Positions 1 through 64,000 of a stretch of 64,000 nt of DNA are shown here, one piece after another. Below the pieces are notes generated by a model that made no database searches, was not told the DNA's origin, and worked only from the letters and a program-made list of their open reading frames with translations. Positions within the stretch are counted from its first letter, which is position 1. The number at the start of each line of letters is the position of its first letter. The stretch is from Thermoanaerobaculia bacterium (lineage in GTDB: Bacteria > Acidobacteriota > Thermoanaerobaculia > Multivoradales > JAGPDF01), in assembly GCA_050186295.1 (NCBI GenBank), contig JBFWYP010000006.1, forward strand, positions 65,336 through 129,335. The letters are read 5' to 3'. A program made the translations under genes and the position numbers.

Positions 1-1491
1 CATCCCAGCGAAGGGACCAAGGGGCGCGCCATCGGCTACGTCTTCCGCGGCCCGGTGAGCCAGCGCGAGGACGGCGAGCTGGTCGGCGGCGAGCCGGATG
101 AGACCGCCTGGAAGCTCGACTGGGAACACACCGCCGAGAAGTTGCCGTTCGGCCTGCGCGGCGTCATCGACATCGAGCACTACAGCGATTTCGAGCTCTT
201 CCGCGATTTCGAACGCGGCGAGAGCCAGAACACCCGCCGCTTCATCTACTCGAACGCCTTCCTCTCCGGCAACTGGGGGGTCCAGTCGGCGACCCTCCTC
301 CTCGACCAGCGCGAGACGTTCCTCGGCGACGGACAGGAGACGGTAACCCAGCGTCAGCTCCCCGAGCTCGACTATCGGCTTCGCGAGCGCAAGCTGGGCG
401 ATCTTCCGCTCTACCTCTCGGTCGCCGGCAACGCCAGCTTCCTGCAGGCCGAGCGTGACGGCTCCTACGACGCGGGCTACGGCCGGTTCGACCTCCAGCC
501 CGAGCTCAAGCTGCCGCTGCGCCCGGCCACCTGGCTCTCGATGGCGCTGACCGCGGGCGGTCGTGCCACCTGGTGGGGCGACACCTTCTCGACGCGCGAG
601 GTCGATCCGGTCACCGGCGTCGCCGAGCAGCGCTGCGGCGATCGTGCCGCCGAGGACGGCGAGATCTACTGCGGCGAGACGCTCACGCGTGTCTATCCGA
701 CGGCGACGTTCGAGATGGTCGGTCCGTCGTTCTCGAAGATCTTCGATCACGGCGGCGACACCTTCGCCAAGTTCAAGCACGTGATCGAGCCGCGGGTCAC
801 CTACGGTTACCTCGGCGATTTCGAGGAGCAGGACCGGGTTCCGCAGTTCGACGAGATCGACATCCTGCGCCCGTCGAATCTCGTCGAGGTGTCGCTCATC
901 AACCGTCTGCTCGCGAAGCCGTCGGACGAGACCCGCGGCGGGGCGTTCGAGATCCTCTCCTTCGAGCTCGCCCAGGCCTACTCTCTCGACGACCAGCAGC
1001 CGCTGCAGAAGTCGCGCGACGGTCAGACGACCTCCTCGGAGAGCTCGATCTTCGCCAAGCTGCGATTCAACCCGTCGAAGGCCTTCTCGCTGCAGGCGCA
1101 GGCCGCCTACAGCACCCTCTTCTCGGGGCTCGATTCGACCTCGATCTCCGGCAACGCCAGGCTGCGGCGCGCCGACCTCGGGCTCACCTGGTTCACGCGC
1201 TACGACGCCGAGCGCAGCGAGACGACTTCCGACCAGGTGCGGCTCTCGTTCGGTCTCGACATCGTGCCGCAGCGGCTGCGCCTCGACGGCCAGATCAACT
1301 ACGACATCGAGACGGCGGAGATCCAGCAGCAGCGCTACTTCCTCAACTACACCTCGCAGTGCTGGAGCGTGCGGGTCGAGGCGCGCGAGTTCACGCGCTC
1401 GCAGATCGTCGAGCGCGACTACCGGATCGCGATCACCTTCAAGAACGTCGGCACCTTCCTCGACATCACCGGCGGCCTCTCCGGCGACTGA
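1..1491 (+). CDS. lptD: Outer-membrane LPS-assembly protein LptD-like, C-terminal part (5'-truncated by window edge)
   Basis: Frame 1 is open from nt 1 with no stop until 1489-1491. The composition is amphipathic and beta-barrel-like and resembles the LptD/OstA C-terminal domain. The call rests on my recollection of the family, not a search. Confidence 0.5.
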   Translation, partial: HPSEGTKGRAIGYVFRGPVSQREDGELVGGEPDETAWKLDWEHTAEKLPFGLRGVIDIEHYSDFELFRDFERGESQNTRRFIYSNAFLSGNWGVQSATLLLDQRETFLGDGQETVTQRQLPELDYRLRERKLGDLPLYLSVAGNASFLQAERDGSYDAGYGRFDLQPELKLPLRPATWLSMALTAGGRATWWGDTFSTREVDPVTGVAEQRCGDRAAEDGEIYCGETLTRVYPTATFEMVGPSFSKIFDHGGDTFAKFKHVIEPRVTYGYLGDFEEQDRVPQFDEIDILRPSNLVEVSLINRLLAKPSDETRGGAFEILSFELAQAYSLDDQQPLQKSRDGQTTSSESSIFAKLRFNPSKAFSLQAQAAYSTLFSGLDSTSISGNARLRRADLGLTWFTRYDAERSETTSDQVRLSFGLDIVPQRLRLDGQINYDIETAEIQQQRYFLNYTSQCWSVRVEAREFTRSQIVERDYRIAITFKNVGTFLDITGGLSGD

Positions 1492-1504
1492 GGCGCCTCC
1501 GGCG

Positions 1505-2362
1505 ATGCGCTATCTGGTCCTCGGCGGGTCGGGAATCGTCGGCCGCGCGGTCGTCGCGGAGGCTGCACGTCGCGGAGCCGACGTCACACCCCGTTCGCGC
1601 GCGGAGACCGACATCACGAGCCGCGGGGAGGTGGCGCGGGCGATCGCCGCGAGCCGGCCCGATCTGGTCGTCAACTGCGCGGCTTTCACCGCGGTCGACC
1701 GCTGCGAGTCGGAGCGGGAGCGGGCGTTCGCGGTGAACGGGGAGGCGGTCGGCGTGGTGGCGGAGGAGACGGCGCGGGCCGGCGCCCGCCTGATCCACCT
1801 CTCGACCGACTACGTCTTCGACGGCGCAGGGTCCGAACCGTACGCGGAGGATCACCCGACGGCACCGCGGTCGGTCTACGGCGCGAGCAAGCTCGCGGGG
1901 GAAGAGCTGGCGCTGGCCCGGAAGGGCAGCCTCGTCGTGCGGACCAGCTGGATCTTCGGGTCGGGCGGGCCCAACTTCGTCGACGCCATCGCCGGCAAGC
2001 TCCGGGCCGGGGAGCGGTCGCTCCGGGTGGTCGCGGACCAGCGCGGCGGACCGACCTACGCCCCGTTTCTGGCGTCCGCCCTGCTGGATCTGGGAGAATG
2101 GGGCGTGGACGGCATCGTCCACTACCAGAATCGACCCGTGGTCAGCTGGTTCGAGCTGGCGGCTTCGATCGCCCGGGAACTGGGTTCCGGGGCCGAGGTC
2201 GTGCCGGTCTCGACTGCCGAGGTGCCGCGGCCGGCCCCCCGGCCCGCCTACTCGGTTCTGTCGGTCGAACGATTCGAGCGCCGCGCGGCGAGGTCCGTCG
2301 AGGCGTGGAGCGAGGGCCTGAAGCGGCACCTCGCGGAGAGAGACAAGGGAGTCACGGAATGA
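1505..2362 (+). CDS. rfbD: dTDP-4-dehydrorhamnose reductase (RmlD family)
   Basis: N-terminal Rossmann motif LVLGGSGIVGRAV. Conserved block STDYVFDG and the overall ~285-aa architecture are typical of RmlD. ATG at 1505. Confidence 0.8.
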   Translation: MRYLVLGGSGIVGRAVVAEAARRGADVTPRSRAETDITSRGEVARAIAASRPDLVVNCAAFTAVDRCESERERAFAVNGEAVGVVAEETARAGARLIHLSTDYVFDGAGSEPYAEDHPTAPRSVYGASKLAGEELALARKGSLVVRTSWIFGSGGPNFVDAIAGKLRAGERSLRVVADQRGGPTYAPFLASALLDLGEWGVDGIVHYQNRPVVSWFELAASIARELGSGAEVVPVSTAEVPRPAPRPAYSVLSVERFERRAARSVEAWSEGLKRHLAERDKGVTE

Positions 2363-3342
2363 AGCGTGTACTGATCACCGGAATCACCGGCTTCGCCGGT
2401 TCGCATCTCGCGGAGTATTTTCTCGCCGAGCGCCCCGAAATCGAGGTCTACGGCACCTATCGCTGGCGCAGCCGGCGCGAGAACATCGAGGGAATCGAGG
2501 AGCGCCTGAACCTCCTGGAGTGCGATCTCTCCGATGCCGTCGCGGTGCGCAAGACGCTCGAAACCTGCCGCCCGGACGCGATCTTCCACCTCGCGGCACA
2601 GAGCTTCGTGCCGTCGTCCTGGGTGGCCCCGCTGCAGACCCTGAACGACAACGTGGCGGGTCAGGCGAACATCTTCGAGGCGGTGCGCTCCCTGGGGCTC
2701 GACCCGGCGATCCAGATCGCCTGCTCGTCCGAGGAGTACGGGCTCGTGCTCCCCGACGAGGTGCCGATCAGGGAGACGAATCCGCTGCGGCCGCTCTCCC
2801 CCTACGCGGTCTCCAAGGTGACCCAGGACTTCCTCGCCTACCAGTACTTCATGAGCTACGGCATCCGGGCGATCCGCACGCGCGGGTTCAACCACACCGG
2901 ACCCCGGCGCGGCGAGGTCTTCGTGACCTCGAACTTCTCGAAGCAGATCGCCTCGATCGAAGCCGGGATCCAGGAGCCGGTCATCCGGGTCGGCAACCTC
3001 GACGCGGTGCGCGACTTCACGGACGTGCGCGACATGGTCCGTGGCTACGTGCTGGCAGTCGAGAAGGGCAAGCCGGGCGAGGTCTACAACCTCGCCTCCG
3101 GCAACGCCATCACCATCCGCGCGCTGCTCGACAAGCTGATCGCGATGGCCAGGGTCGAAGTGAAGGTCGAGACCGACCCGACGCGGCTCCGCCCGTCGGA
3201 CGTCGAGGTCCTGATCGGCGACGCCTCGAAGTTCCGGGCCGACACCGGCTGGGAGCCGAAGATCCCCTTCGACCAGACGCTGAACGACCTCCTCGAGTAC
3301 TGGCGGGAGCGCGTCGCGCGCCGCCTGCCGGCGCCGGCGTAA
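2359..3342 (+). CDS. NAD-dependent sugar-nucleotide epimerase/reductase (GDP-4-keto-6-deoxymannose reductase Rmd-like SDR)
   Basis: GITGFAGSHL Rossmann motif, catalytic YAVSK, and the VGNLDAVRDFTDVRD block typical of Rmd/Gmd-like extended SDRs. The ATG overlaps the rmlD stop (ATGA at 2359-2362). Confidence 0.6.
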   Translation: MKRVLITGITGFAGSHLAEYFLAERPEIEVYGTYRWRSRRENIEGIEERLNLLECDLSDAVAVRKTLETCRPDAIFHLAAQSFVPSSWVAPLQTLNDNVAGQANIFEAVRSLGLDPAIQIACSSEEYGLVLPDEVPIRETNPLRPLSPYAVSKVTQDFLAYQYFMSYGIRAIRTRGFNHTGPRRGEVFVTSNFSKQIASIEAGIQEPVIRVGNLDAVRDFTDVRDMVRGYVLAVEKGKPGEVYNLASGNAITIRALLDKLIAMARVEVKVETDPTRLRPSDVEVLIGDASKFRADTGWEPKIPFDQTLNDLLEYWRERVARRLPAPA

Positions 3343-3358
3343 ACGGATCCCCCGGCCG

Positions 3359-4264
3359 ATGGCCCATCGCGTTCTCGTCACGGGTGCCACCGGATTCGTC
3401 GGACGGCGCCTCGTGGCGCAGCTCGTCCGCTCGGGTCACGCGGTGGGCGGCGTGGCGATCGACGGTGCCGCGCAGATGACCGGGGTCGAATGGTTCGCTG
3501 TCGACGTCCGCGACGCCGGCGCGCTCGTGCGCGTCGTCGACGCGTTCTCACCCGACCGCATCGTCCATCTCGCGGCGCTCTCGCACGTCGGCGAGTCCTG
3601 GCGCCGGATCCCCGACTACTACGCGATCAACGTCGAAGGAGCGGGCAACCTGTTCTCCGCAGCCCGCGGGCGCGCGACGATCTTCATGTCGAGCGCCGAG
3701 GTCTACGGCCTCGTTCCGGATCACGAGCAGCCGATCCGCGAGATTCGCGCGCTCGCGCCGCGGACGCCGTACGCCCTCACCAAGGCGGCCGCCGAACGGA
3801 TGGCGCTCGCCGCCGGCGCCACGGTCGTGCGCTCGTTCAACCTGATCGGGCCGGGCCAGGCGACCAACTTCGCCCTGCCGGACTTCGCGGCACAGCTCGC
3901 CGCCATCGAACGCGGCGAGCGGCCGGCCGAGCTCGCCGTCGGCAATCTCTCCGCACGCCGCGACTTCGTACACGTCGACGACGCGGTCGACGCGCTCGTA
4001 CGGCTGGTGACGCGGCCGCAACCGGGGGAGATCTTCAACCTGGCGAGCGGCGAAGACCGCTCGATCTCGGAGCTGCTCGACAAGATGGTCGAGCTCGCCG
4101 GGATCGAGGTGCGGCGAGTCGAGGACCCGACGCGCCTCCGGCCGGTCGACGTGGCGCGCCTGTGCGGCGACGCGTCCCGTCTGCGGAATCTCGGCTGGGA
4201 GCCGCGCCGCGGCGTCGAGCGGGGCCTCGCGGACGTCCTGGCGGCGGCGCGGGAGAGCGCGTGA
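3359..4264 (+). CDS. NAD-dependent epimerase/dehydratase family protein (extended SDR)
   Basis: VTGATGFVGRRL Rossmann motif, YALTK catalytic dyad, and a VGNLSARRDFVHVDD block paralogous to the preceding gene. Confidence 0.65.
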   Translation: MAHRVLVTGATGFVGRRLVAQLVRSGHAVGGVAIDGAAQMTGVEWFAVDVRDAGALVRVVDAFSPDRIVHLAALSHVGESWRRIPDYYAINVEGAGNLFSAARGRATIFMSSAEVYGLVPDHEQPIREIRALAPRTPYALTKAAAERMALAAGATVVRSFNLIGPGQATNFALPDFAAQLAAIERGERPAELAVGNLSARRDFVHVDDAVDALVRLVTRPQPGEIFNLASGEDRSISELLDKMVELAGIEVRRVEDPTRLRPVDVARLCGDASRLRNLGWEPRRGVERGLADVLAAARESA

Positions 4265-5259
4265 AGATCCTCTTCACCGGGGCGACCGGATTCCTCGGCC
4301 GCCGGACCGTCGAGCGCCTGGCGCCGCATCACCAGCTGCGCCTGCTGCTCCGGCCGACCGCCTCCCGCGAGCGCTTCCCGGCCGGAGTCGAGTTCGTCAC
4401 CGGAGACGTCACCGATCGCGCGAGCGTCGCGGCGGCGACCGCGGGAGTCGACGCCATTGTCCACGCGGCGGCGCTGGTCAAGATCGCCGCGCCGGGGCGC
4501 GAGTTCGATCGCGTCAACATCGGCGGGCTCGAGAACGTCCTGGCGGCAGGCCGGTCCGCCAGCGTGTCGCGCATCCTCTACGTCTCGAGCTTCATCGCCC
4601 TCGGCCCGACCGAGAACGGCCCGGGCGGGGAGCTCGACGAGAGCGCCGCGATCGCCGATCGCCGCTGGATCAACGACTACGAGCGCACCAAGGCGATGGC
4701 CGATCGCCAGGCGCGCTTCGCGATCGAGAACGGCTGGCCGCTCGTGGTGGCCTACCCCGGCGTCATCTACGGACCGGGAGAGCTCACCGAGGGGAACATC
4801 GTCGTGCGCCACCTGCTGGACCTCGCCGGCGGCAAGCTCCCGGCGCTGCTCGGCAGGCCGGAGCGGCGCTGGAGCTACGTCTTCGTCGACGACGTCGCCG
4901 CCGGCCTCGTGGCGGCGCTCGAGCGGGCTCCGGTTGGTGGACGTTATGTACTCGGAGGCGAGAACGTCACCCAGGCGGCGTTCTACGCGCTGGTCGACGA
5001 GCTCGGCGGAATCCGTTCGCCCGCGCGCCGGATGCCGGACGGCGTCGCCCGTCTCGCCGGTGCCGCGATGAAGGGCTGGGCAGCGCTCCGCGGCACGGTG
5101 CCGCAGCTGACGCCGGACCTGGTCGAGATCTATCGTCACGACTGGGCCTACGATTCGAGCCGCGCGGTGCGCGAGCTGGGCTACGCGCCACGTTCGCTCC
5201 GCGACGGTCTCGGTGAGACGCTCGACTGGCTGCGGGAGATCGGTCGATGGCGCAGCTGA
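4261..5259 (+). CDS. NAD-dependent epimerase/dehydratase family protein (HpnA/dihydroflavonol-reductase-like SDR)
   Basis: GTG start at 4261 overlaps the upstream stop (GTGA). N-terminus ILFTGATGFLGRR is a Rossmann motif. The real gene is the C-terminal part of the 3490-5259 ORF. Confidence 0.6.
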   Translation: MKILFTGATGFLGRRTVERLAPHHQLRLLLRPTASRERFPAGVEFVTGDVTDRASVAAATAGVDAIVHAAALVKIAAPGREFDRVNIGGLENVLAAGRSASVSRILYVSSFIALGPTENGPGGELDESAAIADRRWINDYERTKAMADRQARFAIENGWPLVVAYPGVIYGPGELTEGNIVVRHLLDLAGGKLPALLGRPERRWSYVFVDDVAAGLVAALERAPVGGRYVLGGENVTQAAFYALVDELGGIRSPARRMPDGVARLAGAAMKGWAALRGTVPQLTPDLVEIYRHDWAYDSSRAVRELGYAPRSLRDGLGETLDWLREIGRWRS

Positions 5260-6590
5260 CCGCGGGCGAGCTGGGGCGGAAGCTGGTCCACATGGCAGTG
5301 GGCGGGATCGCCTTCGCCGTACGGCCGCTCGGACTCTGGGGCTCGCTCGCCGCCGCCACCGCGGCGATCGTGCACAACCTGTTTCTCTTCCCGCTCTACG
5401 GCGGGCGCCGGCTCTGGCGGGCGCACGAAGCCGAGCGCGGACGGGCCCTGGGCATCGTGCTCTATCCCGTGGCGGTCCTGCTCCTGCTCGTCGCCTTCCA
5501 CGCCCGCCTCGAGGTGGCGGCGGCGGCCTGGGGAATCCTCGCCTTCGGCGACGGCATGGCGAGCCTCGTCGGCATGTCGCTGGGAGGAACGAATCCGCTG
5601 CCCTGGAACGGACGCAAGAGCTGGGTGGGAACCGCGGCCTACACCCTCTTCGGAGGGATCGGCGCCACGCTCCTGCTGGTCTGGACCGCTCCGGGCACCT
5701 ACTCGCTGCCGTTCGCGCTCGCCATCGCGTTCGCGACTGCGCTCGTCGCCGCTCTCCTCGAGTCGCAGGCGCAGGGGCTCGACGACAACCTCGGCGTGCC
5801 ACTGGTCGCCGGGCTGCTGCTCTACTGCCTGACGATGACCGCCGGTCACTGGGGTGTCGTCGCGAGCGGCGGATTCGCCCGTGCCGCCGCGCTCGGAGTC
5901 GCCGTCAACGTCGTCCTCGCGGCGGCGGCCTGGCGGACCGGTGGCGTCGGCCGCGCCGGGGCGATCGTCGGGGTGCTCCTCGGGAGCACGATCTGGGCGT
6001 TCGCCGGCTGGCAGGGCTTCCTCCTGCTCTTCGTCTTCTTCGTTCTCGGGACGGCCGCGACCAAGCTCGGCTACGCGGCCAAGGCGGCCGCCGGGATCGC
6101 GCAGGAGAAGGGGGGGCGACGCGGACCCGGCAACGCCCTTTCCAAGACCTCGGTGCCGGCCGCGGCGGCGCTCTTCGCCGCGACCACCGGGCGCCCGACC
6201 CTCTTCCTCCTGGCGCTCGCCGGCGCCTTCGCGACGGCGGCCGCCGACACCGTCTCCTCGGAGGTCGGGAAGGCCTACGGCCGGCGGACCTTCCTGATCA
6301 CCACCCTGCGGTCCGTTCCGCGCGGTACGGACGGTGCGGTGTCGCTCGAAGGGACCCTGGCAGGCCTCCTGGCGGCGCTCGTCGTCGGGGCCATCGGCGC
6401 GGCGTGCGGGCTCTATCCGGGGAGCGGTGTCGTCGCCGTGGTCGCCGCGGCAATGGTGGCGACCACGGCGGAGAGTGTGGTCGGCGCGACGCTCGAGAAG
6501 CGCGGACTCCTCGACAACGACGCGGTCAACTTCCTCTGCTCGCTGGCCGGAGCGCTGGTCGCCGCCTTCGCGGCGCCGCTGGTCGCATGA
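5247..6590 (+). CDS. Polyprenol kinase-like (dolichol/phytol kinase family) N-terminal domain fused to DUF92 (TMEM19/VTE6-like) integral membrane domain
   Basis: Multi-TM protein. The N-half has the GDGMASLVG...NGRKSWVGT motif of CTP-dependent dolichol/phytol kinases. The C-half has the GGRRG..N...AADTVSSEVG signature of DUF92. It overlaps the upstream gene by 13 nt. Confidence 0.6.
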   Translation: MAQLTAGELGRKLVHMAVGGIAFAVRPLGLWGSLAAATAAIVHNLFLFPLYGGRRLWRAHEAERGRALGIVLYPVAVLLLLVAFHARLEVAAAAWGILAFGDGMASLVGMSLGGTNPLPWNGRKSWVGTAAYTLFGGIGATLLLVWTAPGTYSLPFALAIAFATALVAALLESQAQGLDDNLGVPLVAGLLLYCLTMTAGHWGVVASGGFARAAALGVAVNVVLAAAAWRTGGVGRAGAIVGVLLGSTIWAFAGWQGFLLLFVFFVLGTAATKLGYAAKAAAGIAQEKGGRRGPGNALSKTSVPAAAALFAATTGRPTLFLLALAGAFATAAADTVSSEVGKAYGRRTFLITTLRSVPRGTDGAVSLEGTLAGLLAALVVGAIGAACGLYPGSGVVAVVAAAMVATTAESVVGATLEKRGLLDNDAVNFLCSLAGALVAAFAAPLVA

Positions 6591-8161
6591 AGGGACGAAG
6601 CGCGAAGGAACAGAAGCCGGCGGGGGGCGAGACGTCCAGCCGGGCGCTCGACCTCCTGGCGGCCTGGGGGCCGGCGGCCGCGGTCCTCGTCCTGCACACG
6701 ATCTATGCGACCACCTTCGGCATCTTCCGCGACGAGCTCTACTACCTCTCCTGCGCCCGGCGCCTGGCCTGGGGTTACGTCGATCACCCGCCGCTCGTCG
6801 CCTGGCTGACCGCCGCCTGGACTGCGCTCTTCGGGAGCGGGCTCGCCACGCTGCGCTTCCTGCCGGCGCTGGCGGTGGCGGCGACGACCCGGGTCGTCGC
6901 TTCGACGGCGCGCGCCTGCGGTGGCGGGCGGTTCGCGTCGGCGCTCGCCGGGCTCGCCTTCGGCCTCGCGCCGATCGTGCTCGGCCTCGGCTCGGTCCTG
7001 TCGATGAACGCCTTCGACCTGCTCTTCTGGGCGATCCTGATGCGGCTCGTCGTGGCGCTCCTCGCCGGTGCGGACGAACGGCACTGGCTGACCTTCGGTG
7101 CGGTCGCCGGTGTCGGCCTGCTGAACAAGGTGAGCGTGCTCTTCGCCGGCTTCGGAATCGTCTGCGGGCTCGCCCTCGCGCGACGCTGGCAGATCCTGAA
7201 GAGCCGCTGGTTCTGGCTCGGCGGAGTCGTCGCCTTCGCGATCTTCCTGCCGCACCTCGTCTGGCAGCAGATCCACGGCTGGCCGACGCTCGAGTTCATG
7301 GAGAACGCCCGGAACTTCAAGAACGCCGACCTCGCGACCGCGGACTTCCTGCGCAAACAGCTCCTCAACACCGGCCCGGTGAACTGTCTCGTCTGGCTCC
7401 CCGGTCTCGCGGGGCTCTTCTTCCTCCGCGACTTCCGTCGTTTCCGCGCCTTCGGCTGGGCCTACCTCGCGATCCTCGCGCTGCTGCTCTCCACGGCCTC
7501 GAAGCCGTACTACCTGGCGCCGGCCTATGCGGTGCTCTTCGCCGCGGGCGCCGTGGCGATCGAGCGGTCGACGGCGCGGTGGCGCGGCAGGACGGCGATC
7601 CGCGCGGCGTTCGTGGCCCTCCTCGTGCTGCTCTCCCTGGCCGTCGCGCCGCTCGCCCGGCCGATGCTGCCGGTCGAGAGCTACCTGCGTTACGCGGCCC
7701 GCTTCGGCGAGAAGCCGGGGACGGACGAGAAGAAGGAGGTCGGGCGGCTGAAGCAGTTCTACGCCGACATGCAGGAGTGGCACGGACTCGCCGAATCGGT
7801 CGGGAGGGCGGCGGATCGGCTGTCACCCACGGAGCGCCGCGAGACCTGCGTCTTCGCCGAGAACTACGGCGAGGCCGGTGCGGTCGAGCGCTGGGCCGCC
7901 GAGCTCGACCTGCCGCCGGCGATCTCGGGACACAACAGCTGGTTCCTCTGGGGGCCGGGAGAGTGCCTCGGGAAGCCGACCCTGCTGGTCATCGCACGCG
8001 ACCGGGAGCGGCTCGACAAACTGTTCGCGAGCGTCGAACCGGGCGCCGAGTTCCACTGCCGGGACTGCATGCCGTACGAGAACGGACTCACGGTCTGGAT
8101 CGCGCGCGAGCCGCGGGTCGACCTCGAAGCACTCTGGCCGTCGATCAAGAACTTCAGTTGA
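6587..8161 (+). CDS. GT-C fold glycosyltransferase (ArnT/PMT-like, GT83/GT39 family)
   Basis: Polytopic membrane protein with the first-loop motif FRDELYYLSCARRLAWGYVDHPPL (RDE..Y, as in ArnT/PMT). Its ATG overlaps the upstream stop (ATGA at 6587-6590). Confidence 0.7.
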   Translation: MKGRSAKEQKPAGGETSSRALDLLAAWGPAAAVLVLHTIYATTFGIFRDELYYLSCARRLAWGYVDHPPLVAWLTAAWTALFGSGLATLRFLPALAVAATTRVVASTARACGGGRFASALAGLAFGLAPIVLGLGSVLSMNAFDLLFWAILMRLVVALLAGADERHWLTFGAVAGVGLLNKVSVLFAGFGIVCGLALARRWQILKSRWFWLGGVVAFAIFLPHLVWQQIHGWPTLEFMENARNFKNADLATADFLRKQLLNTGPVNCLVWLPGLAGLFFLRDFRRFRAFGWAYLAILALLLSTASKPYYLAPAYAVLFAAGAVAIERSTARWRGRTAIRAAFVALLVLLSLAVAPLARPMLPVESYLRYAARFGEKPGTDEKKEVGRLKQFYADMQEWHGLAESVGRAADRLSPTERRETCVFAENYGEAGAVERWAAELDLPPAISGHNSWFLWGPGECLGKPTLLVIARDRERLDKLFASVEPGAEFHCRDCMPYENGLTVWIAREPRVDLEALWPSIKNFS

Positions 8162-8189
8162 ACGGGTAGACTCCGGACGATCCACTCCG

Positions 8190-9197
8190 ATGAAGAAATT
8201 CGACCTCTACGTGCAGCTCTCGCGGCCGTTCACCCTGCTGCCGCCGCTCCTCGGCATCATCTCCGGCGCGATCTGCGCCTGGGGGTCGGTGCACAATCCG
8301 GATCCGGCGCGCCATCTCTCGCTCTCGGTGCTCGCCACCGTCGCGCTGGGATCGCTCTGCGCCTCGTTCCTCAACGCCGCGTCGAACGCGATCAACCAGA
8401 TCACCGATCTCGACATCGACCGCCTGAACAAGCCGAACCGGCCGCTGGTCACGGGTGCGCTCTCGCTCCGCGAGGGCTGGACGTTCACCTGGATCTTCTA
8501 CGCCCTGGCGATCGTTCCGACCTGGGCGGTGGTCGTCTTTCCGTACACCCACTTCGGCGCCAAGATCGTCGCTCCGCTCCCCTGGCACGAGACCTTCTTC
8601 ATCTACCTCGCCGGCCTGGTCTTCACGCTGATCTACTCGGTGCCGTCGTGGGGCCGGACCAAGGCGCGCGGCATGCTCGCGAACTGGACCATCGCCATTC
8701 CGCGCGGCTGTCTCCTCAAGGTGGCCGGCTGGGCGATGGTGGCGCGGATCGGCCACTGGGAGCCGTGGGCGATCGGCGGCATCTTCATGCTCTTCCTGGT
8801 CGGCGCCGCCTCGACCAAGGACTTCGCCGACATGAAGGGGGACGCCGCCGGCGGCTGCAGGACGCTGCCGATCCTGCACGGGGCGAAGAAGGCGGCCTGG
8901 ATCATCGCTCCGTTCTTCGTGCTGCCGTGGATGCTGATTCCGCTCTTCGCCTGGCTCCCGGATCCGCAGGCGCCAGCCGGCGCCGCGCACGCCATCCTCA
9001 CCGGCAACCGCCTGGCGCTCACCGGACTGGGCGCGCTGCTCACCGCCTGGGGGATCTACACCGTCTACCTCATCCTGCGCGATCCGGAAGAGCTCACCCG
9101 CTCCGAGAATCACCCCAGCTGGCGGCAGATGTACCTGATGATGATGGCCGCCCAGATCGGCTTCGCGGTCGCCTATCTGATCCCGCACGGTTCCTGA
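8190..9197 (+). CDS. UbiA-family polyprenyl(phospho)transferase
   Basis: Asp-rich motif NAINQITDLDIDRLNKPNRPLVTG (N...D...D plus R.PL..G) and about 8 TM segments. Confidence 0.75.
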   Translation: MKKFDLYVQLSRPFTLLPPLLGIISGAICAWGSVHNPDPARHLSLSVLATVALGSLCASFLNAASNAINQITDLDIDRLNKPNRPLVTGALSLREGWTFTWIFYALAIVPTWAVVVFPYTHFGAKIVAPLPWHETFFIYLAGLVFTLIYSVPSWGRTKARGMLANWTIAIPRGCLLKVAGWAMVARIGHWEPWAIGGIFMLFLVGAASTKDFADMKGDAAGGCRTLPILHGAKKAAWIIAPFFVLPWMLIPLFAWLPDPQAPAGAAHAILTGNRLALTGLGALLTAWGIYTVYLILRDPEELTRSENHPSWRQMYLMMMAAQIGFAVAYLIPHGS

Positions 9198-9199
9198 GG

Positions 9200-9646
9200 A
9201 TGGGCGCCGATCCGGCCGCGTTCCACGTCGTCGACTACGTGCGCTGGAGCGACGTCGACGCGGCGGGGATCCTCTGCTACGGCGCCTACGTGCGCTTCTT
9301 CGAGGTCGCCGAGACCGAGATCTTCCGCGCCGCGGGCCTGCCCTACGGCAAGGTGTTCGAAGAGCTCGGATTCTGGTTGCCGCGCAAGTCGCTCTCCTTT
9401 GAGTTCGACGCCCCGGCCCTGCTCGACGACCGCCTCGAAGTGGCGATCTGGGTGGCCCGGTTCGGCCGCACCTCACTCCGCTTCGGTTTCGAGATCGCCA
9501 AGCTCGACGAGAGCGGGGCGCGTGCGACGGTCACCGCCCGCGGTCAGGTAGCGATGGTGGCGGTGGACCGGGAGCACCTGCGACCGATCCCGCTGCCGCC
9601 GCGCCTCGTCGATGGCCTGCGACGGTTCGCGGCTGCGGAATCCTGA
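9200..9646 (+). CDS. Hotdog-fold acyl-CoA thioesterase (YbgC/4-hydroxybenzoyl-CoA thioesterase-like)
   Basis: VDYVRWSDVDAAGILCYGAYVRFFEVAETEIF is the canonical 4HBT-fold N-terminus with a catalytic Asp. It starts 3 nt after the UbiA stop. Confidence 0.65.
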   Translation: MGADPAAFHVVDYVRWSDVDAAGILCYGAYVRFFEVAETEIFRAAGLPYGKVFEELGFWLPRKSLSFEFDAPALLDDRLEVAIWVARFGRTSLRFGFEIAKLDESGARATVTARGQVAMVAVDREHLRPIPLPPRLVDGLRRFAAAES

Positions 9647-9704
9647 CGCCCGGCAGGAGGAGGCGCCGGCCGGACCGCACCGGTCGAGCGGATAGAGTCG
9701 CACC

Positions 9705-10763
9705 ATGCCGGCCGGACGCTCCGTATTCGACCTCGCCCGCGAGCTCGGTCACGAGCAGCTCGTGGTGGTCCAGCGGCCCGAAGTCGGCCTGCGGGCGGTC
9801 ATCGCGATCCACGACACGACGTTCGGGCCGGCGATCGGCGGCACCCGGATGCGGCGCTATCCCTCGTTCGACGTGGCGGTCGCCGACGCCCTCCGGCTGT
9901 CGCAGGCGATGACCGCGAAGGCGGTGTTCGCCGGCATGCGGTGCGGCGGCGGCAAGGCGGTCATCGACGGCGACCCCGGCGAGGAGAAGAGTCCGGAGCT
10001 CCTCGCCGCCTACGGCAGTGCCGTGGAGGAGCTCGGCGGGAGGTTCGCCACCGGCTGCGACATGGGGATCGACGTCGCCGACCTGGCGATCCTGGCGCGG
10101 GCGACGAGGTTCGTCGGCTGTACGCCGGGAAATGCTGCGGTCGACGCCTCGGACCTCACGGCGCTCGGCCTGTTCGCGGCGATGCGGGCCGTCGCGGCAC
10201 GGCTCGGGCGGCCTCTCGAAGGCCTCCGGGTCGCCCTGCAGGGGGTGGGTGAGGTGGGGCGTCGCCTGGCGCTCCGGCTCGCCGCCGCCGGCTGCCGACT
10301 GGTCGTTTCGGACGCGCTACCCGAGCGCGCCGCGGCGGTCGCCGGAGAGACCGGCGCCCGGGTGGTCGAGCCCGGGCGGATCTTCGACGAGGCGACGGAC
10401 CTGTTCTCGCCGAATGCCGCCGGCGAGGCGATCGACGACGGCGTCGCGGCGCGGCTCGACTGCCGCGCGGTCGTCGGCGCGGCGAACAATCCTCTGGCGG
10501 ACGAACGGGCGGGCGAGATCCTCGCGCAGCGCGGGATCGTCTACGCGCCCGACTTCGTGGTCAACGCCGGCGGACTGCTCTCGGTCCTCTTCGAACGCGG
10601 GGAGCTCGACGAAGCCGGCATCGTCGAGCGGGTCGAGCGGATCGGCGCCGACCTCGACCGGCTTCTCGACGAGGCCGAGCGCGCGGCCGAGCCGCCCTTC
10701 CGGACCGCCGGCCGCATCGTCGCCGCGCGTCTCGCCGCGGAGCGCTCCGCGCGACGCCGTTGA
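9705..10763 (+). CDS. Glu/Leu/Phe/Val dehydrogenase family protein (leucine dehydrogenase-like)
   Basis: The GGGKAVI signature lysine motif and a C-terminal NAD Rossmann segment GVGEVGRRLA. Confidence 0.7.
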   Translation: MPAGRSVFDLARELGHEQLVVVQRPEVGLRAVIAIHDTTFGPAIGGTRMRRYPSFDVAVADALRLSQAMTAKAVFAGMRCGGGKAVIDGDPGEEKSPELLAAYGSAVEELGGRFATGCDMGIDVADLAILARATRFVGCTPGNAAVDASDLTALGLFAAMRAVAARLGRPLEGLRVALQGVGEVGRRLALRLAAAGCRLVVSDALPERAAAVAGETGARVVEPGRIFDEATDLFSPNAAGEAIDDGVAARLDCRAVVGAANNPLADERAGEILAQRGIVYAPDFVVNAGGLLSVLFERGELDEAGIVERVERIGADLDRLLDEAERAAEPPFRTAGRIVAARLAAERSARRR

Positions 10764-12544
10764 ACGGCGTTCCGCAGCACGCCCTGCTGCGCGGCCCGGA
10801 GGAGGCCGGCGGCTGGCTCGAGTTCGCGGCGCCCGTCGGGGGCGGCTCCGCCGGGAGTCCGGACGAGGTTCCCGCCCTCCTGTCGCGGGCCGAGCAGGCG
10901 ACGCGGGACGGACTCTGGGCGGTGGGCTGGGTGGGCTACGAGGCGGCTCCCGGCTTCGATCGCGCCCTGCCGACCCGTCCGCCGTCCGGGCCCGTCGCCG
11001 CGTTCGGATTCTTCCGTCCGCCCGAACGGCTCGAGCTCGCGGCAGAGGAGGCGTCCGTCGCCGTCACGGGAGCTCTCCGGCCCGTCCTCGACGCCGCCGG
11101 ACACGCGCGGGCGGTGGCCGCGATCCGCGCCGGGATCGCGGCGGGAGAGACCTACCAGGTCAACCTGACCTTTCCCCTCATCGGCCGCCTTGAGGTCGAA
11201 CCGGAAACCGCCTTTCGTCGTCTGGCTGCGGCGGCCGCGAGCCCCCTGGCCGCGTTCCTCGACCTCGGCGGCGAGGCGATCCTGTCGCTCTCGCCGGAGC
11301 TCTTCTTCGACCTCGACGGGGAGCGCATCGTCATGCGTCCGATGAAGGGGACGCGGCCCCGCGGCCGCTACACGGAGGAGGACCGGGCGCTCCGCCGGGA
11401 GCTCGCCGGGTCGGCGAAGGACCGCGCCGAGAACCTGATGATCGTCGACATGGTGCGCAACGACCTCGGACGCATCTCGCGCCCGGGGTCGGTGATCGCC
11501 ACGAGCCTCAACGACCTCGAGCGCTATCCGACCGTCTGGCAGATGACCTCGACGGTGGAGGGGCGCACGACCGCGCCGATGGCGGAGATCTTCGGCGCGC
11601 TCTTTCCGTGCGCATCGATCACCGGAGCGCCGAAGCCGCGGGCAATGGAGTTCATCGCCCGCCTCGAGCCCCAGCCGCGCGGCATCTACTGCGGTGCCAT
11701 CGGCTGGCTGGCGCCGATATCGTCGAAATCGCCGATGCCGCTGTCGGCAGGGGAGGGCCGCCGGGCCCGCTTCTCCGTCGCGATCCGCACCGCCGCGGTC
11801 GACCGGAAGAGCGGTGCGCTGCGCTACGGCGTGGGAAGCGGCATCGTCTGGGACTCCGATCCGGTGGCGGAGTACGACGAGTGCCTGGTCAAGGCGCGCG
11901 GTTTCGAGGCGGAGAGCGAGCCCGCGGCGCTCCTCGAGACGATGCGCTGGGCTCCGTGGTCCGGAGTCCGGCGCTTCTCCCGGCATCTCGCCCGCCTCGC
12001 CGATTCGGCCGACTACTTCGGCCTGCCGTTCGACGAAGGGCGCGTGCGGGCGGCGGTGGCGGAGGTCGTGGCGACGCTGCCGCCGGCGGTGCATCGCCTG
12101 CGCCTGCGGCTCGACCGGAGCGGCGCGCCGTCCCTGGAGGCCGAGCCGCTGGAGCGCGCGGCCCGGAGCTGGCGGGCCGTCCTCGCCGCCGGGCCTGTCG
12201 ACGCCTCCTCGCCGCTCCTGTTCCACAAGACGGTCCGCCGTGAGGTCTACGACCGTACGCTGGCCGAGGCGCGGAGCCGCGGGGCCGACGAGGCGATCCT
12301 CTGGAACGGGCGCGGCGAGCTCACCGAGGGCACGCGGACGAATCTGGCGCTGCGGCTCGACGGCCGCTGGCTGACACCGTCGCGGAGTTCGGGCCTCCTC
12401 GCCGGCGTGCTGCGGGGCGAGCTGCTCGATCGGGGGCGGATCCGCGAGGCGGTCCTGGGGGTCGATGATCTGGCCCGGGCCGAAGCGGTGGCCCTCTTCA
12501 GCGCGCTCCGCGGCTTCCTGCGGGTCGAACTGCTCCCGTCCTAG
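10760..12544 (+). CDS. pabB: Aminodeoxychorismate synthase component I fused to class-IV aminotransferase (ADC-lyase-like): PabB::PabC
   Basis: Chorismate-binding block MKGTRPRG...AENLMIVDMVRNDLGRI...PTVWQM, and a C-terminal ~200 aa with the EGTRTNLAL class-IV aminotransferase fold. Only a TTG start is available at 10760, overlapping the upstream stop. Confidence 0.65.
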   Translation: MNGVPQHALLRGPEEAGGWLEFAAPVGGGSAGSPDEVPALLSRAEQATRDGLWAVGWVGYEAAPGFDRALPTRPPSGPVAAFGFFRPPERLELAAEEASVAVTGALRPVLDAAGHARAVAAIRAGIAAGETYQVNLTFPLIGRLEVEPETAFRRLAAAAASPLAAFLDLGGEAILSLSPELFFDLDGERIVMRPMKGTRPRGRYTEEDRALRRELAGSAKDRAENLMIVDMVRNDLGRISRPGSVIATSLNDLERYPTVWQMTSTVEGRTTAPMAEIFGALFPCASITGAPKPRAMEFIARLEPQPRGIYCGAIGWLAPISSKSPMPLSAGEGRRARFSVAIRTAAVDRKSGALRYGVGSGIVWDSDPVAEYDECLVKARGFEAESEPAALLETMRWAPWSGVRRFSRHLARLADSADYFGLPFDEGRVRAAVAEVVATLPPAVHRLRLRLDRSGAPSLEAEPLERAARSWRAVLAAGPVDASSPLLFHKTVRREVYDRTLAEARSRGADEAILWNGRGELTEGTRTNLALRLDGRWLTPSRSSGLLAGVLRGELLDRGRIREAVLGVDDLARAEAVALFSALRGFLRVELLPS

Positions 12545-13104
12545 GGTCGGGCGGCGTCGCGGGTCCGCCGGAGCTCCTGGAACAGCTCGTCGACGGCGGG
12601 GAAGTCGGAGGGCGGGAAGTTGGCCGGGTTGCTCCAGAACTCGGCCAGACCGCGGTGACCCCAGCGCTCGTAGACGCTCACCTTGATCATCAGCTGGAGC
12701 TTGTCGCAGGCCTTCACGAACCGCGCCTCCACGCTCTCGCCGGCGTCGTACTCGCGGTAGCGCTCGAGGGTCGCGGGATCGGCGGGCGCCAGGATGTCGG
12801 CCGCGGCGCGGCGCTCGGCCTCGTGCTTCGCTCCCGGTGGGAGGTAGGCGCCCGCGGTCCGCGGCAGGTCGCCGATCCGGAGCTCCGCGAGGTCGTGCAC
12901 CAGGGCGAGCTCGATCGCCCGGGTCCGGTCGACCGACGGCTCGCGCGAGGCCAGGAGCCAGACCAGCAGGGCGAGGTGGTACGAGTGTTCGGCGATCGAT
13001 TCGCAGTCCGAGACGCCGCGCAGGAAGTAGCCGCTGCGCGGAATGCGGTCCAGCGTCTGGAGCTCGAGCAGGAGCTCGAGGAGGTTTCCGTTGGCGCCCT
13101 TCAT
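12541..13104 (-). CDS. HD-domain phosphohydrolase (YfbR-like 5'-deoxynucleotidase family)
   Basis: HD motif HSYHLALLV and the downstream D-L-A-E acidic metal-binding residues. It converges on the pabBC end by 4 bp. Confidence 0.65.
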   Translation of the reverse strand: MKGANGNLLELLLELQTLDRIPRSGYFLRGVSDCESIAEHSYHLALLVWLLASREPSVDRTRAIELALVHDLAELRIGDLPRTAGAYLPPGAKHEAERRAAADILAPADPATLERYREYDAGESVEARFVKACDKLQLMIKVSVYERWGHRGLAEFWSNPANFPPSDFPAVDELFQELRRTRDAARP

Positions 13105-13171
13105 CGGTACGGTCCGCTGCGACGGCCGGCCGGAGCGCAGGCGCTCCGCGTACCGCGGCCGGTGCGGCGGC

Positions 13172-13483
13172 TCAGGGCCGCCAGGGAGTGCCGGCGCCGA
13201 GCCAGCCGCGCGTCATGTAGTCCGACATCGTGATCCCGAACATGATGAGCAGGAAGAAGAATCCTCCCGCAGCGACCAGCGGGATCAGGCGGGTGCCGTA
13301 CTTGACGTGCATGAAGAACATGATGACGAGCGTCGCCTTGAGGATGGCGATGCCGAGCATGACGACGTTGTTGAGCGGACCGAGGTCGACGAAGGCGACC
13401 GCGACGGTGGTCGCGGTGAAGAACATCAGAGCCGCGAAGACGGCGAAGTAGACCCGCAGGGGAACGATGTGGTGTTCGGACAT
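13172..13483 (-). CDS. caa3-type cytochrome c oxidase subunit IV
   Basis: A ~100-aa protein with three TM helices (MSEHHIVPLRVYFAVFAALMFF...). It is trimmed from the 300-aa artefactual ORF 13172-14074 and lies directly downstream of cox subunit III. Confidence 0.55.
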   Translation of the reverse strand: MSEHHIVPLRVYFAVFAALMFFTATTVAVAFVDLGPLNNVVMLGIAILKATLVIMFFMHVKYGTRLIPLVAAGGFFFLLIMFGITMSDYMTRGWLGAGTPWRP

Positions 13484-13488
13484 GGTGC

Positions 13489-14154
<666 letters not shown>

Positions 14155-14187
14155 GCGGCGGCTCCTTGTCGTCGCTCTCGAACCGGT

Positions 14188-15830
<1,643 letters not shown>

Positions 15831-15834
<4 letters not shown>

Positions 15835-16805
15835 CGGGCGATCCCCTGGGCGGCGGCGTCGTTGGCTGCCGATTGCGTTGGCGAAAGACTCTTGACGTAG
15901 GTGACCAGCTGATTGAGCGTCTCGTCGGAGAGCTGGCCCTGGAACGACGGCATCAGCGGTTCGTATCCCTGGACGATCTTGGCGGTCGGCATCAGGATCG
16001 ACTCCCGGATGTAGGCGTCGTCGACCAGGACCTTCTCGCCGCTGGCGAGCGTGACCTCGGTACCGACGATGCCGTGCAGGATCGGCCCGCGGCCGCCCGG
16101 CTCGGCCTTGTGGCAGGTGTCGCAGGCGTACTGGGCGAAGAGCTGCGCGCCGGCGCCGCCCGACGACTTCGCGGCCGGAACGCCCGAGAGCCAGGCCTCA
16201 TACTCACCCGGCTCCTGCACCACCACCGTGCCGATCATCTTCGAATGCTCGGCGCCGCAGAACTCGGTGCAGAACAGGTGGTAGCGGCCGGTCTTGGTCG
16301 GTTTGAACCAGAGGCTCGAGGTGCGGCCGGGGACGACGTCCGCCTTCACCCGGAACGCGGGGACGAAGAAGCTGTGGATCACGTCCTCGGACGTCATGAT
16401 GAGTCGCGTCGACTGTCCGACCGGAACGTGGAGCTCGTTGATCTCGCGCTGCCCGGTGGGATGCTGGAGCTTCCACATCCACTGCTTGCCGGTGACGTAG
16501 TACTCGACGGCGTCGGCGGGCGGCTTGTAGAGGCGGAAGAAGACCTTGAGGCCCCAGCCGAAGGTGAAGAGCACGATGAGCAGCGGGATGACCGTCCAGG
16601 TGATCTCGAGGAAGGCGGAGTTCTCGAAGGCGCTGCCGACCTCGTCGGGACTCCGGCGGCGATACTTGATCGCGAAGACGATCACCATGGCGGCGATGAG
16701 CACCGTGAAGAATGTGCTCATTCCGACCAGGAAGAACGTCAGCCGATCGACCTCGCCCGCGAGTTCCGAAGCCTGTTCGGGCACGAAGGGAATCTTGAAA
16801 TTCAT
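15831..16805 (-). CDS. ctaC: Cytochrome c oxidase subunit II with C-terminal cytochrome c domain (caa3 type)
   Basis: CuA centre HSFFVPAF...[12 protein letters not shown] plus a C-terminal CDTCH heme-c motif. ATGA overlap with ctaD. Confidence 0.85.
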
Positions 16806-17707
16806 ACCGAGGCGACTCCTTCAACCGAAGCGCCGGCGCTCCGGTGTTTCCGGCGTTCGCTGCGCAACATCCAGAGGATCGAGCCGAAGAGCACCAGCAG
16901 GGTCACCGTCGCCGCCACCTTGAGCGACAACATGGTGCCGGCGGTGTACTTGCCCAGCGCGGCGTCGTAATTGAAACAGAGCAGGAGGAGCTTCTCGGCG
17001 AGTCCGCCGATCCGCCCTTCGCCGGCCTCGAACAGGGCCAGCTTGAGATCCTTCGGCGCGTACTCGACGCCGTAGAGGTAGCGCGAGATGCGACCGTCGG
17101 CGGTCAGCGCGATGACGCCGCTGGCGTGCGCGTACTGACGGGTGGTCACGTCGTAGGCATAGCGGAAGCCGGCGGCCTCGGTGAGCCGCGCGACGTTTGC
17201 TTCGTCCCCGGTCAGGAAGTGGATTCCGGAAGCGCGCTCCGGGTGGCCGTAGCGCGCCACGATCGCGGCCTTCTTCTCGGCGGCGAGCTCGGCGGTGTCG
17301 GTCGGGTCGAAGCTCACGAAGAGGAGCTCGAACTCGTCTCCCGGAGCGTAGGGAATTCCCTTCATCGACGCCGCGACACCGATCGCCGTCTGCGTGCACA
17401 GGACGGGGCAGCGGTAGTAGACCAGCGCGAGGAGGACCGGCTTCTCGCCGAAGTAGTCACCGAGGCGGACGGCGCGGCCGGTCTCGTCGCGCAGCTCGAG
17501 ATCGAGCGGCACGCTCACGCCGAGGCGCTGGTCGAAGCCGACGCGCTCCTGGATCTGCTGCGCGGTCAGGGCGCCCGGCTGCGACTCCCGGCGGGCGAGA
17601 CCCGGCCCGGTGAACACCTTCTCGGCGACCAGCGGCGCGGCGAGCTGGCTCGAGAGAGCCAGCGCCAGCAGGGCGCGGTGGGCGACGGAGGGGTGCATCG
17701 GACTCAT
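16802..17707 (-). CDS. SCO1/SenC copper chaperone
   Basis: Thioredoxin-fold CPVLC copper-binding motif (YYRCPVLCTQ), a conserved His, and a C-terminal TM anchor. ATGA overlap with ctaC. Confidence 0.8.
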   Translation of the reverse strand: MSPMHPSVAHRALLALALSSQLAAPLVAEKVFTGPGLARRESQPGALTAQQIQERVGFDQRLGVSVPLDLELRDETGRAVRLGDYFGEKPVLLALVYYRCPVLCTQTAIGVAASMKGIPYAPGDEFELLFVSFDPTDTAELAAEKKAAIVARYGHPERASGIHFLTGDEANVARLTEAAGFRYAYDVTTRQYAHASGVIALTADGRISRYLYGVEYAPKDLKLALFEAGEGRIGGLAEKLLLLCFNYDAALGKYTAGTMLSLKVAATVTLLVLFGSILWMLRSERRKHRSAGASVEGVASV

Positions 17708-17717
17708 TCGGCGTGAC

Positions 17718-18185
17718 TCAGTGCCCCGACCCGGGCGCGGTGTGCTCTTCGGCCGCGGCGGCGGCGACGGGCTCCGGCGCAGCGACCGGCGGCGTCGCCG
17801 TGGCGTCGGCGGCCGGCTCGGGCACGGCGAGGCGGTCGATCGCTCTCTCGATCGGCATGTGGGCGATGCCGGCTCGCTGGTCGACCCAGCCCCAGGAGGA
17901 CAGGGCGGCGCTGGTGCTCCGGCGGAGCTCCTGGAGCTCGACCTCTGGCCGGGACTGGAGATGCGGCTCCGGCGGCACCGCTGGAACGCGGGCTTCGGCG
18001 AGCGGTGACGGCTTCGGGTCGGCCCGCTCGGTCCAGCTCCCGAGCGCCTTGTAGAGGAAGTAGCCGACGATCAGGGAGCCGATGGTGATTCCGGCGAGCC
18101 AGGCGGCGATCTCGAGGACCCGCCGGACGTCGATCTCGGAATCGAAACCGCCGGACTGCCCGGGAGACGGAGAGTGACTACTCAT
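17718..18185 (-). CDS. Small single-TM membrane protein of the ACIII-caa3 operon (possible ActG-like)
   Basis: 155 aa with one TM helix (LEIAAWLAGITIGSLIVGYFLY) and a Pro/Ala-rich tail. Assigned by position between actF and sco1; 8-nt overlap with actF. Confidence 0.4.
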   Translation of the reverse strand: MSSHSPSPGQSGGFDSEIDVRRVLEIAAWLAGITIGSLIVGYFLYKALGSWTERADPKPSPLAEARVPAVPPEPHLQSRPEVELQELRRSTSAALSSWGWVDQRAGIAHMPIERAIDRLAVPEPAADATATPPVAAPEPVAAAAAEEHTAPGSGH

Positions 18186-19374
18186 GGCCGAGGGCTTCCT
18201 GGAGGTTGGGGGCGTTGACCGGCAGGAGCGGCGCCTTGGCGAGCTCGCGGGTGAACGCGAAGAGCCAGATGCCGCCGAGCGCCAGGGGAGTCGCGAGATA
18301 GAGCCAGTGGATCGAGAACGCCTCGTGGTGCCAGGTCGGGCGGGAGAGCCACACCAGGTCGACCAGGCGCATGAACAGGACGAATGCCGCGACCCGGGCG
18401 AGCGAACGGGTGCGCTCCTTGACGCCGCGCGAGAGCAGGATCAGGAACGGGAAGAAGAAGTGGAAGACGAGGAGTCCGGCAGCCACCACCCCCCAGCCGC
18501 CGTGGAAGCGCTCCTGGAACCAGATCGCCTCTTCGGGCAGGTTGCCCTGCCACATGATGATGTACTGCGAGATCGAGAGGTAGGTCCAGAACATCACGAA
18601 GGCGAACAAGAGCTTGCCGTAGTCGTGCGAGAGCGTGCGGCTGATCACCGCTTCCATCGGCGCCCGCTGGCGCAGCCAGTTGACGATCAGGATGACGAAC
18701 GACATGCCGGCGAGCGCCTGGCCGGCGACGAAGATCCCGCCGTAGAGGCTCGAGAACCAGTGCGGATCCAGCGACATCAGCCAGTCGAAGCCGAGGAAGG
18801 TGTTGATCACCACCCAGAGCAGCAGACCGACGGCGCTCATGTTGTGCATCGAGCCCTTGATCGCCGGATCGCCCGTGGCGTCCTGGCGCCGCGACTTGGC
18901 GGAGAGGACGTAGGCATAGAGGCTGAAGATCGCGATGGCGAAGATCGTCCGGCCGATGAAGAACGGCACGTTGAGGTAGGGCGCCTTGTGCTCGAGCAGC
19001 GCGTCGCCGGCCACGTGCGCCGGATCGGCCCAGAGGAAGAGCTCCTTCATGCCGAAGAAGAGCGGTATCGCGGCGAGGCCGACAAGGGGCAGGGTGCGCG
19101 AGCCGGCCTCGAGGATGCGGCGTGCCGCGAGGCCCCAGGCGCCGCCCGACAGGTGTTGCATGAGCAGGAAGCCGAGACAGCCGGAGGCGACGGTGTACCA
19201 GAGGAGCCAGGCGACGAGATAGGCCTGGAAGAACTCGGCGCGGGCGACGAAGAGACCGGCGACCGAGGCCGCGGCGGCGACGGCTCCGACGACGAGCGCC
19301 TTGCCACCGAGGCCCGAGAGCGCGCCGGGGGGCGCGACGTCTTCTGCGTGGAGTGGGAAATGGAGCGTCGTCAT
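18178..19374 (-). CDS. actF: Alternative complex III subunit ActF (NrfD/PsrC-like polytopic membrane subunit)
   Basis: A ~400-aa, 10-TM NrfD-like protein paralogous to ActC, in actABCDEF order. Confidence 0.75.
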   Translation of the reverse strand: MTTLHFPLHAEDVAPPGALSGLGGKALVVGAVAAAASVAGLFVARAEFFQAYLVAWLLWYTVASGCLGFLLMQHLSGGAWGLAARRILEAGSRTLPLVGLAAIPLFFGMKELFLWADPAHVAGDALLEHKAPYLNVPFFIGRTIFAIAIFSLYAYVLSAKSRRQDATGDPAIKGSMHNMSAVGLLLWVVINTFLGFDWLMSLDPHWFSSLYGGIFVAGQALAGMSFVILIVNWLRQRAPMEAVISRTLSHDYGKLLFAFVMFWTYLSISQYIIMWQGNLPEEAIWFQERFHGGWGVVAAGLLVFHFFFPFLILLSRGVKERTRSLARVAAFVLFMRLVDLVWLSRPTWHHEAFSIHWLYLATPLALGGIWLFAFTRELAKAPLLPVNAPNLQEALGHE

Positions 19375-19396
19375 AGCGCGGTCGGGAGTCCTCGTT

Positions 19397-20041
19397 CTAG
19401 TGGTGCCCGGCTTCGCCGGAATGGGCGTCGGATTCGGCGGCGACGGGCTGGTCGAGTCGTGCCCGGTCCTCGGGAGCGAGCGTTCCGGCGTCGACGTGCT
19501 GCGAGAGCTGCAGCGCGCGGATGTAGGCCGCGATCGCCCAGCGATCGGCGGGCGGGACCTGCGGCGCGTAGGTCGACATGACGCCGAAACCGTTGGTCAT
19601 GACGTCGAAGAAGTAGCCCACCGGCGCCTCCCGCAGCCGTGCCTCGTGGTACGAGGGGGGCTGCTTGTAGCCGCGCTGGACGACCATCCCGCGGCCGTCG
19701 CCCAGCTTGCCGTGACAGGGGGAGCAGAAGATGTCGTAGCGCTCGCGGCCTCTGAGAAGCAGGGCGCGGGTCATCGGCATCGGCAGTTCGGTCGTCATCG
19801 AGCCGTCGGCGGCACGGCCGGTGAAGAACAGCTTGTCCTCCCGGAGCTCGCCCCGCGCCACGGTGTGGGCGGGAATCTCGCGGATGCCGCTGCCGTCGGC
19901 GAAGAAGTCGCTCGACCGGTACGGCTTGAGCTTCGGCTGATTGTGCATGTCCTGGCGGCAGCCTGCGGCGACGAGCGCCAGTGCAGCCAGGGAGAGAGCG
20001 AGCGCCGGACCGGTCCGGCGGCGGAGGTCAGGACTCGACAT
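19397..20041 (-). CDS. actE: Alternative complex III subunit ActE (lipoprotein monoheme cytochrome c)
   Basis: Lipobox LVAAGC and a single CSPCH heme-binding motif. Confidence 0.7.
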   Translation of the reverse strand: MSSPDLRRRTGPALALSLAALALVAAGCRQDMHNQPKLKPYRSSDFFADGSGIREIPAHTVARGELREDKLFFTGRAADGSMTTELPMPMTRALLLRGRERYDIFCSPCHGKLGDGRGMVVQRGYKQPPSYHEARLREAPVGYFFDVMTNGFGVMSTYAPQVPPADRWAIAAYIRALQLSQHVDAGTLAPEDRARLDQPVAAESDAHSGEAGHH

Positions 20042-20581
20042 CGTGAACCTCCAGGGCGCCGGTGCCGAGCAGGAACTCGCGCGTCGCCGTGCGCTCGAAC
20101 TTCGCGTCCTCGGCCTCGACGCAGAGGAAGAAGCCGTCCCGCGAGGCCTTGCGGCGGAAACTCTCGACGTTGAACACCGGGTGATAGGGCTGCGGCAATC
20201 CGTTGAGCGCCATCATGCCGATCCCCGCCGAGAACGACGCGAGGAGGATGGTGCATTCGAAGATCACCGGGATGAACGCCGGCCAGCTGTTGTACGGCTT
20301 GCCGCCGATGTTCATCGGGTAGTCGATGGTGGAGGTCCAGAACTCGAGGCCCCATCCGCCCAGCGCGCCCATGATGCCGCCGGCGAGACAGATCAGCGGC
20401 ACCCGCGAACGCTGGTGGTTGCAGACCTCTTCCGAGATCGCCTCGACCGGGAACGGAGTGAACGCGTCGATCGCGTTGAATCCCGCCCGCCGTGCCTTGC
20501 GCACGGCCTCGAGCAGCTCCTGCGCCGATCCGTACTCCGCGAGGATGCCGTAAATGCCGGCCGTCGATTCCGTCATGGCAG

Positions 20582-20585
<4 letters not shown>
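20028..20585 (-). CDS. actD: Alternative complex III subunit ActD
   Basis: About 185 aa, with the real start MTAMTESTAGIYGIL... overlapping the actC stop (ATGA). One C-terminal TM helix. Assigned by position and size between actC and actE. Confidence 0.6.
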
Positions 20586-25074
<4,489 letters not shown>

Positions 25075-25100
25075 GTCGGGCTTCACGGATCCCCTGTCAA

Positions 25101-25751
25101 TTAGCGATGGCAGGTCGAGCAGCTGACCTTGCTCTGTACGTTGTGGGCTTCGGCCCAGATCGCCTGCTGCGCCGCGAGGTCGGCCGGGGGCTGCCAGAAG
25201 ACGTTGGTGACCTCGGAGGCCGGCCGCAGGTTCTTCACCGGATCGCGGTGGCAGTCGAGACACCAGCTCATCGTCAGCGGCTGACCCTGGTACATGAGCG
25301 GCATCTTGTCGACGGGGCCGTGGCAGGTGGTGCAGGCCACGCCCTTGGCGACATGGATCGAGTGGTTGAAGTAGACGAAGTCGGGCAGGTCGTTGACCCG
25401 GTTCCAGCGGATCGGCTTGCCTTCGCGGTAGCTCGCCCGGATCGGCTCGAGCAGCTGGGCGTTCGTCCACAGCTGGTTGTGGCAGTTCATGCAGGTCTGG
25501 GTCGGCGGGATCCCCGCCGACGCCTGGCTCTCGACCGCGGTGTGGCAGTAGCGGCAGTCGATTCCGATCTGGGCCACGTGGTGATCGTGGGAGAACGGCA
25601 CCGGCTGTTCGAGAACGATCCCCTGACGCGTCACGTAGCCGGAATGGGCGACGCGCCAGAGCGCGAAGCCTCCCGCCGCGGCGAGGAAGAGGGCCACGAA
25701 GATCGACGCCTTCGCAAAGGCGTTCGCACTGCGAGAGAAGATCTGCGCCAT
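25101..25751 (-). CDS. actA: Alternative complex III subunit ActA (membrane-anchored pentaheme cytochrome c)
   Basis: An N-terminal TM anchor followed by five CxxCH motifs (CRYCH, CMNCH, CTTCH, CLDCH, CSTCH). Confidence 0.8.
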   Translation of the reverse strand: MAQIFSRSANAFAKASIFVALFLAAAGGFALWRVAHSGYVTRQGIVLEQPVPFSHDHHVAQIGIDCRYCHTAVESQASAGIPPTQTCMNCHNQLWTNAQLLEPIRASYREGKPIRWNRVNDLPDFVYFNHSIHVAKGVACTTCHGPVDKMPLMYQGQPLTMSWCLDCHRDPVKNLRPASEVTNVFWQPPADLAAQQAIWAEAHNVQSKVSCSTCHR

Positions 25752-25814
25752 GGTTTCAGACTCTTATCAGTTTCCCGGCAAGATATCGGACGGCCTCGAA
25801 TAGGCGCAACAACC

Positions 25815-25830
25815 TGTGAAAACTTTCACA
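25815..25830. promoter_or_regulatory. Perfect CRP/FNR-family-type palindrome TGTGAAAACTTTCACA (TGTGA-N6-TCACA), 64-79 bp upstream of the actA start codon
   Basis: Read directly from the sequence. The 7-bp arms TGTGAAA/TTTCACA are perfect inverted repeats. A TTGACA hexamer lies just upstream on the coding (minus) strand. Confidence 0.4.
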
Positions 25831-25942
25831 TGTAGAACGGGGTTGTCAACGCGCCGGCGGCGAACGCGTGTGCGGACCGCGACCGCGGAAGCGCTGTGGT
25901 CGCGCTCCGGGTACGCGAACCGGTCGGTGGTTCGGGAACGGT

Positions 25943-26746
25943 TCAGAACAGACCGCGCCACTCGAGGAGCAGAGCGTGGAGGCGCGCGCCGTTCGCCGCA
26001 CCCGTGCGGACGATCAGCTTCTGCGCCGGCGACAGCGCTTCGAGCTCCCGGTCACGGTAGACGTAGACCCCTTCGTGCGCTTCGACCTCGATCGATTCCG
26101 GAGGGACCGGAGCGGCGAGCAGGTGGTCGAACACCTCGCGGAGCGTGGCGTCCAGCGACTGCTCGGGCGACGCCACCTCGTTCCAGGCCGACTCGACGAG
26201 CGGCCGCAGGATCTTCCAGGCCGGACGCGCCGCGCCGACGTCGATCGACTGCAGCGTGTCGACGATGCCGTCGTAGCGGGCGTGGGTCGCCGGGTCGATG
26301 ACCAGCCGGCCCGCTTCGCGACGTACCGCGAACGGTCCGCGGACGCTCGCGACCTCGGCCAGGACCGGGCGCGGGTTCTTGCGCTCGGCGATCGAGAGGA
26401 CCGCCGCGACGAATCGACGCACCAGCGAGTCGTGCCCGAGCCAGCTCGACCAGATCCCGGAGGCGGAGAGCGGCAGGAGCTGTCCGCGCACGAAGGCGTC
26501 GCTCTCGTCGAGGGCCGGCAGATTCACCGCGGCGGCCGGGGCCGTCTGGGCCGTTGCGGCGGCGGCTGGTGCTTCGGCGGCCGGCGCCGGCGCCGGAGGT
26601 GGCGGCGGAGTGCGCCGGAACGCGAAGTAGGCGATGCCCGCGGCCGCCAGGACGACCGCGGCCACCGCGGCGGCGAGCGTGCCGGTCGAGGAGCGGCGCT
26701 CGGGATCGGGGTTCCAGTCGGGGCTGGGCTGCAGTTCGTCGTCCAC
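25943..26746 (-). CDS. Membrane-anchored hypothetical protein (DUF3014-like)
   Basis: N-terminal TM (LAAAVAAVVLAAAGIAYFAF), a Pro/Ala-rich linker, then a ~180-aa globular domain. No catalytic motifs recognised. Confidence 0.45.
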   Translation of the reverse strand: MDDELQPSPDWNPDPERRSSTGTLAAAVAAVVLAAAGIAYFAFRRTPPPPPAPAPAAEAPAAAATAQTAPAAAVNLPALDESDAFVRGQLLPLSASGIWSSWLGHDSLVRRFVAAVLSIAERKNPRPVLAEVASVRGPFAVRREAGRLVIDPATHARYDGIVDTLQSIDVGAARPAWKILRPLVESAWNEVASPEQSLDATLREVFDHLLAAPVPPESIEVEAHEGVYVYRDRELEALSPAQKLIVRTGAANGARLHALLLEWRGLF

Positions 26747-26928
26747 CGGGGCCTCCTCGTGTTCGTGTCAGGCCGTCCCTCGCCTGCGGACTCCGGTCCG
26801 CCGCAGCGTACGGAGGGGCGCCCAGATTGTCACAGCGGGCGACCTGTCGCCGAGCCACGGGTCACACGTGCGACCGCACACGATCCTCGCGATAGTCTCT
26901 CGCGGTTCGGAATTCGCGGAGGAAGTCC

Positions 26929-27675
26929 ATGAAGAAGCGCCTGGAACGGATACAGAGCCCTCAACTCGGTCGCGGCATCAGTCTCTGGACCTACGGTCAC
27001 TGGGGGCAGCCGCTCGTCGTCTTCCCGACGGCCGCGGGATTCGCCCACGAGTGGGAAGCGCAGGGGATGGTGGAGGCGCTCGAGCCGTTCCTCGACGCCG
27101 GCAAGATCAAGCTGTACTGCCCGGAGTCGAACGTCTCCGAGGCCTGGACGAAGAAGGAGAACGATCCCGAGTGGCGGATCGGCCGGCACGTCGCGTACGA
27201 GCGCTTCGTCATCGAGACGCTGGTGCCGCACATCCGCCAGGACTGCAACGCGCCGCAGACCTGGATGGCCACTGCCGGCTCGTCGCTCGGCGGCTTCTAC
27301 TCGGCCAACTTCGCGCTCAAGTTCCCCGAGATCTTCCGCTGGTCGCTGTCGATGAGCGGGCGCTACTCGATGACCCACTTCACGGACGGCTTCGCCAACA
27401 GCGACGTCTACTTCAACAATCCGCTGGCCTACGTGCGCGGCCTCTCGGGCGAGCCGCTCGAGCGCATCCGCCGCAACGCCCACCTCGTCCTGGTCTGCGG
27501 CCAGGGGGCGTTCGAGGAGGGCTGCATCGAGGAGACCCAGGCGCTCGCCGACCTCTTCGAGGCCAAGGGGATCCCCCACGATCGCGACATCTGGGGCCAC
27601 GACGTCTCCCACCAGTGGACCTGGTGGAAGCGTCAGGCGCAGTACCACCTGGCGCGACGGTTCGGAGCGGTCTGA
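26929..27675 (+). CDS. Esterase family protein (alpha/beta hydrolase, putative-esterase/Ag85-like)
   Basis: GxSxG nucleophile motif AGSSLGG, the conserved YFNNPLAYV region, and a His near the C-terminus. Confidence 0.7.
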   Translation: MKKRLERIQSPQLGRGISLWTYGHWGQPLVVFPTAAGFAHEWEAQGMVEALEPFLDAGKIKLYCPESNVSEAWTKKENDPEWRIGRHVAYERFVIETLVPHIRQDCNAPQTWMATAGSSLGGFYSANFALKFPEIFRWSLSMSGRYSMTHFTDGFANSDVYFNNPLAYVRGLSGEPLERIRRNAHLVLVCGQGAFEEGCIEETQALADLFEAKGIPHDRDIWGHDVSHQWTWWKRQAQYHLARRFGAV

Positions 27676-27691
27676 CAGGACGGGGGCGGGC

Positions 27692-28453
27692 CTACTTCTT
27701 CTTCCGCGCCTGGGCCTGCGCCATCGGGTCGTACTTCACTTCCTGGTAGCCGGCCGGGGGGTCGTACTGTCCGGCGGGGGCCGGCCGGTCTTCGACCTTG
27801 GTGAGCTCGGAGCTGCTGCCGAAGGTCTTCCCCATGACGGTGGTGGAGGTGTCGGAGCGCACCGGGAAGCCCTTGATCTTCTCGGCCATCTCCTTGATCC
27901 ACTGCGAGTTCGGGGCGAGCTCGCCCTGCATCTCCTGGAGCGCCTTGTAGCGTGAGATGTCGATCGGCAGCTTCTCGGTCGAGCAGATGTCCATCGCCAT
28001 CTGCATCATGCCCATCGAGATGTTCACCTTGGAGTAGTTGCACGAGACTCCCGCGAACTCGCCGGTGCGGTCGGTCGGCGTGACCGTGGTCGACGCCGCC
28101 ATCGACTTCATCATCATCTCGATCATCGGCGCCATCTCGTCGGGAACGATCTGCTCGAAGGTGAACGGAAGGTTGATCGTCGAGTAGGTTCTGGCGTCGT
28201 GGTTCACGAAGTAGAGCTTCTTCGCGTCCGTGCGGACGATCACCGACGTCTCTCCGGCGTCGAAGCGCGTGCCGTTCGGCCCGAACCAGTATTCGTGGTC
28301 GATGTCCTGTGCCGGCGTCTTGGTGCCCATCATCTGCATGGCATCGGTGTGGCTGCGCATCACGAGGACCTTGTCGGCGGCGAGCGGCGCGCTGGCGACG
28401 AGGGCGGCGAGACAGGCGGCGGAGGCGAGCTTTCTCGGTGCGTTCGGCTGCAT
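27692..28453 (-). CDS. Secreted hypothetical protein (DUF4412-like)
   Basis: Signal peptide MQPNAPRKLASAACLAALVASAPLAA. The start is trimmed to 28453, with an AAGGAG-like RBS. Confidence 0.5.
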   Translation of the reverse strand: MQPNAPRKLASAACLAALVASAPLAADKVLVMRSHTDAMQMMGTKTPAQDIDHEYWFGPNGTRFDAGETSVIVRTDAKKLYFVNHDARTYSTINLPFTFEQIVPDEMAPMIEMMMKSMAASTTVTPTDRTGEFAGVSCNYSKVNISMGMMQMAMDICSTEKLPIDISRYKALQEMQGELAPNSQWIKEMAEKIKGFPVRSDTSTTVMGKTFGSSSELTKVEDRPAPAGQYDPPAGYQEVKYDPMAQAQARKKK

Positions 28454-28602
28454 TTCGGCTCCTTGGAGTTCCCGGTCGGGGGTGACGTTCGCGGGCGATC
28501 CCGGGTGTGGTCTCGGCGTCGGACTCGGCGCCCGCATGCGAGGGTGCGATTGTAACCGAGCCGGTTGCGGAAGCACGACGAGCGGGGTCTAAGATCTCCG
28601 AC

Positions 28603-31600
28603 ATGCGATCCGCGCTCCGCCTCTCGAGGATTCTCCACCGGTTCGGTTCCTCCCGTTCGTGCGCGGCAGGGGTCGCCTTTGGTCTCGTCGTCGTCGTCGT
28701 CGCCGGCTGCCAGGCGGGTGCCGCGACGATCGTCGAAAACGGAAAGAAGAGCGCGATGTCCGAAGCCGGCCCAGAGACCTGGAAGGAGATCGATCGCCTG
28801 GTCGGCGAGCAGAAGCTCGAGGCGGCGGCGAAGCTGGTCGATGCCCGGGTCGCTGCGGCGGACGAAGCCCGGAACGACGACGAGCTCGCCCGGGCACTGG
28901 TGCGGCGGGCGCAGCTCCGCATCGCCCTCGGCGGCTTCGCGACCGCGGTCGAGGCGCTGCGCGCGAGCCGCTGGCCGGAGAAACCGCTCGCGCATGCCGC
29001 GGTCGAGCTCTACTACGCGCACGCCCTGCTCGACTATCTCGAGGCCTACGACTGGGAGATCCGGCAGCGCGAGCTCGTCGTCTCGGGCGAGACTCTCGAC
29101 CTCGAGCGCTGGACCGCGGCGCAGCTCGCGGACGAAGCCGAGCGGGCGTTCCTCGACGTCTGGGAGAGCCGCGAGGCGCTCGGCGCCGTCGCAGTCGACG
29201 ACTTCCCGTACCTGCGCCCGAACGACTTCCCCGAAGGGATCCGCGACACGCTGCGCGACGCGGTCTCCTACCTCTTCGTCGAGCGGATGCTCGGCAACTC
29301 GCGCTTCTGGTCGGCCGCCGAATCGAACGAGGCCTGGCAACTCGACCTCGAGAACCTGATCGCCGACCGCCCCGTCGTGCCCGCGACGGGGCCGGTCCAC
29401 CCGCTGCTCCGTGCCGCCGTCGTGCTCGCCGACCTCGAGGCGTGGCACCGCGGCAGGAGGGAGCTCGGGGCCGAGCTCCAGGCGCGGATCGCGCGGCAGG
29501 CGACGATCGCCGATCACCGCGAGGGCGCCACGGACCGCGGGCGCCTCCGCGCGGAGCTCGAGCGGCGGCTGCCGCGCTACCGCGACGACCCGTGGTGGGC
29601 CGTCGGCGTCGCCGACCTCGCCGGCGACATCGATCGCGACGACCCGGCGCCGGATCACCGGATCCGCGCGCGCGAGCTCACGCTCCGGGGCGAGCAGGCC
29701 TATCCCGGGAGCTACGGCGCCGACCGCTGCCGGCAGCTGCGGGAGGAGATCGAGGCGCCCGACTTCTCGGTCCAGGCGATGTCCTCGGACGGACCGCGGG
29801 AGCGGTCGTTCGAGGTGACGCACCGCAATCTGCCGCGTCTCCACTTCCGTGCCTTCCGTGTCGATCCCGACGCCGAGCTCGGGCGGGCGGAGTTCCGGGG
29901 GGTCTTCCCCAACGACGCGCGCGAGATCGAGCGCCGGCTGGCCGACAGACCGGTCGCCGAGTGGACCGCCGAGCTGCCGCCGACGCCGGACTACTCGTCG
30001 CACCGCACGTTCGACACCCCGCCCCTCGCCGAAGCGGGCCTCTACTTCGTCGTCGCCTCCGCCGACCGGTCGTTCCGGGCGCGGGGCAACCGGCGCGTGG
30101 CGGTTCCGTTCCTGGTTTCGGACCTCGTCCTCCTCGAAGGGGCGGCGAACGAGAATCCCTGGGAGGTCCGCGTCGTGTCGGGAGGAAGCGGCGCGGCGAT
30201 CGCCGGCGCCGAGGTCGCGCTCTACCGCAACACCTGGCGCCGGGCCCCCGAGCGGATCGCGACGGAGAAGAGCGGTGCGGACGGCCGCGCGCGGCTCGCG
30301 GCGGAGACCGGCCGCGACGCGACGAACTTCCTCGTGGTGGCGCGGCGCGGGGGCGACATCGCCTTCTCGCAGCGCTACCTCTACGGCCGGCGGAGCGAGC
30401 CTTCCGAGCAGACCGCCGCCCTCGTCTTCACCGACCGCGCGATCTACCGGCCACTGCAGAAGGTCGAATGGAAGATCCTGGGCTACCGCAGCGGTCCGGC
30501 GCGCGGGCGGCTGGTACCGTCGCCGCGGATGCCGGCGACGGTCTCGCTCCTCGACCCGAACGGCGAGGAGGTGCAGGAGCTCGCCGTCACCACGAACGAG
30601 TTCGGGACGGCGGCGGGCGCGTTCGAGATTCCGGCCGGGCGCCTCCTCGGGCTCTGGACGGTCCGCACGACGGCGAACGGCTCGGCGTCGATCCGTGTGG
30701 AGGAGTACAAACGGCCCACGTTCGAGGTCGAGATCGGCGAGCCGGACTCGGCGCTGCGGCTCAACCGTGTCGCCGAGCTCGTCGGGAACGCGCGCTACTA
30801 CTTCGGCCTGCCGGTGGCGGGCGGCAGGGTCGCCTGGCGCGTGACGCGGACGCCCGAGTGGCCGGTCTGGTGGCGGTTCTGGGCGCCGCCCGGCGGCGCC
30901 ACCGAAGCGCAGACGATCGCCAGCGGTGTGGCTCCGCTGTCCGACGACGGCACCTTCCGCGTCCGCTTCACACCCGCCGCCGACGAGCGCGAGAAGACGA
31001 GCGGCGCGACCTATCGCTACCGCCTCGAGGCGGACGTCACCGACGACGGCGGCGAGACCCGGAGCGGCGACCGTACGTTCCGCCTCGGCTGGGTGGCGGT
31101 CGAGGCGACGCTCGAGAAGGAGGATCCGCTCTTCGTCGCCGGTGAGGCGATGACCGTCGTCGCGACGCGCCGCGATCTCGACGGAGTCGCGCGTCCGGGC
31201 AGCGGGAGCTTCCGGCTCGTCGCGCTCGACGTGCCGGCGAGAGCGCCGCTCCCGGCCGCGCTCCCCGTCCGTCCCGCGCACGCGGCGGCGAAGGACGATC
31301 CGTACGCGACGCCCGGCGACGCGCTCCGGCCGCGCTGGTCGGGCGGCACGACCGTCGCCGACACGCTCGCCTTCTACGCCGACGGCCGCGAAGTACGGCG
31401 CGGCGAGCTGGCGCACGATGCGCGGGGGCGCTCGACGATCGACCTGGCGGGCGTCCCGGCCGGTGCCTATCGCCTGCGGTACGCGACGACCGACCCGTTC
31501 GGCGAGACCTTCGAGAACCGTCTCGACTTCGTCGTCGCCGCGACCGCAGGCGGAGGCGCGAAACTCGCGCTGCCGGCGGCGATCCTCTTCGATCGCGGCG

Positions 31601-34600
31601 AGGCCCGGCCGGGCGATACCGCCAGGCTCTGGGTGCACTCCGATCTCGGTGACGCTCCGGCCGAAGTCGAGCTCCACCGCGGAGACGAGATCGTCTGGCG
31701 GAAGCAGGTGCGTCTCCGGGGCACGACCTGGTTCGACGTCCCGGTGGCCGAGGCGGATCGCGGCGGGCTCGCCGCGCGCCTGGTGCTGGTCGCCGAGCAT
31801 CAGCTGATGGCGCCCGGCGTTTCGCTCGCCGTGCCGTGGACGAACCGTGAGCTGGCGGTCGAGATCTCGTCGCTCCGCGACAAGCTGACGCCGGGCGGCA
31901 GGGAGAGCTTCCGCGTCACGGTGAAGGACGCGAAGGGGCGCGCCGTCGAGGCGGGCGCCGCCGAGCTCCTCGCCTCGATGTACGACCGCAGCCTCGACCT
32001 CTTCGCCCCGTTCTCGCAGCCGCGGCCGATCGCCCTCTTTCCGACCACGACCTCCCTTCCGCCGGTGCAGAGCAGCCTCGGCACGACCGGTGCGGTCTGG
32101 ATCCGCGACGAAGAGTGGGTCAAGCGCAGCGTGGCGCGCAGCGTCTCGGGCGATTCGTTCGTCGAGATCTCGCCCTACGGCATCGGCGGACCGGGCGGGA
32201 GGTTCCGCCGCTTCGGCGGCTACGCGCGCGGCGGCGTCGCCATGGCCGACGCGGCGATGCCGGCTTCGGCTCCGCCACCGCCGCAGCCGCTGGCGAAGGA
32301 GGCGGAGGCGGACCAGGGAACGGCGGTGGCGGAGAGCCTCGCGGTGCGGTCGGAGGCCCCCACGGCGGACGTCCCGCTGCGCTCGAACTTCGCCGAGACG
32401 GCGTTCTGGCGACCGCAGCTCCTCACCGGCGCCGACGGTTCGGCGACGATCGAGTTCACCGTGCCCGACTCGGTGACTTCGTGGCGGCTCTGGGTGTCGG
32501 CGCTCACGAAGTCGTTCGCCTCGGGGTTCTCGGAGCGCCAGGTCGACTCGGTGAAGGAGCTGATGGTGCGGCCGTATCTGCCGCGCTTCCTGCGCGAGGG
32601 GGACCGCGCCGAGCTCAAGGTGGTGGTGAACGACGCCGGCGATTCGCCGCTCTCCGGCACGGCGCGACTCGAGATCTTCGACCCGGAGACGAACGAGTCG
32701 CTGCTCGGCGAGTTCGGTCTCGACGCCTCGTCCTCGTCGCGGCCGTTCCGGGTCGAACCGGGCAGGGGAGTCGACCTCCTCTTTCCGCTCGCGGCGCCGC
32801 ACCGCGTCGGCCCGACCGCCTTCAAGGTCACCGCCACGGCGGGGAATCTCTCGGACGGCGAGCTGCGGCCGCTTCCGGTCCTGCCGTCGCGGATCCGGCT
32901 CGCGCAGTCGCGCTTCGTGACCCTGAAGAACGCCGACCGCCGCGAGATGACGTTCGACGAAATGAAGCTCCCCGATCCGACGCGCGAGAACGAGCAGCTC
33001 GTGGTGACCGTCGACGGCCAGCTCTTCTACTCGATGCTCGACGCCCTGCCGTATCTCGTCGACTATCCGTACGAGTGCACCGAGCAGACGATGAACCGCT
33101 TCGTCTCGACCGGGATGCTGGCGAGCCTCTTCGACGGCTACCCGGCGCTCGCCGCGATGGCCGCGGAGATGGCGGAGCGGGAGACGCCGTACGAGCGCTT
33201 CGATGCCGCCGATCCGAACCGCAGCATGGGACTCGAAGAGACTCCCTGGCTGCGCGAGTCGCGCGGCAGCGCCGCCGGCGCGGAGGGCGTCGATTTCCTG
33301 CGCGTGCTCGACCCGACGGTCTCGCGAGCCGAGCGCGACGACGCCCTGGCCAAGCTCGCGAAGGCGCAGCTGCCGAACGGCGGCTTCCCCTGGTTCTCCG
33401 GCGGTCCGGCCTCGCCCTACATCACTCTCTATCTCGCGAGCGGCTTCGCGCGGGCGGCCGAGTTCGGTGTCGACGTGCCGAAGCCGATGGTCCAGCGCGC
33501 CTGGAGCTATCTCGGCGCCGAGGCGAAGCGCGACTGGCTGCCGAAGGCGATCGCCGACGACTGCTGCTGGGAGCTCCTCACGTTCCTCAACTACGTCGCC
33601 TCGTCGTATCCCGACGAGTCGTGGGTGGGCGACTTCCTCGAGCCGGCCGACCGGAAGCGGATCCTCGACTTCTCGTTCAAGCACTGGAAAGAGCACGCCC
33701 CGCTCCTCAAGCTCCAGCTCGCGCTGACGCTCCAGCGCGCGGGGCGTCCCGCGGACGCGAAGCTGGTGCTCGCGAGCGTCATGGACTCGGCGAAGACGAC
33801 GCGCGACGAAGGCACCTTCTGGCAGCCGGAGGACCGCTCCTGGCTCTGGTACAACGACCGGATCGAGACCCACGCCTGGGCGCTGCGGGCGCTGATGGAG
33901 ATCACCCCCGACGATCCGCGCCGCGACGGACTGGTGCAGTGGCTGTTCCTCAACAAGAAGCTCAACCACTGGAAGTCGACGCGCGCGACGGCGGAGGTGC
34001 TCTATTCGCTCGCCTGGTACCTCCGGGCGACGAATCAGCTCGCGGTGCGCGAAGAGGCGTCCGTCACCGCGGCGCACCGGACGACGACGTTCGTCTTCGA
34101 ACCCGAACGCTTCACCGGCAGGAAGAACCAGGTCGTCGTCGAGGGTGCGAAGCTCGACGCGGAGAAGCGGCCGGCCGATGCCACGGTCGTCGTCGAGAAG
34201 ACGACTCCCGGTCTCCTCTTCGCCTCGGCGACCTGGCGGTTCTCGACCGAGGAGCTGCCGGCGGAGGCGCGCGGCGATCTGTTCGAGGTCACGCGGCGCT
34301 ACTTCCGGCGCGTCAAGACGGGCGACGAGGTCACGCTTCGTCCGCTCGACCGCAGCGCGCGCCTCGCGGTCGGCGATGAAGTCGAAGTCCAGCTCTCGGT
34401 CCGTGCGAAGGCGGCGGCCGAGTACGTGCACCTCCGCGATCCGCGCCCGGCCGGGCTCGAGCCCGATCGCGCGGTGTCGGGGTGGAAGTGGGATCTGGGC
34501 CTCGCGCGCTACGAGGAAACGCGCGACAGCGGCTCGAACTTCTTCTTCGAACGGCTGCCGGCCGGCGAGTACACGATGAAGTACCGCCTGCGGGCGAACC

Positions 34601-34704
34601 TGGCCGGCGAGTTCCGGAGCGCCCCCGCCCAGCTCCAGTCGATCTACGCTCCCGAGTTCGTCGCCTACTCGGCCGGCGAGCGGCTGGTCATCGCCTCGCC
34701 CTGA
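28603..34704 (+). CDS. Alpha-2-macroglobulin family lipoprotein with thioester motif (bacterial A2M, ~2033 aa)
   Basis: Lipobox VVVVAGC after the signal peptide, thioester motif YPYECTEQTMNRF (CxEQ), and a long MG-domain-like region. Start trimmed from 28507 to the ATG at 28603. Confidence 0.75.
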   Translation: MRSALRLSRILHRFGSSRSCAAGVAFGLVVVVVAGCQAGAATIVENGKKSAMSEAGPETWKEIDRLVGEQKLEAAAKLVDARVAAADEARNDDELARALVRRAQLRIALGGFATAVEALRASRWPEKPLAHAAVELYYAHALLDYLEAYDWEIRQRELVVSGETLDLERWTAAQLADEAERAFLDVWESREALGAVAVDDFPYLRPNDFPEGIRDTLRDAVSYLFVERMLGNSRFWSAAESNEAWQLDLENLIADRPVVPATGPVHPLLRAAVVLADLEAWHRGRRELGAELQARIARQATIADHREGATDRGRLRAELERRLPRYRDDPWWAVGVADLAGDIDRDDPAPDHRIRARELTLRGEQAYPGSYGADRCRQLREEIEAPDFSVQAMSSDGPRERSFEVTHRNLPRLHFRAFRVDPDAELGRAEFRGVFPNDAREIERRLADRPVAEWTAELPPTPDYSSHRTFDTPPLAEAGLYFVVASADRSFRARGNRRVAVPFLVSDLVLLEGAANENPWEVRVVSGGSGAAIAGAEVALYRNTWRRAPERIATEKSGADGRARLAAETGRDATNFLVVARRGGDIAFSQRYLYGRRSEPSEQTAALVFTDRAIYRPLQKVEWKILGYRSGPARGRLVPSPRMPATVSLLDPNGEEVQELAVTTNEFGTAAGAFEIPAGRLLGLWTVRTTANGSASIRVEEYKRPTFEVEIGEPDSALRLNRVAELVGNARYYFGLPVAGGRVAWRVTRTPEWPVWWRFWAPPGGATEAQTIASGVAPLSDDGTFRVRFTPAADEREKTSGATYRYRLEADVTDDGGETRSGDRTFRLGWVAVEATLEKEDPLFVAGEAMTVVATRRDLDGVARPGSGSFRLVALDVPARAPLPAALPVRPAHAAAKDDPYATPGDALRPRWSGGTTVADTLAFYADGREVRRGELAHDARGRSTIDLAGVPAGAYRLRYATTDPFGETFENRLDFVVAATAGGGAKLALPAAILFDRGEARPGDTARLWVHSDLGDAPAEVELHRGDEIVWRKQVRLRGTTWFDVPVAEADRGGLAARLVLVAEHQLMAPGVSLAVPWTNRELAVEISSLRDKLTPGGRESFRVTVKDAKGRAVEAGAAELLASMYDRSLDLFAPFSQPRPIALFPTTTSLPPVQSSLGTTGAVWIRDEEWVKRSVARSVSGDSFVEISPYGIGGPGGRFRRFGGYARGGVAMADAAMPASAPPPPQPLAKEAEADQGTAVAESLAVRSEAPTADVPLRSNFAETAFWRPQLLTGADGSATIEFTVPDSVTSWRLWVSALTKSFASGFSERQVDSVKELMVRPYLPRFLREGDRAELKVVVNDAGDSPLSGTARLEIFDPETNESLLGEFGLDASSSSRPFRVEPGRGVDLLFPLAAPHRVGPTAFKVTATAGNLSDGELRPLPVLPSRIRLAQSRFVTLKNADRREMTFDEMKLPDPTRENEQLVVTVDGQLFYSMLDALPYLVDYPYECTEQTMNRFVSTGMLASLFDGYPALAAMAAEMAERETPYERFDAADPNRSMGLEETPWLRESRGSAAGAEGVDFLRVLDPTVSRAERDDALAKLAKAQLPNGGFPWFSGGPASPYITLYLASGFARAAEFGVDVPKPMVQRAWSYLGAEAKRDWLPKAIADDCCWELLTFLNYVASSYPDESWVGDFLEPADRKRILDFSFKHWKEHAPLLKLQLALTLQRAGRPADAKLVLASVMDSAKTTRDEGTFWQPEDRSWLWYNDRIETHAWALRALMEITPDDPRRDGLVQWLFLNKKLNHWKSTRATAEVLYSLAWYLRATNQLAVREEASVTAAHRTTTFVFEPERFTGRKNQVVVEGAKLDAEKRPADATVVVEKTTPGLLFASATWRFSTEELPAEARGDLFEVTRRYFRRVKTGDEVTLRPLDRSARLAVGDEVEVQLSVRAKAAAEYVHLRDPRPAGLEPDRAVSGWKWDLGLARYEETRDSGSNFFFERLPAGEYTMKYRLRANLAGEFRSAPAQLQSIYAPEFVAYSAGERLVIASP

Positions 34705-34716
34705 GAAGCGGCGGCG

Positions 34717-35148
34717 TCAGCGCTCCTTCGGCTCCACGATCAGGTAGACGACGGTCGTGTCGCCGATGTTCTCGATCTCGTGCCAGGCGACCCCGGTGCT
34801 CGAGAACGAGCTGCCGGTCGCGAGCTCGGCCTCGCGGACGCCGCGTTCGTCGGTGATCCGGACGCGGCCGCCGGCGAGCGCGTAGCCGAAGTGCGCCGCG
34901 TGGAAGTGACGCTCGTGACCGGTCCCGGGCGGGAAGGTGCAACGCAGGACGCGGAGCGTGGCGGACTCTTCGAGACGCTCGCACACGGGCGTGCCGCGCC
35001 AGCCCGCCGCCAGCGGATCCGGCAGGCCGTCGCCCGCCGCTCGCGGCTTCGGGAGCGGGGCCGTGGCGCAGGCCGCGCCGAGAACCAAGAGCGCCGCCGC
35101 GAAGATCCAGGCCGGGGCGCATGTCCGCACGCTCGATGGACGGGGCAT
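34717..35148 (-). CDS. Secreted cupin-domain protein
   Basis: Signal peptide, then a two-His cupin motif HERHFHAAHFGYALAGG...GVAWHEIEN. Confidence 0.6.
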   Translation of the reverse strand: MPRPSSVRTCAPAWIFAAALLVLGAACATAPLPKPRAAGDGLPDPLAAGWRGTPVCERLEESATLRVLRCTFPPGTGHERHFHAAHFGYALAGGRVRITDERGVREAELATGSSFSSTGVAWHEIENIGDTTVVYLIVEPKER

Positions 35149-35259
35149 CGCAGGGGCAGCCTAGCGCGGCCGGCGGCCGTCCTTCCCGAGCTAGAATGCC
35201 TGCTTTCCACCAGCCCGCCGGCCCGCATCCGCGAGCCGGTCGAAGACCCGGAGAACAGC

Positions 35260-36345
35260 ATGCGCAGGAATCCGCTCGTCCTTTTCCTCTCGATCCTCGC
35301 CCTGCCGGCGCTCCTCGCGCCGTCAACCGCCGAGGCCCAGAGCTGCGTCCTCACCCGGCTCGACACGCCGGTCCTCAACGCCTTCCCGGACGTCGCGGCG
35401 TCCGAGCAGACCTGGCAGATCTCGCTCGCCTGGCGCTACGGCAAGTCGGACCGCCACTTCGTCGGCACCGAAGAGCAGAAGCAGCGGCAGGCCGAAGGCA
35501 GCGAGGTGATCAACGACGTGCATCTGGCCGATGTCGCGATCCGCCGCAACTTCGGCCCGCGCAACAGCCTCGAGCTCGGCATTCCGTATCTCATGGCGAC
35601 CCGTTCGAGCCCGATCCGCGGCGCGAACCGCGAGGTGATCGGCCGCAGCATCGGCAACTCGCGCGGCCTGGGCGACATCACGATCGTCGGACAGCACCTG
35701 CTCTGGGATCCGCAGGAACATCCGAAGTCGAACGTCGCGCTGAGCCTCGGGCTCAAGCTTCCGACCGGACAGAACAACGTCACGGACACCCGACTGCGCT
35801 GGGTCGACGGCGAGATCGTCTCTTCGGTCGAGACCATCGACCAGTCGGTGCAGCCCGGCGACGGCGGTTTCGGCCTCATCCTCGGGGTGAGCGGCTTCCA
35901 GGTCTTCGGCGAGAGCGGCAGCTGGGCGGCTTACGGTTCGGCGACCTACATCGTCGAGCCCGAGGGCACGAACGGGGTCTACACCTACCGCTCTGCCCCG
36001 GGCGAGCAGATCAACTCGATCTCCGACCAGTACGTGGCGCGCGCGGGGCTGCAGCTCTCCGGGCGCGGCTGGCACGGCTGGGCGTTCGGCCTCGGCGGGC
36101 GGATCGAAGGGATCCCGGTGCACGACCTGGTGGGTTCGAGCGACGGGTTCCGGCGGCCGGGCTACATGATCTCGGTGGAGCCGTCGGCGAGCTGGAGCCG
36201 CGGTCCGCACTCGGTCCAGATGGCGGTCCCGGTGGCCGTGGTCCGCAACCGACAGCGGAGCGTCCCCGACCTCGAGAACGGCCGGCACGGCGACGCCGCC
36301 TTTCCCGACATGATCTTTCTCGCGTCGTACAGCTACCGCTTCTAG
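35260..36345 (+). CDS. Outer-membrane beta-barrel protein (transporter-like)
   Basis: Signal peptide MRRNPLVLFLSILALPALLAPSTAEA, alternating beta-strand pattern, and a C-terminal aromatic OMP signature ...ASYSYRF. GGAGA RBS. Confidence 0.55.
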   Translation: MRRNPLVLFLSILALPALLAPSTAEAQSCVLTRLDTPVLNAFPDVAASEQTWQISLAWRYGKSDRHFVGTEEQKQRQAEGSEVINDVHLADVAIRRNFGPRNSLELGIPYLMATRSSPIRGANREVIGRSIGNSRGLGDITIVGQHLLWDPQEHPKSNVALSLGLKLPTGQNNVTDTRLRWVDGEIVSSVETIDQSVQPGDGGFGLILGVSGFQVFGESGSWAAYGSATYIVEPEGTNGVYTYRSAPGEQINSISDQYVARAGLQLSGRGWHGWAFGLGGRIEGIPVHDLVGSSDGFRRPGYMISVEPSASWSRGPHSVQMAVPVAVVRNRQRSVPDLENGRHGDAAFPDMIFLASYSYRF

Positions 36346-36372
36346 GCCGGACGGTCGAACGTCCGGCGGCGG

Positions 36373-36930
36373 TCAGTTTGCCGTTGCTTCGGTGTCGGCG
36401 CGACCGTCGTTCCCGCGCCGCGGCCGGATCGTCCGCACCCAGGGGCGGCGCAGCAGCTGCGGGTAGCTGCGATCGAGAATCTGGCGCTGGGCCGGGGTCA
36501 GCAGGCTGACGACGCCGATCATCAGCTCACCCTGCCTGCGCACCGGCGTGGCGACCGCGCGCGCGACCTCCTCGAGCGCCTGCCGTGCTGCGGCAGCCTC
36601 GCCCCTTGCGAGGTGATTGCCCATCTCGTCGTAGGACTCCGCGGGGGGCGTCGACTCGGCGAGCAGGAAGTCGCGCAGCAGACGGTCGCAGGCCTGCCGC
36701 TGCGCGGCGGTGAGCTCGAGCTCGCGGATCTTGGTCTCCTGGTTCCACCACATCCGTGCCGTCGTCCGTTCGACGAGCTGCTCGGGGCTCGCGGGCGCTC
36801 TTTTCGGAGTCGGCTTCGTCGCCGCAGGAGGTGTCGCCTGTTCGGGGGGCTTCGGCGGCTCGGCGGCGGAGAGGGGCAGTGCCGCGAGGGCGAGCAGTAC
36901 GGCGAGTGCAGCGGACGTCCTTCGGTTCAT
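36373..36930 (-). CDS. Periplasmic Spy/CpxP-family (LTXXQ motif) protein
   Basis: Signal peptide and two LTxxQ motifs (ELELTAAQRQ and LLTPAQRQIL). Confidence 0.6.
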   Translation of the reverse strand: MNRRTSAALAVLLALAALPLSAAEPPKPPEQATPPAATKPTPKRAPASPEQLVERTTARMWWNQETKIRELELTAAQRQACDRLLRDFLLAESTPPAESYDEMGNHLARGEAAAARQALEEVARAVATPVRRQGELMIGVVSLLTPAQRQILDRSYPQLLRRPWVRTIRPRRGNDGRADTEATAN

Positions 36931-37019
36931 CGGTTCTCCTGCGAAGATATGATTCGTGAGTTCGCGTCGCGTCGCCGTATGTTAGCCGTCTCCACCCGCT
37001 CCAGGAAGGATCGAACGCC

Positions 37020-39782
37020 TTGAAACGTGCCTTCGCCGTGGTCTGTGTCCTGCTCGCAGCGGGCATCGCCGCCTGGGTCGCCGTGCGGGAAAGCGCGGGC
37101 GGCGGGGCCGGTGTGGGCTCGCGCGGCCCGGGCGAGCCGATCGCGCGCCACCGGCGGTCGATCCTCCTGATCACCACCGACACCACACGGCCCGATCGTC
37201 TCGAGCCGTACGGTGCGACGAATGTCGCGACGCCGAGCCTCGAGCGTCTCGCCGAGTCCGGAATCGTCTTCGAGAACGCCTACAGCGTGGCGCCGATCAC
37301 GCTGGTCGCGCACACCAGCATCAACACCGGCCTCTATCCGTACCAGCACGGGGTCCGCAACAACGGTCTGCAGCACGTGCCGCCGTCGGTGACGACCCTC
37401 GCGGAGCGGCTCTCGGCGCGCGGGTTCCGCACCGCCGCCTTCGTCTCGGCGGCGGTGCTCGACAAGCGCTACGGGCTCGACCAGGGATTCGAGGTCTACG
37501 ACGACGATCTGTCGACCGGTCGCGACCGCTCGCCGCGCCAGGTCGCCGACCGCCCGGCCGAGGCCACGGTCGCCGCCGCGACGGAGTGGCTGGGAACGCT
37601 GAAGCCGGGCGAGCCGTTCTTCCTCTGGGTGCACTTCTACGATCCGCACGCCGCTTACTCGCCGCCGCCGCCGTTCCGCGACGACTATCGGGAGCGGCTC
37701 TACGACGGCGAGATCGCCTACATGGATTCGCAGATCGGGATGCTGCTCAAGCACCCCGCCCTGCGCAACGACGACGTAGCGACCCTGGTCGTCGGAGATC
37801 ACGGCGAGAGCCTCGGCGAGCACGGCGAGTCGACCCACGCGATCCTGCTCTACGACAGCACCGTCCACGTGCCGATGATCCTGCGGATCCCCGGCGGGCC
37901 GCGCGGTCTCCGGATCACGGAGAACGTCGGCCAGGTGGACATCGTCCCGACGCTGCTCTCGCTGATCGACGTACCTGGAGGCGAGGAGCTTGCGGGCCGC
38001 GATCTCCTGCCCCTGCTCGAGGGGCGCGGCGGCGACGAGGCGCGCACCTACTATTCGGAGACCTATCTGCCGTACTACACCTACGGCTGGGCCAAGTTGA
38101 AGGCGGTCCACTCGGGTCGGCAGAAGTACATCGAGGCGCCGACCGAGGAGCTGTTCGACCTCCACCGCGACCCGCGCGAGCTGACCAACATCGCGACGCA
38201 GCAGCCGGGCTCGCTGCACGACCTCCAGCGCGACCTGAAGGGGATGCTCTCGTCGGTCGAGGATCCGGAGGCGGAGACCGACCTGAGCCTCGATCGCGAG
38301 GCCGCCGAGCAGCTCCGCAGTCTGGGCTATCTCGCGGTCGGTTCGGCGCCCCGCCAGGTCGCGAACCGGCCGAATCCGAAGGATCTCATCGACCTGCACG
38401 TGAGTCTCGAACGGGCGCGGGTGCTCGCGCAGGACCGGCTCTTCGAGCAGGCGGAGGCGGAACTGCAGAAGGTCTTGCGCCGCGATCCGGAGAATCTCGC
38501 GGCGATGATCGATCTGATCGGTGTCTATCAGGGGATGGACCGGCTCGACGACGCCCTGAGGATCGCCGAGCGCGGCCTGTCGCTCGACCCGAACTACGCC
38601 CGGCTCCACCTCCTGCTCTCCAACATCGAGCTCCGCCGGGGATACCCGGAGAAGGCTCTCGAGCTGCTCGACGCGCGCGCGAAAAAGGACGAAGACGATC
38701 CGGACATGGCGGCGCAGCGGGCGTTGGTGCTGCTGCGTCTCGGCCGCCAGGACGAGCTCCGCGCGACGCTCGAGGCGGCGCTCGAGAAGTCGCCGGAGCA
38801 TGCGCGGCTCAACATTCTCCAGGCGCAGTTCGTCGAAGCGCGTTCCGGCGAGCTCGACCGCGCCGTGGCGCGGCTCAGGAGCCTCCTCGCCCGCGACCCG
38901 TTCCAGGCGCAGGCCTGGGGGGTGCTCGGTCGGCTCGAAGAGCAGCGCCGACGGTTCGACGAGGCGGTCGCGGCCTATCGCTCCGGCCTCGAGCGTTCTC
39001 CCGACGACGGCGAGCTCCACGGGAGCCTGGGGCTCCTCCTGGCGCGGCGCGGCGAGCGGGTCGAAGCGGAGTCGCAGCTGCGCGAGGCCGTGCGGCTCGC
39101 GAACGGCTTCCGCGCCGAGCTCCACGTCAGTCTCGGAGCGCTGCTCGCCGAGTCGGGGCGGTACCAGGAGGCGAAGCAGGAGTACGAGAAGGTTCTCGCC
39201 GTCGAGCCGGCGAACGCCGGCGCGCGCAACAATCTCGCGATCGCCCGCTTCCGCGCCGGGGACGCGGAGGGCGCCCGTGCGGACCTTCTGCGGCTCACTT
39301 CGGAGTTCCCGCGCCACGCCGATGCCTTCAACAACCTGGCGGCGATCGCCGTGGAGCGGGGGGAGTGGAAAGAGGCCGAGCGCTATGCCCGGAGGACTCT
39401 GGAGCTCGCGCCGGAGCTCACCGAGGCCTGGAACAATCTCGGCGTGGCGCTCGAGCAGGAGGACGATCTCGCGGGTGGCCGCCGGGCCTACGAGAAGGCG
39501 CTGGCGCTCGATCCGGAGTACTGGCAGGCGCGCCTCAATCTGGGGATTCTCCTGCGCAAGTCCGGCAGGTCCGAGGATGCGCTGCGCGAGATCGAGGCGG
39601 TGCTCGCCGTGGCGCCGCAGCAGCCCGACGTCCACTACGAGCTCGGAGCGCTCTATGCCGGGCCGCTGCACGATCCGGCGCGGGCGCGGACACACTGGAA
39701 CGCCTTTCTCCGCTACAGCCCCCCGGGTCACCCGCAGCGCGCAGAGGTGCGGCAGAAGATCCTCGACCTTCCACCCGGCTGA
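37020..39782 (+). CDS. Sulfatase (alkaline-phosphatase superfamily) domain fused to multi-TPR repeat domain
   Basis: The N-terminal sulfatase blocks are ILLITTDTTRPDRL and GDHGESLGEHG. The C-terminal ~450 aa hold repeated TPR-like 34-aa units (A..Y..AL..DP...A..NLG...). TTG start at 37020 with an AGGAAGGA RBS. Confidence 0.75.
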   Translation: MKRAFAVVCVLLAAGIAAWVAVRESAGGGAGVGSRGPGEPIARHRRSILLITTDTTRPDRLEPYGATNVATPSLERLAESGIVFENAYSVAPITLVAHTSINTGLYPYQHGVRNNGLQHVPPSVTTLAERLSARGFRTAAFVSAAVLDKRYGLDQGFEVYDDDLSTGRDRSPRQVADRPAEATVAAATEWLGTLKPGEPFFLWVHFYDPHAAYSPPPPFRDDYRERLYDGEIAYMDSQIGMLLKHPALRNDDVATLVVGDHGESLGEHGESTHAILLYDSTVHVPMILRIPGGPRGLRITENVGQVDIVPTLLSLIDVPGGEELAGRDLLPLLEGRGGDEARTYYSETYLPYYTYGWAKLKAVHSGRQKYIEAPTEELFDLHRDPRELTNIATQQPGSLHDLQRDLKGMLSSVEDPEAETDLSLDREAAEQLRSLGYLAVGSAPRQVANRPNPKDLIDLHVSLERARVLAQDRLFEQAEAELQKVLRRDPENLAAMIDLIGVYQGMDRLDDALRIAERGLSLDPNYARLHLLLSNIELRRGYPEKALELLDARAKKDEDDPDMAAQRALVLLRLGRQDELRATLEAALEKSPEHARLNILQAQFVEARSGELDRAVARLRSLLARDPFQAQAWGVLGRLEEQRRRFDEAVAAYRSGLERSPDDGELHGSLGLLLARRGERVEAESQLREAVRLANGFRAELHVSLGALLAESGRYQEAKQEYEKVLAVEPANAGARNNLAIARFRAGDAEGARADLLRLTSEFPRHADAFNNLAAIAVERGEWKEAERYARRTLELAPELTEAWNNLGVALEQEDDLAGGRRAYEKALALDPEYWQARLNLGILLRKSGRSEDALREIEAVLAVAPQQPDVHYELGALYAGPLHDPARARTHWNAFLRYSPPGHPQRAEVRQKILDLPPG

Positions 39783-39927
39783 TCCGCCGGAATCAGGGGG
39801 CTGTTTCCCCGCGCGGCGGGCGCATTTGACAGAAGTCGCGCGGGCGATGGAAGATGGGGGGAACGCATCGTTCAATCAAGAACCGCCCGATCGGTCCGGG
39901 CGTCTGACGTACGAGGGGGGAATTCCA

Positions 39928-40599
39928 TTGAGCCTGAAACTCCGCACGACGACGGTCGTACTCTTCGCCGCCCTGGTCCTGGTGCTCCCGATGAGCTCGT
40001 TCGCGAGCCACGTCGCGGGCGTGAAGGCGACTGTGACCAACGCCGACCCGAACACGCTCCAGGTCGATCTCGACCTCACGGAGTATTACGACGGCAGCTC
40101 GATCCCCTACTCCACGGCCTACATCGGCTACAGTGCGGTTTATCCCACGTTCTACCGCCCGGCGATCGACTGGGGTGACGGTTCGTACCTGTCGCCGCAG
40201 TCCTACCCCAACGGGATCCCGATCGTCGCGACGAGCACCCCGATTTCCGGCTTCCCCGGGACGTACCACATCTATCGTGGGAGCTTCTCGCACACCTACC
40301 CGGCCCAGGGCAACTACAACATCACGGTGAGCTCGACCTGCTGCGGCGGCGTCACCAGCTCCAACGTCACGATCACGGGCAACCCGGTCATCGTTACGGT
40401 CACGCAAGGGGTAGTTCAGGGCCGGGGTCAGGGGACCTACTTCGTCCTCAACTTCACCAACCAGGCGCAGGCGAACCTCGTCGACGCCGGCGGCGGCGAA
40501 GAGAGCATTCTCGCCATTCCGACCCTCTCCGCGACGAGCCTCCTGATGCTCGCGGGCGCGCTGGCCTTCGCCGGGCTGCTGCTCCTGCGCCGCTCCTGA
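39928..40599 (+). CDS. Secreted protein with IPTL-type C-terminal protein-sorting signal (motif + TM + basic tail)
   Basis: Signal peptide (TTG)SLKLRTTTVVLFAALVLVLPMSSFAS. The C-terminus AIPTLSATSLLMLAGALAFAGLLLLRRS is tripartite. RBS GAGGGGGG 8 nt upstream. An alternative ATG start lies at 39847. Confidence 0.55.
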   Translation: MSLKLRTTTVVLFAALVLVLPMSSFASHVAGVKATVTNADPNTLQVDLDLTEYYDGSSIPYSTAYIGYSAVYPTFYRPAIDWGDGSYLSPQSYPNGIPIVATSTPISGFPGTYHIYRGSFSHTYPAQGNYNITVSSTCCGGVTSSNVTITGNPVIVTVTQGVVQGRGQGTYFVLNFTNQAQANLVDAGGGEESILAIPTLSATSLLMLAGALAFAGLLLLRRS

Positions 40600-40622
40600 C
40601 GCACATCGATTCCCCCCGATCG

Positions 40623-40659
40623 ACGGGCGACGCGGCGACGCGTCGCCCGTTTTCGTTTT
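40623..40659 (+). terminator. Rho-independent terminator (12-bp GC stem, GCGA loop, U-tract)
   Basis: ACGGGCGACGCG-gcga-CGCGTCGCCCGT followed by TTTCGTTTT, read directly. It lies 24 nt after the stop of the IPTL-type gene. Confidence 0.55.
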
Positions 40660-40684
40660 CGGAAAGACGCTGCGGAGTGCGGTG

Positions 40685-41686
40685 TCAGAAAGGCGTTGCG
40701 CCCGTGGAGTCCGGCGTGCGCCGGATGGCGAGCAGCGTCAGGTCGTCCGAGCGCCGACCGCCGGCGAGGAAGGCATCGACATCGTCACGGCAGGCGGCGA
40801 GGAGCTCCTCGAGCGGCAGGTGCGCCGCACGGCGCAGGGCGGCGGCGGCGCGCCCGATGCCGTACTCCTCCTCGCCTTTCGCCGCCTCGGTCCAGCCGTC
40901 GGAGTAGAGAAGGAGCGTCTCTCCGGGCTGCACGGAGAGCTCGTGCGCGGCATAGGTCGAATCGCCGAAGAGACCGAGCGGCAGGCCGGCCCCCTCGATC
41001 GGCCGGACGCCGCGGGCGTCGGCGAAGAGCGGCCGCGGGTGGCCGGCGTTGGCGAGCGCCAGCCGGCCGCCGTCGCCGAGCGCGAGGGCGGTGAGTGTCG
41101 CGTACGAAGCCGAACCGGTGGCGTCCGCGAAGAGCCGGTTGGCGCGGCGAACGAGCTCCGGCAGGGCGAGCTGCGCGCCGCTGAGCGCGTGGAAGAGGGC
41201 GTGGAGGTTCGACTGCAGGAACGAGGCTCCGACCCCCTTGCCGACGACGTCGCCGAGGATGAGGTGCAGGGGCTCGCCGCTCGCCTGCGGGCGGAGGACG
41301 TCGACGTGATCGCCCGAGACCGCGCCGTGCGGCTCCCAGAGATAGGCGATCTCCCATTCGCAGTGCCGGACGCGACGCTCGGGGAGGAGCCGGCGCTGAA
41401 TCTGCGCCGCCGCCTCGAGGTCCCGCTCCAGGGCGTGCCGGGCCTCCTCCGACAGACATTCGATGCAGACCCGGAGCAGCGGGTCGGCCGCCATGCGACG
41501 GCGCGAGATCGGCTCCTGGCACTCCTCGCAGACGCCCCATTCGCCGATCTCCATCGCGGCGAGCGCCGCGTCGACGCGGCGCATCAGCTCGACCAGACGC
41601 TCCTCGGGGCGCTCGCGGGTGAGCTCGGCGAGGCGGTCGCGCCGCGCCGTCAGTCGCTCGCGGACGACCTCCTCTTCCCGTGTCAT
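40685..41686 (-). CDS. DksA/TraR-type C4 zinc-finger domain fused to PP2C (SpoIIE/RsbU-type) Ser/Thr phosphatase
   Basis: The N-terminal coiled coil plus C-x2-C-x17-C-x2-C (CEEC...CIEC) matches the DksA/TraR signature. The C-terminal PP2C motifs are GDVVGKGVGASFL, LLYSDGWTEA and DDLTLLAI. Start trimmed to the ATG at 41686, which overlaps the upstream stop (ATGA). Confidence 0.7.
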   Translation of the reverse strand: MTREEEVVRERLTARRDRLAELTRERPEERLVELMRRVDAALAAMEIGEWGVCEECQEPISRRRMAADPLLRVCIECLSEEARHALERDLEAAAQIQRRLLPERRVRHCEWEIAYLWEPHGAVSGDHVDVLRPQASGEPLHLILGDVVGKGVGASFLQSNLHALFHALSGAQLALPELVRRANRLFADATGSASYATLTALALGDGGRLALANAGHPRPLFADARGVRPIEGAGLPLGLFGDSTYAAHELSVQPGETLLLYSDGWTEAAKGEEEYGIGRAAAALRRAAHLPLEELLAACRDDVDAFLAGGRRSDDLTLLAIRRTPDSTGATPF

Positions 41687-42162
41687 CCGGCGGCTCCGGC
41701 TCGCGCCAGCAGCACGATCTGGCCGGAGTGATAGGCGTTGTGCTGCAGCACGCCGAGCAGCATCCCCCGCAGCGTCGGGTCGGAACCGGCGACCGTGTCC
41801 TCCAGACGCTCGGCATCGAGGGCGCGCACGTCGGCGTGGAGTCCGCGATGGGCGGTCTCGAGATCCGCGAGCAGATCGCTCCAGGCTTCGTCGCTCCCGT
41901 CGTCGGGCCGGTGCCAACCGTCCTCCGAGGGAGCCTCCTGCTTGCCGGCGATCCGGCGGCGCGTCTCCTCGAGCCAGAAGGTGAGATGGGAAACGATCTC
42001 GAAGATGTTGTGCGAGCCCGGGATCGGGCGCCGGCGTGCGGTCGCGGCGTCGACTCCGTCGAGGGTCTCGCCGAGCGCCGGGCCGTGCCAGGCGCCGCCG
42101 CGGAACGAACGTTCGAGCTGATCGGCAAACCGTTCCGTGTCGGACTGCGCCAGCGATCTCAT
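41683..42162 (-). CDS. DinB/YfiT-like (DinB_2 family) protein
   Basis: A ~159-aa four-helix-bundle family with a conserved His triad (HNIFEIVSHL...HNAYHSGQ). It is translationally coupled to the downstream ZnF::PP2C gene. Confidence 0.6.
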   Translation of the reverse strand: MRSLAQSDTERFADQLERSFRGGAWHGPALGETLDGVDAATARRRPIPGSHNIFEIVSHLTFWLEETRRRIAGKQEAPSEDGWHRPDDGSDEAWSDLLADLETAHRGLHADVRALDAERLEDTVAGSDPTLRGMLLGVLQHNAYHSGQIVLLARAGAAG

Positions 42163-42390
42163 GGCTCTCCTCCCTGCGCCGGGGCGCGAGCGACCTGCTG
42201 CGGAGACCGGGCCGGGGACCTCGTGATCCGGTTCAGGGAGTCATAACCGGCCCGGTCGCCGGGCGATTCCACCCGCCCGTTCCACCGCTTGACTGTCGCG
42301 GCGGATCCTAGGATAGCGTCCCGGAACGAACCAGGAGTTGGAAGTTGGGAACTCGGGAGATCTGTCCGTACGGAGATCCGCGACGCGACC

Positions 42391-43449
42391 ATGCGCCTCT
42401 CGTACCTGCGATTCTCGCCGCTGCTCCTCGCCTTGATGGCGAGCGCAGCGCAGGCTGTGGAGCCGCCGCCGGAGCGGCTGTCGGCCACCGGCCTCTACGC
42501 CGACATCACCACCAAGCGCGTGGCCGAAGGTCTGGTCGGCTTCACTCCGCAGTATCCGCTGTGGACCGACGGCGCGACGAAGCGGCGCTGGATCTACCTG
42601 CCGCCGGGCACGTTCGTCGACGCCTCCGATCCGGACGCCTGGCAGTTTCCGGTCGGAACCCGGGTCTGGAAGGAGTTCGCCTTCGAGCGGCGTGTCGAAA
42701 CGCGAATGATCGAGCTCGCCGATTCCGGCTGGCGGTTCGTCTCGTATCGCTGGTTGCCGGACGGCAGCGACGCCGTGCTCGCGGCCGAGTTCGGGGAGCG
42801 CGGCGTCTACACCGTGGCGCCGGGTGTCCGGTACGACCTGCCGAGCCGCTACGACTGCCGCGCCTGTCACGAGGGCAACGTCTCGCGCCTGCTCGGCTTC
42901 ACCGCGCTCCAGCTGTCGAGCGATCGCGACCCGGCTGCGATCCACGGCGGTGCGCCGAACGAAGGCGATCTCGATCTCGCGGCCCTGGTCGCCCGCGGGC
43001 TGGTGCGGAACCTTTCCCCAGCGCTCGTCGCGGCGCCGCCGCGCATTCCGGCACGGACGCCGCTCGAACGCACGGCGCTGGGGTATCTCGTCGGCAACTG
43101 CGCCAACTGCCACAACGATCGCGGCGCCCTGGCCGACCTCGGCTTCTCGCTCGAGGTGCGCGTCGCTCCGGACAGCGACCCGGTGCCGGGAGCGATCCGG
43201 ACCGGCTTCGGTCAGCCGGCGCACTATCAGCCGGCCGGTGAGCCGGCGCACCTGCGATTCGCCGCCGGCGAGCCCGAGGAAAGTGCGGTCTGGCGGCGGG
43301 TTTCGAGCCGCGTCGCCGTGACGCAGATGCCGCCGCTCGGCACGAAGCTCGTCGACCGCGAGGCCGTCGAGCTCCTGGAACGATGGATCCGCAGCGCTTC
43401 GTCCGTGGAGGGCGAAGTTTCGAAGTCGTCCGAAAAGGAGATGCGATGA
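42391..43449 (+). CDS. Secreted c-type cytochrome-like protein with two CxxCH motifs
   Basis: Signal peptide MRLSYLRFSPLLLALMASAAQA, with CRACH and CANCH heme-binding motifs. The N-terminal ~150 aa lack heme motifs (unknown domain). Confidence 0.5.
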   Translation: MRLSYLRFSPLLLALMASAAQAVEPPPERLSATGLYADITTKRVAEGLVGFTPQYPLWTDGATKRRWIYLPPGTFVDASDPDAWQFPVGTRVWKEFAFERRVETRMIELADSGWRFVSYRWLPDGSDAVLAAEFGERGVYTVAPGVRYDLPSRYDCRACHEGNVSRLLGFTALQLSSDRDPAAIHGGAPNEGDLDLAALVARGLVRNLSPALVAAPPRIPARTPLERTALGYLVGNCANCHNDRGALADLGFSLEVRVAPDSDPVPGAIRTGFGQPAHYQPAGEPAHLRFAAGEPEESAVWRRVSSRVAVTQMPPLGTKLVDREAVELLERWIRSASSVEGEVSKSSEKEMR

Positions 43450-44078
43450 GAGGGAGAATGTCGTTTTCGGGGGTTGTCGTGTGGGTGATTGCCGCGGGTT
43501 CGCTGGCGCCGCTCCTGGCGCAGGGGGAGGCGCCCCCGCTGCCGCCGCCGCTCTCGGAGGCCGCGCTCGCCGCGGCCACGTCGCGCGCCAACCCGGTCGC
43601 TCGCGGTGAGTTCCTGGTCCGCATGGGCAGCTGCAACGACTGCCACACGCCGACCAAGATGGGGCCGAACGGCCCCGAGACCGACTACTCGCGTCTGCTC
43701 TCCGGCCATCCCGAGGCGGCGGGCGTGCCGCCGTACGTGCAGTTTCCGGAAGGGAGCCCCTGGATGGCCGCCTTCTCCGGCACCTTCACCGCCATCTCGG
43801 GTCCGTGGGGAATCTCGTTCACACGCAACCTGACGCCCGACAAGGAGACCGGTCTCGGCTCCTGGACGGCCGACGAATTCGTCGCCACGATCAAGAGCGG
43901 GAGAAAGCAGGGGCGCGGACGCGAGCTCCTGCCGCCGATGCCGTGGCCGCAGTGCATGGCGCTCTCCGAGGAGGATCTGAGGGCGATCTTCGCCTACCTG
44001 CAGTCGATCCCGGCGATCAAGAACAAGGTCCCGGATCCGGTTCCCCCCCCGGCTCCGCCCGCCGCGCCGGCGCACTGA
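43446..44078 (+). CDS. Monoheme cytochrome c family protein
   Basis: Signal peptide and a single CNDCH motif. AAGGAG RBS 5 nt upstream. The start overlaps the upstream stop (ATGA). Confidence 0.6.
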   Translation: MRGRMSFSGVVVWVIAAGSLAPLLAQGEAPPLPPPLSEAALAAATSRANPVARGEFLVRMGSCNDCHTPTKMGPNGPETDYSRLLSGHPEAAGVPPYVQFPEGSPWMAAFSGTFTAISGPWGISFTRNLTPDKETGLGSWTADEFVATIKSGRKQGRGRELLPPMPWPQCMALSEEDLRAIFAYLQSIPAIKNKVPDPVPPPAPPAAPAH

Positions 44079-44171
44079 CCGCCCGGAGAGGTCGAAGGCA
44101 CCCGCCGGCGCGCATTCCTTCCGAAGTGGAACGGGATGCGCGCCGGTTGCGGCGATCGCGGGTGCCCGCGT

Positions 44172-44855
44172 TCAGGCGGCGACGGCCGGAGCCTCTTCGC
44201 CGTCGACGCTCCCCGGCAGCCGGGCTCCGAGCAACCACTCGGCGAGCCTCGCCCAGACCAGTCCGAGCGCGTTGTGGAGGTGGAGCGAGAGAAGGAGCGC
44301 CAGCGCGCCGGCGAAGGCGAGCGGCAGCGCGCCGAGGAACGTGGTCGGAGTCCAGGGGCCGAGCTCGACGTGGCCGCGACCGAAGAGCAACACGAACGGC
44401 GCAGCGACGAAGGCGACGGGTACGATCAGGGTGACGAGCGAAACCACCCAGCCGACGAGCCCCAGGGGAAATTTGAGACCGAGGAAGAGGAGTCCCTTCC
44501 AGAGCGCGGCCGAGCTGCCGACGGCACGGATGGCGACCAGACGCTTGCCGTTCACGGGGCGCGTCGGATCCAGTCGTTCCGGGACGGCAGCACCGAGGAG
44601 GTGGATCGCCAGCTGCCGCTCGAGGCCCTGCGCGAGCCACGCTCCCGTCAGGGTGAGGAAGAGCAGCAGCAGTCCGACCCAGACCAGGGTCAACGGGACT
44701 CCGGCAGCGAAACCGACCGTGAGGCCGACGAAATAGACCAGGCCGAGCGGAAAGGCGAGCCAGAGGTAGAGCATGCTGCCGTAGGTGCGGAGCCGGAACG
44801 GAACGGCGAAGAACTCCACGATCGGTCGGCTGCGGACGCGGGGATCGATTCTCAT
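44172..44855 (-). CDS. Polytopic membrane protein (putative-sensor-like N-terminal domain family)
   Basis: Four to five TM helices and no catalytic motifs. AGGAGGA RBS before the ATG at 44855. Confidence 0.45.
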   Translation of the reverse strand: MRIDPRVRSRPIVEFFAVPFRLRTYGSMLYLWLAFPLGLVYFVGLTVGFAAGVPLTLVWVGLLLLFLTLTGAWLAQGLERQLAIHLLGAAVPERLDPTRPVNGKRLVAIRAVGSSAALWKGLLFLGLKFPLGLVGWVVSLVTLIVPVAFVAAPFVLLFGRGHVELGPWTPTTFLGALPLAFAGALALLLSLHLHNALGLVWARLAEWLLGARLPGSVDGEEAPAVAA

Positions 44856-44926
44856 GATCTCCTCCTGCCGCGCCCTACGGCAGGTCACGGGCGTTGTTTC
44901 GCCGCCTCCCGTAGAATCCGCCTGCC

Positions 44927-45907
<981 letters not shown>

Positions 45908-45997
45908 CGGCTGTCCTGCGGGGGCGTGCGGATAGCCGTATCGGACTCCCTCGGGGAGAGGACTTGCGGAAATCACATTTTCCACTAAACTGACCGT

Positions 45998-46540
45998 GTG
46001 ATCCGTTCCGCACGCTCCTCGTTCGCCGGCCTGGCGGGGCTCTGCCTCGGCGTCGGCCTCCTCCTGCCCTCCGGGGCAGAGGCGGGAACTCTGAACGGGG
46101 TCGGCGTCACGCCGGAGGCCGTGCAGCTCGGATCGATCGAGGTGAGCGCTCCGGTCGGCTGCGTCGTCGCCTACACGGTGAGCGTCGTCACCACCCTGGA
46201 GGCGCAGCCGGAACAGTTCGAGATCCAGGTCGCGGACGACGGCGTGATCACGCAGATCGTGCCGCTCGAGGCGCCCGCCGACGGCGCGCTGCACGTCCTG
46301 CAGGGCAGCTTCGCGTTGACGCGGCCGCCCGCCGACGGCAGTCCCGGAGTCGGCATCTACCTGGTCGACGACGGTCTCGTCCTCGATGCGGTGGACCCGT
46401 TCGGCCTGCCTTGTTCGGCGCCCGACGTCCCGGCCCTCGCCGGCTCCGGCTATGTCGCGCTCATCGCCGTGCTCGCGCTCGTTGCGCTCTTCGCACTGCG
46501 CCGGCTCCGACGGCCGAGCGCTGCCGGTCTCGCCTCCTAG
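45998..46540 (+). CDS. Small secreted protein with C-terminal sorting-signal-like tail (VPAL motif + TM + RRLRR)
   Basis: Signal peptide (GTG)IRSARSSFAGLAGLCLGVGLLLPSGAEA. The C-terminus is DVPALAGSGYVALIAVLALVALFALRRLRRP. A sigma70-like TTGCGG-16-TAAACT element lies immediately upstream. Confidence 0.45.
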   Translation: MIRSARSSFAGLAGLCLGVGLLLPSGAEAGTLNGVGVTPEAVQLGSIEVSAPVGCVVAYTVSVVTTLEAQPEQFEIQVADDGVITQIVPLEAPADGALHVLQGSFALTRPPADGSPGVGIYLVDDGLVLDAVDPFGLPCSAPDVPALAGSGYVALIAVLALVALFALRRLRRPSAAGLAS

Positions 46541-47745
46541 TCCCCTTCGCGGCTCGCCGCCGCATTCCCGGAGCCGTCGTAGCCGGTCAGCTCGACGAAG
46601 CCGTGTCCGGCGAGGGCCCGGCCCTGCTCGCGGCCGGTGACGGCGACCGCACCCTCCCAGTAGCGCACCGAGAGGTCGAGCTCCTGGTTCGCGAGCCGCG
46701 GCCGCAGCTCGAGGACGAGATCCTCCTCTACCGTGAGACGCCAGCGGGCCGGATAGGTCGCGCCGTGCGGGCTCCGCCAGGTGGCGAGCTCTTCGATCTT
46801 CAGGCTGCGCTCGTCGAGGAGGCGCGAGCTGCCGTCGCGTGCGGTGAGACGTCCGCGGCTCCACCGGTCGGCCCCGCCGTCCCGTCGTCGCAGCCGGTAG
46901 TACATGAGCTCGCGGCCGTCGTCGAGCTGGAGCGCGAACCAGTCCCAGCCGGCGAGCTCCGGAGCGAGCGCGCTGGTCGACCACTCGCGGTCGAGCCACG
47001 CCTCGCCGGAGACGGCGACCTCGCGGCCGGCGATCTCGACCGTGCCGCGCGCGGAGAGTCGCGGGATCGAGTAGTAGTACGACGCGTTGCCGGGCTCCTC
47101 GCCTTTGCGCGAGAGGCCGTCCTCTCCCTGCAGGAGCGGAGGACGCAGCGCCGTGAGCTCGAGGTCGATCGCACAGTCCGACTCGCGCGCCCGAAGGCGC
47201 AGAGGGGAGAACGGTTCCCCGACGCTCGCGAGGCTCCAGCTCTCGACCCGGACCGCGAAGGGGCTCGCCCGGACCTCCGCCAGCTCTCCGCCTTCCCGGG
47301 TGAGGCGCTCGAAGGCCCGGAACGTTCCGCTGGCCGCGTCGCCGAGCGCGAAGTGCGCCATCCAGACGTGGGCATTGCGGAACGTCGACGGGCTGGCGGG
47401 AATCGCGGAGGGCGGGACGAGCGCGTTGCGGAAGAAGGTGAGCTGGGCGCCGAAGGCGCGACCGTCGGCGGCGAACAGGTTGGCGGTGACGTACCACCAC
47501 TCGGTCCGGAAGCCCTCGTGCGCGCCGTGATCGACCGGGAACCGGAACTCCCGCGGCACCTCGGCGCGCGTGAAGCCAGGGTCCGGCGCGCCGCCCAGCG
47601 CCTCGCCGACCGCGAGCGTCGCGCGGACCTCGTCCCTTCCCGCCCGGCTCCGATCGAGCCGCCAGGCGAAGAAGATCAGGGGGAGCAGGACCGCGACCCA
47701 GATCGAGCCGATCCGGACCGCTCTGCCGGACAGGGGAAGCGCCAT
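46537..47745 (-). CDS. AttH/CrtC-like lipocalin-fold protein (hydroxyneurosporene-synthase-like domain) associated with ABC transporter
   Basis: [22 protein letters not shown] is the N-terminal signature of the CrtC/AttH family. It is the C-terminal real part of the 1285-aa artefactual ORF, with an N-terminal signal/TM. Confidence 0.65.
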
Positions 47746-47750
47746 CGGCC

Positions 47751-50324
47751 TCACTCCTCGCGCAGCGCCGTCGACGGATCGGCGCGGGTCAGGTGGATCG
47801 CAGGCAGGATGCCGGCGAGGAGGGCTGCGGCGAGCGACAGGGCGACGGCTTCGGCGAACGGACGGAGCGGCAGGAGGAGCTCCATCGACCAGCCGAACGA
47901 GCGGCGGTTGATCACGTGCACCATCAGCGCGGCGAGGAGCAGACCGAGCGGCAGCGAGAAGAGTCCCGCGGCGAGGCCGATCCAACCCGTTTCGGCGCCC
48001 ACCTGGGCGAGCAACTCGCGGCGCGTCAGCCCCAGGGCGCGGAGCAGCGCCAGCTCGCGCCGCCGGTCGATCTCGTAGGCGGCGAGAGCGGCGAGGATGC
48101 CGAGTACGGCGACCGCGATCGCCAGCAGCCGGAGGATGCCGGTGATGCGGAAGGTACGGTCGAAGATCTCGACCGACATCGCCTTCAGCTGCGCGCTGGG
48201 CTGGATCTCGAGCGCGCCGGGCGGGGCCGTCTCGCGGATCCGCCGGCCGAGGTCTTCGAGCTTCGTGCCGGTGCGGGCGAAGACGGCGAGGACCGCCACG
48301 TCGGTCTCTCCGAACAGAGCGCGAAACGTCCGGTCGGTGAACTTCGCCACGCCCTGGTCGGAGCCGTAGTCGTAGTCGATCCCGGCGACCAGGAACGATC
48401 GGCGACCGGACGGCGTCGGCAGCTCGAAGCGATCGCCCGCGTGGAGTCCCCGGCGGTAGGCGAACGGTTCGGAGAGGATCGTCGCGTCGGGATATTCGTC
48501 CATGGCGCGCCACACCTCGTCGGCGCGACCCTCCTTGAACCGGAACGCATCCCTTCCTCGGCGATCGAGGTCGAGCCCGACGACGCGCGCGGGAACGGCG
48601 CCCGGCTCTTCGAGGAGCATGGTGCGCAGCGTGTTGACGCGCGCGACGCCGGGGAGGCCGCGGATCCGGTCGACGGTCGCGGGAGGAATCCGCAGGTGGA
48701 CGGCGCTCGGAATCCGCGACGGCGTGCTGACGTAGAGGTCGCCGACGAGCGCCGCGTCGAGCCAGACCTGCACCGCCTGACGGAAGCTGCCGATCATCAC
48801 CGCGACGGCGATCGAGACCGAGACGGCGACGGCGAGCGCCGCGACGGCGACGCCGGTGCGCGAGAGGGCTGCGCCGACCGCGCGGGCGCCGTTGCGGAGG
48901 AAGAGGCCCCGCTTGCCGTGGAGCGCCGCGAGCCGGCGCGCGGCGAAGTTCATGCCGCGCGCGAGCAGCCAGGGGATCGCGAAGGCGCAGCCGACGAGGA
49001 CCAGGAAGAAGGCGGCGAGCGGCAGCGCGAGGGCGCGCGTCGGAACGAGGAAGAGCAGCGACCCGACGACGAGGAAGGCGACGCCGGCGAGCGCGGCGAC
49101 TCCGGCGAGCCGCTGGACGCGCTCCTCGAGCGCCGAGCGCAGCTGTGTCGTCCGCGGAGGAGAGGAGGCCGCTTCGAACGCCGGCACCACGGCGGCGGCG
49201 AGGGCGGCGGCGACGCCGAGCGCGGCGCCGCGCAGCAGGGTGCCGGGAGGAATGCCGAAGTTTCCGACGGCCGCAGCGAAGTAGAGATCGCGGATCGTGG
49301 TCAGGACGAGCGCCGTCACGCCGCGTCCGAGGATCACACCGAGGGCGAGTCCGACGGCGCTCCCGAGAAGTCCCACGGCGACCGCCTCGGCGAGGATCCG
49401 GCGGACGATCTCGATCCGCCGCACTCCGAGCGCCCGCAGGCGGCCGAAGAGATCGCGACGCTGCACGACCGAGAAGGTGAGCGCGTTGTAGATCAGGAAC
49501 GAGCCGCAGAGCAGCGCGAGCAGCGACAGCGCCCGGAGATTGAAGCGGAACGCGCGGGTCATCTGGGCGAGCGTCTCGGGTCGCGACGCGGTGCGGGCGA
49601 GAAGGAGACCGGGCGGCAGGAGCGCGGTGATCCGTTCGATCCGCTGCGGCGTCCGCGGGTCGCTCTCCGGCAGCAGGAGCTCGAGGCGACTGAGCTTCCC
49701 CGGCAGGTCGAGGAGCTCCTGGGCGGTGGCGAGGTCGACCAGCGCGAGATCGGCGAGCGCCGCGCGCGAGCCCTCGTCTCCGGGCTCGAGCAGTCCGACG
49801 ATCCGCAGGCGCTCGCGGCGGCCGCCGATCGCCACCTCGAGCTCGTCGTCGAGCGCGACGTCGAGGGCCCGCGCGGTGTCGCGCGAGACGACCGCGGCGC
49901 CGCGCTCGGTCGCGAAGCGGACGAGGTCGAACGGACCGCGGTCGGTCGTGGCGGTCGCGGCGAGGAGACCGCGGAACGGCGCTTCGCTCCAGGGGTCGAT
50001 CCCCAGCAGTCGCAGCGGGCGCCCGGGTGGATCGCCGACGAGGACTGTCTCGTCGACGATCGGCGCGACCTCGCGGATGCCGGCTTCGATCCGGAGACGC
50101 GCGAGCCAGCGCTCGTCGAGCTCGCCGGCGGAGGAGCGGATCTCGTGCGTGGCGGCCCCCGCCGTGGCGACCGTCGCGAGCTCGAACGAGCGCCGCGCGC
50201 TCTCGTTCGCGAGATCGATCGCCACGACCACGGCGACCCCGACGGCGATTCCGGCGAGCGCCAGACCGAACTGCGCCGGATGTCGCAGATGGTAGCGGCG
50301 GCTCGCTCTGCCGAGCAGGCTCAA
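47751..50324 (-). CDS. ABC transporter permease, duplicated FtsX/MacB-like domains (857 aa)
   Basis: Two FtsX-type 4-TM modules, each preceded by a large periplasmic domain. Confidence 0.75.
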
Positions 50325-51106
50325 GGCAGCGCAGCGCGGCCGGAGGCCGGCGGAGGCGGCATCGTTCCACCCGGCTCGCGGTCGTGGTTCGCACGCTCGA
50401 CGAGCTTGCCGTCCTCGAGCGCGAGCACGCGGTCGGCGATCCCCATGACCTCCCGGCCGTGGGTGACCATGAGGAGCGTCTTTCCCGCCCGCCGGGTGAG
50501 CCGGTCGAGGATCTCGATCACCTCGAGGCCGGTCTCGAGATCGAGGTTGCCAGTCGGCTCGTCGGCGAGGACGAGCGCCGGGTCGTTGGCGAGGGCGCGG
50601 GCGATGGCGACGCGCTGCTGCTCGCCGCCGGAAAGGCGGTCGGGGAACTGCGAGCGGCGGTCGCCGAGCCCGACCTCCGCGAGGAGGTCGAGGGCGTGGC
50701 TGCGGGACGCGGGATCGGACCGGCCGGAGAGCTCGAGCGGCAGGAGGAGGTTCTCCTCCACGGTCAGCGTCGGCACCAGATTGAAGAACTGGAAGACGAA
50801 GCCGAGGCGATCCCGGCGCAGTCGGGTGCGCTCGTCGTCCGGAAGGCCGGCGAGAGAGCGGCCCTCGAGGAGCACGTCGCCGGAGTCCGGCCGGTCGATC
50901 CCGGCGATGAGATGAAGGAGGGTCGACTTGCCCGACCCGCTGCGGCCGAGAAGGACCACGAGCTCGCCGCGGGCGATGACACCGTCGGCGCGGTCGAGTA
51001 CCACCCGCCGCCGGCCCGCTTCGAGGTAGCTCTTCGAGAGCGCGACGAGCTCGATCACCGCCGCTGCCGGCGGATCTTCACCGTTGTGCCGGGTTCCGGA
51101 CGTCAC
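50321..51106 (-). CDS. ABC transporter ATP-binding protein
   Basis: Walker [13 protein letters not shown] signature [15 protein letters not shown], and Walker [13 protein letters not shown]. Confidence 0.85.
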
Positions 51107-51170
51107 CGCCTCACTCTACGGCGCCGTCGGCGACTTCGGTTGATGCCCCGGGAACGATAGGATCCACGCC

Positions 51171-52055
51171 GTGGAAAGTCGCGTTCTCGCCCTGTCCCGC
51201 CCGGCCGACTGGCTGGAGCTGACCAAGCCGCGGATCACCCTCCTGGTCACCCTCACCACGGCGGCCGGGTTCGCGCTGGCGAGCGAAGGGCGATTCGACT
51301 TCGCGACCTTTCTCGCGGCGCTCGCCGGCACGGCGCTCGTCGCGGCAGGTTCGGCGGTATTCAACCAGGTGATCGAGCGCGATCTCGACCGCAACATGCG
51401 CCGCACCGCGAACCGGCCGTTACCGGCCGGCAGGCTTGCGATCGAACCGGCGAGCCTGTTCGGAGCGCTCCTTGCAGTGTCGGGAACGCTTCTCCTGCTG
51501 CTCTTCGCGAATCTCCTGACCGCGGCGATCGGCGTCGGAACGCTCGTCGCCTACGTGGCGGTCTACACACCGATGAAGACACGCAGCTCGCTCGCCACGC
51601 TGGTCGGGGCGATCCCGGGAGCGGCGCCGCCGGTGATGGGCTGGACCGCCGCCACCGGGGAGGTCGGTCTCGGCGGCTGGGTGCTGTTCGCCATCCTCTT
51701 CCTCTGGCAGCTCCCGCATTTCCTCTCGATCGCCTGGATGTACCGGGAGGACTACCGCCGGGCCGGGATGCCGCTGCTCACCGTGAACGACCCCGACGGC
51801 CACTCGACGGCGCGCCAGACGGTCCTCTACGCGGTGGCTCTGCTGCCCGTGTCGCTGATGCCGTCGGCGCTCGGAATCACCGGCTGGGTCTACCTCTTCG
51901 GTGCGCTTGCCTTCGGTGGACTCTTCCTCGCGGCTGCCTGGCGCTTCGCGCGCCAGCAGTCGCAGGCGACCGCGCGGCGGCTCCTGCTCTCCTCGGTCCT
52001 CTACCTTCCGGCGGTGCTCTCGGTCGCGGTGGCCGACCATCTCTATCTGCGCTGA
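51171..52055 (+). CDS. ctaB: Protoheme IX farnesyltransferase (heme O synthase)
   Basis: UbiA-family fold with heme-O-synthase blocks: the first Asp-rich motif NQVIERDLDRNMRRTANRPLPAG and the second motif YREDYRRAGMP. Confidence 0.85.
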   Translation: MESRVLALSRPADWLELTKPRITLLVTLTTAAGFALASEGRFDFATFLAALAGTALVAAGSAVFNQVIERDLDRNMRRTANRPLPAGRLAIEPASLFGALLAVSGTLLLLLFANLLTAAIGVGTLVAYVAVYTPMKTRSSLATLVGAIPGAAPPVMGWTAATGEVGLGGWVLFAILFLWQLPHFLSIAWMYREDYRRAGMPLLTVNDPDGHSTARQTVLYAVALLPVSLMPSALGITGWVYLFGALAFGGLFLAAAWRFARQQSQATARRLLLSSVLYLPAVLSVAVADHLYLR

Positions 52056-52092
52056 GTCGGCGGTCGCCGTGCTCCGGTCCGGACTCTTCGCC

Positions 52093-52701
52093 ATGTCGAG
52101 ATCGCTGCGGTCGCCGCGGTCCGTCGCCTTGCCGGTCCTGCTGTTCGTGATCTCCTGCGCTGCCGGCTGCGGCCGCCCGCCGCGCGAGTCGCCCCCGGTC
52201 CTCTCCTCGCTGCCGCAGTTCGAGCTTCTCGAGCGATCGGGCGAGACGGTGACCCGGGAGAGTCTGCTCGGCCGGCCGTGGATCGCCGACTTCGTCTTCA
52301 CCCGCTGCCCCGCCGCCTGCCCGCGGCTGACCGCGAAGATGAAGGATCTCGGCGCCCGTCTGCCCGCGAGCTCCGCCGCGCGGATGGTTTCGATCTCGGT
52401 CGACCCGGAGTTCGACCGGCCGGCGGTGCTGACCGCGTACGCCGAACGCTGGCAGATCCGCAATCCGCGCTGGATGCTCGTCACCGGAGAGCGCGACGCC
52501 GTCTGGTCGCTGATCCGCAAGGGATTCCTGCTGCCGGTCGAGGCGCAGGACGACGTGGCGAATCCGATCCTCCACAGCAACCGGTTCGCCATCGTCGACG
52601 CCGCCGGCAACCTGCGGGGGACCTACGAGGCGTTCGACCCCGAAGCGCTCGACCGGCTGCTGCTCGACCTCGCGGTGATCGAGGGCGAGGCGCGGCGGTG
52701 A
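52093..52701 (+). CDS. SCO1/SenC family copper chaperone (second paralog, lipoprotein)
   Basis: Lipobox FVISCAAGC, CxxxCP motif FTRCPAACP, and a conserved His in the NPILHSNRFAIVD region. Confidence 0.7.
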   Translation: MSRSLRSPRSVALPVLLFVISCAAGCGRPPRESPPVLSSLPQFELLERSGETVTRESLLGRPWIADFVFTRCPAACPRLTAKMKDLGARLPASSAARMVSISVDPEFDRPAVLTAYAERWQIRNPRWMLVTGERDAVWSLIRKGFLLPVEAQDDVANPILHSNRFAIVDAAGNLRGTYEAFDPEALDRLLLDLAVIEGEARR

Positions 52702-53123
52702 GTCTGGAGCTCGCCGACCTCCCGGCCCTCAACGCGTCGCTGAACGCCACCGCGACGCTCCTCCTGGTCACCGGCTTCCTGCTCATCCGGAGCCGGCGGA
52801 TCACGGCGCACCGCCGCGTCATGATCGCCGCCTTCGTCTGCTCGAGCCTCTTCCTCCTCTCCTACCTCGTCTACCACTTCCAGGTGGGTTCGGTGCGCTT
52901 CCGCGGAGTCGGTCCGATCCGGACGGTCTACTTCGCGATCCTGCTGACCCACACCGTGCTCGCCGCGACGATCCCGGTGCTCGCGCCGCTGACGCTCTGG
53001 CGCGGGCTCGCGGGCAGATACGACCGTCACCGCCGGATCGCCCGCTGGACTCTGCCGATCTGGCTCTACGTCTCGGTCACCGGCGTGGTGGTCTACTGGA
53101 TGCTCTATCGCCTGACGATCTAG
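52698..53123 (+). CDS. DUF420 family membrane protein (cytochrome-oxidase-assembly associated)
   Basis: A ~141-aa protein with four TM helices and a conserved His-rich core (ITAHRRVMIAAF...AILLTHTVLA). GTG start overlapping the sco stop (GTGA). Confidence 0.55.
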   Translation: MSLELADLPALNASLNATATLLLVTGFLLIRSRRITAHRRVMIAAFVCSSLFLLSYLVYHFQVGSVRFRGVGPIRTVYFAILLTHTVLAATIPVLAPLTLWRGLAGRYDRHRRIARWTLPIWLYVSVTGVVVYWMLYRLTI

Positions 53124-53138
53124 GCGCAGGAGCAGGAG

Positions 53139-54140
53139 TCAGCCGGGTGGCTCGGCGTCGGGATCGTCCGCTTCCTCGCCGGCGACTCCCTCGCCGAGCC
53201 AGATGAACCGATCCATGCTGCGGGCCCAGACGAAGCCGCGGCCGTTCTCCCGCATCCCGCGCAGGACCGCGAGCTTGGAGTCGATGTCGTCGATGGCGTG
53301 CAGAGCGAGGGCCTCGGCGGTCATCGGCTCGACCGGCGAGGCGTACTCCTTGCGCCCCTGGTGGCTGAGGACCAGGTGCTCGAGCTGGAGCCGGAGGTCG
53401 TGCGGGAAGTCGGGGATCGCGGCGGCGCGCTCGCGCAGCAGATCGCGGCCGAGGACGACGTGGCCGACCAGGCGCCCGACCGGCGTGTAGTCGTTGTCGG
53501 GCATCGCGCCGAGCTCCTGGATCTTGCCGAGATCGTGGAAGAGGACGCCGAGGATCAGGAGGTCGCGGTCGAGCTCCGGGTACTGGTCCGCGAAACGCAC
53601 GGCGAGCTCCATCATCGAGACGACGTGCTCGAGGAGGCCGCCGCGAAAGGCGTGATGAATCCCCTTCGCCGCCGGGTGGGTGCGGAGCGCGGCGCCGTGG
53701 ACGGCGAGGGTCTCGGTCGCGAGGCGCTGCAGCATCGGGCGCCGGACCTGTCCCTCGAGGAGCTCGCGCAGCCGGCGGTCGAGCTCGTCGAGGTCGAATT
53801 TCGTCGAAGGGACGAGGAGCGCCTCGTCGAAGCCTTCCGCGCGATCGCTCTCGCCGGCCTGCCGGCACTGATCGACCTTGAGCTGGAGCTGGTCGCGGTA
53901 GCTCTGCACCTGACCGCGGAACTTGACGTAGCCGCGGGCGGCGAATTCGGTCGCCATCGCCGAGCTGTCCGACCAGGCGCGGCCGAGGATCGATCCGCTG
54001 GCGTCGGCGAGCTCGAGGTCGAGGTAGTCGCGCCCGCTGCGATCCTGGCGGATCTCCTTGCGCTTCAGGTAGGCGAATCCCTGGACGGCGTCGCCGGCGT
54101 TCCAGGTCGCGATCGGCTGGTTCTTCGCAAGATTCGGCAT
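53139..54140 (-). CDS. OB-fold + HD-domain protein (YhaM/Cbf1-like 3'-5' exoribonuclease family)
   Basis: An N-terminal OB-fold (GDAVQGFAYLKRKEIR...), then an HD motif VLFHDLGK. It is the C-terminal real part of the 1322-aa artefactual ORF. Confidence 0.6.
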   Translation of the reverse strand: MPNLAKNQPIATWNAGDAVQGFAYLKRKEIRQDRSGRDYLDLELADASGSILGRAWSDSSAMATEFAARGYVKFRGQVQSYRDQLQLKVDQCRQAGESDRAEGFDEALLVPSTKFDLDELDRRLRELLEGQVRRPMLQRLATETLAVHGAALRTHPAAKGIHHAFRGGLLEHVVSMMELAVRFADQYPELDRDLLILGVLFHDLGKIQELGAMPDNDYTPVGRLVGHVVLGRDLLRERAAAIPDFPHDLRLQLEHLVLSHQGRKEYASPVEPMTAEALALHAIDDIDSKLAVLRGMRENGRGFVWARSMDRFIWLGEGVAGEEADDPDAEPPG

Positions 54141-54305
54141 CTGGTCAGGGCTCCGTTCGCCTCGGTGAAGCCCGCAGGACTCCCGCTTCGGCTCGCATCG
54201 GCTCCGTCGATGCGGAGCGCTCCGGCAGTATAGACGGCGGAGAAGCCGGATCGACCCTGGTACACGACTTGCTCGGCAGTCCGGTGACATGAGCGCCGAT
54301 CCGTC

Positions 54306-56999
54306 GTGACCCGTCCCCGACGCCCCGGGTGCCGCACCCGCCTGGCCCACTGGACCCTCTTCCTCGCCGCGATCGCGAGTTTCGTCGCGGCACCGTCTCC
54401 CGCAGCGGACACCGCGCTCCCGCCGGCAGAGGAGTTGCGGCGCTTCTTCGACGAAGGGCCCGCCTGGCTCCTGCCGGTTGCCGAGAAGGAGCGCCTGCGC
54501 GGGCTGCCGGAGGGAGAGGCGCTCGCGGCGATCCGCGCCTTCCTCGCCGCCGACCCGGTACCGTCCACCCCGGGAAACGAGCTCGTCGAAGGGATCGAAC
54601 GCCGGCGGCGGGCGATCTGGGCCGACGGCCTCGCGTTCGGGGACGAACGCGCCCGGGCCCGGTTCCTTCTCGGCCCTCCCCGCGAGCGGGTCCGGATCGA
54701 ATGTGGCGAGACCTACCGGCCGGCCGAGGTCTGGAGCTGGGGGCCGGTCGAGGCGCCGCGCAGCCTGGTCTTCTTCCGGCCGCGACCCGACTCCTACTTC
54801 GTCGCCTGGCGGCCGACAGAATCGAAGCGCCTGCTCTACACCGAGGAGATGGAGTACTACCTCGAGCAGTGGGACGAGCTGCGCGGTCTGCTCTCCGGAA
54901 AGCGTCCCGACCGGGTGATGTGCAACGAAAGCAAGCTGATCGACCGGGTGACCGGAGTCAACGGTCTGTTCGGATTCGAGAAAGACCGGCCCACGGACGC
55001 CGCGATCGATCGTTTCTTCGCGCCGCCCGTCGAGGTGGCCGGCTGGGCGACGGCGGCGGCTGCGGAGGTGGTCCGCGTACCCCAGATCGTGCCCGGAGCC
55101 GAAGCGCCGCCGGAAGCCGAGCCCGTGCCGTCGCCCGCGGCCGCAGCCGCCGCGAAACGCCACGGTGCGCGACCCGGGGCCGCCGAGACCGACGCTCCCG
55201 CCGCGAGCCCGGTGCCGATGACCATCCTCGAAGAGCTGCCGATCGAGGCGATCCGGATCGGTTTTCCCGAGCGCATCGACCAGCGCCTGCAGATGCGGGT
55301 GCGGATCCTTCTCCCCGCCGGTCTCCAGCCGGGGATCGCCGAGGTCGAGGGCGGCCGCGAGTCGCGCTTCTCGGTGACCGGGAGAGTCGAGCTCGCCGGA
55401 GCACCGTTCGACGAGTTCCGCAACCGGTTCGTCGTCGTGGCGCCGGAGCGACCCGCCCCGGTCGTGCTGATCTCCGAGCGTGCGTTCCGCGCCGGCGGAC
55501 CGTACGTCCTGACCCTCGAGGTCCGTGACGAGATCTCGGGCAAGACGAGCTTTGTCTCGCGCGGTTTCACGGTTCCGGCCGAACCGATTCCCGAACCCGA
55601 TCCGAGCCCCGAGGGCGCGATCGAAGTCGCCGGCCAGGAGACCGGGCTCACGAAGCGCGCGGCGCGCGATGCGCTGGTCCTGATGCCACCGCTCTCGGAC
55701 GTCGTCTTCGGGCTCTGGCGCGCCGAGGCGATCGTCGTCGGCGAGCGCATCCGGCGGGTCGCCTTCTACGTCAACGGCACCCGTCAGCTCGAACGCTCGA
55801 CCGCCCCCTGGTCGGCCGAGCTCCGGCTGCCGAACCTCCCGACCGAGCTGGTGGTGCGCGCGGAAGGGCTCGACGAGAACGGCGAGGTCGTCGCCGCGGA
55901 CGAGGTCTTCCTCAACGAGCCGCAGGCCGAGCCGAAAGTACGCCTGCTCGCGCCCGAACGTGGCAAGCGGGTGGTCGGACGGGCGGTGGCGCGCGCCGCC
56001 GTCGTCGTCCCCGAAGGGAAGCGGATCGAATCGGTCGAGTTCCGGCTCAACGACGAGGTGCTTGCAACCCTCGCCAGACCGCCCTGGGAGGTCGCGTTCA
56101 CCGCTCCGTCGAGCTCCGATCCGGTCTATCTGACGGTTGCCGCGACCTACGTCGACGGGACGCGGGTCGAGGATTTCCGGGTGCTCAACGGCGGACAGTT
56201 CTCGGAGCAGGTCGATGTCGATCTGGTGGAGATCTTCGCCACGGTCTTCGATCGCTCCGGCCGGATCGTCGAAAACCTCGAGCAGGGCGACTTCACCCTT
56301 CTCGATCGCGGCCGGCCGCAGACGATCAGCAGGTTCGAGCTGATGCGCGATCTGCCGCTCTCGGTCGGGATCGTGCTCGACACGTCGGGCTCGATGCGCG
56401 AGACGATCGGCGAGGCGAAGCGCGCGGCGGCCGACTTTCTCTCGGCGGTGGTACGGGTCAAGGACCGCTGTTTCGCCACCTCCTTCGCCGACCGTCCGCG
56501 TCTGCTCATGCCCCTCACGTCCGATGCGCGAGCCGTCGAGGCGGCCTTTCGCGACCTGCCGGCGGTGGGCAACACGGCGCTGCACGATGCGATCCTCTTC
56601 TCGCTCTACCAGCTGAAGGGGGTGCGCGGACGGCGTGCGATCGTCCTGCTCTCGGACGGCGACGACACCTCGAGTCTGGTCGGATACGACGACGCGCTCG
56701 AGTTCGCCCGCCGCAGCGGAACGGCGATCTACACCATCGGCCTGGACATCGGCAAGACGCAGATGACGGTGCGCGGAAAGCTCGAGAAGCTCTCTTCGGA
56801 GACCGGCGGACGATCGTTCTTCGTCTCGAAGGCGAGCGATCTCGCCGGCGTCTACGGCGAGATCGAGCGCGAGCTCCGCAGTCAGTACCTGCTGGCCTTC
56901 GCGCCGACGCCGCAGGCGAAGAGCGGCGTCTTCGCTCCGGTCGAAGTGCGAGCGGGGAGCGGTTTGAAGGTTCGGGCGCCGCGCGGCTACTATCCCTGA
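54306..56999 (+). CDS. Large secreted von Willebrand factor A (VWA) domain protein with Acidobacteria-type N-terminal region
   Basis: Signal peptide. The C-terminal VWA domain has a MIDAS-like motif VGIVLDTSGSM and LLSDGDDTSS. The long N-terminal region resembles the VWFA-related Acidobacterial domain family. Confidence 0.7.
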   Translation: MTRPRRPGCRTRLAHWTLFLAAIASFVAAPSPAADTALPPAEELRRFFDEGPAWLLPVAEKERLRGLPEGEALAAIRAFLAADPVPSTPGNELVEGIERRRRAIWADGLAFGDERARARFLLGPPRERVRIECGETYRPAEVWSWGPVEAPRSLVFFRPRPDSYFVAWRPTESKRLLYTEEMEYYLEQWDELRGLLSGKRPDRVMCNESKLIDRVTGVNGLFGFEKDRPTDAAIDRFFAPPVEVAGWATAAAAEVVRVPQIVPGAEAPPEAEPVPSPAAAAAAKRHGARPGAAETDAPAASPVPMTILEELPIEAIRIGFPERIDQRLQMRVRILLPAGLQPGIAEVEGGRESRFSVTGRVELAGAPFDEFRNRFVVVAPERPAPVVLISERAFRAGGPYVLTLEVRDEISGKTSFVSRGFTVPAEPIPEPDPSPEGAIEVAGQETGLTKRAARDALVLMPPLSDVVFGLWRAEAIVVGERIRRVAFYVNGTRQLERSTAPWSAELRLPNLPTELVVRAEGLDENGEVVAADEVFLNEPQAEPKVRLLAPERGKRVVGRAVARAAVVVPEGKRIESVEFRLNDEVLATLARPPWEVAFTAPSSSDPVYLTVAATYVDGTRVEDFRVLNGGQFSEQVDVDLVEIFATVFDRSGRIVENLEQGDFTLLDRGRPQTISRFELMRDLPLSVGIVLDTSGSMRETIGEAKRAAADFLSAVVRVKDRCFATSFADRPRLLMPLTSDARAVEAAFRDLPAVGNTALHDAILFSLYQLKGVRGRRAIVLLSDGDDTSSLVGYDDALEFARRSGTAIYTIGLDIGKTQMTVRGKLEKLSSETGGRSFFVSKASDLAGVYGEIERELRSQYLLAFAPTPQAKSGVFAPVEVRAGSGLKVRAPRGYYP

Positions 57000-57000
57000 C

Positions 57001-57651
57001 ATGAAGAGCGTCACCTTCGCAATCGCCCTCCTCGTCGGTGGCGCCGTCTCCGTCGCTGCGCCGCCCGATCCGCCGGTGCACGTCGAGATGAAGCTCGAGC
57101 GCCTCAACCGGACCTACTCCGACTTCGTGCCGCCGCTGGCGGGAATGGACGAGGGCGGGGTCGTGGTCAAGCTGACCTCGCCCCGGCAGACGCTGATCCT
57201 GCGCGATCACACGATCCGCCTCACGCCGCTCGAGAACGGAACCATCGACGCCGAGATCGATCTCGAGATCCAGGGCAAGGGCTCGCTGGTCGCGGACGTC
57301 GCGCTCGGACCGGTGGCGCAGCAGTTCCCGGACGAAGTCGTGGTTCCGCCGCAGACGATCTCTCTCGCCGGGAACATCCGCATCAGCCGCGTGGCCGGTG
57401 GCTACTCGGTGACGGCCAATTCGTTGCCCGATTCGGTGCGCGTCGCCGTCCAGTCGCAGAAGGTGAATCAGATCCTCGCACTGTGCGACAACGCGGCGGT
57501 GATGACCCTGGGAGCGATCGACTGCCGCGGACTCGACAAGGCGCTGACCCGGCCGGAACTCCCGATCCCGTCCGGGCAGAGCTTCGTTCTCCAGGACGCC
57601 GATCTGACGGACGAGAACCGCCGGGAGCTCGACACGCTGGTGACGCCCTGA
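57001..57651 (+). CDS. Secreted hypothetical protein (coupled to VWA gene)
   Basis: Signal peptide MKSVTFAIALLVGGAVSVAAP. The ATG lies 1 nt after the VWA stop. No recognised motifs. Confidence 0.45.
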   Translation: MKSVTFAIALLVGGAVSVAAPPDPPVHVEMKLERLNRTYSDFVPPLAGMDEGGVVVKLTSPRQTLILRDHTIRLTPLENGTIDAEIDLEIQGKGSLVADVALGPVAQQFPDEVVVPPQTISLAGNIRISRVAGGYSVTANSLPDSVRVAVQSQKVNQILALCDNAAVMTLGAIDCRGLDKALTRPELPIPSGQSFVLQDADLTDENRRELDTLVTP

Positions 57652-57669
57652 AGCGACGCCGACCGGCGA

Positions 57670-60597
57670 TCAGATCGACGGCAGCGACAGATCCTTGCGG
57701 GTGGCCGCCTCCATGATCGCCCGGTTGAGCGGCACCTGGAAGAGAAAGCGCTGGCGCTTCGAGCTTTCGAGAAAGGCGGTCAGGCGCATCAGCTCGTCGA
57801 ACGCCTTCTCGAGGTGCTTCACCGGGGCGAGGCGCTCCTTGAACTTCGTCTCGAGCCATTCCGCCGCGAGGTAGAGCTGGAAGTCGAGCAGCTCGCGCGA
57901 CGGAGCGAGCGGAAGCCTCTCCATTTCCCGCTGCAATTGTTCGTAGGTCGTCCGTACTCCCTCCGCCCGTGCCCGACCGATCTCGGCCTCGATCCGGTGG
58001 GCGAGATCCGTGAGCCGGCCGGCGGACTTGCCGAGCGCTTCGTGGAGGTCGGCGGCCTCGTCGAAGTGGGCAAGCGCCGCCTCGTAGCGGCGCAGGCGGG
58101 ACTGGATCCGACCGAGGAGCTGATTGGCGTCGGCGAGCGGCTCGCCCGCCGGGAGGAGCGACAGCGAAAAGTGCGCTTTCCGGGCCTCGGCCAGCGCGTT
58201 GTCGGGCTGATCGAGGAGCAGGAGGTTCTCCGCCACCGCGAGCCGGGCGATCGCTTCGCCCATGGTGTCGTCGCGCCCTTCGCGCAGCGCCAGCGCGCGG
58301 CGCAGGACCGGGGCGGCGCCGGCGACGTCTCCGAGGCGGTTCATCGCCCTGCCGACACCGACCAGGGCGAACGCTTCCTCGGCCTCGGAGCGATCGTTGG
58401 CGAGCAGCTCCCGTGCCTCTTCGAAGTAGGCGAGCGCGCTCGGCGCGTCGCCGCGCGCCAGGGCGACGGCGCCGAGGGCCGTGAGCGAGGCCGCGACTCC
58501 ACCGCCCCCCTCGCGTCTCCGCGCTTCGAGCGTTTCGATGTGGAGTGCGTGTGCCTCCTCGAGGCGAAACTCGTGGAAGGCGACGTTGCCGAGCAGGAAG
58601 CGGCAGGTGGCGGCGAAGCCGCGCCGACCGCGATGCTCGGCGACGGCGAGCGCCTTGGCGAACAGATCGCTCGCCTCGGCGGTCTTGCCCTGTCTCACCA
58701 GGACCCGTCCGAGCTCGACGAGGAGCATCTCCTTGCGCCGGTTGTCGCCGTCGCGCGACGCCGCGAGCGCCTGTCGCAGGACGGCCTCGGCCTCGGGGTA
58801 GTGCCCCGCCATCTGGGCCAGATCGGCCCGCAGCGAAGCGATGGCGAGAAAGCGCTGCGGCTGGTCGCGCGCCAGTTCGAATCCGCGTTCGAGGGCCGGA
58901 GCCAGCTCGTGCAGACGGCCGAGTCGCCGGGCGAGCGGCAGGAGGATCCACAGGAGGTCGTTCTCGAGACGCGGTTCGTTGCCGCGCTCCTGGAGGCTGG
59001 CGAGCTCCAGGCGGAGGGCGGTGAAGAGCGGTTCGCGGGGGAGCCTGCTCGAGCTCCGGACCGCGTCGATCAGCACTCCGGCTCCCGACTCCGTACCCTT
59101 GAGCATCCCGTAGGAGGCCCAGAGCTCCTCGGCCGTCGAGGAGCGGGCGGCGAGGAGCTCGCCGAGCTCGCTGCGCAGGCGTTCCCGAACCGGCTCCTCG
59201 AGAGTGTCCGCGAGGGCTCGCCGGATCGCCGGAGAGGCGAGGGCGATGCCGTCCCCCCACGGGCCCGCGTCGGCGACCACCAGCCCGGCGGCGAGGTTGC
59301 CCGCGCTCCAGTCTCCTTCCGGTCGCTCTCCTCCGAGGGCGAGCGCCGCCGATCCGAGCTCGCTCGCGGGAACCGCGGTCTCGGCCAGGGTCAGCAGTCG
59401 CAGCGCCAGCGAGGCGCCGTGGCGCATCGCTTCGGCCTCGACATGGGCAATGAACCTCCGGCTCGGCTGCAGGCGGGTCGGACCTTCGGCGCCACTGAAG
59501 AAGAAGGAGCCGAAGACCTGACGCAGCTTGCGGTCGCGCACCAGGAAGAGGAGCGACTCCTCGAGCGCGAACGGATTTCTCGCTACGCCCGACGCCAGCT
59601 CCTGGGCGACCGGCTCGGGCAGAGAGAGACCGCGGAACAGCTGCGTCGTCAACTGTCCCCAGGCGGCTTCGTCCGGAGCGTCGACGAAGAGGGGGGCATC
59701 GCCGGAGAGATCCCGCAGGACGTCGATCGGGGTTCTCGAGACCAGGACGATCTGCAGCTCGCTTCCGAGGCCCGGATGCTTTCCGAGCTCCTCGATCTCG
59801 GCCCAGACCGTCGGTGGCGCGACGTCGAGGTGGTCGTAGACCACACGGATCGGCCGCAGCGGTTCGCCGGCGAGCTCCCGCGCGATCGGCGTGAGGATCC
59901 GGCTGCCGGCGTCGCGCCAGATCGCGGCTTCGCCCGCCCCGCGCAGGACCTCCCAGAGGAGGCGCGTCTTGCCCACCCCGAACGGTCCTTCGAGGCGCAG
60001 CACCGGCTCCTTGAGCCGCCGTCGGAGGTCGGCTTCGATCACCGGACGCCCGACCCACTTGATCGATCGCGAGAGGACTTCCGGATTGCGCCAGGTCGGG
60101 ATCGCGACGGCGCGGGGCCGGACCGACGTCAAGGGGATCAGCCGGCCGGCACCGAGCGACAGGTTGCCGGCGGCTTCGACCGAGTGCGACCCCTCGAGCT
60201 GGAGCGCGGCATGGGTCGTGAGGAGGATCTTCCCTGGAGCCAGGTCGGGCCGGGTGGCGCGCAGCTCCTCGAGCAGCGGTTCGGCGACGAGCTCCACACC
60301 CGGGCCGACCCGGGCGGCCGCCGGAACGACGACCAGCCGGGCGGTGACCGGGCGCTTGCCGCCGGAATCGTCCCGGACGAGATCGCCGGCGAGCGCCACG
60401 GCGCGGTCGAAGATCGCCGGGTCGCCGGGCACCGGCAGGAGGAGCCAGCAACCGGGACCTGCCGGGATCACGCCGGCAGTGCGGGCTGCCGCGGCGGTCA
60501 GGCGTTCGATCGCCCCCGAGCCGGACGGATCCCAGGCCAGGAGGGCGGCCGCGGGGAGAACGCGCTGGACGGGTTCGACGAAGGGAAAGGGCCGCAT
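57670..60597 (-). CDS. Large P-loop NTPase (AAA_16/STAND-like) + TPR-repeat signal-transduction protein with ~190-aa N-terminal domain of uncertain type
   Basis: Walker A EGPFGVGKTRLLWEV. The C-terminal ~450 aa are TPR-like helical repeats. Start trimmed to ATG 60597 because the upstream frame overlaps the divergent gene 60631-61179. Confidence 0.6.
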   Translation of the reverse strand: MRPFPFVEPVQRVLPAAALLAWDPSGSGAIERLTAAAARTAGVIPAGPGCWLLLPVPGDPAIFDRAVALAGDLVRDDSGGKRPVTARLVVVPAAARVGPGVELVAEPLLEELRATRPDLAPGKILLTTHAALQLEGSHSVEAAGNLSLGAGRLIPLTSVRPRAVAIPTWRNPEVLSRSIKWVGRPVIEADLRRRLKEPVLRLEGPFGVGKTRLLWEVLRGAGEAAIWRDAGSRILTPIARELAGEPLRPIRVVYDHLDVAPPTVWAEIEELGKHPGLGSELQIVLVSRTPIDVLRDLSGDAPLFVDAPDEAAWGQLTTQLFRGLSLPEPVAQELASGVARNPFALEESLLFLVRDRKLRQVFGSFFFSGAEGPTRLQPSRRFIAHVEAEAMRHGASLALRLLTLAETAVPASELGSAALALGGERPEGDWSAGNLAAGLVVADAGPWGDGIALASPAIRRALADTLEEPVRERLRSELGELLAARSSTAEELWASYGMLKGTESGAGVLIDAVRSSSRLPREPLFTALRLELASLQERGNEPRLENDLLWILLPLARRLGRLHELAPALERGFELARDQPQRFLAIASLRADLAQMAGHYPEAEAVLRQALAASRDGDNRRKEMLLVELGRVLVRQGKTAEASDLFAKALAVAEHRGRRGFAATCRFLLGNVAFHEFRLEEAHALHIETLEARRREGGGGVAASLTALGAVALARGDAPSALAYFEEARELLANDRSEAEEAFALVGVGRAMNRLGDVAGAAPVLRRALALREGRDDTMGEAIARLAVAENLLLLDQPDNALAEARKAHFSLSLLPAGEPLADANQLLGRIQSRLRRYEAALAHFDEAADLHEALGKSAGRLTDLAHRIEAEIGRARAEGVRTTYEQLQREMERLPLAPSRELLDFQLYLAAEWLETKFKERLAPVKHLEKAFDELMRLTAFLESSKRQRFLFQVPLNRAIMEAATRKDLSLPSI

Positions 60598-60630
60598 CTT
60601 TGATATAAGAATCCGGATCGGAGGAACTTT

Positions 60631-61179
60631 ATGGGCTCTCGCCGCCTTTTGAACAGAATCTACTACTTCACGGTCGAGGATGAAGGGATCCTCGCCGAAG
60701 CGTTCCCGAAGTTCGAACAGCAGAGCTTCTGCATCGCCTACAAGGTCCATGGAACCGACGACGTGTTCGTCGCCTCGGCCGAAACCAAAGAGTCGATGGA
60801 CCGCCACGACGTGCCGTACAACCTCCTGGCCGAGGAAGAGGCGAACCGGATCTCGATCCTGCATTCGCCGCAGTCGAAGGAGGAGCTGGCAGACCACGAG
60901 GACGCCCTCAAGTCGCTGGTCCTCGCCCACCGGGCGATCGCAGCCGCCTGCGTCGGTGTGAACGGGGATGCCGACATCGGCATCGCCCTCTCCCGCGGTC
61001 CGGAGGATTTCACCTACTTCACCGCCCCGGCCGGGCACACCTTCATCTTCCGGCTGTTCCAGGAGCGCAAGGAGGCGGTGCAGTTCCTCAAGAAGCGGAC
61101 CGGTGGCGACAAGAAGGCGCTCGAGTGGGCCGAAGGCCTCCACCTGACATCTTCCAAGGAGCTCAAGAGTTATCACTGA
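60631..61179 (+). CDS. Hypothetical protein (182 aa, K/E/F/Y-rich, slightly lower GC than flanks)
   Basis: Non-artefactual amino-acid composition and an AGGAAC-like RBS. No motif recognised. It is divergent from the STAND-like gene, with a 33-bp spacer. Confidence 0.45.
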   Translation: MGSRRLLNRIYYFTVEDEGILAEAFPKFEQQSFCIAYKVHGTDDVFVASAETKESMDRHDVPYNLLAEEEANRISILHSPQSKEELADHEDALKSLVLAHRAIAAACVGVNGDADIGIALSRGPEDFTYFTAPAGHTFIFRLFQERKEAVQFLKKRTGGDKKALEWAEGLHLTSSKELKSYH

Positions 61180-61264
61180 GAGCGCGTTCGAGCCGACCTA
61201 CTCGGTATCGGCGCTCGGGCGCGAGATCAAGGAGCTCCTGGGCGGGGCGTTCGCCTCGGTCTGG

Positions 61265-62407
61265 GTGGCGGGCGAGATCCAGCGCTACAAGGCGAGCGCA
61301 TCCGGGCACCACTATTTCGACCTGGTCGAGAAGGGGGAAGGCGACCGGATCGTCGGCGTCCTGTCGGCGGTCGTCTGGAAGGGCGAGTTCCTGCGCCTGC
61401 GGGCGGCGCTCGATCGCGCCGGCGCGAAGCTCGCCGACGGACAGAAGGTGCGCTGCCGCGTCGCGGTCGATTTCTACCCGCCCGGCGGCCGCCTCCAGGT
61501 CCAGGTCCGCGAGGTCGACCCGAACTTCACCCTGGGCGAGCTCGCCCGCCGGCGCGAGGAGACGATCCGCGCGCTCGCGGACGGAGGTCTCCTGGAGCGC
61601 AACAAGGCGCTGCCGTTCCCGGAGATTCCGCTGCGCATCGGCCTCGTCACGTCGCAGGGCAGCGCGGCCTACCATGACTTCCTGGCGACGCTCGCGGAGA
61701 GCGGCTACGGCTTTCGCGTGCTCTTCGTGCACGCGGCGGTGCAGGGCGTCGAAGCGGAGCGGAACGTGCCGTCGGCCATCGAACTGGCAGCGGCTGCCGG
61801 CGCGGAGGCGCTGGTGCTGATCCGCGGTGGCGGATCGAAGAGCGATCTGGCGGCGTTCGACAGCCGGGCGGTGGCCGAGGCGGTGGCGCGCGCGTCGCTG
61901 CCCGTGCTCACCGGACTCGGGCACGAGATCGACGAATCCGTGGCCGATCTCGCGGCGCATCTGTCGTTCAAGACCCCCACCAAGGTCGCCGAGTACCTGG
62001 TGGCGACGGTGGCCGCGGCCGAAGAGTCGATCGCACGGCTCTCCGATCGTTTGCTGCGCGAAGCGCGCCGCAACCTCGCCGAAGCGACGAATCGTCTCGG
62101 CCGGGCGGAGCGGCGGGCAACAACGGCGCGCCAGCGACTGCAGCGGGCCGGGGCGCGACTCGCGACGCTCGCCGAGGCGCTCAAGCGCGCGGCCGACTAT
62201 CGCCTCAGAAGCTCGGTCCTGAGGCTCGATGGCTGGGCGCGGCTCCTGGCCGGCTACCAGCCGGAGAGGGTGCTGGCGCGCGGGTACAGTCTGACGCGCG
62301 ACGCCAGCGGATCGGTGCTGAGGGACGCGGCCGCGGCCCTGCCGGGAATGCGCATCACGACGGAGCTGGCGCGGGGGCGTCTGATCAGCCGGGTGGAGGA
62401 GTCATGA
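61265..62407 (+). CDS. xseA: Exodeoxyribonuclease VII large subunit
   Basis: Conserved OB-fold start VWVAGEIQRYKASASGHHYFDLVE (compare E. coli [24 protein letters not shown]). The catalytic region is LIRGGGSKSDLAAFD. The annotated GTG start at 61265 truncates conserved upstream residues (see findings). Confidence 0.75.
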   Translation: MAGEIQRYKASASGHHYFDLVEKGEGDRIVGVLSAVVWKGEFLRLRAALDRAGAKLADGQKVRCRVAVDFYPPGGRLQVQVREVDPNFTLGELARRREETIRALADGGLLERNKALPFPEIPLRIGLVTSQGSAAYHDFLATLAESGYGFRVLFVHAAVQGVEAERNVPSAIELAAAAGAEALVLIRGGGSKSDLAAFDSRAVAEAVARASLPVLTGLGHEIDESVADLAAHLSFKTPTKVAEYLVATVAAAEESIARLSDRLLREARRNLAEATNRLGRAERRATTARQRLQRAGARLATLAEALKRAADYRLRSSVLRLDGWARLLAGYQPERVLARGYSLTRDASGSVLRDAAAALPGMRITTELARGRLISRVEES

Positions 62408-62640
62408 CCAGGAAAGAGAGCGGAAAGAAGGAGGGCGCCGAGCCCGGCTTCGGCGAAGCGATCCGCGAGCTCGAAGCGCTCCTCGGCCGGATCGAGGACG
62501 ACTCACTCGACATCGACCGGCTGGCGGCCGAGCTGGAGCGCGCCGCCGAGCTGCTCGAGTTCTGTCGCGGCAAGATCCGCAAGGCGGAGCTCGAAGTCGC
62601 CGAGGTCGTGCAGCGGCTCGAGCCACCGAAACAGGAGTAG
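62404..62640 (+). CDS. xseB: Exodeoxyribonuclease VII small subunit
   Basis: A ~78-aa helical protein (FGEAIRELEALLGRIEDDSLDIDRL...). The ATG overlaps the xseA stop (ATGA). Confidence 0.8.
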   Translation: MTRKESGKKEGAEPGFGEAIRELEALLGRIEDDSLDIDRLAAELERAAELLEFCRGKIRKAELEVAEVVQRLEPPKQE

Positions 62641-62704
62641 ATCGCCCGAAGGCCGGATCCCCGGCCCGCCGGGCACCAGGTGCGCTAGTCTCATCTCCTG
62701 ATCC

Positions 62705-63106
62705 ATGTCGAGGGGGAAGTCGGTGGGTGGGCGATGGCTGGTGGTGCTCGGGGTGCTGGTCGCCCTGCTGCTCGCACTGCGTCTCCTGCGCCACGAACCG
62801 GGCATCGAAGTCGGAGTCACCCCCGAAATCGCCGGCACCTGGACGACGGATGCGCCGGGCTACGGCGATCGGTACCTGGAGATCTCCAGCAGCGAGATCG
62901 CGTTCGGACTCGGCGACGAGGGCGAGTCGCGGCATCCGGTGCTCGGTGTCCGCCGCGTCGAAGGTCCGGGTGCGTCGTCGACGTACGTCGTGCGCTACGG
63001 CTTCGAGGACGAAGGGAACGCCGAAGGGAAACTCGAGCTCCTCGTCGCGGGCCCGGGACTCGCGATCCGCAGCCAGCCCGGAATCCACTGGGAGCGACGG
63101 CCATGA
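62705..63106 (+). CDS. Hypothetical N-terminally anchored membrane protein
   Basis: One TM helix ([18 protein letters not shown]). It is translationally coupled to the downstream pseudopilin gene (ATGA at 63103-63106). Confidence 0.4.
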
Positions 63107-63591
63107 ACGGCAGCGCGCACAGGCGCCGCTCCGTTCCGCGGCGATGGCGTCAGGTCGGATTCACGCTGGTCGAGCTCCTGCTGATCATCGCGTTGATCTC
63201 GATCATCGCGGCATTGGGAATTCCGTCTCTGCTCCAGGTGATCGAACGTGTGAAGATCCAGCGGGCGATCGCCGACCTCCGGGCGATCGAGTTCGAGATC
63301 CAGAACTTCGAGAACCTCTACACCCGTCTTCCCGCCGAGATGGAAGAAGCGATGCCGCACGCGCCGCTCGACCCGTGGGGCCACCCCTACGTCTACTTCA
63401 AGTACGGCGGACCGGGCTGGCGCGGCAAAGCGCGGAAGGACCGCTTCCTCGTGCCGATCAACAGCTCGTTCGACCTTTACAGTGTCGGTCGGGACGGCAA
63501 GAGTCGGCCGCCGCTGCAGAATCCCGTGAGCCACGACGACATCGTGCGCGCCAACGACGGCGCGTTCTACGGCCTCGGACGGGACTTCTAG
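63103..63591 (+). CDS. Type II secretion pseudopilin GspG-like / type IV pilin-like protein
   Basis: Prepilin leader and cleavage/methylation motif [23 protein letters not shown] (G|FTLVE). The GspG-like C-terminus is [10 protein letters not shown]...[11 protein letters not shown]. Confidence 0.7.
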
Positions 63592-63603
63592 GCCGCTCTG
63601 CCG

Positions 63604-64000
63604 GTGCGCTTCCGTCGCGCCGCCCTCGAAGGGCGTCTGGCCCGGAGGATGCTGGCGCTCGTGCTGCTGGCGTCGTGGCTCCCATTGGCGATTCTCGCCT
63701 GGACCTCACTCTCGGAATACCAGGCACGGATGTCCGCCGAGGCGGACTCGCGGCTCGCGGAGCTCGCCAAGGCGTCGGGGCTCGAGCTGTTCCGCCGCCT
63801 CGAGTCGATGCGTGCCGACCTCGAAGTACTGGCCCCACAACTGGAGGTCGATTCCGGGTCCGTCGACCTCCTCGCCATGCGGGCAGGCTGGCGCGATCGC
63901 TTCGTCTCGCTCTGGGCGGTTTCCGGAGACCCGGCCCCGGCCGGCGGGGGGGAGCTGCCGCCCCTCGACGAGCTCTCGCGGCAACGGCTCCGGGAGCGGC
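63604..64000 (+). CDS. Membrane sensor-like protein, N-terminal fragment (3'-truncated by window edge)
   Basis: Open frame from GTG 63604 (ATG at 63649) to the window end. TM helix MLALVLLASWLPLAILAW followed by a periplasmic-type segment. The domain type cannot be determined. Confidence 0.3.
   Translation, partial: MRFRRAALEGRLARRMLALVLLASWLPLAILAWTSLSEYQARMSAEADSRLAELAKASGLELFRRLESMRADLEVLAPQLEVDSGSVDLLAMRAGWRDRFVSLWAVSGDPAPAGGGELPPLDELSRQRLRER

Follow-up and report, generated by a model that had tools for sequence, protein, structure and literature searches.

Salvage of free prenols is, biochemically, the consecutive action of a CTP-dependent prenol kinase and a prenyl-phosphate kinase, as described for archaea, bacteria and animals, with the genes being known only from plants (VTE5, FOLK and VTE6) and Plasmodium (PMC10849223, PMC13022625). 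For Sulfolobus, the activities are those of Ohnuma 1996, as cited in PMC10849223 and PMC13022625. VTE5 and FOLK are CTP-dependent prenol kinases of COG0170, with the Plasmodium PolK in the same functional class, and in the plant tocopherol route VTE5 acts before VTE6 and VTE6 before VTE2. The PF01940 (DUF92) family takes in the plant phytyl-phosphate kinase VTE6, of which TMEM19 is the human homolog. Clustering of COG1836 genes with phytol-kinase genes, or their fusion, was reportedly used by vom Dorp 2015 and Seaver 2014 to predict VTE6. DGGGP synthase and chlorophyll synthase (ChlG) are O-prenylating enzymes that use C20 geranylgeranyl or phytyl diphosphate.

Here we analyzed a window, i.e. 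the whole stretch of 64,000 nt, from a soil-type Acidobacteriota genome, with a gene that joins a VTE5-like domain to a DUF92 domain (Table 1). Its reading frame, translated, was free of internal stops and started with the earliest in-frame ATG following a stop, with a GGGAGA located 8 nt 5' of that ATG. An earlier note on this DNA had described one polytopic ORF with a set of quoted motifs, all of which were located in the uninterrupted frame (GDGMASLVG at residues 101-109, GRKSW at 122-126, GGRRG at 289-293 and AADTVSSEVG at 332-341), with the motif cores D102, G103, A105, G109, K124, R291, R292, D334, T335, S338 and E339 being invariant in 61 relatives. NCBI lists the same protein, residue for residue, from a Thermoanaerobaculia MAG, with "DUF92 domain-containing protein" as its sole annotation. 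An AlphaFold2 prediction gave a single compact and confident two-domain model (pLDDT 91.9, pTM 0.91). A PDB sequence search with the family profile yielded no relevant match, and Foldseek with the full model against the PDB yielded no significant match, with CdsA appearing at a probability of 0.30 only.

Table 1. Positions of the fusion gene, its two domains and the neighbouring genes within the window.
Feature	Position	Strand	Basis or remark
lptD (LPS-assembly outer-membrane protein), 3' part, head of co-directional array	1..1491	+	PF04453, E 8.2e-21
Three co-directional nucleotide-sugar SDR genes	1505..4264	+	Domain profiles, gene calls
RmlD	1505-2362	+	
4,6-Dehydratase-like gene	2359-3342	+	
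Epimerase/dehydratase-like gene	3359-4264	+	
HpnA-like extended SDR, 332 aa	4261..5259	+	TIGR03466 HpnA, gene call, synteny
Fusion gene, VTE5/phytol-kinase-like N-domain + DUF92 (VTE6-family) C-domain, 447 aa	5247..6590	+	Translation, profiles, model
N-domain, COG0170/phytol-kinase-like, residues 1-215	5247..5891	+	Profile scores, HHalign, invariant residues
C-domain, DUF92/TIGR00297-like, residues 220-436	5904..6554	+	PF01940
PMT_2 (GT-C fold, ArnT/PMT-like) glycosyltransferase, 524 aa	6587..8161	+	PF13231, E 8.9e-22
UbiA-family prenyltransferase, DGGGP-synthase/chlorophyll-synthase-like, 335 aa	8190..9197	+	Pfam UbiA, NCBIfam, PDB
Hotdog thioesterase	~9239-9646		YbgC-like
PabB::PabC	10760-12544		

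The search for the same fusion in other genomes, as proposed in that note, gave matches in 232 GTDB species. In 80 retained GTDB loci the match spanned residues ~1-440, and all of these were uncultured MAGs, mostly labelled as Thermoanaerobaculia, Holophagales or Acidobacteriota. A single ORF of ~447 aa was found in 120 of 120 top database relatives and, when a subfamily sample of 151 sequences was examined (150 cluster representatives and the query), 96 had the N-C fusion. The fusion, which had been presented as a notable VTE5::VTE6-type protein, is thus indeed a natural one, but it is less singular than presumed, since it is the prevailing domain arrangement in a large subfamily. This also bears upon the possibility that two separate genes had been merged by an assembly or frameshift error. 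Some assemblies do contain split or odd versions (L091, L092) and certain SDR "fusions" in the databases are frameshift junk (P0122, P0214), but with the ~447-aa ORF recurring in hundreds of independent assemblies, the confident model and the frequency of the fusion in the subfamily, an artefact was effectively excluded and its probability can be regarded as negligible.

Profile comparisons indicated that the N-half is a clear homolog of the plant VTE5-type phytol kinases, in agreement with its previous placement in the dolichol/phytol-kinase family. A profile of this half scored 47-82 bits (median 75) against 120 named plant phytol kinases, the reciprocal phytol-kinase profile scored 40.9 bits against the fusion (residues 72-190) and HHalign between the two gave 99.7% (E 7e-27, 183 columns), with the homology covering the full domain. 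Like VTE5 and FOLK, the protein is a polytopic membrane protein with the family motifs RKxVH, GDGxAxxxGxxxG, PxNxxKSWxG and ESxP..DDNxxVP, the residues of which, including G128, were invariant in sets of 61 and 25 relatives and aligned with those of the plant enzymes. The invariant positions comprised E8, R11, K12, H15, GDG 101-103, A105, G109, G113, LPWN 118-121, K124, E172, S173, DDN 179-181, V184 and P185. Unlike the plant proteins, it derives from a non-photosynthetic bacterium, has no transit peptide or N-terminal extension and is covalently joined to a putative second kinase. The suggested HMM assignment of this half succeeded through the phytol-kinase profiles and HHalign, but not with the CTP_transf_1 model: PF01148 gave no match in the fusion even at E <= 10, the isolated N-half had no match in Pfam or NCBIfam, and PF01148 matched 5 of 61 close relatives (best E 1.5e-5). 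Because most genuine plant phytol kinases also lack a precomputed match to PF01148, that model is a poor discriminator. CdsA, the identity that would have spoken against a polyprenol kinase, was rejected for the N-half, as its profiles scored -4.2 and -0.4 bits against E. coli CdsA (best domain 7.0), without significant similarity, and the alignment ended short of the C-terminal signature region of CdsA. That region has no counterpart in the N-half, which terminates in the phytol-kinase ES..DDN..VP motif instead.

The C-half was confirmed as a DUF92 domain by PF01940 (E 4.5e-53, 180.6 bits with a cut-off of 27.5), which was matched over profile positions 2-251 of 251 and was found in 61 of 61 relatives, whereas TIGR00297, the other model proposed for this half, scored 191 bits and thereby stayed under its trusted cut-off of 205.85. 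The invariant residues of this domain include K279, R291, R292, D334, T335, S338, E339, E409, D423 and N428. The domain resembles the plant and cyanobacterial VTE6 (DUF92/COG1836/TIGR00297) also in its GGRRG and (A)DTxSSExG motifs, with the comparison being made via family models, and differs in being fused and not free-standing.

An HpnA-like SDR, absent from the earlier note, is the partner that is conserved most strongly with the fusion. Its stop overlaps the fusion ATG by 13 nt, and it lay immediately 5' of the fusion in 73 of 75 loci, with start and stop overlapping, being directly upstream also in the distant relatives L089 and L090. It scored 191 bits with TIGR03466 HpnA (under the cut-off), 127 with SdmB, 94 with OleD and 74 with the thioester-reductase domain. 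The best solved relative was 3wj7, listed merely as a 'putative oxidoreductase', which may be the aldehyde-reducing Gox2253. SDR::kinase fusions found in databases (P0122, P0214) were discarded as a tie between the two genes, being wrong-frame or frameshift artefacts.

The UbiA neighbour pointed out previously was found at its place and was directly 3' of the fusion in 52 of 66 evaluable species, which supports a functional link between the two. Its product matched Pfam UbiA (PF01040, E 6.6e-29) and carries both Asp-rich motifs, NQITDLDIDRLNKPNRPL and KDFADMKGDAAGGCRTLP. As judged by model scores, its nearest relatives appear to be DGGGP synthase and chlorophyll synthase, which prenylate oxygen, and not the 4-hydroxybenzoate or homogentisate prenyltransferases: the best NCBIfam matches were PRK12884 (95.7 bits), ChlG (85.6 bits) and DGGGPS (68 bits), all under their cut-offs and far so for the equivalogs, and the closest solved structures were 6m31 (DGGGPS, 50 bits) and 9sau (chlorophyll a synthase, 48 bits), whereas the 4-hydroxybenzoate octaprenyltransferase scored 34.5 bits and the homogentisate phytyltransferase model NF009525 53.8 bits (cut-off 226). 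The fusion and the adjacent UbiA gene show the same order of predicted functions as VTE5, VTE6 and VTE2, but this UbiA is not an ortholog of homogentisate phytyltransferase, the neighbourhood showed no further tocopherol genes, and the remaining partners are the SDR and nucleotide-sugar genes. GGGP synthase and chlorophyll genes were not seen there either.

With regards to the remaining neighbours, lptD was found upstream of the fusion in 56 of 61 loci (in full length in L087) and nucleotide-sugar SDR genes within 8 kb upstream in 57-58 of 61. The ATG of the PMT_2 gene overlaps the TGA of the fusion (ATGA) and this gene adjoined the fusion in only 7 of 66 loci, as an insertion ahead of UbiA that is specific to a subclade. 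Within 8 kb downstream, a thioesterase was present in 2, an amino-acid dehydrogenase in 12 and PabB::PabC in 13 of 59 loci, and these three are confined to the close subclade of the window. A scan for terminators and promoters found no intergenic signals.

On balance, we consider it somewhat more probable than not that the fusion is a bifunctional CTP-dependent kinase for isoprenoid alcohols and isoprenyl phosphates that feeds UbiA, which makes it a good candidate for a bacterial prenol-activation pathway. In such a pathway, the product would be an integral-membrane bifunctional lipid kinase, in which the N-domain, as a VTE5/FOLK homolog of COG0170, would convert free isoprenoid alcohol to the monophosphate, presumably with CTP as donor, whereupon the C-domain, of the same family as VTE6, would add the second phosphate. 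The isoprenyl diphosphate, of inferred chain length, would be consumed within the membrane by the co-operonic DGGGP synthase/chlorophyll synthase-like UbiA, acting on an inferred acceptor. The translationally coupled SDR probably acts on the same lipid, e.g. as a reductase that turns an isoprenoid aldehyde into the alcohol substrate of the N-domain. Because lptD and the nucleotide-sugar neighbours are conserved, the end product may be an envelope isoprenoid (glyco)lipid. A more specific and rather doubtful proposal is that the SDR, the kinase::kinase fusion and UbiA form a dedicated biosynthetic route via a free lipid alcohol, widespread in Thermoanaerobaculia and Holophagales, and do not serve salvage. 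An alcohol, isoprenoid or otherwise long-chain, would then be formed by the SDR and converted to its diphosphate by the fusion, before UbiA links it via oxygen to a head group derived from sugar or glycerol. The outer envelope of Acidobacteriota would thereby contain an isoprenoid lipid, with ether or phospho linkage, that has yet to be described, and its presence would account for why the linkage with lptD and the nucleotide-sugar genes is conserved.

The same linkage could instead reflect maintenance of a carrier lipid for envelope glycan or LPS, a possible although less likely function, with a dolichol-kinase-like N-domain converting a polyprenol such as undecaprenol to the polyprenyl phosphate that serves as sugar carrier for the upstream nucleotide-sugar enzymes and, in this subclade, for PMT_2, with DUF92 and UbiA as accessories in making or remodelling the carrier. 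The set of lptD, an RmlA-like gene, RmlD, a 4,6-dehydratase and further SDRs found upstream in 56-58 of 61 loci, and an envelope and sugar gene set upstream also in the distant relatives L085, L086 and L089, would agree with this, as would the GT-C directly after the fusion, from a family using polyprenyl-phosphate-sugar donors, and the JGI annotation of relatives as 'dolichol kinase' (for one, 'dolichol kinase/uncharacterized membrane protein'). However, that GT-C is rarely adjacent, the operon has no GT2-type polyprenyl-phosphate glycosyltransferase, and the N-half, in a comparison that covered phytol kinases and CdsA, matches the former far better. Furthermore, UbiA, which resembles the diphosphate-using DGGGPS and ChlG, had no match to decaprenyl-phosphate phosphoribosyltransferase (DPPR synthase) among its 19 NCBIfam matches (E <= 1e-3) or its PDB matches (E <= 1), and carrier recycling leaves the strictly fused second kinase domain unexplained.

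It is improbable that one or both domains perform a different chemistry, such as the formation of a CDP-activated lipid by cytidylyltransfer, known from the related CDP-alcohol-forming CdsA and CarS of the PF01148 superfamily, or that DUF92 acts as a phosphatase, transporter or regulatory partner. The lack of the CdsA signature and the full-length homology of the N-half to phytol kinases of an assayed family both argue against this. Still less likely, and largely refuted by synteny, is the prenyl-salvage and aromatic-prenylation route (tocopherol-like or derived from PABA or 4-hydroxybenzoate) that the earlier note had assembled with the thioesterase and PabB::PabC as partners. The genes are indeed present in the window, co-directional and tightly packed, with overlaps or gaps of <=58 nt and no intergenic terminator-like site, but as the thioesterase, the amino-acid dehydrogenase and PabB::PabC are not conserved, the route finds no support. 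The thioesterase is a YbgC-like hotdog enzyme, PabB::PabC belongs to ordinary folate-precursor biosynthesis, and the lower scores of UbiA with 4-hydroxybenzoate octaprenyltransferase and the homogentisate phytyltransferase model than with DGGGPS and ChlG also speak against this route.

If the prenol-activation function holds, the fusion would offer, in one polypeptide of a non-phototrophic organism, a small system in which both steps can be studied, and its natural occurrence would lend independent "Rosetta-stone" support to the function of DUF92, to which human TMEM19 also belongs. Engineered isoprenoid pathways that are to run on exogenous prenols could likewise make convenient use of it, and the constancy with which it is paired with an SDR and a UbiA of putatively O-prenylating type points to an envelope lipid in this lineage, which is widespread in soil and sediment but uncultured. 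As a side hypothesis, the two halves may have arisen by ancient duplication of a single CTP-dependent lipid-kinase fold, and HHalign gave a hint of shared ancestry between the N-half and C-half (P 2.5e-4, probability 43%) and between the C-half and plant phytol kinases (P 0.045).

The first in-frame start codon past a stop opens the fusion gene, which encodes 447 aa without interruption in a window of about 70% G+C. Its ATG, which has GGGAGA 8 nt on its 5′ side, lies within a 13-nt overlap with the upstream SDR gene, and its TGA runs into the following gene's ATG as ATGA. NCBI has an entry, ‘DUF92 domain-containing protein [Thermoanaerobaculia bacterium]’, with 100% identity to the protein, whose best 120 database relatives, at 59–83% identity, are nearly all 440–470 aa long. 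All motifs quoted in the earlier note were found, with core residues invariant in 61 relatives, and an AlphaFold2 model using the alignment of these 61 as input gave a single compact all-helical membrane protein (pLDDT 91.9, pTM 0.91). Because the ORF is intact, the relatives are alike in length, the motifs are invariant and the model is compact, a frameshift or two separate genes misread as one could be excluded. Split forms were seen at two related loci. In L091, from a long-read assembly, kinase, DUF92 and UbiA are three consecutive overlapping genes (6001–8263) with a radical-SAM gene after UbiA, and in L092 (2169–3451) the two halves are separate adjacent or overlapping genes. As the neighbouring SDR genes are truncated too, sequencing frameshifts are as likely an explanation here as genuinely split genes.

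Genes and other long ORFs of the window
Feature	Position	Strand
lptD	to 1491	+
rmlD	1505–2362	+
4,6-dehydratase-like gene	2359–3342	+
SDR	3359–4264	+
HpnA-like SDR	4261–5259	+
Fusion	5247–6590	+
PMT_2 GT-C glycosyltransferase, 524 aa	6587–8161	+
UbiA	8190–9197	+
YbgC-like thioesterase	~9239–9646	+
ELFV amino-acid dehydrogenase	9705–10763	+
PabB::PabC (aminodeoxychorismate synthase + lyase)	10760–12544	+
HD-domain gene	12541–13104	-
Haem-copper oxidase subunit I	14188–15834	-
Large 4Fe-4S dicluster protein	21976–25470	-
Bacterial alpha-2-macroglobulin, 2065 aa	28507–34704	+
Sulfatase fused to long TPR arrays	37020–39782	+
HD-domain protein, 1322 aa	53139–57107	-

Residues 1–215 gave no match specific to the N-terminal half in Pfam or NCBIfam, and PF01148 was matched, weakly, in just 5 of 61 close relatives. 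For comparison we used 120 real proteins named ‘phytol kinase’ by their sources, retrieved with a sequence of Arabidopsis VTE5, the plant phytol kinase, that served for retrieval only; one retrieved protein was 100% identical to this bait over 86% of its length. The N-half profile matched 120/120 of them at 47–82 bits (median 75), spanning positions ~4–190 of 214, with E ~1e-18 even at a search space of 1.8 billion sequences. The reciprocal plant profile gave 40.9 bits on residues 72–190 of the fusion, profile–profile comparison gave a probability of 99.7% (E 7e-27, 183 columns), and the motifs RKxVH, GDGxAxxxGxxxG, PxNxxKSWxG and ESxP..DDNxxVP are common to both. The N-half is not CdsA, an identity that by the earlier note would have refuted its reading: E. 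coli CdsA received −4 to 7 bits from the same profiles, in an alignment that stopped short of the CdsA signature. Pfam coverage of the phytol-kinase family is poor; PF01148 is precomputed for only 2 of the 120 listed plant proteins (P0271–P0390), most of which carry no precomputed Pfam domain, so that the absent match on the N-half is normal for the family.

The C-terminal half matched Pfam DUF92 end to end (residues 220–436, E 4.5e-53), and TIGR00297 at 191 bits, slightly below the model cut-off of 205.85. The halves also align to each other (residues 10–198 with 216–445) with key motifs in register, pairing D102 with D334, KSW-G with VS-EG-T, ES172 with ES409 and DDN with LDN. For the two halves HHalign gave P 2.5e-4 and 43% probability, and only P 0.045 for the C-half with plant phytol kinases. 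DUF92 and the COG0170 kinase fold may be paralogs, if very distant ones.

An exhaustive HMMER search of cluster representatives, run with the N-half profile, gave 4,829 matches at E ≤ 1e-3, including 277 at E ≤ 1e-30. The best 150 of these together with the query comprised 96 N–C fusions and 55 proteins with the N-domain only (many being fragments), and none in the reverse order; Pfam recognized DUF92 in 71 of 100 sequences. A natural VTE5::VTE6-type fusion, as the earlier note had it, is real, if less of a rarity than supposed: scanning GTDB with one genome per species, we found relatives in 232 species. The 80 loci retained are all from uncultured MAGs, most labelled Thermoanaerobaculia, Holophagales or Acidobacteriota. 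Two cluster representatives resembling SDR::kinase fusions (P0122, P0214) were rejected: both contain Arg/Ala/Pro-rich wrong-frame stretches and are artefacts, of gene calling or of frameshifts, from high-GC contigs.

Gene order was counted over these 80 loci, with denominators differing by neighbour. An SDR lies directly upstream of the fusion in 73/75 loci (HpnA-like as best match in 66) and UbiA directly downstream in 52/66, with UbiA non-adjacent within 6 kb in nine more. Within 8 kb upstream, lptD was found in 56, rmlD in 58 and the dehydratase in 57 of 61 loci, the lptD linkage extending to relatives at ~46–48% identity (L085, L086). UbiA ranks with the best-conserved genes in the array, its median identity of 71% being similar to the 72.5% of the dehydratase, against 60% for the fusion. 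In two relatives at 32–36% identity (L089, L090) the HpnA-like SDR still overlaps the fusion start and UbiA is absent from the locus; at 28% (L088) none of the partners is kept. PMT_2 is the next gene after the fusion in 7/66 loci and, since UbiA directly follows it in most related species, is a recent subclade-specific insertion. Tightly packed co-directional nucleotide-sugar genes, headed by lptD, run straight into the SDR–fusion–UbiA module (window 1–5259; L005–L086).

The analysis shows what the two domains are, that the fusion is intact and which neighbours are conserved; the catalytic roles are assigned by analogy with the plant enzymes. On the best-supported reading, the fusion would be a bifunctional prenol and prenyl-phosphate kinase, supplying an isoprenyl diphosphate, probably of the C20 class, to the adjacent O-prenylating UbiA, and this lipid would also be what the coupled SDR acts on. 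In the literature (PMC10849223, PMC13022625) the prenol-activation pathway is described as two CTP-dependent steps, and only from plants and Plasmodium are its genes known. UbiA has both Asp-rich motifs; its nearest NCBIfam models are the archaeal-type prenyltransferase, ChlG and DGGGPS, every score being below cut-off, and among solved structures it scores highest with DGGGP synthase, at 50 bits, followed by chlorophyll a synthase at 48 and, further down, 4-hydroxybenzoate octaprenyltransferase at 34.5. Decaprenyl-phosphate phosphoribosyltransferase did not match UbiA in either collection. The SDR is nearest to hopanoid-associated HpnA (191 bits), with further matches to models of SdmB (sterol demethylation), OleD and thioester reductase, a set that leans, though not decisively, to lipid over nucleotide-sugar substrates.

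The main rival is maintenance of a polyprenyl-phosphate carrier for envelope glycan assembly, for which the persistent lptD and nucleotide-sugar neighbourhood speaks, as does the GT-C insertion in the window's subclade; the inserted protein had no NCBIfam or PDB sequence match. The aromatic-prenylation route suggested earlier, with thioesterase and PabB::PabC, is supported neither by the UbiA type nor by synteny, these genes lying within 8 kb downstream in 2/59 and 13/59 loci. The dehydrogenase, found there in 12/59, is most like tryptophan dehydrogenase ScyB (253 bits, cut-off 600); its end overlaps the PabB::PabC start, and the pair recurs together only in the window's subclade. No isoprenoid-pathway genes were seen among the long ORFs scanned in the rest of the window.

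The function of VTE6, the plant phytyl-phosphate kinase, was reportedly predicted between about 2011 and 2015 from COG1836 genes that are clustered or fused with those for phytol kinase. COG1836 was listed as ‘phytol-phosphate metabolism’ by Gerdes 2011 (PMC3223725). The SDR–fusion–UbiA operon in non-phototrophic Acidobacteriota appears to be undescribed, as does any biochemistry of a bacterial member. The fused gene joins domains of known families and is plentiful in public sequence data, although NCBI names it only by its DUF92 half; JGI labels on relatives read ‘dolichol kinase’ or ‘dolichol kinase/uncharacterized membrane protein’, one with a COG0170 tag.

Follow-up and report, generated by a model that had tools for sequence, protein, structure and literature searches.

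Upstream of actA, the first gene of a gene cluster for alternative complex III (ACIII) and a caa3 oxidase in a Thermoanaerobaculia bacterium, a short stretch of DNA carries a perfect palindrome. The question raised by this locus is which kind of protein reads the palindrome and whether it switches the cluster on or off. A preliminary description had assigned it to a CRP/FNR-type regulator. In the following, the window denotes the whole stretch of DNA that was analyzed, with a length of 64,000 nt and a G+C content of about 70%. The palindrome is located in a gap of 191 bp (25752–25942) that divides actA from a co-directional gene encoding a DUF3014 protein. The features discussed are listed in Table 1.

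Table 1 Features of the actA upstream region and the adjoining genes in the window
Feature	Position	Strand	Basis and remarks
Proposed Rex-type operator (ROP-like)	25815..25830	.	palindrome; orthologous sites in 23/153 relatives
TTGACA, −35-like element of the proposed P1	25844..25849	−	conserved; putative −35 role
AAAGTT, weak −10-like element (A at 2, T at 6)	25821..25826	−	putative; within the operator, 17 nt past TTGACA
TTGCGC, −35-like element of P2	25804..25809	−	5 nt downstream of the operator
TATCTT, −10-like element of P2	25780..25785	−	putative; 18 nt past TTGCGC
actA, multihaem cytochrome c of alternative complex III, first gene	25101..25751	−	Pfam Cytochrome_C7 and c3
actB	21976–25074	−	Pfam
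Regulated unit, actA to coxIII	13489..25751	−	Pfam and gene calls; co-transcription presumed
DUF3014 gene, outside the regulated unit	25943..26746	−	gene calls
GC-rich inverted repeat just past the DUF3014 stop	25865..25917	−	20-nt arms, 80% complementary

The palindrome and the actA operon

The palindrome, TGTGAAAACTTTCACA (TGTGAAAGTTTTCACA when read on the gene strand), consists of perfect 7-bp arms around a 2-bp center, and the repeat finder lets the arms stretch to 10 nt at 90%. It lies 64–79 bp 5′ of the actA start codon (first base of the ATG at 25751, minus strand) and is preceded on the coding strand, 13 nt upstream, by the hexamer TTGACA (25849–25844). Direct reading of the window sequence agrees with the preliminary description on the inverted arms, on the distance to actA, on the TTGACA hexamer upstream and on the match to TGTGA-N6-TCACA, which is exact. 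Extended by one base at either end, the 18-bp window site ATGTGAAAGTTTTCACAG (25814–25831) agrees with TTGTGAA-N4-TTCACAA at 12 of its 14 specified positions.

A role of the palindrome as terminator or hairpin was rejected, as a stem of 7 bp around a loop of 2 nt is unable to fold in this way. No Rfam family matched the region around the palindrome and no conserved RNA fold was found in the actA 5′ region. Taken together, these three observations indicate that the palindrome acts as DNA.

Downstream of the palindrome, the genes follow in the order actA, actB, actC, actD, actE (cytochrome c), an actF-like ORF, an ORF of 155 aa, SCO1, coxII, coxI and coxIII. They share one strand and either overlap or follow each other closely, and their order is the same in L081, L085, L169 and L172. 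The 11 act-cox genes are presumably co-transcribed, and ‘ACIII-caa3 super-operon’, the name given to them previously, is a fair label for so tightly packed a set. ActA has a length of 216 aa. At least 8000 homologs were scored, and the 120 matches listed are 64–99% identical; the closest named relatives are MAGs of Thermoanaerobaculia (Acidobacteriota). An identical actA gene call, along with the same calls for the other genes of the run, is found in an NCBI assembly of this organism, GCA_050251375.1. The NCBI contig with the identical actA (JBFWMX010000012.1) has a length of 79.7 kb and cannot contain the whole window, which by its offset would begin 8.3 kb ahead of the contig; the window probably comes from a different record of this organism.

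On the other side of the gap, the GC-rich inverted repeat past the DUF3014 stop is predicted to form a hairpin of −38.6 kcal/mol (z = −2.1) without a T tract, and the terminator scan reported nothing at this location. The repeat may be a terminator-like hairpin that isolates the act promoter from the upstream gene. Farther away, a bacterial alpha-2-macroglobulin gene (2,065 aa) is encoded at 28507–34704 (+), with a DUF4412 gene and an esterase gene between it and actA; this neighborhood is syntenic in L085, L169 and L172. Away from the operon, a second set of respiratory accessory genes is found at 51171–52701 (+) and 42289–44078 (+). It comprises two cytochrome c genes, another SCO1 and a heme O synthase of the UbiA family, and the palindrome is absent upstream of all of them.

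Conservation of the site and its position relative to predicted promoters

By itself, the looser pattern is weak evidence: TGTGA-N6-TCACA with at most one mismatch is found once in the window, where 0.40 matches are expected. The longer form TGTGAA-N4-TTCACA (12 positions) has one exact match in the window compared to 0.00 in 100 shuffles, and the best further copies of the motif in the window need three mismatches, which is chance level. For comparison, ACIII loci from 80 genomes and 80 metagenome contigs were used, as well as a number of long contigs from close relatives (1.04 Mb of DNA in all), and actA was located in every fetched ACIII locus. A site with at most one mismatch is present in 23 of the 153 distinct actA upstream regions, whereas in 300 dinucleotide-preserving shuffles such regions numbered 0.08 on average and never more than 2. 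All 24 matches of this quality in the 1.04 Mb are located within 300 bp upstream of actA, a portion that comprises 4.4% of the DNA.

The site is present in every close relative examined (L001, L055, L085, L089–L091, L169, L171 and L172), even though the DNA farther upstream is unalignable in these relatives and the upstream gene has changed. The promoter-operator block is kept next to a divergent amine oxidase gene in L085 and next to an esterase gene in L169 and L172. Named carriers of the site belong to Thermoanaerobaculia, Vicinamibacterales and other Acidobacteriota, and among the named loci the site is confined to those labeled Acidobacteriota. The genomes that bear the site include GCA_050251375.1, JAXLQW01, CAZUAT01, CAWKPF01, BTUO01, DASXIR01, JBCKZH01 and ERZ25039503 (contig_34402). 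Judged by this conservation, the palindrome is almost certainly a functional protein-binding operator that has been retained in front of the ACIII-caa3 operon in several acidobacterial lineages.

Related sequence elements occur in further loci. Variant dyads of the forms TGTGACGTAATTCA(T/G)A and AGTGACGTGGTTCACA are found in L012, L015 and L072 (about −73 from actA) and in L137 (−74); their distance from actA equals that of the window site, and they may be diverged forms of the operator. A set of 29 Terriglobia-like loci between L033 and L168 (e.g. L108 and L112) is without the full palindrome. These loci have a highly conserved promoter, CGCGACAA-N17-TATAAT with TATT before it, about 100–140 bp upstream of actA, and a lone half-site, GTTTCACA, that is found 5–6 nt past the −10 element on the predicted start. 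This half-site may represent a degenerate operator, or one half of an operator, for the same regulator.

In the window, two promoter-like arrangements, P1 and P2, are found at the operator (Table 1), neither of which passes a strict sigma-70 consensus scan of the window. The −10-like element of P1 at a spacer of 17 was read directly from the sequence and not taken from the promoter scan; with it and a predicted P1 start near 25814, the operator spans about −16 to −1 of the predicted P1, with its center at about −8. Our own promoter scan chooses GAAAGT at a spacer of 16 instead (9/12), which places the operator at −15 to +1. The upstream hexamer is shared, as TTGAC[A/G/T] 12–13 nt before the site, by L001, L055, L085, L089, L090, L169 and L172, in which the site would likewise cover a weak −10-like element of the AAAGTT type.

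P2 is the block that follows the site by 5–7 nt throughout the window clade (the window, L001, L055, L085, L089, L090, L169 and L172). Its form in Thermoanaerobaculia relatives is TTGC(G/A)C-N18-TATCGT-GCCGC. The −35-like part is kept as TTGC[G/A][C/G] in L001, L055, L085, L089, L169 and L172; the −10-like part reads TATCGT or TAGAGT in relatives, and in the window it overlaps a GATATC palindrome (25782–25787). A predicted P2 start near 25773 puts the operator at about −57 to −42 (center about −49.5). The P2 block (25780–25809) is possibly the main act promoter, or else a site bound by another factor. Elements resembling GATATCGT recur at varying distance in the distant loci L016, L043, L114 and L138.

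In relatives outside this clade, the site coincides with the predicted core promoter. Eight loci (L040, L120, L127, L135, L136, L138, L139 and L150) have the site as filling of the spacer of TTGACA-N17/18-CAT(T/A)AT (9–11/12), i.e. at −26 to −11 of these predicted promoters, with the center at about −18.5. In further loci, the site is located at or shortly past the predicted start: it begins 12 nt past the −10 element of a 10/12 promoter match in L016, occupies −1 to +15 of a 9/12 match in L026, and is found 6–8 nt past TTGCAC-N17-TA(G/C)(G/A)(A/G)T in L092, L114, L147 and L171. For L057, where the promoter scan found none, TTGAAC-N17-TAAGCT was recognized by eye, and the site follows 5 nt on, over the predicted start. 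The center of the site is at +7 to +13 relative to the predicted start in other relatives. Wherever relatives have a recognizable sigma-70 promoter, the site thus appears to occupy the position of a repressor with respect to the predicted start, and the regulator quite likely works as one. Activation, as implied by the earlier reading, is probably the wrong regulatory mode.

Candidate regulators of the ACIII-caa3 operon

The consensus of 22 distinct sites is c-T-T-G-T-G-A-A-A-n-n-T-T-T-C-A-C-A-(A/T). The T before TGTGA (position 0) is found in 20 of 22 sites; positions 6 and 7 are A in 18 and 17 sites, respectively, and positions 10 and 11 are T in 21 sites each. The flank is asymmetric: C occurs at position −1 in 19 of 22 sites, and the mirror G is absent. 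This consensus fits all 14 specified positions of the Rex operator TTGTGAA-N4-TTCACAA. Two publications give the Rex operator consensus as TTGTGAAnnnnTTCACAA (PMC5317091, PMC5355995), and a generalized form, TTGTGAANNNNTTCACAA, is described as conserved across phyla in a passage of PMC5317091 that cites Ravcheev 2012. Footprinted Rex operators of Streptomyces avermitilis include TTGTGACCTGCTTCACAT and TTGTGATACGGTTCACGA, and the variants observed here (TTCACAT, TTCACGA and the left half GTGAC) recur among them (PMC5355995). Such footprinted operators are located between or over the −35 and −10 elements or shortly past the start, and in Streptomyces Rex directly represses the respiratory operons cydABCD, nuoA-N, atp and ndh2 (PMC5355995). 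The genes behind the site in the window (ACIII, SCO1 and caa3 oxidase) likewise belong to energy metabolism, as is characteristic of Rex targets.

We therefore regard, with moderate confidence, the palindrome as an operator to which a dimeric repressor would bind and through which it would control the ACIII-caa3 operon; the most likely repressor is Rex, which senses NADH/NAD+. The site, its actA-specific conservation, its agreement with the Rex consensus and its overlap with core promoters in relatives are direct observations, and from these we infer Rex as the binding protein and a response to NADH. As long as the ratio of NADH to NAD+ is low, a Rex dimer would bind the 18-bp site ATGTGAAAGTTTTCACAG. 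It would then cover the −10 and start region of P1, just upstream of P2, and exclude RNA polymerase. Accumulating NADH would make Rex leave the DNA, and ACIII and the caa3 oxidase would be made. In this manner, respiratory capacity in the quinol-to-oxygen branch would be matched to the supply of reducing equivalents.

Several points weaken the case for Rex. The −10 element of P2, the best conserved element of its kind, is situated downstream of the site, and −49.5 is an unusual position for repression. A simple symmetric dimer does not explain the one-sided C-T flank. There is no regulon context, because a second Rex-like site was found neither in the window nor in the loci. Finally, TGTGA-N6-TCACA fits as well, so that the sequence alone is also compatible with a CRP-family protein.

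The regulator gene was searched in the window and around actA. According to Pfam, the approximately 47 ORFs of the window contain neither Rex domains nor CRP/FNR domains (cNMP_binding, HTH_Crp_2). The loci were searched by phmmer with B. subtilis Rex as well as E. coli CRP and FNR as queries and with an HMM of Rex derived from representatives at 50% identity. No rex gene was detected within 1.5–10 kb of actA in the 160-odd loci by Rex HMM, phmmer or Pfam lists, and no CRP/FNR homolog was detected near actA in the six-frame ORFs of any locus by phmmer with the E. coli queries, a search of limited sensitivity. Outside the Gram-positives Rex is widespread, with 547 clusters (50% identity) at E ≤ 1e-30. 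The named matches come from Gemmatimonadaceae (Gemmatimonadota), Longimicrobiaceae, Eisenbacteria, Tepidisphaeraceae (Planctomycetota) and Tectomicrobia; none is from Acidobacteriota, which says little, as about 10% of the rows are named. Acidobacteriota may encode Rex, as Swiss-Prot reportedly has curated entries for Koribacter and Solibacter.

Genes for Rex were encountered in five soil genomes of the comparison (L083, L084 and L086–L088; 3.9–4.3 Mb, 58–63% G+C) at positions 5001–5642. They are 62–64% identical to Thermus Rex, and each abuts the end of a SPOR-domain gene or overlaps it by 1 base. A weak ROP-like sequence, GTGTCAATTTTTTCACA[C/T] with three mismatches, is found directly past rex in L083 and L086–L088, which are close to one another, and not in L084. 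These genomes are probably Deinococcales-like and not acidobacterial.

Of the alternatives, control by a dimer of the CRP/FNR family survives best, although we consider it rather unlikely. A protein responsive to cyclic nucleotides or redox state would bind TGTGA-N6-TCACA; it would activate P2 from about −49.5 or, like GlxR or Cmr, repress. Besides the exact match to the pattern, the poor −35 element of P2 (TTGCGC) is of the kind found at activator-dependent promoters, and in L138 and L147 a P2-like promoter would have the site near −73.5 and −82.5, close to class I positions. Acidobacteriota have many genes of the CRP/FNR family, and repressors are known among its members. However, the CRP pattern is a subset of the 22-site motif and leaves the outer T and the inner AA/TT unexplained, which are part of the Rex consensus; the E. 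coli CRP consensus, aaaTGTGAtctagaTCACAttt, has A and not T before TGTGA. The geometry also speaks against this family. In the window, the TTGACA hexamer is found on the upstream and not on the downstream side of the site. CRP activates from near −41.5, −61.5 or further helical repeats, which the site does not match relative to the predicted promoters; −49.5 is no known CRP activation position. Distances of the site to P2-like promoters are about −49.5, −51.5, −57.5, −73.5 and −82.5, i.e. not in one helical phase, and this variation argues against a phase-dependent activator. Activation is also incompatible with the location in at least eight relatives, where the site falls within a strong promoter's spacer or onto the predicted start. 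The domain search of the window and the homolog search around actA, the latter of limited sensitivity, count against the family as well.

For FNR itself the case is clearer. The FNR box TTGAT-N4-ATCAA has no match with up to two mismatches in 25752–25942, and the half-sites found here, GTGAA/TTCAC, agree with it at 6 of 10 specified positions; an FNR box was ruled out on these grounds. Window-wide, ten FNR-like boxes with up to two mismatches were counted compared to 3.3 expected, a number reached in 1 of 100 shuffles. None of them is in the act promoter, and one (13302–13315) adjoins coxIII downstream. A LacI-type operator (TGTGAGC/GCTCACA) was likewise rejected, as its half-sites are spaced differently. 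What stands of the preliminary description is a real, conserved regulatory site that fits TGTGA-N6-TCACA, together with the plausibility of a redox-linked regulator. Its assignment to the CRP/FNR family is probably wrong: the FNR box is absent, CRP is doubtful, and the conserved T, the inner AA/TT and the repressor position fit Rex better.

It is less likely still that the GTGAAA-N4-TTTCAC dyad is the operator of an Acidobacteriota-specific repressor from another family, e.g. TetR, MarR, ArsR or GntR. The confinement of the site to Acidobacteriota-labeled loci among those named would suit such a protein, as would the asymmetry of the site, with C-T on the upstream side only, and the search results for rex in the window and beside actA. 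The match of the consensus to the known, phylum-spanning Rex operator at 18 of 18 positions would then have to be a coincidence, and no regulator gene of any family consistently adjoins actA. An equally improbable version in which the protein is neither Rex nor a classical CRP supposes an acidobacterial repressor that has converged on, or inherited, the dyad; the levels of ACIII-caa3 in soil Acidobacteriota would then be set by an operator-occluded P1 and a constitutive P2. If a phylum-specific repressor of this kind were true, the asymmetric C-T flank and the Terriglobia-type half-site GTTTCACA would be parts of one control system.

A MerR-type activator, which would untwist a dyad placed in an over-long −35/−10 spacer, is very improbable: in the group-2 relatives the dyad does lie between TTGACA and an alternative −10 element (TATAAA/TATTAA) at a spacing of 20–21 nt, but the same loci offer a normal spacing of 17–18 nt to CATTAT/CATAAT (10–11/12), and in the window clade and group 3 the site is outside any spacer, so that its position varies between clades. 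The motif is also unlike known MerR-family dyads. A chance AT-rich palindrome without function, for which the count of the loose CRP pattern in the single window could be quoted, is effectively refuted by the conservation of position and sequence across relatives with diverged flanking DNA.

Acidobacteriota are among the most abundant soil bacteria, and the regulation of their respiratory chain is little known. To our knowledge, a regulator of alternative complex III has not been described for Acidobacteriota. Among the papers searched, judged partly by their titles, none connects Rex to ACIII or to the classes of Acidobacteriota concerned here. The conserved operator in front of actA offers one 18-bp site and one candidate sensor, Rex, which responds to NADH/NAD+. 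The control by Rex favored here predicts that accumulating NADH lifts the repression of ACIII-caa3. If true, the Rex regulon would come to include ACIII-caa3 and reach into a Gram-negative soil phylum, and the 22-site matrix could be used to map the remaining regulon in MAGs. A new regulon member and a new taxon would thereby be added to a known type of switch, which is incremental rather than surprising.

Comparison with known regulatory systems

E. coli CRP sites and the GlxR/Crp sites of Actinobacteria share with the site described here the core pentamers and their 6-bp spacing, and they are bound by a dimeric winged-helix protein. In contrast to them, the sites upstream of actA have T and not A before TGTGA, carry the inner AA/TT, and are found, relative to predicted promoters, at an operator position instead of −41.5 or −61.5. 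The FNR/Dnr boxes (TTGAT-N4-ATCAA) at terminal-oxidase promoters are likewise palindromes in front of respiratory operons with a redox or oxygen rationale, but differ in the half-site sequence, as seen from the agreement at 6 of 10 specified positions. Ravcheev et al. reportedly did not have Acidobacteriota among the taxa they analyzed in 2012.

The Rex proteins of Thermus aquaticus and T. thermophilus (T-Rex; PDB 1XCB, 3IKT) and the generalized consensus TTGTGAAnnnnTTCACAA provide a second comparison, and the 22-site consensus agrees with it as given in PMC5317091.

The closest likeness is found in the Rex operators (ROPs) of Streptomyces coelicolor and S. avermitilis, located at cydABCD, nuoA-N, atp and rex-hemACD, which have the same 18-bp repeat TTGTGAA-N4-TTCACAA (PMC5355995). 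They are found in or just past the core promoter of respiratory-chain operons, where they mediate repression in Streptomyces (PMC5355995), and a comparable location is predicted for the sites in relatives with strong promoter matches. The variant endings CACAT and CACGA occur in both. Differences concern the center of the site, which is A/T-rich here (AAAnnTTT) compared to the GC-rich CGCG of Streptomyces, and the second promoter-like block downstream of the site in the window clade. The target also differs: the putative operator described here, recognized from its sequence, precedes an operon for ACIII and a caa3 oxidase in Acidobacteriota.

Follow-up and report, generated by a model that had tools for sequence, protein, structure and literature searches.

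A thioester-bearing alpha-2-macroglobulin of about 2000 residues with a predicted helical head, encoded without neighbouring pbpC in a Thermoanaerobaculia bacterium

Two classes of bacterial alpha-2-macroglobulins (A2Ms) are described in the literature. Type I proteins, exemplified by ECAM (YfhM) of E. coli and SaA2M of Salmonella (PDB 4ziq, 5a42, 4u48), carry a thioester and are paired with pbpC, both their function and this pairing being documented (PMC5764988, PMC3328433). The pairing is frequent rather than universal: pbpC is described next to the A2M gene only for 'a number of bacteria' (PMC5764988). Type II proteins, such as MagD of P. aeruginosa and YfaS of E. coli, belong to a six-gene mag operon (magABCDEF, yfaA-yfaT) and have no thioester, but they too trap proteases (PMC5764988). 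In the literature that we searched, no description was found of an A2M of about 2000 residues headed by a TPR-like domain.

The window analysed here is a stretch of 64 kb from a Thermoanaerobaculia bacterium. In it, a single open reading frame encoding 2033 residues begins with the ATG at 28603, has its stop codon ending at 34704, and has the highest codon-usage score of any gene in the window. An identical protein, with the same start, is already present at NCBI (MGE0639614.1 and MGE4189545.1) under the title 'MAG: alpha-2-macroglobulin [Thermoanaerobaculia bacterium]'. Judged from its sequence, the product is a genuine exported bacterial A2M with an intact thioester motif. The initial annotation had proposed a thioester-bearing A2M homologue, and the CTEQ motif, the Pfam matches to MG2, A2M and bMG10 and the hhalign alignment to ECAM bear it out. 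The features discussed below are collected in Table 1.

Table 1. Positions in the window of the A2M gene, of the domains and motifs of its product, and of the flanking genes
Feature	Position	Strand	Evidence
Met-rich secreted DUF4412 protein, 253 aa, divergent neighbour	27692..28453	-	Pfam PF14371, E 2.6e-12
Motif GCGGGGTCTAAGAT, candidate -10 region	28582..28595	+	Identical in 11 loci; ends 7 nt before the ATG
Complete CDS, A2M-family lipoprotein, 2033 aa	28603..34704	+	ORF, codon usage, homologue collinearity, NCBI match
Signal peptide and lipobox V-A-G-C (lipidated Cys36, +2 Gln)	28603..28710	+	Read from sequence
Family-specific all-alpha TPR-like solenoid, residues 57-386, 17 helices	28771..29760	+	
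Two beta domains resembling ECAM NIE (Pfam A2M_bMG2) and MG1 (Pfam bMG3), residues 387-592	29761..30378	+	AF2, Foldseek, weak Pfam bMG3, hhalign
MG2 domain, residues 606-693	30418..30681	+	Pfam PF01835, E 9.5e-18
Predicted bait region, low-complexity hypervariable linker, residues ~1201-1255	32203..32367	+	Position and variability
A2M domain, residues 1266-1351	32398..32655	+	Pfam PF00207, E 1.3e-18
Thioester domain (approximate), residues ~1465-1820	32995..34062	+	Collinear with ECAM TED (hhalign, pairwise alignment)
Thioester motif Cys1492-Thr-Glu-Gln1495	33076..33087	+	Sequence and alignments
Bacterial MG10 C-terminal domain, residues 1894-2018	34282..34656	+	Pfam PF17973, E 1e-28
Cupin_2 gene, convergent neighbour	34717..35130	-	Pfam

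The macroglobulin core and its export

Residues 408-2033 are collinear with residues 193-1652 of ECAM/YfhM (hhalign with the family profile: probability 98.8%, E 6e-17, 1350 columns, 22% identity). The two proteins thus share the type I core, NIE-MG1...MG-BRD-A2M-TED-MG10, with bMG10 at the C-terminus of both. The best Foldseek match of the two beta domains that open this core is ECAM NIE-MG1 (PDB 4zjh, E 1e-7, TM 0.71), while MG0 is not matched. Differences are equally apparent. ECAM has 1653 residues against 2033, and its first MG domain (Pfam bMG1, residues 59-163) gives way in the window protein, where bMG1 finds no match, to a TPR-like solenoid of about 330 residues. Pfam recognises bMG1, bMG2, bMG5, bMG6, BRD, TED and CUB in ECAM and misses all of them here. 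Besides a weak bMG3 match (residues 506-589), the domain scan proposed at the outset returned MG2, A2M and bMG10; it missed the thioester domain, TED_complement being undetected in the 2033-residue protein. The MG2 domain aligns with that of CD109, TEP1, A2M, C5 and ECAM, and a PDB profile search matched CD109, TEP1, A2M, SaA2M and ECAM. An NCBIfam scan of the protein gave no match, and PADLOC, run on the A2M together with six neighbours, matched no anti-phage defence model.

The CTEQ motif noticed at first reading is indeed intact, with Cys1492 to Gln1495 lying within YPYECTEQTMNRF. It aligns with YPYGCLEQT of ECAM (pairwise), in the YPYxCxEQT context and at the position of the TED that are common to type I proteins, and with GCGEQ of CD109. 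Its presence sets the protein apart from type II, despite the large MG-domain build, presumably periplasmic, that both have and despite the label 'YfaS (alpha-2-macroglobulin family)' that some sources attach to its relatives. The thioester domain is strongly conserved within the family; after the thioester helix it contains a family-specific insertion of about 45 residues (~1521-1570) that differs from ECAM. By contrast, residues ~1201-1255 are the least conserved of the mature protein (0.27-0.42 column identity, 62 insertion columns). They come directly before the A2M domain, a position that makes them the candidate bait region; ECAM likewise has a variable linker at its bait position.

As in type I proteins, which are also exported lipoproteins with a signal peptide and a lipobox, the N-terminus carries the VAGC lipobox that the initial annotation had read there: the signal peptide MRSALRLSRILHRFGSSRSCAAGVAFGLVVVVVAG would be cleaved before Cys36 (VVAG-C36), which is followed by Gln. 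An N-terminal signal sequence is present in every member of the family. A lipobox-like Cys occurs in 23 of 65 family N-termini, mainly among the nearest Thermoanaerobaculia relatives, and the remaining ones are plain signal peptides. Upstream of the start codon, the motif GCGGGGTCTAAGAT is invariant across 11 loci, though their proteins share just 57-67% identity. No Shine-Dalgarno sequence precedes the ATG, an Rfam scan of the 5' region gave no match, and a strict sigma-70 and terminator scan called no promoter, GCGGGGTCTAAGAT included. Speculatively, this motif might be the promoter -10 element of a leaderless or near-leaderless transcript.

Gene neighbourhood

Both flanking genes are as first described, a cupin gene in convergent and a DUF4412 gene in divergent orientation, and the absence of pbpC beside the A2M gene also holds. 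No GT51 motif appears in the six frames of the window, tblastn with E. coli PbpC finds nothing there at E<=0.01, and none of the large ORFs scanned with Pfam is a PBP. The proviso that pbpC might lie just outside, in a rearranged operon, fails too, over the 28 kb that precede the A2M gene and the 29 kb that follow it. Among 82 related loci from three phyla, searched over 10-kb flanks with PbpC tblastn and with motifs validated on E. coli PbpC, not one has a pbpC or GT51 gene.

This count bears directly on the simplest alternative, that of an ordinary ECAM-type (type I) A2M still working with PBP1c, the pbpC gene having been relocated in the genome. The collinear core and the common YPYxCxEQT context would fit such a protein, our view of this genome spans 64 kb, and the adjacency reported for type I is, as noted, restricted to a number of bacteria. 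Yet with no linked pbpC at any of the 82 loci, the unlinking must be ancient and universal in the family. Moreover, the N-terminal MG domain of ECAM has been replaced, identity to ECAM stands at 22%, and profile scores are higher to CD109 and TEP1. We therefore regard a relocated pbpC as unlikely. A type II operon is no nearer at hand: the neighbours scanned with Pfam include no mag-family member, and the A2M of the window appears as a single-gene unit.

The neighbours in the window are DUF4412, an esterase, DUF3014, the cupin, a porin-like protein, LTXXQ and a sulfatase-TPR protein. When the neighbours of related loci were compared, no partner gene was found to be conserved family-wide. The DUF4412 protein, which has a signal peptide and Met-rich stretches, is encoded by an adjacent and divergent gene at most loci of the Thermoanaerobaculia subclade (about 20 of 22), although their outer flanks differ, and is absent from the other clades of the family. 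It is thus a possible clade-specific partner. The earlier suggestion of a 'differently partnered' protein keeps some ground only within that clade, where the linkage exists, and finds no partner for the family as a whole. Other candidates were rejected. Cupin, LTXXQ, porin-like and sulfatase neighbours are conserved only in a near-identical locus (L001); MacAB-like ABC genes and M14 carboxypeptidases accompany subsets of close relatives only and are absent from the window; and at the Myxococcus and Holophagales loci the neighbours are housekeeping genes (TyrRS, FtsJ, a RapA-like helicase, acyl-CoA dehydrogenase).

Family spread and the thioester

The same collinear architecture of about 2000 residues is present in at least 514 species genomes, forming at least 492 clusters at 50% identity, and about 55 loci are collinear with the window protein over residues ~57-2031 at 49-67% identity. 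Its hosts are soil Acidobacteriota, Myxococcota and Bdellovibrionota, with predatory lineages (Myxococcus, Bdellovibrionota) among them. Comparison of the sequences indicates that, in a large, unstudied family, it is normal for the protein to be this long, to carry the helical N-terminal domain and to have no pbpC next to its gene. 'Orphan' and 'unusually long', the terms first applied to this gene, are therefore not peculiarities of it.

The thioester itself is not constant. Every complete close homologue but L057 has YPYEC[TSAV]EQ, while 16 of the 61 full-length family sequences examined, as well as L057, miss the Cys or the Gln and keep the helical domain and the full length. About a quarter of the distant members have lost the thioester, the absence of which is a type II trait. 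Since these members retain the helical domain, covalent capture would not be essential to the core function of the family. One might then assign the conserved function to the helical head together with the MG scaffold (for example non-covalent caging, or an envelope-structural or chaperone role, as in MagD, which has no thioester) and see the thioester as an accessory; type II A2Ms, after all, trap without one (PMC5764988). In the clade of the window, however, the columns of YPYECTEQ and of its flanks rank with the best conserved ones (0.88 identity), which argues for selection on the thioester there, and we give this alternative a low probability.

Eukaryotic thioester proteins (CD109, insect TEP1, A2M/A2ML1, C3/C4/C5) have the aligned GCGEQ and the MG2 domain in common with the window protein, and CD109 and mosquito TEP1 obtain the best PDB profile scores (E 1e-20, against 1e-12 for bacterial A2Ms). 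Taken with the presence of the family in predatory lineages, these scores might evoke a complement- or insect TEP-like activity, whereby an activated thioester would covalently tag a surface (prey, competitors or the matrix of the cell itself), with other factors being recruited by the TPR-like head. But the gap in scores reflects a few MG domains, not phylogeny, and the full-length collinear alignment is to ECAM. The eukaryotic proteins have no N-terminal helical domain, whereas the window protein has a bacterial MG10 and a lipobox, and a lipid anchor is more in keeping with envelope defence than with tagging by a secreted protein. Neither anaphylatoxin, NTR and LDLa features nor, with Pfam, any of convertase type were detected. 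Surface tagging is thus quite improbable.

The helical head and a proposed role

The N-terminal extension reported in the initial annotation is real, though of about 330 rather than 500 residues: the structure prediction called for there gives a confident all-helical fold for residues 57-386 (AF2 model, pLDDT 93) where ECAM has its first MG domain, and MG-type beta domains begin at about residue 387, not 500. The fold is a solenoid of helix-turn-helix units, with an irregular helix pattern and two long loops (residues 158-171 and 194-216). No Pfam family matches the domain, and no 34-residue TPR was recognised, Pfam TPR families giving no match at E<=0.01 over residues 1-2033. Other TPR and alpha-solenoid scaffolds (LGN/Pins, Rap phosphatases, kinesin light chain, Scc4, LapB) show 7-13% identity to it, a likeness of fold class only. 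The domain has about 40 invariant positions (for example H266, D277, E279 and H282), and is found solely at the N-terminus of the A2M family of about 2000 residues.

A search for homologues with the N-terminal 516 residues gave only fragments of less than 900 residues; these are no evidence of a separate N-terminal protein, since locus context shows them to be pieces of one and the same A2M gene, interrupted by frameshifts in assemblies prone to error. That the extension be an annotation artefact, the true start lying downstream, has nothing in its favour beyond a-priori possibility and is of negligible probability, because the region is conserved at its invariant positions, follows a signal peptide and lipobox at the extreme N-terminus, folds confidently, heads proteins of about 2000 residues in hundreds of genomes, and is preceded, 7 nt ahead of the ATG, by the invariant GCGGGGTCTAAGAT.

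We think it probable, then, that the gene encodes an exported, lipid-anchored protease trap of the A2M type, that it represents a distinct architectural class of about 2000 residues, and that it works as a single-gene unit, outside any pbpC operon, the head most likely serving as a protein-binding or docking module, as its fold class would suggest. That the protein traps proteases, is cut at the bait and forms a thioester is here transposed from homologous proteins. Once exported through Sec and lipidated, it would reside in the cell envelope. The bait linker would be cut by an attacking protease, whether of foreign origin or from the cell itself; the MG/TED body would rearrange, exposing the buried Cys1492-Gln1495 thioester, which would bond covalently to the protease and neutralise it. 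The helical head would bind an envelope component or, in the Thermoanaerobaculia clade, possibly the co-located DUF4412 protein, and so may stand in for two features of ECAM, its MG0 domain and its partnership with PBP1c. A more ambitious proposal, which we advance tentatively and consider doubtful, would make this a third functional class: its TPR-like head would dock DUF4412 in Thermoanaerobaculia and other envelope partners elsewhere, in replacement of MG0 and PBP1c; in soil Acidobacteriota, Myxococcota and Bdellovibrionota that secrete proteases or live by predation, it would shield the cell from proteases, be they its own or those of competitors; and the thioester would have been lost repeatedly within the one architecture.

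As a protease trap with a new head, the protein is a variation on a known mechanism, and the advance is incremental. It exemplifies a widespread third architecture, with a thioester, without pbpC, and with a TPR-like head standing for the first MG domain. Bacterial A2Ms were originally seen as factors of host colonisation. Colonisers of animals are not the main carriers of the present family, which occurs mostly in free-living bacteria of soil and sediment, predators among them, and this fits poorly with that idea. Its host range points instead to protection of the envelope, in microbial warfare or against self-inflicted proteolysis, and with natural variants that have or lack the thioester, and a genetically tractable member in Myxococcus xanthus, the question is open to testing.

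Architecture of the protein

The alpha-2-macroglobulin (A2M) gene is a single open reading frame with the top codon-usage score of all genes mapped in the window. Its product carries the lipobox and the thioester motif reported in the initial annotation, and a Pfam scan adds the domains listed in the table, while an NCBIfam scan of the protein gave no match. An identical protein, with the same choice of start codon, is on deposit twice (MGE0639614.1 and MGE4189545.1) as 'MAG: alpha-2-macroglobulin [Thermoanaerobaculia bacterium]'.

The N-terminal extension, first put at some 500 residues, is no annotation artefact. The AF2 model of residues 1–616 (pLDDT 82) displays, behind a disordered signal and linker (1–54), a folded block made of helices only (57–384), then two beta domains (387–505 and 508–592). 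The top Foldseek match in the PDB is the NIE-MG1 fragment (4zjh, E 1e-7, TM 0.71) of ECAM, the thioester-bearing type I A2M of Escherichia coli (YfhM); 4zjg, a fragment containing MG0, fits less well. A family profile built from 34 sequences aligns with ECAM over 1350 columns (probability 98.8%, E 6e-17, 22% identity), pairing residues ~408–2033 with ECAM 193–1652. Because Pfam divides ECAM into bMG1 (59–163), bMG2 (169–287), bMG3, MG2, bMG5, bMG6, BRD, A2M, TED, CUB and bMG10, the sole ECAM module left unmatched by this alignment is the first MG domain (bMG1/MG0): ECAM begins with it, whereas here the helical domain occupies that place. The remaining extra length relative to ECAM consists of internal insertions, around residues 876–900, in the candidate bait linker and over ~45 residues behind the thioester helix. 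In a profile search of the PDB, CD109 and TEP1 (E 1e-20) outscore ECAM and its Salmonella counterpart SaA2M (E 1e-12), a ranking that reflects a handful of MG domains and should not be read as phylogeny. The adjacent cysteines of the TED motif DDCCWE (family consensus DCCWE) may be joined in a vicinal disulfide or have a redox role.

Features of the window and, where a handle is given, of related loci (L001 to L025)
Feature	Position	Strand	Remarks
COX1 haem-copper oxidase	14188–15834	−	respiratory block
NrfD-like membrane protein	20582–21928	−	respiratory block
Fe-S/molybdopterin-type protein	21976–25086	−	1036 aa; respiratory block
Multihaem cytochrome c	25101–25751	−	respiratory block
DUF4412 gene	27692–28453	−	divergent from A2M gene
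A2M ORF	28603–34704	+	ATG to stop, 2033 aa
Signal peptide with lipobox	N-terminus		MRSALRLSRILHRFGSSRSCAAGVAFGLVVVVVAG then CQ; predicted lipidated residue Cys36
bMG3	residues 506–589		Pfam, weak match
MG2	residues 606–693		Pfam
A2M domain	residues 1266–1351		Pfam
Thioester motif CTEQ, within YPYECTEQTMNRF	33076–33087	+	Cys1492–Gln1495
TED insertion	33163–33312		residues ~1521–1570; ~45 conserved residues, missing in ECAM (pairwise alignment)
DDCCWE cysteine pair	33562–33567		residues 1654–1655
bMG10	residues 1894–2018		Pfam
Cupin_2 gene	34717–35130	−	convergent with A2M gene
Sulfatase–TPR fusion	37038–39782	+	914 aa; N-terminal sulfatase, long C-terminal TPR array; L001 copy 99% identical
DUF4412 neighbour, L003	7700–8593	−	
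M14 carboxypeptidase gene(s), L002	17511–22350		
M14 carboxypeptidase gene(s), L003	16640–20450		
M14 carboxypeptidase gene(s), L004	16508–21295		
M14 carboxypeptidase gene(s), L014	16013–18373		
M14 carboxypeptidase gene(s), L025	16030–18365		

Breadth of the family

The gene had been described as an orphan of unusual length; neither label holds. Relatives of residues 1–616 are encoded in at least 514 species (pattern scan, one genome per species). The best 80 loci comprise about 60 from Acidobacteriota (Thermoanaerobaculia, Holophagales, Aminicenantes), about 16 from Myxococcota and one from Eisenbacteria; cluster look-ups add Bdellovibrionota, and cultured members include Myxococcus xanthus, M. 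dinghuensis, M. qinghaiensis, M. eversor and M. llanfair...ensis. Some 55 loci are collinear with residues ~57–2031 at 49–67% identity (tblastn), with stop-to-stop ORFs of ~2010–2100 aa. An exhaustive phmmer search of 1.84 billion representatives with the helical domain (residues 57–386) returned 492 matches, each at target positions ~30–400, and all complete targets measure 1930–2155 aa. A word-indexed search yielded nothing but fragments (<900 aa), which context look-ups traced to copies of this gene that frameshifts had broken up in error-prone assemblies. Many database 'homologues' of 300–900 aa are such assembly fragments rather than genuine short proteins; in the near-identical, syntenic locus L001 (10001–16094, GCA_041394755.1), frameshifts break the A2M gene into at least four called ORFs. 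The protein is a typical member of a large family already annotated in databases, of which we found no description in the searchable literature.

Upstream of the gene, GCGGGGTCTAAGAT (core 28582–28595) lies 6–7 nt before the ATG and stays unchanged across 11 loci, even though the encoded proteins share just 57–67% identity; two more conserved boxes, CGGTT(T/G)C and GATTCTAC, are found farther upstream (region 28530–28602). No Shine-Dalgarno sequence precedes the start, and a strict sigma-70 scan and Rfam returned nothing from this region. The arrangement resembles a conserved promoter whose transcript would be leaderless or nearly so.

Genomic neighbours

The claim that this thioester A2M lacks an adjacent pbpC, the gene for PBP1c, was borne out. 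Two GT51 signature motifs, sought in six reading frames, had no true match in the window or in 82 related loci, while PbpC of the E. coli K-12 yfhM–pbpC pair, the positive control, has both; tblastn with E. coli PbpC against the same sequences gave nothing at E ≤ 0.01, and Pfam recognized no PBP among the large ORFs of the window. The gene pbpC is therefore absent from the searched regions: in the window, the 28 kb preceding and the 29 kb following the A2M gene, a span over which the idea of a copy close by fails, and 10 kb flanks in every relative examined. We also considered that pbpC might work in trans from another genome location.

Clustering of flanking ORFs brought out no neighbour shared by the whole family; loci of Myxococcus and Holophagales are flanked by housekeeping genes (TyrRS, FtsJ, a RapA-like helicase, acyl-CoA dehydrogenase). 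The cupin, LTXXQ, porin-like and sulfatase–TPR genes were rejected as partners, being common to the window and L001 only. The DUF4412 and cupin genes do flank the A2M gene in the orientations first described. A DUF4412 homologue was detected in 13 loci by tblastn, and in 22, window included, once the neighbour in L003 served as seed for an iterative search. About 20 of these 22 genes diverge from the A2M start, ~150–350 bp from the start of the helical domain. Across the linked loci A2M identity is 51–67% and the outer flanks differ, with esterase/ACIII genes in some and fasciclin/MacAB genes in others; the DUF4412 proteins have diverged almost past BLAST detection, yet still adjoin the A2M gene across the subclade. 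The pattern hints at a functional pairing specific to the clade; persistent synteny is another possible reading. The DUF4412 proteins are secreted products with signal peptides and are strikingly rich in Met (MMMKSM and MGMMQMAM in the window, GQMMGSMGQMMGG and MSMPMGMGMQ in L003); sequence search found no solved structure for them. Several close relatives carry, right behind the A2M stop, one or two convergent genes for large, secreted M14 carboxypeptidases with InhA-like MAM domains; the window has none, cupin and porin-like genes filling that position.

The window (70% G+C) is ordinary chromosome, with LptD, cytochrome oxidase, alternative complex III-like and PabB-like genes. The respiratory block upstream (13489–25751, minus strand) resembles a cluster for alternative complex III plus oxidase; syntenic genes of L001 match ActD and Cytochrome_CBB3. 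At 46537–50231 (minus strand), a CrtC-like lipocalin gene (402 aa) lies directly 3′ of a co-oriented gene for an 826-aa double FtsX-type permease.

A putative protease trap

The protein has signals for export and joins a TPR-like head to an A2M core, in which the linker at the bait position is variable and the thioester motif is intact, pairing with YPYGCLEQT of ECAM and GCGEQ of CD109. Residues 1201–1255, immediately N-terminal to the A2M domain, show the lowest conservation and most indels, signal peptide aside; we take this as a candidate bait region, on position only. By analogy with type I A2M biochemistry (PMC5764988; PMC3328433; PMC4498604), a protease would cut there, the protein would shift conformation, and the thioester, now exposed, would bind the protease covalently. 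Speculatively, the helical head might dock the trap to an envelope partner. A TEP-like role, the tagging of surfaces, was considered as well.

A function independent of the thioester was also considered. The thioester region ranks among the best-conserved columns in the clade of the window. Among the 61 full-length family sequences examined, 16, all distant members, lack the Cys or the Gln (among them P0063, P0067, P0082, P0117, P0121, P0127, P0142, P0157, P0159, P0169, P0172 and P0177), with motifs such as PYQSSEQ, PYEHTEA, PYESSEL and PYECTDT; locus L057 (about 14380–14440) has CTEH at the site. The thioester-lost sequences keep the full ~2000-aa length and the helical N-domain. Loss inside one family mirrors the split between type I and type II A2Ms. 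By its architecture, the family makes up a third class of A2M in bacteria.

Follow-up and report, generated by a model that had tools for sequence, protein, structure and literature searches.

A small secreted protein of Thermoanaerobaculia with an IPTL-CTERM tail and a conserved sulfatase-fold::TPR neighbour

The 64-kb stretch of Thermoanaerobaculia DNA analysed here (the window) contains a gene for a protein of 223 residues that begins with an apparent signal peptide and ends in a short motif, a hydrophobic helix and a basic cluster. This raises the question whether the protein is the cargo of a C-terminal sorting system and, if so, which enzyme would process it and with which partner it would act. 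The initial annotation had read the C-terminus as an IPTL-type tripartite sorting signal from the sequence alone. That reading is correct, yet it is not new, as the NCBI pipeline already gives the exact protein this name: an exact-sequence look-up returned the identical entries MGE0639619.1 and MGE4189550.1, both called 'IPTL-CTERM sorting domain-containing protein [Thermoanaerobaculia bacterium]'. The tail therefore belongs to a recognised class of sorting signals and adds no new kind of system. What the present analysis adds is a small, unnamed family of PKD-like proteins, comprising about 270 clusters at 50% identity, the modular endings of its members, and a gene pair, conserved over phyla, of this family with a Thr-type sulfatase-fold::TPR enzyme. 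The features of the locus are listed in Table 1.

Table 1. Features at the locus of the 223-aa protein, with positions in the window
Feature	Position	Strand	Remarks
Divergent Spy/CpxP-like periplasmic chaperone, 185 aa	36373..36930	-	Two LTxxQ-type motifs; NCBI name 'Spy/CpxP family protein refolding chaperone'
Partner gene, 920 aa	37020..39782	+	N-terminal hydrophobic anchor/signal, sulfatase-fold (alkaline-phosphatase superfamily) domain, long TPR array
Ribosome-binding site GAGGGGGG	39913..39920	+	7 nt 5' of the TTG start; read from the sequence
Gene of the 223-aa IPTL-CTERM protein	39928..40599	+	TTG start; stop codon included
Signal peptide, aa 1-27 (predicted)	39928..40008	+	n/h/c layout MSLKLRT / TTVVLFAALVLVLP / MSSFA-SH; predicted cleavage after SFA
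Divergent PKD-like beta-sandwich (predicted), about aa 28-185	40009..40482	+	Motifs IDWGDGS and YRGSFSHTYxxxGxYxITV
IPTL-CTERM tail AIPTLSATSLLMLAGALAFAGLLLLRRS	40516..40596	+	IPTL aa 197-200, hydrophobic 201-220, RR 221-222, S223
Intrinsic terminator-like hairpin and T-run	40622..40661	+	13-bp stem with 10 GC pairs; 23 nt past the stop of the 223-aa gene
Candidate second tail-bearing protein, 180 aa, with signal peptide	45998..46540	+	Ends in ...DVPALAGSGYVALIAVLALVALFALRRLRR+8 aa; 5.4 kb downstream of the 223-aa gene

The codon usage of the gene is strongly biased: in a window of 70% GC, its GC3 is 0.91 in the coding frame but 0.56 and 0.50 in the two alternative frames, and this frame-specific bias indicates that positions 39928-40599 are a real coding sequence. 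No terminator on the + strand could be found in the gap of 145 bp that separates it from the 920-aa gene. The 223-aa gene is probably co-transcribed with this upstream neighbour, as suggested by a gap that lacks a terminator and by the strong terminator that follows.

At the N-terminus, the Sec signal peptide proposed initially is borne out by its n-, h- and c-region layout with an SFA-S site, which is conserved in homologs; an H-x-A-G-[VI]-K motif just past the predicted cleavage site is likewise conserved in the family alignment, and the AF2 model has a helix at residues 3-19 in the signal-peptide region. The protein had also been described as Cys/Thr/Ser-rich. This holds for Ser and Thr, which together make up 21% of the residues, but not for Cys, of which there are only two (0.9%), forming one adjacent CC pair; Gly and Tyr account for 10% and 6%, respectively. 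The AF2 model, built on a 15-sequence alignment and of moderate confidence (mean pLDDT 69.9), consists of an all-beta sandwich, a low-confidence linker (residues 189-198) and a terminal helix (residues 202-222) that covers most of the tail. Two motifs, (I/V)DWGDGS and YRGSFSHTYxxxGxYxITV, characterize this passenger domain throughout the family. The Pfam PKD models PF00801 and PF18911 did not reach their gathering scores on the protein (14.1 versus 27 and 13.1 versus 23.5 bits, respectively). At approximately 160 residues, the domain has about double the length of an ordinary PKD domain, and its two motifs lie about 36 residues apart. The predicted fold thus suggests that the mature part is a single divergent and enlarged PKD-like domain that falls short of the Pfam PKD thresholds.

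The tail was searched against the sorting-domain models of NCBIfam. TIGR04174 (IPTL_CTERM) aligned residues 197-222 with positions 1-26 of its 27-position profile at 22.4 bits (E 1.1e-4), which is above the curated NCBIfam cutoff of 20.5, while the Pfam model of the same tail, PF18203, gave 17.7 bits, under its gathering score of 20.8. A weak match of 17.3 bits over the same residues, far under the cutoff, was obtained with NF033207 ('midcut-by-XrtH protein'). Besides these two, the NCBIfam search of the protein at E<=10 returned only a 6.6-bit match to GVDTG and an unrelated N-terminal match to ExtJ (E 0.91). PEP, LPXTG and GG motifs were not found in the tail, and the PEP-CTERM, LPXTG and GlyGly-CTERM models gave no match to it. 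Membership of the protein in the IPTL-CTERM tail class is thus supported by the TIGR04174 score, and the exact tail is the one noted initially and carries the same name at NCBI. Its likeness to the class lies in the IPTL motif, helix and Arg cluster at the extreme C-terminus, combined with an N-terminal signal peptide. It differs from IPTL-CTERM as modelled by TIGR04174 and PF18203 in having no W-G of the core IPTLSxWG and in staying under the Pfam gathering score; its host belongs to the Acidobacteriota, and its passenger domain is the unnamed PKD-like one.

Relatives of the protein were sought in two ways. Among 5.8 billion proteins, a word-indexed search returned only 14 of them, all of about 185-233 residues and sharing the layout, and a profile run against 1.84 billion cluster representatives yielded 266 with E<=1e-3, of which 155 had E<=1e-10. 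The representatives found with the profile are mostly 190-270 residues long and match it through to the last positions. From members of the family, 120 tails were aligned into a tail profile, giving the consensus EIPTLSTWGLLLLALLLALAGLVLLRRRR with the core IPTLSxWG. In this alignment I or V was counted at 111/119, P at 112/119, T at 80/116, S at 76/119 and G at 79/119, corresponding to a motif [IV]-P-T-x-S-x-x-G; these columns, which precede the helix, belong to the most informative of the profile, and the tails end in L-R-R. The tail in the window departs from the consensus: it reads IPTLSATS, with SATS where the family has S-x-W-G, and so has neither the Trp nor the Gly. Among 149 family members, 50 were matched in the tail by TIGR04174 and 44 by NF033207. 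In addition, the homolog P0002 is 61-67% identical overall, and its tail differs at only 2 of 31 positions; judged from this comparison, conservation is higher in the tail than in the body. The initial annotation would have been contradicted by a simple transmembrane anchor with no conserved motif; the preservation of [IV]-P-T-x-S-x-x-G over 120 tails instead argues that the tail is not a plain membrane anchor.

Not all members of the family carry this ending. A Cys-type tail (SRCGLGAELAVILPPMIFWRERRRRR) was found on the same passenger domain at L009, a locus from a Deltaproteobacteria MAG, and also in P0044, P0052, P0145, P0150 and P0151, and a non-membrane end, ...ADGFESGDxSxWS, at loci L011 and L014. 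Longer versions with DUF11 repeats retain the tails VPTLS, IPSLS or IPTIS. The Cys-type tails had no match among the NCBIfam sorting models, even at E<=10. Such an exchange of endings among homologs is what would be expected of a modular sorting signal that is fitted to the machinery of the host.

The finding that no cognate sorting enzyme is encoded in the window was upheld: Pfam annotations and scans of the high-GC3 ORFs picked as likely genes revealed no sortase, exosortase (PF09721) or rhomboid. The same three were also not found in about 11 kb of flanking sequence (left, approximately 6.6 kb; right, approximately 4.4 kb), for which further assemblies of this organism were used. The multi-TM ORFs of the window were considered as sorting enzymes and dismissed, being DUF92, UbiA (two), COX1/2/3, a 'Sensor' protein and MacB/FtsX; a further 9-TM protein, which belongs to no family, sits within the alternative-complex-III / cox cluster. 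Six multi-TM ORFs from genome-derived related loci comprise an ion channel, Vut_1, FtsX, a CDP-alcohol phosphatidyltransferase and two with no family, none of them an exosortase. One of the other assemblies has an LptD gene 1.5-4 kb ahead of the window start, which identifies the host as a diderm.

According to the initial annotation, no processing enzyme has been demonstrated for the IPTL-CTERM class. As to experiments this still stands, since no paper found in the searchable literature demonstrates cleavage of an IPTL-CTERM tail or mentions XrtH or IPTLxxWG, and IPTL does not come up in Haft's 2023 myxosortase preprint. Bioinformatically, an enzyme class has nevertheless been assigned, as is apparent from the name of NF033207, 'midcut-by-XrtH'. 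NCBIfam also has a model called 'exosortase H, IPTLxxWG-CTERM-specific'. The assignment of XrtH to IPTLxxWG as used here is based on these two model names and on the matches of NF033207 to the family tails.

The PEP-CTERM/exosortase systems (XrtA, XrtB and, by NCBIfam naming, XrtH) share with the present case a tripartite C-terminal signal, a diderm host and possibly many cargo proteins per enzyme, and the family tails resemble the region that is matched by the 'midcut-by-XrtH' model. Unlike their cargo, the protein in the window lacks a PEP motif, and the search of the window and its surroundings gave no exosortase gene. In the literature, a single IPTL-CTERM protein with an experimental localisation was found, mela_00855, the S-layer protein of Methylomirabilis lanthanidiphila, which has 312 residues and a signal peptide, with an IPTL-CTERM predicted at residues 285-312 (PMC8671808). 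Its hexagonal S-layer lies outside the outer membrane, and mass spectrometry detected all of the protein except the C-terminal tail (PMC8671808), an observation that is consistent with tail removal but is no proof of it. Both proteins are small, secreted and from diderm hosts, and they were compared in layout. They differ in that the S-layer lattice is a feature of mela_00855, and nothing indicates a lattice for the protein in the window.

With the small protein as seed, the gene neighbourhood was compared at 16 loci: L002, L003 and L017 came from contig look-ups of homologs and the other 13 from a scan of species-representative genomes. Their hosts include Thermoanaerobaculia and other Acidobacteriota MAGs, Marinicella sediminis F2, a Marinicella MAG, an Alcanivoracaceae MAG, a Deltaproteobacteria MAG and a Pseudomonadota MAG. 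At 12 of these loci the gene immediately upstream, in the same orientation, codes for a full-length ortholog of the 920-aa protein (49-58% identical). The reverse test was made on metagenome contigs seeded on the 920-aa protein, using the 13 orthologs of at least 50% identity that had sufficient flank; a member of the small-protein family was adjacent in 11 of the 13. The arrangement varied in that the small gene was upstream in two cases, one on the opposite strand and one (L029) with no stop codon separating the two genes, so that the 920-aa ortholog and the small protein share a single open frame. Among more distant homologs of the 920-aa protein in metagenome contigs (identity of 46% or less), none had the small protein next to it. 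The adjacency is kept at L009, with its Cys-type tail, and at L011, which has no tail, suggesting that the linkage concerns the PKD-like domain rather than the IPTL tail.

A functional link with the flanking sulfatase::TPR gene had initially been left open; its adjacency over phyla (Acidobacteriota and Gammaproteobacteria) now supports such a link between the 223-aa and 920-aa genes. Adjacency of genes is in itself no proof of a physical or functional partnership. Also, tblastn finds a homolog of the 185-aa protein upstream in divergent orientation at 8 of the 13 genome loci and at L002 and L003; most of the 12 loci with the pair have one. The 185-aa protein itself has weak NCBIfam matches to Spy (E 3e-4) and CpxP.

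The 920-aa protein has Pfam matches to Sulfatase, Phosphodiest and TPR and contains one hydrophobic segment, which is N-terminal. Among proteins of solved structure, it comes closest to carrageenan and choline sulfatases (E 1e-25). With the S1 formylglycine sulfatases it shares the sulfatase fold (PF00884) and the metal-site motifs, but it differs from them by a C-terminal TPR array of about 460 residues. In the alignment with iota-carrageenan sulfatase (6pt4), the formylglycine Cys is positioned opposite Thr94 of APITLVAH, and the formylglycine motif C/S-x-P-x-R was not found in the 920-aa protein, T-L-V-A-H being in its place in all 14 orthologs. An invariant Thr at this position implies that the protein is not a formylglycine sulfatase; the alignment identifies it as a predicted Thr-nucleophile member of the alkaline-phosphatase superfamily. 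D54, T94, H98, D260 and H261 are invariant in the 14 orthologs, Asp54, Asp260 and His261 being the metal-site residues, and conservation extends to most of the catalytic motifs DTTRxDRL, APITLVAH and GDHGE, so that activity of the enzyme is probable. Phosphoethanolamine transferases, some of them protein-modifying, are among the Thr-nucleophile members of this superfamily. The TPR array matched PrsT, a TPR protein of the XrtA system, with 144.5 bits against a cutoff of 312; this match was rejected as a tie of the partner to exosortase systems, being below threshold and of a generic TPR kind (MamA and PilW also match).

Taken together, we consider it rather probable that the 223-aa protein is a small envelope protein which is exported by Sec, sorted by means of its IPTL-CTERM by an enzyme encoded elsewhere, and active in the envelope with its partner enzyme. 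After export and cleavage of the signal peptide, the tail would transiently hold the protein in the inner membrane, with the RR pair facing the cytoplasm. The cut at the IPT motif would most likely be made by a dedicated membrane enzyme whose gene lies elsewhere in the genome, an XrtH-type exosortase being the likeliest candidate, and the cut protein would then reach the cell surface or the outer envelope. At this destination, or earlier in the periplasm, its PKD-like domain would most likely act together with the TPR-bearing enzyme, for example by binding of the anchored protein by the TPR array. The gene, its domain layout, the tail class, the conservation of the motif and that of the gene neighbourhood are documented here; cleavage, the identity of the enzyme, the final location, co-transcription and the physical partnership are the parts of this pathway that we infer.

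Other explanations have to be weighed against this pathway. One would be that the tail belongs to a chance ORF or is mis-annotated, i.e. that an Arg-ending hydrophobic C-terminus in a genome of 70% GC happens to pass a short model of 27 positions. TIGR04174 is indeed short and was passed by a small margin, its Pfam equivalent PF18203 stayed below threshold, and spurious ORFs are numerous in high-GC genomes. Yet the GC3 of 0.91 is confined to the coding frame, a ribosome-binding site and a terminator are both there, the synteny is conserved, and most of the 155 representative homologs at E<=1e-10 match the profile through to the tail. This explanation is hardly credible, and is refuted by the homologs and the codon usage. 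The main rival, less far-fetched though still unlikely, is that the tail is real but never cut, and that the protein is a bitopic inner-membrane protein whose plain C-terminal anchor holds a periplasmic PKD-like domain, perhaps for docking of the TPR enzyme. A processing enzyme was not found nearby (in the window and its extensions of about 11 kb), the tail has neither the consensus W nor G and is below the PF18203 threshold, and the single N-terminal hydrophobic segment of the partner fits an inner-membrane/periplasmic complex. Arguments against a plain anchor are a near-invariant Pro and an I/V-P-T-x-S-x-x-G motif placed right at the helix boundary in 120 tails, a tail conservation that exceeds that of the ectodomain, homologs that swap the tail for a Cys-type one or drop it, and the S-layer that an IPTL-CTERM protein of another diderm builds beyond the outer membrane (PMC8671808).

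The conserved gene pair also allows the reading that the adjacent Thr-type enzyme::TPR acts on the small protein itself, by adding or removing a phospho-form group or by attaching it to the envelope, so that the two would form a self-contained enzyme-substrate module and the small protein would not be exosortase cargo. The adjacency is strong in both search directions and over phyla, L029 holds both proteins in one open frame, the largely conserved catalytic motifs point to a probably active enzyme, and phosphoethanolamine transferases belong to the same superfamily and in some cases modify proteins. Against this, the 920-aa enzyme has no multi-helix membrane domain as in the known lipid-dependent phospho-form transferases, and the adjacency persists where the tail is of another kind or missing (L009, L011), leading us to regard this reading as distinctly improbable. 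Sorting by an enzyme encoded elsewhere remains the reading that we prefer.

A broader speculation, which we consider doubtful, is that the PKD-like protein, the putative Thr-nucleophile sulfatase-fold::TPR enzyme and the Spy/CpxP-like chaperone may constitute an undescribed envelope module common to Thermoanaerobaculia and marine Gammaproteobacteria, in which the enzyme would be tethered by the sorted protein or would modify it covalently, and that IPTL-type tails are perhaps handled in these lineages by an enzyme other than a classical linked exosortase.

Experimental literature on IPTL-CTERM is almost nil, and the family offers a compact cargo of 17 kDa, a tightly conserved partner enzyme, natural variants with other tails or none, and a cultured representative in Marinicella sediminis F2, whose locus L007 contains the module and has VPT as the tail motif. 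It is hence a convenient test case for the processing of IPTL-type tails and for the role of the Thr-type sulfatase-fold enzyme.

Finally, the 64-kb window was searched for further bearers of the tail, and only one candidate was obtained, the ORF at 45998-46540, a yield that counts against the proposed pathway. With the HMM of 120 tails it scored 25.8 bits (E 8e-7), the next best ORF of the window reaching 8.3 bits; an earlier HMM made from 21 tails was too narrow and had missed it, and the 120-tail HMM was used instead. TIGR04174 did not match this ORF, and NF033207 did so with just 12.4 bits. We regard it as a candidate only, with a possibly related tail and an uncertain membership in the class. 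A very similar tail, VPALSGY, is present in the family member P0054, which passes TIGR04174.

Besides the target, a 223-residue protein with a signal peptide, a PKD-like domain and an IPTL-CTERM tail, a second secreted protein of the window has a C-terminus that scored 25.8 bits against the family tail HMM, built from 120 C-terminal tails of the target's PKD-like family, and found no match among the NCBIfam sorting models. The target's sorting system may thus have this hypothetical protein as another cargo. Its coordinates are listed below with those of other genes of the window.

Features of the window outside the target and its upstream partner gene
Feature	Position	Strand	Remarks
Secreted hypothetical protein, 180 aa	45998-46540	+	C-terminus DVPALAGSGYVALIAVLALVALFALRRLRR + 8 aa; family tail HMM
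DksA/TraR-type C4 zinc finger fused to SpoIIE/PP2C phosphatase domain	40685-41686	-	Downstream of target, convergent
Respiratory cluster	13489-25470	-	COX3, COX1, COX2-cytochrome c, SCO1, then alternative-complex-III-like genes
9-TM protein, 398 aa, within respiratory cluster	18178-19374	-	Multi-TM
Bacterial alpha-2-macroglobulin, ~2030-2065 aa	28507-34704	+	MG2, A2M, bMG10 domains

Other endings occur within the PKD-like family. Some members (L009:9262-10002, P0044, P0052, P0145, P0150 and P0151) carry a Cys-type tail (C-G-L-x-G-x-E ... LP/YP ... RRRR). NCBIfam sorting-domain models gave no match to it with a cutoff as permissive as E<=10, and it may represent an unmodelled sorting signal of Deltaproteobacteria-like MAGs. 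Members without a membrane tail (L011:9878-10516, L011:10517-11146, L014:2-670, P0062, P0073, P0077, P0093, P0122 and P0135) share a conserved C-terminal motif, ...(L/V)FADGFESGDxSxWS.

In one metagenome contig (L029:378-3989), an ortholog of the sulfatase-fold::TPR gene, the target's upstream partner, and a PKD-like family domain lie in a single unbroken reading frame; the contig stops within this domain, and the frame could reflect a fusion that occurs naturally or an error of assembly. In an Acidobacteriota MAG, a short ORF (L016:9773-10018, minus strand) with the C-terminal sequence ...CRAVPTLPTTGIVVFLAVLLATGMWTLRRR is convergent to the sulfatase-fold::TPR ortholog, and is a further IPTL-type tail adjoining this gene. 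Downstream of the pair in three loci (L002, L003 and L017), FG-GAP/UnbV_ASPIC and TPR proteins are encoded in alternation, an arrangement suggestive of a larger, conserved cluster of envelope genes; in the window, no such genes follow the pair.

The zinc finger and phosphatase domains combined in one gene next to the target are an unusual combination. In the respiratory cluster, the alternative-complex-III-like genes include those for a c-type cytochrome and a large Fe-S/molybdopterin subunit, and the multi-TM protein has neither a Pfam nor an NCBIfam match. The alpha-2-macroglobulin gene is followed by a 361-aa gene without a family match.

A 169-kb contig has been recorded, and the window must stem from an assembly of the organism that is more contiguous than GCA_050251375.1, since in the latter window positions ~1-8445 are found on contig JBFWMX010000030.1, which terminates within the UbiA gene, and the target is found on JBFWMX010000012.1.

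Follow-up and report, generated by a model that had tools for sequence, protein, structure and literature searches.

Phosphatases of the RsbU class are a main route to bacterial stress responses, and each is distinguished by its input domain and its partner. In RsbU–RsbT and RsbP–RsbQ, the partner binds the N-terminal domain and the adjoining linker and activates the phosphatase by dimerisation, the linker having a recognised role in activation of RsbU-type PP2C enzymes (PMC12143880). For the DksA/TraR family, a DxxDxA motif, located at the coiled-coil tip in DksA and on the N-terminal helix in TraR, and a coiled coil that reaches the active site are treated as essential for action through the RNA polymerase (RNAP) secondary channel (PMC4010833, PMC9239242), while one arginine (TraR R48, DksA R125) is important for binding the beta-prime rim helices (PMC9239242). 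Among smaller relatives, Rnk has a short coiled coil and binds RNAP without acting on catalysis, and Rhodobacter sphaeroides RSP0166 failed to complement a dksA mutant (PMC4010833).

The window (the whole stretch of DNA analysed, 64 kb) holds a two-gene cassette of bacterial signalling that is real, conserved and previously unstudied. Its downstream gene (40685..41686, minus strand; 333 amino acids plus stop) encodes a protein that runs from a helical hairpin through a zinc ribbon and a helical linker to a full PP2C domain, modelled by AlphaFold2 with a mean pLDDT of 88.1. The stop codon ends at 40685 and the ATG occupies 41686-41684; this start follows the deposited gene call and an alignment of 26 homologues, all beginning M-T/S at the same ATG (a mechanical open reading frame (ORF) list extends the frame to a TTG at 41917, 410 amino acids). 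Immediately upstream lies a DinB_2-fold gene (41683..42162, minus strand; 159 amino acids; PF12867, PF04978). Its TGA (41685-41683) overlaps the phosphatase ATG as ATGA (41683..41686, minus strand), with a GGAG Shine-Dalgarno-like sequence inside the 3' end of dinB_2, an arrangement indicating translational coupling. A terminator-like scan placed a GC-rich hairpin with a 13-bp stem at 40622..40651 (plus strand, with a T-run on that strand only), between a convergent gene (39928..40599, plus strand) and the phosphatase gene, marking where the two-gene unit ends. The phosphatase has 664 homologues, the best 120 of which are 324-362 amino acids long and 58-69% identical (the 100% self-match left out). 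Hundreds of homologues in Acidobacteriota, Krumholzibacteriota, Latescibacterota and Ignavibacteria carry the fusion at the same length, and the architecture recurs in independent assemblies including cultured Geothrix genomes.

The N-terminal module has the DksA fold: a helical hairpin, a zinc ribbon and a C-terminal helix. The short antiparallel hairpin (41546..41680, minus strand; DSSP on the models) comprises residues 3-25 and 29-47 with its tip at R26-P27-E28, and the four-cysteine (C4) ribbon spans residues 50-78 (41453..41539, minus strand), its cysteines C53-x2-C56-x17-C74-x2-C77 being read straight from the sequence. These four cysteines, together with W50, G51 and P69, are invariant in the 26-sequence alignment. 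PF01258 (zf-dskA_traR) passes marginally over residues 51-80 (25.5 bits, cut-off 24.9). The family profile matches E. coli DksA at E 9e-9 and DksA chains at 8e-9 to 1e-7, and the only significant structural neighbours of the model of residues 1-105 are DksA-family proteins. A generic zinc ribbon was rejected on this fold and these profile matches, since the Zn_ribbon_8 model reaches only 11.5 bits on the same protein.

The module lacks the features with which DksA acts at the active site. Profile alignment sets residues 24-82 on DksA 85-143, so the hairpin tip falls near DksA residue 88, not 74. The hairpin helices measure 19-23 residues versus about 33-35 in DksA, and in the models the hairpin corresponds to the DksA coiled coil minus its distal half, too short to reach the active-site region (reference, DksA residues 35-109). 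Length is conserved, with 50-54 residues ahead of the first cysteine in 109/115 homologues. A D..D.A pattern anywhere upstream of the finger occurs in one of 115 close homologues and one of 26 diverse representatives, which is the chance level; long coiled coil and DxxDxA are both missing throughout the phosphatase family. R64, the equivalent of DksA R125 and TraR R48, is an arginine in 84/115 close homologues and 25/26 diverse representatives, the alternatives being L, Q, S, E, T, G or C. All three NCBIfam models for DksA, TraR and YteA proteins failed, with partial matches to their C-terminal half (TIGR02420, 42.2 versus 115.5; NF033459, 34.1 versus 105; TIGR02419, 21.3 versus 59.7). By sequence as well as by structure, PDB 2KQ9 (Atu0905) ranked with the best matches. 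When the N-terminal profile was searched, all full-length proteins in the top 150 matches were PP2C fusions. Fusion of the module to other outputs was considered and set aside: an OmpR-like tail (P0133) and a TatD-like tail (P0202) are singletons resembling chimeric or frameshifted metagenome fragments.

Residues 80-100 (41387..41449, minus strand) are helical in both models, directly precede the catalytic domain in the AlphaFold2 model, and serve both as the DksA fold's C-terminal helix and as alpha0, the regulatory linker ahead of RsbU-type PP2C domains; L86, R88, D89, Q97, R98, L101 and P102, in or near this linker, are invariant. The PPM/PP2C catalytic domain follows at residues 105-323 (40718..41374, minus strand). 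It is identified by PF07228 (SpoIIE; residues 138-323, 140.8 bits versus a threshold of 25) and by Foldseek against the PDB, which returned the Rv1364c RsbU domain, Pseudomonas aeruginosa RssB and SiaA at E ~1e-14 and also matched RsbX and SpoIIE (whole set, E 1e-14 to 1e-11); the NCBIfam SiaA model gave a partial match (E 4.8e-17). The acidic motif residues D126, D129, D146, D263, D314 and D315, which we take from general knowledge of PPM motifs to be metal ligands, are invariant in the 26 sequences. Most probably, the protein is a Mn/Mg-dependent PP2C serine/threonine phosphatase capable of catalysis. GAF, FHA plus GAF, or HAMP domains take up the same N-terminal slot in its closest PP2C paralogues, which are 30-38% identical and in some cases come from the same MAGs. 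An earlier note on this DNA had described the ORF as a C-x2-C-x17-C-x2-C finger joined to a complete PP2C domain, with its ATG overlapping the DinB_2 stop; the cysteines, the PF01258 and PF07228 scores and the overlap visible in the sequence bear this out, and its assignment of the finger to the DksA/TraR type, as opposed to a generic ribbon, agrees with the Pfam pass, the DksA profile match and the structural neighbours.

The upstream protein matches PF12867 (DinB_2) at 57.2 bits (threshold 24.8) and PF04978 (MST) at 38.1 bits, while solved mycothiol S-transferases match it weakly (E 0.05-0.08). Its histidine triad, H59, H141 and H145, is present at each position in 34/34 aligned sequences, and the subfamily carries the motifs LADQLERxFRGGAWHGP and GSDPT(L/V)RG. 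A search begun from the DinB side found 507 homologues (53-63% identity across matches), and context look-ups returned the same cassette in 3/3 cases. In 32 of the 34 C4 loci, DinB_2 lies directly upstream of the phosphatase and overlaps it by 4 bp, and the overlap reads ATGA or GTGA in all 32 C4 loci that have the DinB gene. At one locus, L069, gene order is swapped with adjacency kept, and the DinB-linked relative there has no hairpin at all. Just upstream at the same locus is a methylated-DNA-protein-cysteine methyltransferase-like gene, identified by eye from its PCHRV motif. A second subgroup, C3H, is widespread and has a Cys3-His finger in which the fourth cysteine is replaced by histidine; one such member (L046) adjoins a DinB_2 gene. 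Members from Krumholzibacteriota and nearly all C3H members have no DinB; the phosphatase can therefore function in its absence. In mirror-tree comparisons, DinB correlated with the N-terminal module at r 0.66 and with the catalytic domain at 0.74 (partial r 0.22 versus 0.48); there is no DinB signal specific to the N-terminal module and none beyond shared phylogeny.

When all ORFs neighbouring 34 C4 and 14 C3H loci were clustered, only DinB_2 and an ABATE-CGNR regulator proved conserved; a PF13796 'Sensor' membrane protein recurred in four loci only. The regulator gene is divergent and accompanied by a GGTTAG operator array in 24/34 C4 loci, where the sites overlap the -35, the -10 and the ribosome-binding site. 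The present locus is arranged otherwise than most of its relatives: no ABATE plus zf-CGNR gene occurs in the 64-kb window, and the upstream intergenic region (42163..42390) is shared with a divergent cytochrome-c-like gene and contains neither a CGNR operator array (GGTTAG/CTAACC) nor a sigma-70 consensus promoter. Neither DinB_2 as an obligate partner nor the regulator at most loci figured in the earlier note. That note's statement that STAS and anti-sigma partners are missing held up: Pfam found no STAS domain, RsbW-type kinase or sigma factor among called genes within 10 kb on each side plus 33 further window ORFs, although small genes could escape such a search, and phmmer with SpoIIAA, RsbV and RsbW found no match among the window's 294 ORFs of 60 amino acids or more, at low sensitivity given approximate query sequences. 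No STAS, kinase or sigma partner occurs among the conserved neighbours of the 34 C4 loci either. An anti-phage role was also considered and dropped, as PADLOC matched neither the phosphatase nor the DinB protein nor the CGNR regulator.

We propose, with roughly even confidence, that the cassette encodes a stress phosphatase controlled by a partner in the manner of RsbQ–RsbP and RsbT–RsbU, its regulatory input being the mini-DksA domain. The two genes would form a conserved stress-signalling cassette on the plan of partner-activated RsbU/RsbP-class phosphatases, with the N-terminal input slot taken by a DksA fold in miniature: a helical hairpin of ~20 residues, then the Cys4 zinc ribbon, then a C-terminal helix. 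This last helix is continuous with the alpha-helical linker, which in phosphatases of this class passes activation to the catalytic domain via dimerisation. The DinB_2 metal-binding protein, whose translation from a shared mRNA is coupled to that of the phosphatase, would be the dedicated partner; it may bind the mini-DksA/linker region, or provide or detect a signal that is a small molecule or linked to thiols, and thereby turn the phosphatase on, in the role that RsbQ has for RsbP and RsbT for RsbU. Outside this window, the operon would in most lineages also be repressed by the divergently encoded ABATE-CGNR zinc-finger regulator, and the phosphoprotein substrate is presumably encoded elsewhere.

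We favour this reading because architecture and fold fit it and the catalytic acidic residues are invariant, because the paralogues hold GAF, FHA plus GAF or HAMP in the slot occupied here by the mini-DksA domain, and because a co-encoded partner has a precedent in RsbU–RsbT and RsbP–RsbQ (PMC12143880). It is also favoured because the DinB_2 linkage is strict and nothing else but ABATE-CGNR is conserved, because adjacency survives the order swap in L069 and recurs in C3H-type L046, and because the DinB-side search arrives at the same cassette. The restriction of full-length N-terminal-profile matches to PP2C fusions, the short coiled coil and the absence of DxxDxA point the same way. Counted against it are the mirror-tree result, in which the partial correlation is lower for the N-terminal module than for the catalytic domain, the retention of the rim-helix arginine equivalent R64 in most homologues, and the members that lack DinB.

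Ordinary signalling under partner control seems more probable than contact with RNA polymerase, but every DksA/TraR-family member of known function binds RNAP, and homology alone therefore points away from the partner-controlled reading. The earlier note's suggestion that the phosphatase could be delivered to RNAP is a possibility drawn from homology. We consider it unlikely that the part of DksA kept here, its 'head' of proximal coiled coil, zinc ribbon and C-terminal helix, binds the beta-prime rim helices where the secondary channel opens and so puts PP2C on RNAP; it would do so in an Rnk-like way, stopping short of the active site, and PP2C could then dephosphorylate RNAP or an RNAP-bound factor, or compete with DksA/Gre factors. 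The module is a bona fide DksA relative in both fold and sequence, the part that it keeps (DksA ~85-143) is the part that touches the channel rim, R64 is largely preserved there, Rnk still binds RNAP despite its short coiled coil (PMC4010833), and proteins of a partner-switching pathway are not linked to the gene. Set against these are the chance-level occurrence of DxxDxA, the short hairpin helices, a score of 42 against the DksA equivalog cut-off of 115.5, and the replacement of R64 in 27% of close homologues. Relatives that share only the zinc finger, such as RSP0166, are not DksA-like in action, and Atu0905 (2KQ9), one of the best matches here and without an assigned function, has a coiled coil of different length (PMC4010833). 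The DinB-linked L069 relative dispenses with the hairpin, and the N-terminal slot is a sensor slot in the paralogues. The fuller version, in which mini-DksA is a dock for the secondary-channel mouth that has lost its tip and gained an enzyme, stationing PP2C and its DinB partner on RNAP to dephosphorylate RNAP or a bound factor or to gate DksA/Gre access under stress, seems to us rather improbable.

The Cys4 zinc site could instead be a thiol/redox or electrophile sensor, an account to which we likewise attach a low probability and which can be a sub-mechanism of the partner-controlled reading. Oxidation or alkylation would free the zinc, remodel the hairpin and linker and alter phosphatase activity, and DinB_2 would be a metal-dependent thiol S-transferase detoxifying the same stressor. 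DksA's own Cys4 finger has been reported as a thiol switch. All four cysteines are invariant across the C4 subgroup, the DinB protein matches the mycothiol-S-transferase model (38 bits) and, weakly, solved enzymes of that type, with its histidine triad invariant, and the methyltransferase-like gene at L069 would fit as well. Structural zinc sites are usually invariant in any case, however, the C3H subgroup has histidine for the fourth cysteine and mostly lacks DinB, and the neighbourhoods of the 34 C4 and 14 C3H loci hold no conserved thiol-system or peroxidase genes.

It is also doubtful that the two proteins are merely co-expressed, DinB_2 as an independent stress enzyme and the phosphatase as an independent regulator that share an operon and a repressor because the same condition calls for both, with no physical or regulatory interaction. 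DinB proteins are as a rule enzymes that act on their own, the phosphatase occurs without DinB in some lineages, and the mirror-tree comparison shows nothing beyond shared phylogeny. Against mere co-expression, the 4-bp overlap is kept in 32/32 loci from several classes and phyla, the DinB subfamily adjoins this phosphatase in all three independent look-ups, adjacency is kept after gene-order inversion, and the subfamily is very highly conserved, including subfamily-specific surface motifs. That an assembly error or a frameshift, the latter named as a possible objection in the earlier note, joined a small gene for a DksA-like protein and one for a PP2C is exceedingly improbable; nothing spoke for it, and it was ruled out by 664 homologues of the same architecture and length in independent assemblies, cultured Geothrix included, and by a helix unbroken across the junction at high pLDDT.

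On the partner-controlled reading, the cassette would extend RsbU-class signalling by a truncated DksA fold as a kind of input and a DinB-fold metalloprotein as a kind of partner. Neither was found in the literature searched, in which no paper combined DksA with PP2C, SpoIIE or RsbU as a fusion or linked DinB with PP2C in the partner sense. The cassette is widespread in Acidobacteriota and their relatives, abundant soil and sediment bacteria whose signalling is almost uncharacterised, and its presence in cultured Geothrix species makes it genetically testable. It bears on the role of the many DksA/TraR-family proteins without a DxxDxA tip: if the module binds RNAP, protein phosphorylation would be coupled to transcription in a new way and, on the docking account, the phosphatase would be the first known enzyme brought in by way of the DksA/TraR binding site; if it does not, the DksA fold would have been turned to a general role in protein interaction or sensing. 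At related loci, the GGTTAG repeats that cover the promoter are a clear candidate operator and offer a testable DNA site for the poorly understood ABATE-CGNR family.

The cassette most resembles RsbQ–RsbP, the Bacillus subtilis energy-stress module, and RsbT–RsbU, with which it shares a SpoIIE/RsbU-class PPM/PP2C phosphatase, an N-terminal regulatory domain on an alpha-helical linker and a small partner protein in the same operon; RsbQ is itself enzyme-fold, an alpha/beta hydrolase. Unlike in RsbP and RsbU, the N-terminal domain is a mini-DksA zinc-ribbon hairpin and not PAS or the RsbU four-helix bundle; the partner, whose binding is predicted, has a DinB_2 fold and is neither a hydrolase nor a kinase; and genes for an RsbV/STAS substrate, an RsbW kinase or a sigma factor were found neither in the 64-kb window nor among the conserved neighbours at the 34 C4 loci. 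The closest solved catalytic domains, those of SiaA, Pseudomonas RssB and Rv1364c (Foldseek E ~1e-14, 22-29% identity), belong to proteins whose N-terminal modules are membrane/HAMP, receiver and PAS and whose partners are others, with no zinc ribbon and no DinB partner. With DksA, TraR and DksA2 the phosphatase shares the CxxC-x17-CxxC ribbon between preceding and following helices and, like most of its homologues, has the R125/R48-equivalent arginine; it differs from DksA in a coiled coil shorter by ~16 residues per helix, in lacking the DxxDxA tip and the DksA N-terminal region, and in a C-terminal helix that continues into a 230-residue enzyme domain. As with Atu0905 (PDB 2KQ9), RSP0166 and Rnk, the similarity extends only to the zinc-finger 'head' and the coiled coil is short or irregular, but those are small stand-alone proteins, whereas mini-DksA is the N-terminal domain of an enzyme. 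The DinB_2 protein, finally, is tied to the mycothiol-/bacillithiol-S-transferase superfamily by its Pfam DinB_2 and MST matches and its conserved histidine triad; unlike the solved enzymes of that superfamily, it belongs to a distinct, tightly conserved subfamily found, in the contexts examined, only beside the mini-DksA phosphatase.

The window lies in a Thermoanaerobaculia (Acidobacteriota) metagenome-assembled genome (MAG; GCA_050251375.1, contig JBFWMX010000012.1). The cassette comprises two genes on the reverse strand, identified by ORF reading and Pfam: dinB_2 (42162..41683, 159 aa) and a phosphatase gene (41686..40685, 333 aa), whose ATG lies on the dinB_2 TGA in the window sequence (ATGA overlap). 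The mechanical ORF list prolonged the phosphatase ORF to a TTG at 41917; we placed the start at 41686 because the deposited gene call and 26 aligned homologues all begin at that ATG. Pfam assigned PF07228 (SpoIIE/PP2C, 140.8 bits, residues 138–323) and PF01258 (zf-dskA_traR, 25.5 bits against a gathering score of 24.9, residues 51–80) to the 333-aa protein, and PF12867 (DinB_2, 57.2 bits) and PF04978 (mycothiol-S-transferase, 38.1 bits) to the 159-aa protein. Direct reading of the phosphatase gave C53-x2-C56-x17-C74-x2-C77. Among NCBIfam models, those for DksA matched only partially and below threshold (TIGR02420, E 9e-11; residues 26–77 against model positions 56–107 of 110), and the phosphatase part had partial, sub-threshold matches to the SiaA and RssB models. 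Taken together, the ORF, Pfam, NCBIfam and cysteine readings bear out the earlier note's observation of this gene pair in every particular: coordinates, ATGA overlap, DinB_2 assignment, the combination of a DksA/TraR-type finger with a PP2C domain, and cysteine spacing.

An AlphaFold2 model of the full-length phosphatase, built on a 26-sequence alignment (mean pLDDT 88), consists of an antiparallel hairpin (helix 3–25, tip R26-P27-E28, helix 29–47), a zinc ribbon (residues 50–78), a long helix (80–100) and a PP2C domain (105–323). Foldseek matched the whole model (E ~1e-14) to the RsbU domain of Rv1364c and to P. aeruginosa RssB and SiaA. D126, D129, D146, D263, D314 and D315, in conserved PPM motifs, are invariant in the 26-sequence alignment, and the predicted enzyme should therefore be active. 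Its nearest PP2C paralogues are 30–38% identical, several of them encoded in MAGs that also carry the cassette, and have GAF, FHA+GAF or HAMP domains at the N-terminal position. In this modular family of phosphatases, the N-terminal module described here (mini-DksA) thus occupies the 'input' slot.

When residues 1–105 were modelled separately (pLDDT 90), every significant Foldseek neighbour belonged to the DksA family (DksA2 4IJJ, Chlamydia DksA 6PTG, and the free and RNA polymerase (RNAP)-bound forms of E. coli DksA), and the N-terminal sequence profile matched E. coli DksA with E 9e-9 (residues 24–82 on DksA 85–143). This makes the module a genuine relative of DksA, and not the generic zinc ribbon that the earlier note had allowed for. 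In working DksA/TraR proteins, the coiled coil (DksA residues 35–109) extends to the active-site region, and DxxDxA at its tip, or at the TraR N-terminus, is essential for function; relatives with similarity just around the zinc finger, RSP0166 for one, did not behave like DksA, and RNAP binding by finger-only relatives, including Atu0905 (2KQ9), is left open in the literature (PMC4010833; PMC9239242). The hairpin helices of mini-DksA span 19–23 residues, ~16 residues per helix shorter than in DksA, placing the tip opposite DksA residue ~88, not residue 74. The length ahead of the first cysteine is 50–54 residues in 109 of 115 close homologues, and DxxDxA occurs at chance level (1/115 close homologues; 1/26 diverse representatives). 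Retained is the DksA 'head', including R64, the equivalent of TraR R48 and DksA R125, which contact the beta-prime rim helices; this position is arginine in 25/26 diverse representatives but in just 84/115 close homologues.

These features bear on the idea, raised in the earlier note, of a phosphatase delivered to RNAP. All functionally characterised DksA/TraR proteins bind RNAP, the portion of DksA retained here is the rim-binding head with its arginine, and Rnk shows that a shortened coiled coil does not bar a protein from the channel (PMC4010833); against these stand the missing tip and length of DksA, the looser conservation at R64 in close homologues, the existence of a hairpin-less relative, and the location of the module in the sensor slot of its phosphatase family. 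We regard tethering to RNAP through mini-DksA as a minority possibility, and give a similarly low, slightly smaller chance to a phosphatase stationed at the secondary channel of RNAP.

We read gene neighbourhoods from gene calls with Pfam hits, and also made a systematic analysis of 34 loci of the subgroup with four cysteine ligands (C4), which includes the window protein. DinB_2 lies directly upstream of the phosphatase in 32/34, being absent only in a Krumholzibacteriota genome, and an ATGA or GTGA overlap is present wherever it occurs (32/32). The adjacency also holds in a Vicinamibacteria member with a histidine ligand (L046) and, in inverted order, in a Marinacidobacterales member (L069). 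At L069:5700-7322 in the latter MAG, the distant relative lacks the helical hairpin, its sequence opening with the zinc ribbon, and has DinB_2 downstream, not upstream; by eye only, the preceding gene ends in a PCHRV-type motif of the kind characteristic of methylated-DNA-protein-cysteine methyltransferases. With the DinB protein as query, we found 507 homologues (best 120, self-match left out, 53–63% identical), and the same cassette in all three long-contig contexts that we looked at. This DinB subfamily is strongly conserved, with the motifs LADQLERxFRGGAWHGP and GSDPT(L/V)RG and the His triad H59/H141/H145 in 34/34 sequences. Given such linkage, co-expression of dinB_2 and the phosphatase with no interaction between their products appears improbable. 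A mirror-tree comparison of distance matrices favoured none of the rival models over another. The neighbourhoods of the 34 C4 loci have no STAS protein, RsbW-type kinase or sigma factor as a conserved member. In the 64-kb window, in agreement with the earlier note, none was seen in Pfam hits for called genes up to 10 kb to each side of the cassette, in Pfam scans of 33 further ORFs or in a low-sensitivity phmmer search of the 294 ORFs of at least 60 aa.

A search of a 5.8-billion-protein collection returned 664 phosphatase homologues, of which the best 120 (a 100% self-match left out) are 324–362 aa long and 58–69% identical at 89–100% query coverage. They come from many independent assemblies, cultured Geothrix species among them, under generic names only ('SpoIIE family protein phosphatase', 'RsbU'). 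With the same architecture recurring across 664 homologues and independent assemblies, the fusion is genuine, and the frameshift joining two genes that the earlier note had considered, like any other artefact, has a negligible chance of explaining it. Scanning one genome per GTDB species gave full-length matches in ~42 species of Thermoanaerobaculia, Holophagae/Geothrix, Vicinamibacteria, Terriglobia-labelled MAGs, Krumholzibacteriota, Latescibacterota, Ignavibacteria and Bacteroidota. Searching 1.84 billion representatives with a profile of the first 80 residues gave 232 clusters (E < 1e-10); among the best 150 matches, each full-length protein is a PP2C fusion, the others being contig-end or frameshifted fragments. 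A more divergent subgroup (C3H, 34–45% identity) has histidine as the fourth ligand (C-x2-C-x17-C-x2-H, 'CLDH'). Its members, at L035, L038–L049 and L051 (Ignavibacteria, Acidobacteriota and Bacteroidota MAGs), mostly lack a DinB neighbour, and among representatives its diversity is about that of the Cys4 subgroup. The two-domain combination is already annotated automatically in databases; we found no paper on it, on the DinB pairing or on the CGNR operator described below, and PADLOC has no entry for the cassette.

The sole other conserved neighbour is a divergent ABATE + zf-CGNR gene (24/34 C4 loci), encoding a putative ligand-sensing zinc-finger regulator (PMC2954205). In loci with this gene, the ~85-bp intergenic region before dinB_2 contains 3–5 copies of GGTTA(G)/(C)TAACC, against ~0.1 expected (for example L003:7419-7503, L007:7389-7479 and L004:7876-8000). 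Their order is fixed: TCTAACC, ~13 nt, cTTGACAGGTTAG, ~14 nt, TAnnnTAACC, ~18 nt, GGAGGTTAG, a few nucleotides and the dinB_2 start; the sites therefore overlap a sigma-70-like -35 (TTGACA), the -10 and the ribosome-binding site (GGAGG). All loci with the regulator gene have the array, as does L011, where that gene is probably cut off by the contig end; the nine loci without the gene, the window among them, all lack it. As the array is found exactly where the regulator gene is found, we consider it a candidate operator for this otherwise uncharacterised CGNR regulator family. The whole 64 kb contains no TTGACAGGTTAG with ≤2 mismatches; with neither array nor regulator, the window thus carries the cassette in a regulator-less form. 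No consensus promoter was seen upstream of it.

Between the phosphatase gene and a convergent gene (39928..40599, +) lies a strong, terminator-like GC-rich hairpin (40622–40651; 13-bp stem followed by TTTTCGTTTTCG on the forward strand), probably the terminator of the forward-strand gene and possibly bidirectional. That gene encodes a 223-aa secreted-looking protein with a weak C-terminal match to the IPTL-CTERM sorting motif (17.7 bits, below the cut-off of 20.8) and no other family match. Divergent from the operon are two c-type-cytochrome-like genes (42391–44078, +; PSCyt1, Cytochrome_CBB3/Cytochrom_C); they are not a conserved neighbour at the other loci. A 227-aa membrane protein (PF13796 'Putative sensor', 92 bits) is encoded at 44175–44855 (-), ~2 kb upstream of the cassette; PF13796-like genes adjoin the cassette in Geothrix (L003:9242-9883; L009:7481-8173) and one further locus, and their presence in 4/34 loci is too few to call them linked. 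Elsewhere in the window, a respiratory cluster (13492–25470, -) encodes cytochrome c oxidase subunits III, I and II, SCO1/SenC, c-type cytochromes and a 1164-aa molybdopterin/4Fe-4S protein adjoining a polytopic membrane protein, and resembles an alternative complex III + oxidase supercluster. A giant ORF (28507–34704, +; ~2,000 aa) encodes a bacterial alpha-2-macroglobulin (MG2, A2M and bMG10 domains, deposited gene call).

We propose DinB_2 as partner because of its obligate, translationally coupled association and by analogy with the RsbU class. Co-encoded RsbT binds a hybrid surface of the RsbU N-domain and alpha-helical linker, and activates RsbU, in that the linkers become ordered and the catalytic domains dimerise; for RsbP with the alpha/beta-hydrolase RsbQ, AlphaFold2 models together with earlier genetics led the authors to the same arrangement by inference (Baral et al., eLife 2025, PMC12143880). 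That paper makes no mention of DksA or zinc domains. By this analogy, DinB_2 would be the activating or sensing partner, mini-DksA and helix 80–100 would dock it and transmit its signal, and the output would be dephosphorylation of a substrate encoded elsewhere. The analysis establishes the anatomy, the intact catalytic motifs, the gene linkage, the operator array and the absence of DksA effector features; we infer that DinB_2 and phosphatase touch, and likewise the signal and the nature of the substrate. The Cys4-Zn site and the thiol-transferase-like partner make a thiol or an electrophile a plausible signal. Overall, we give this partner-controlled model about an even chance. The cassette bears on what tip-less DksA relatives do, and its family, which is widespread in phyla that have been little studied, can be tested in Geothrix cultures. 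Compared with known RsbU-class phosphatases, the cassette would be a further partner-controlled member, but one built from new parts.
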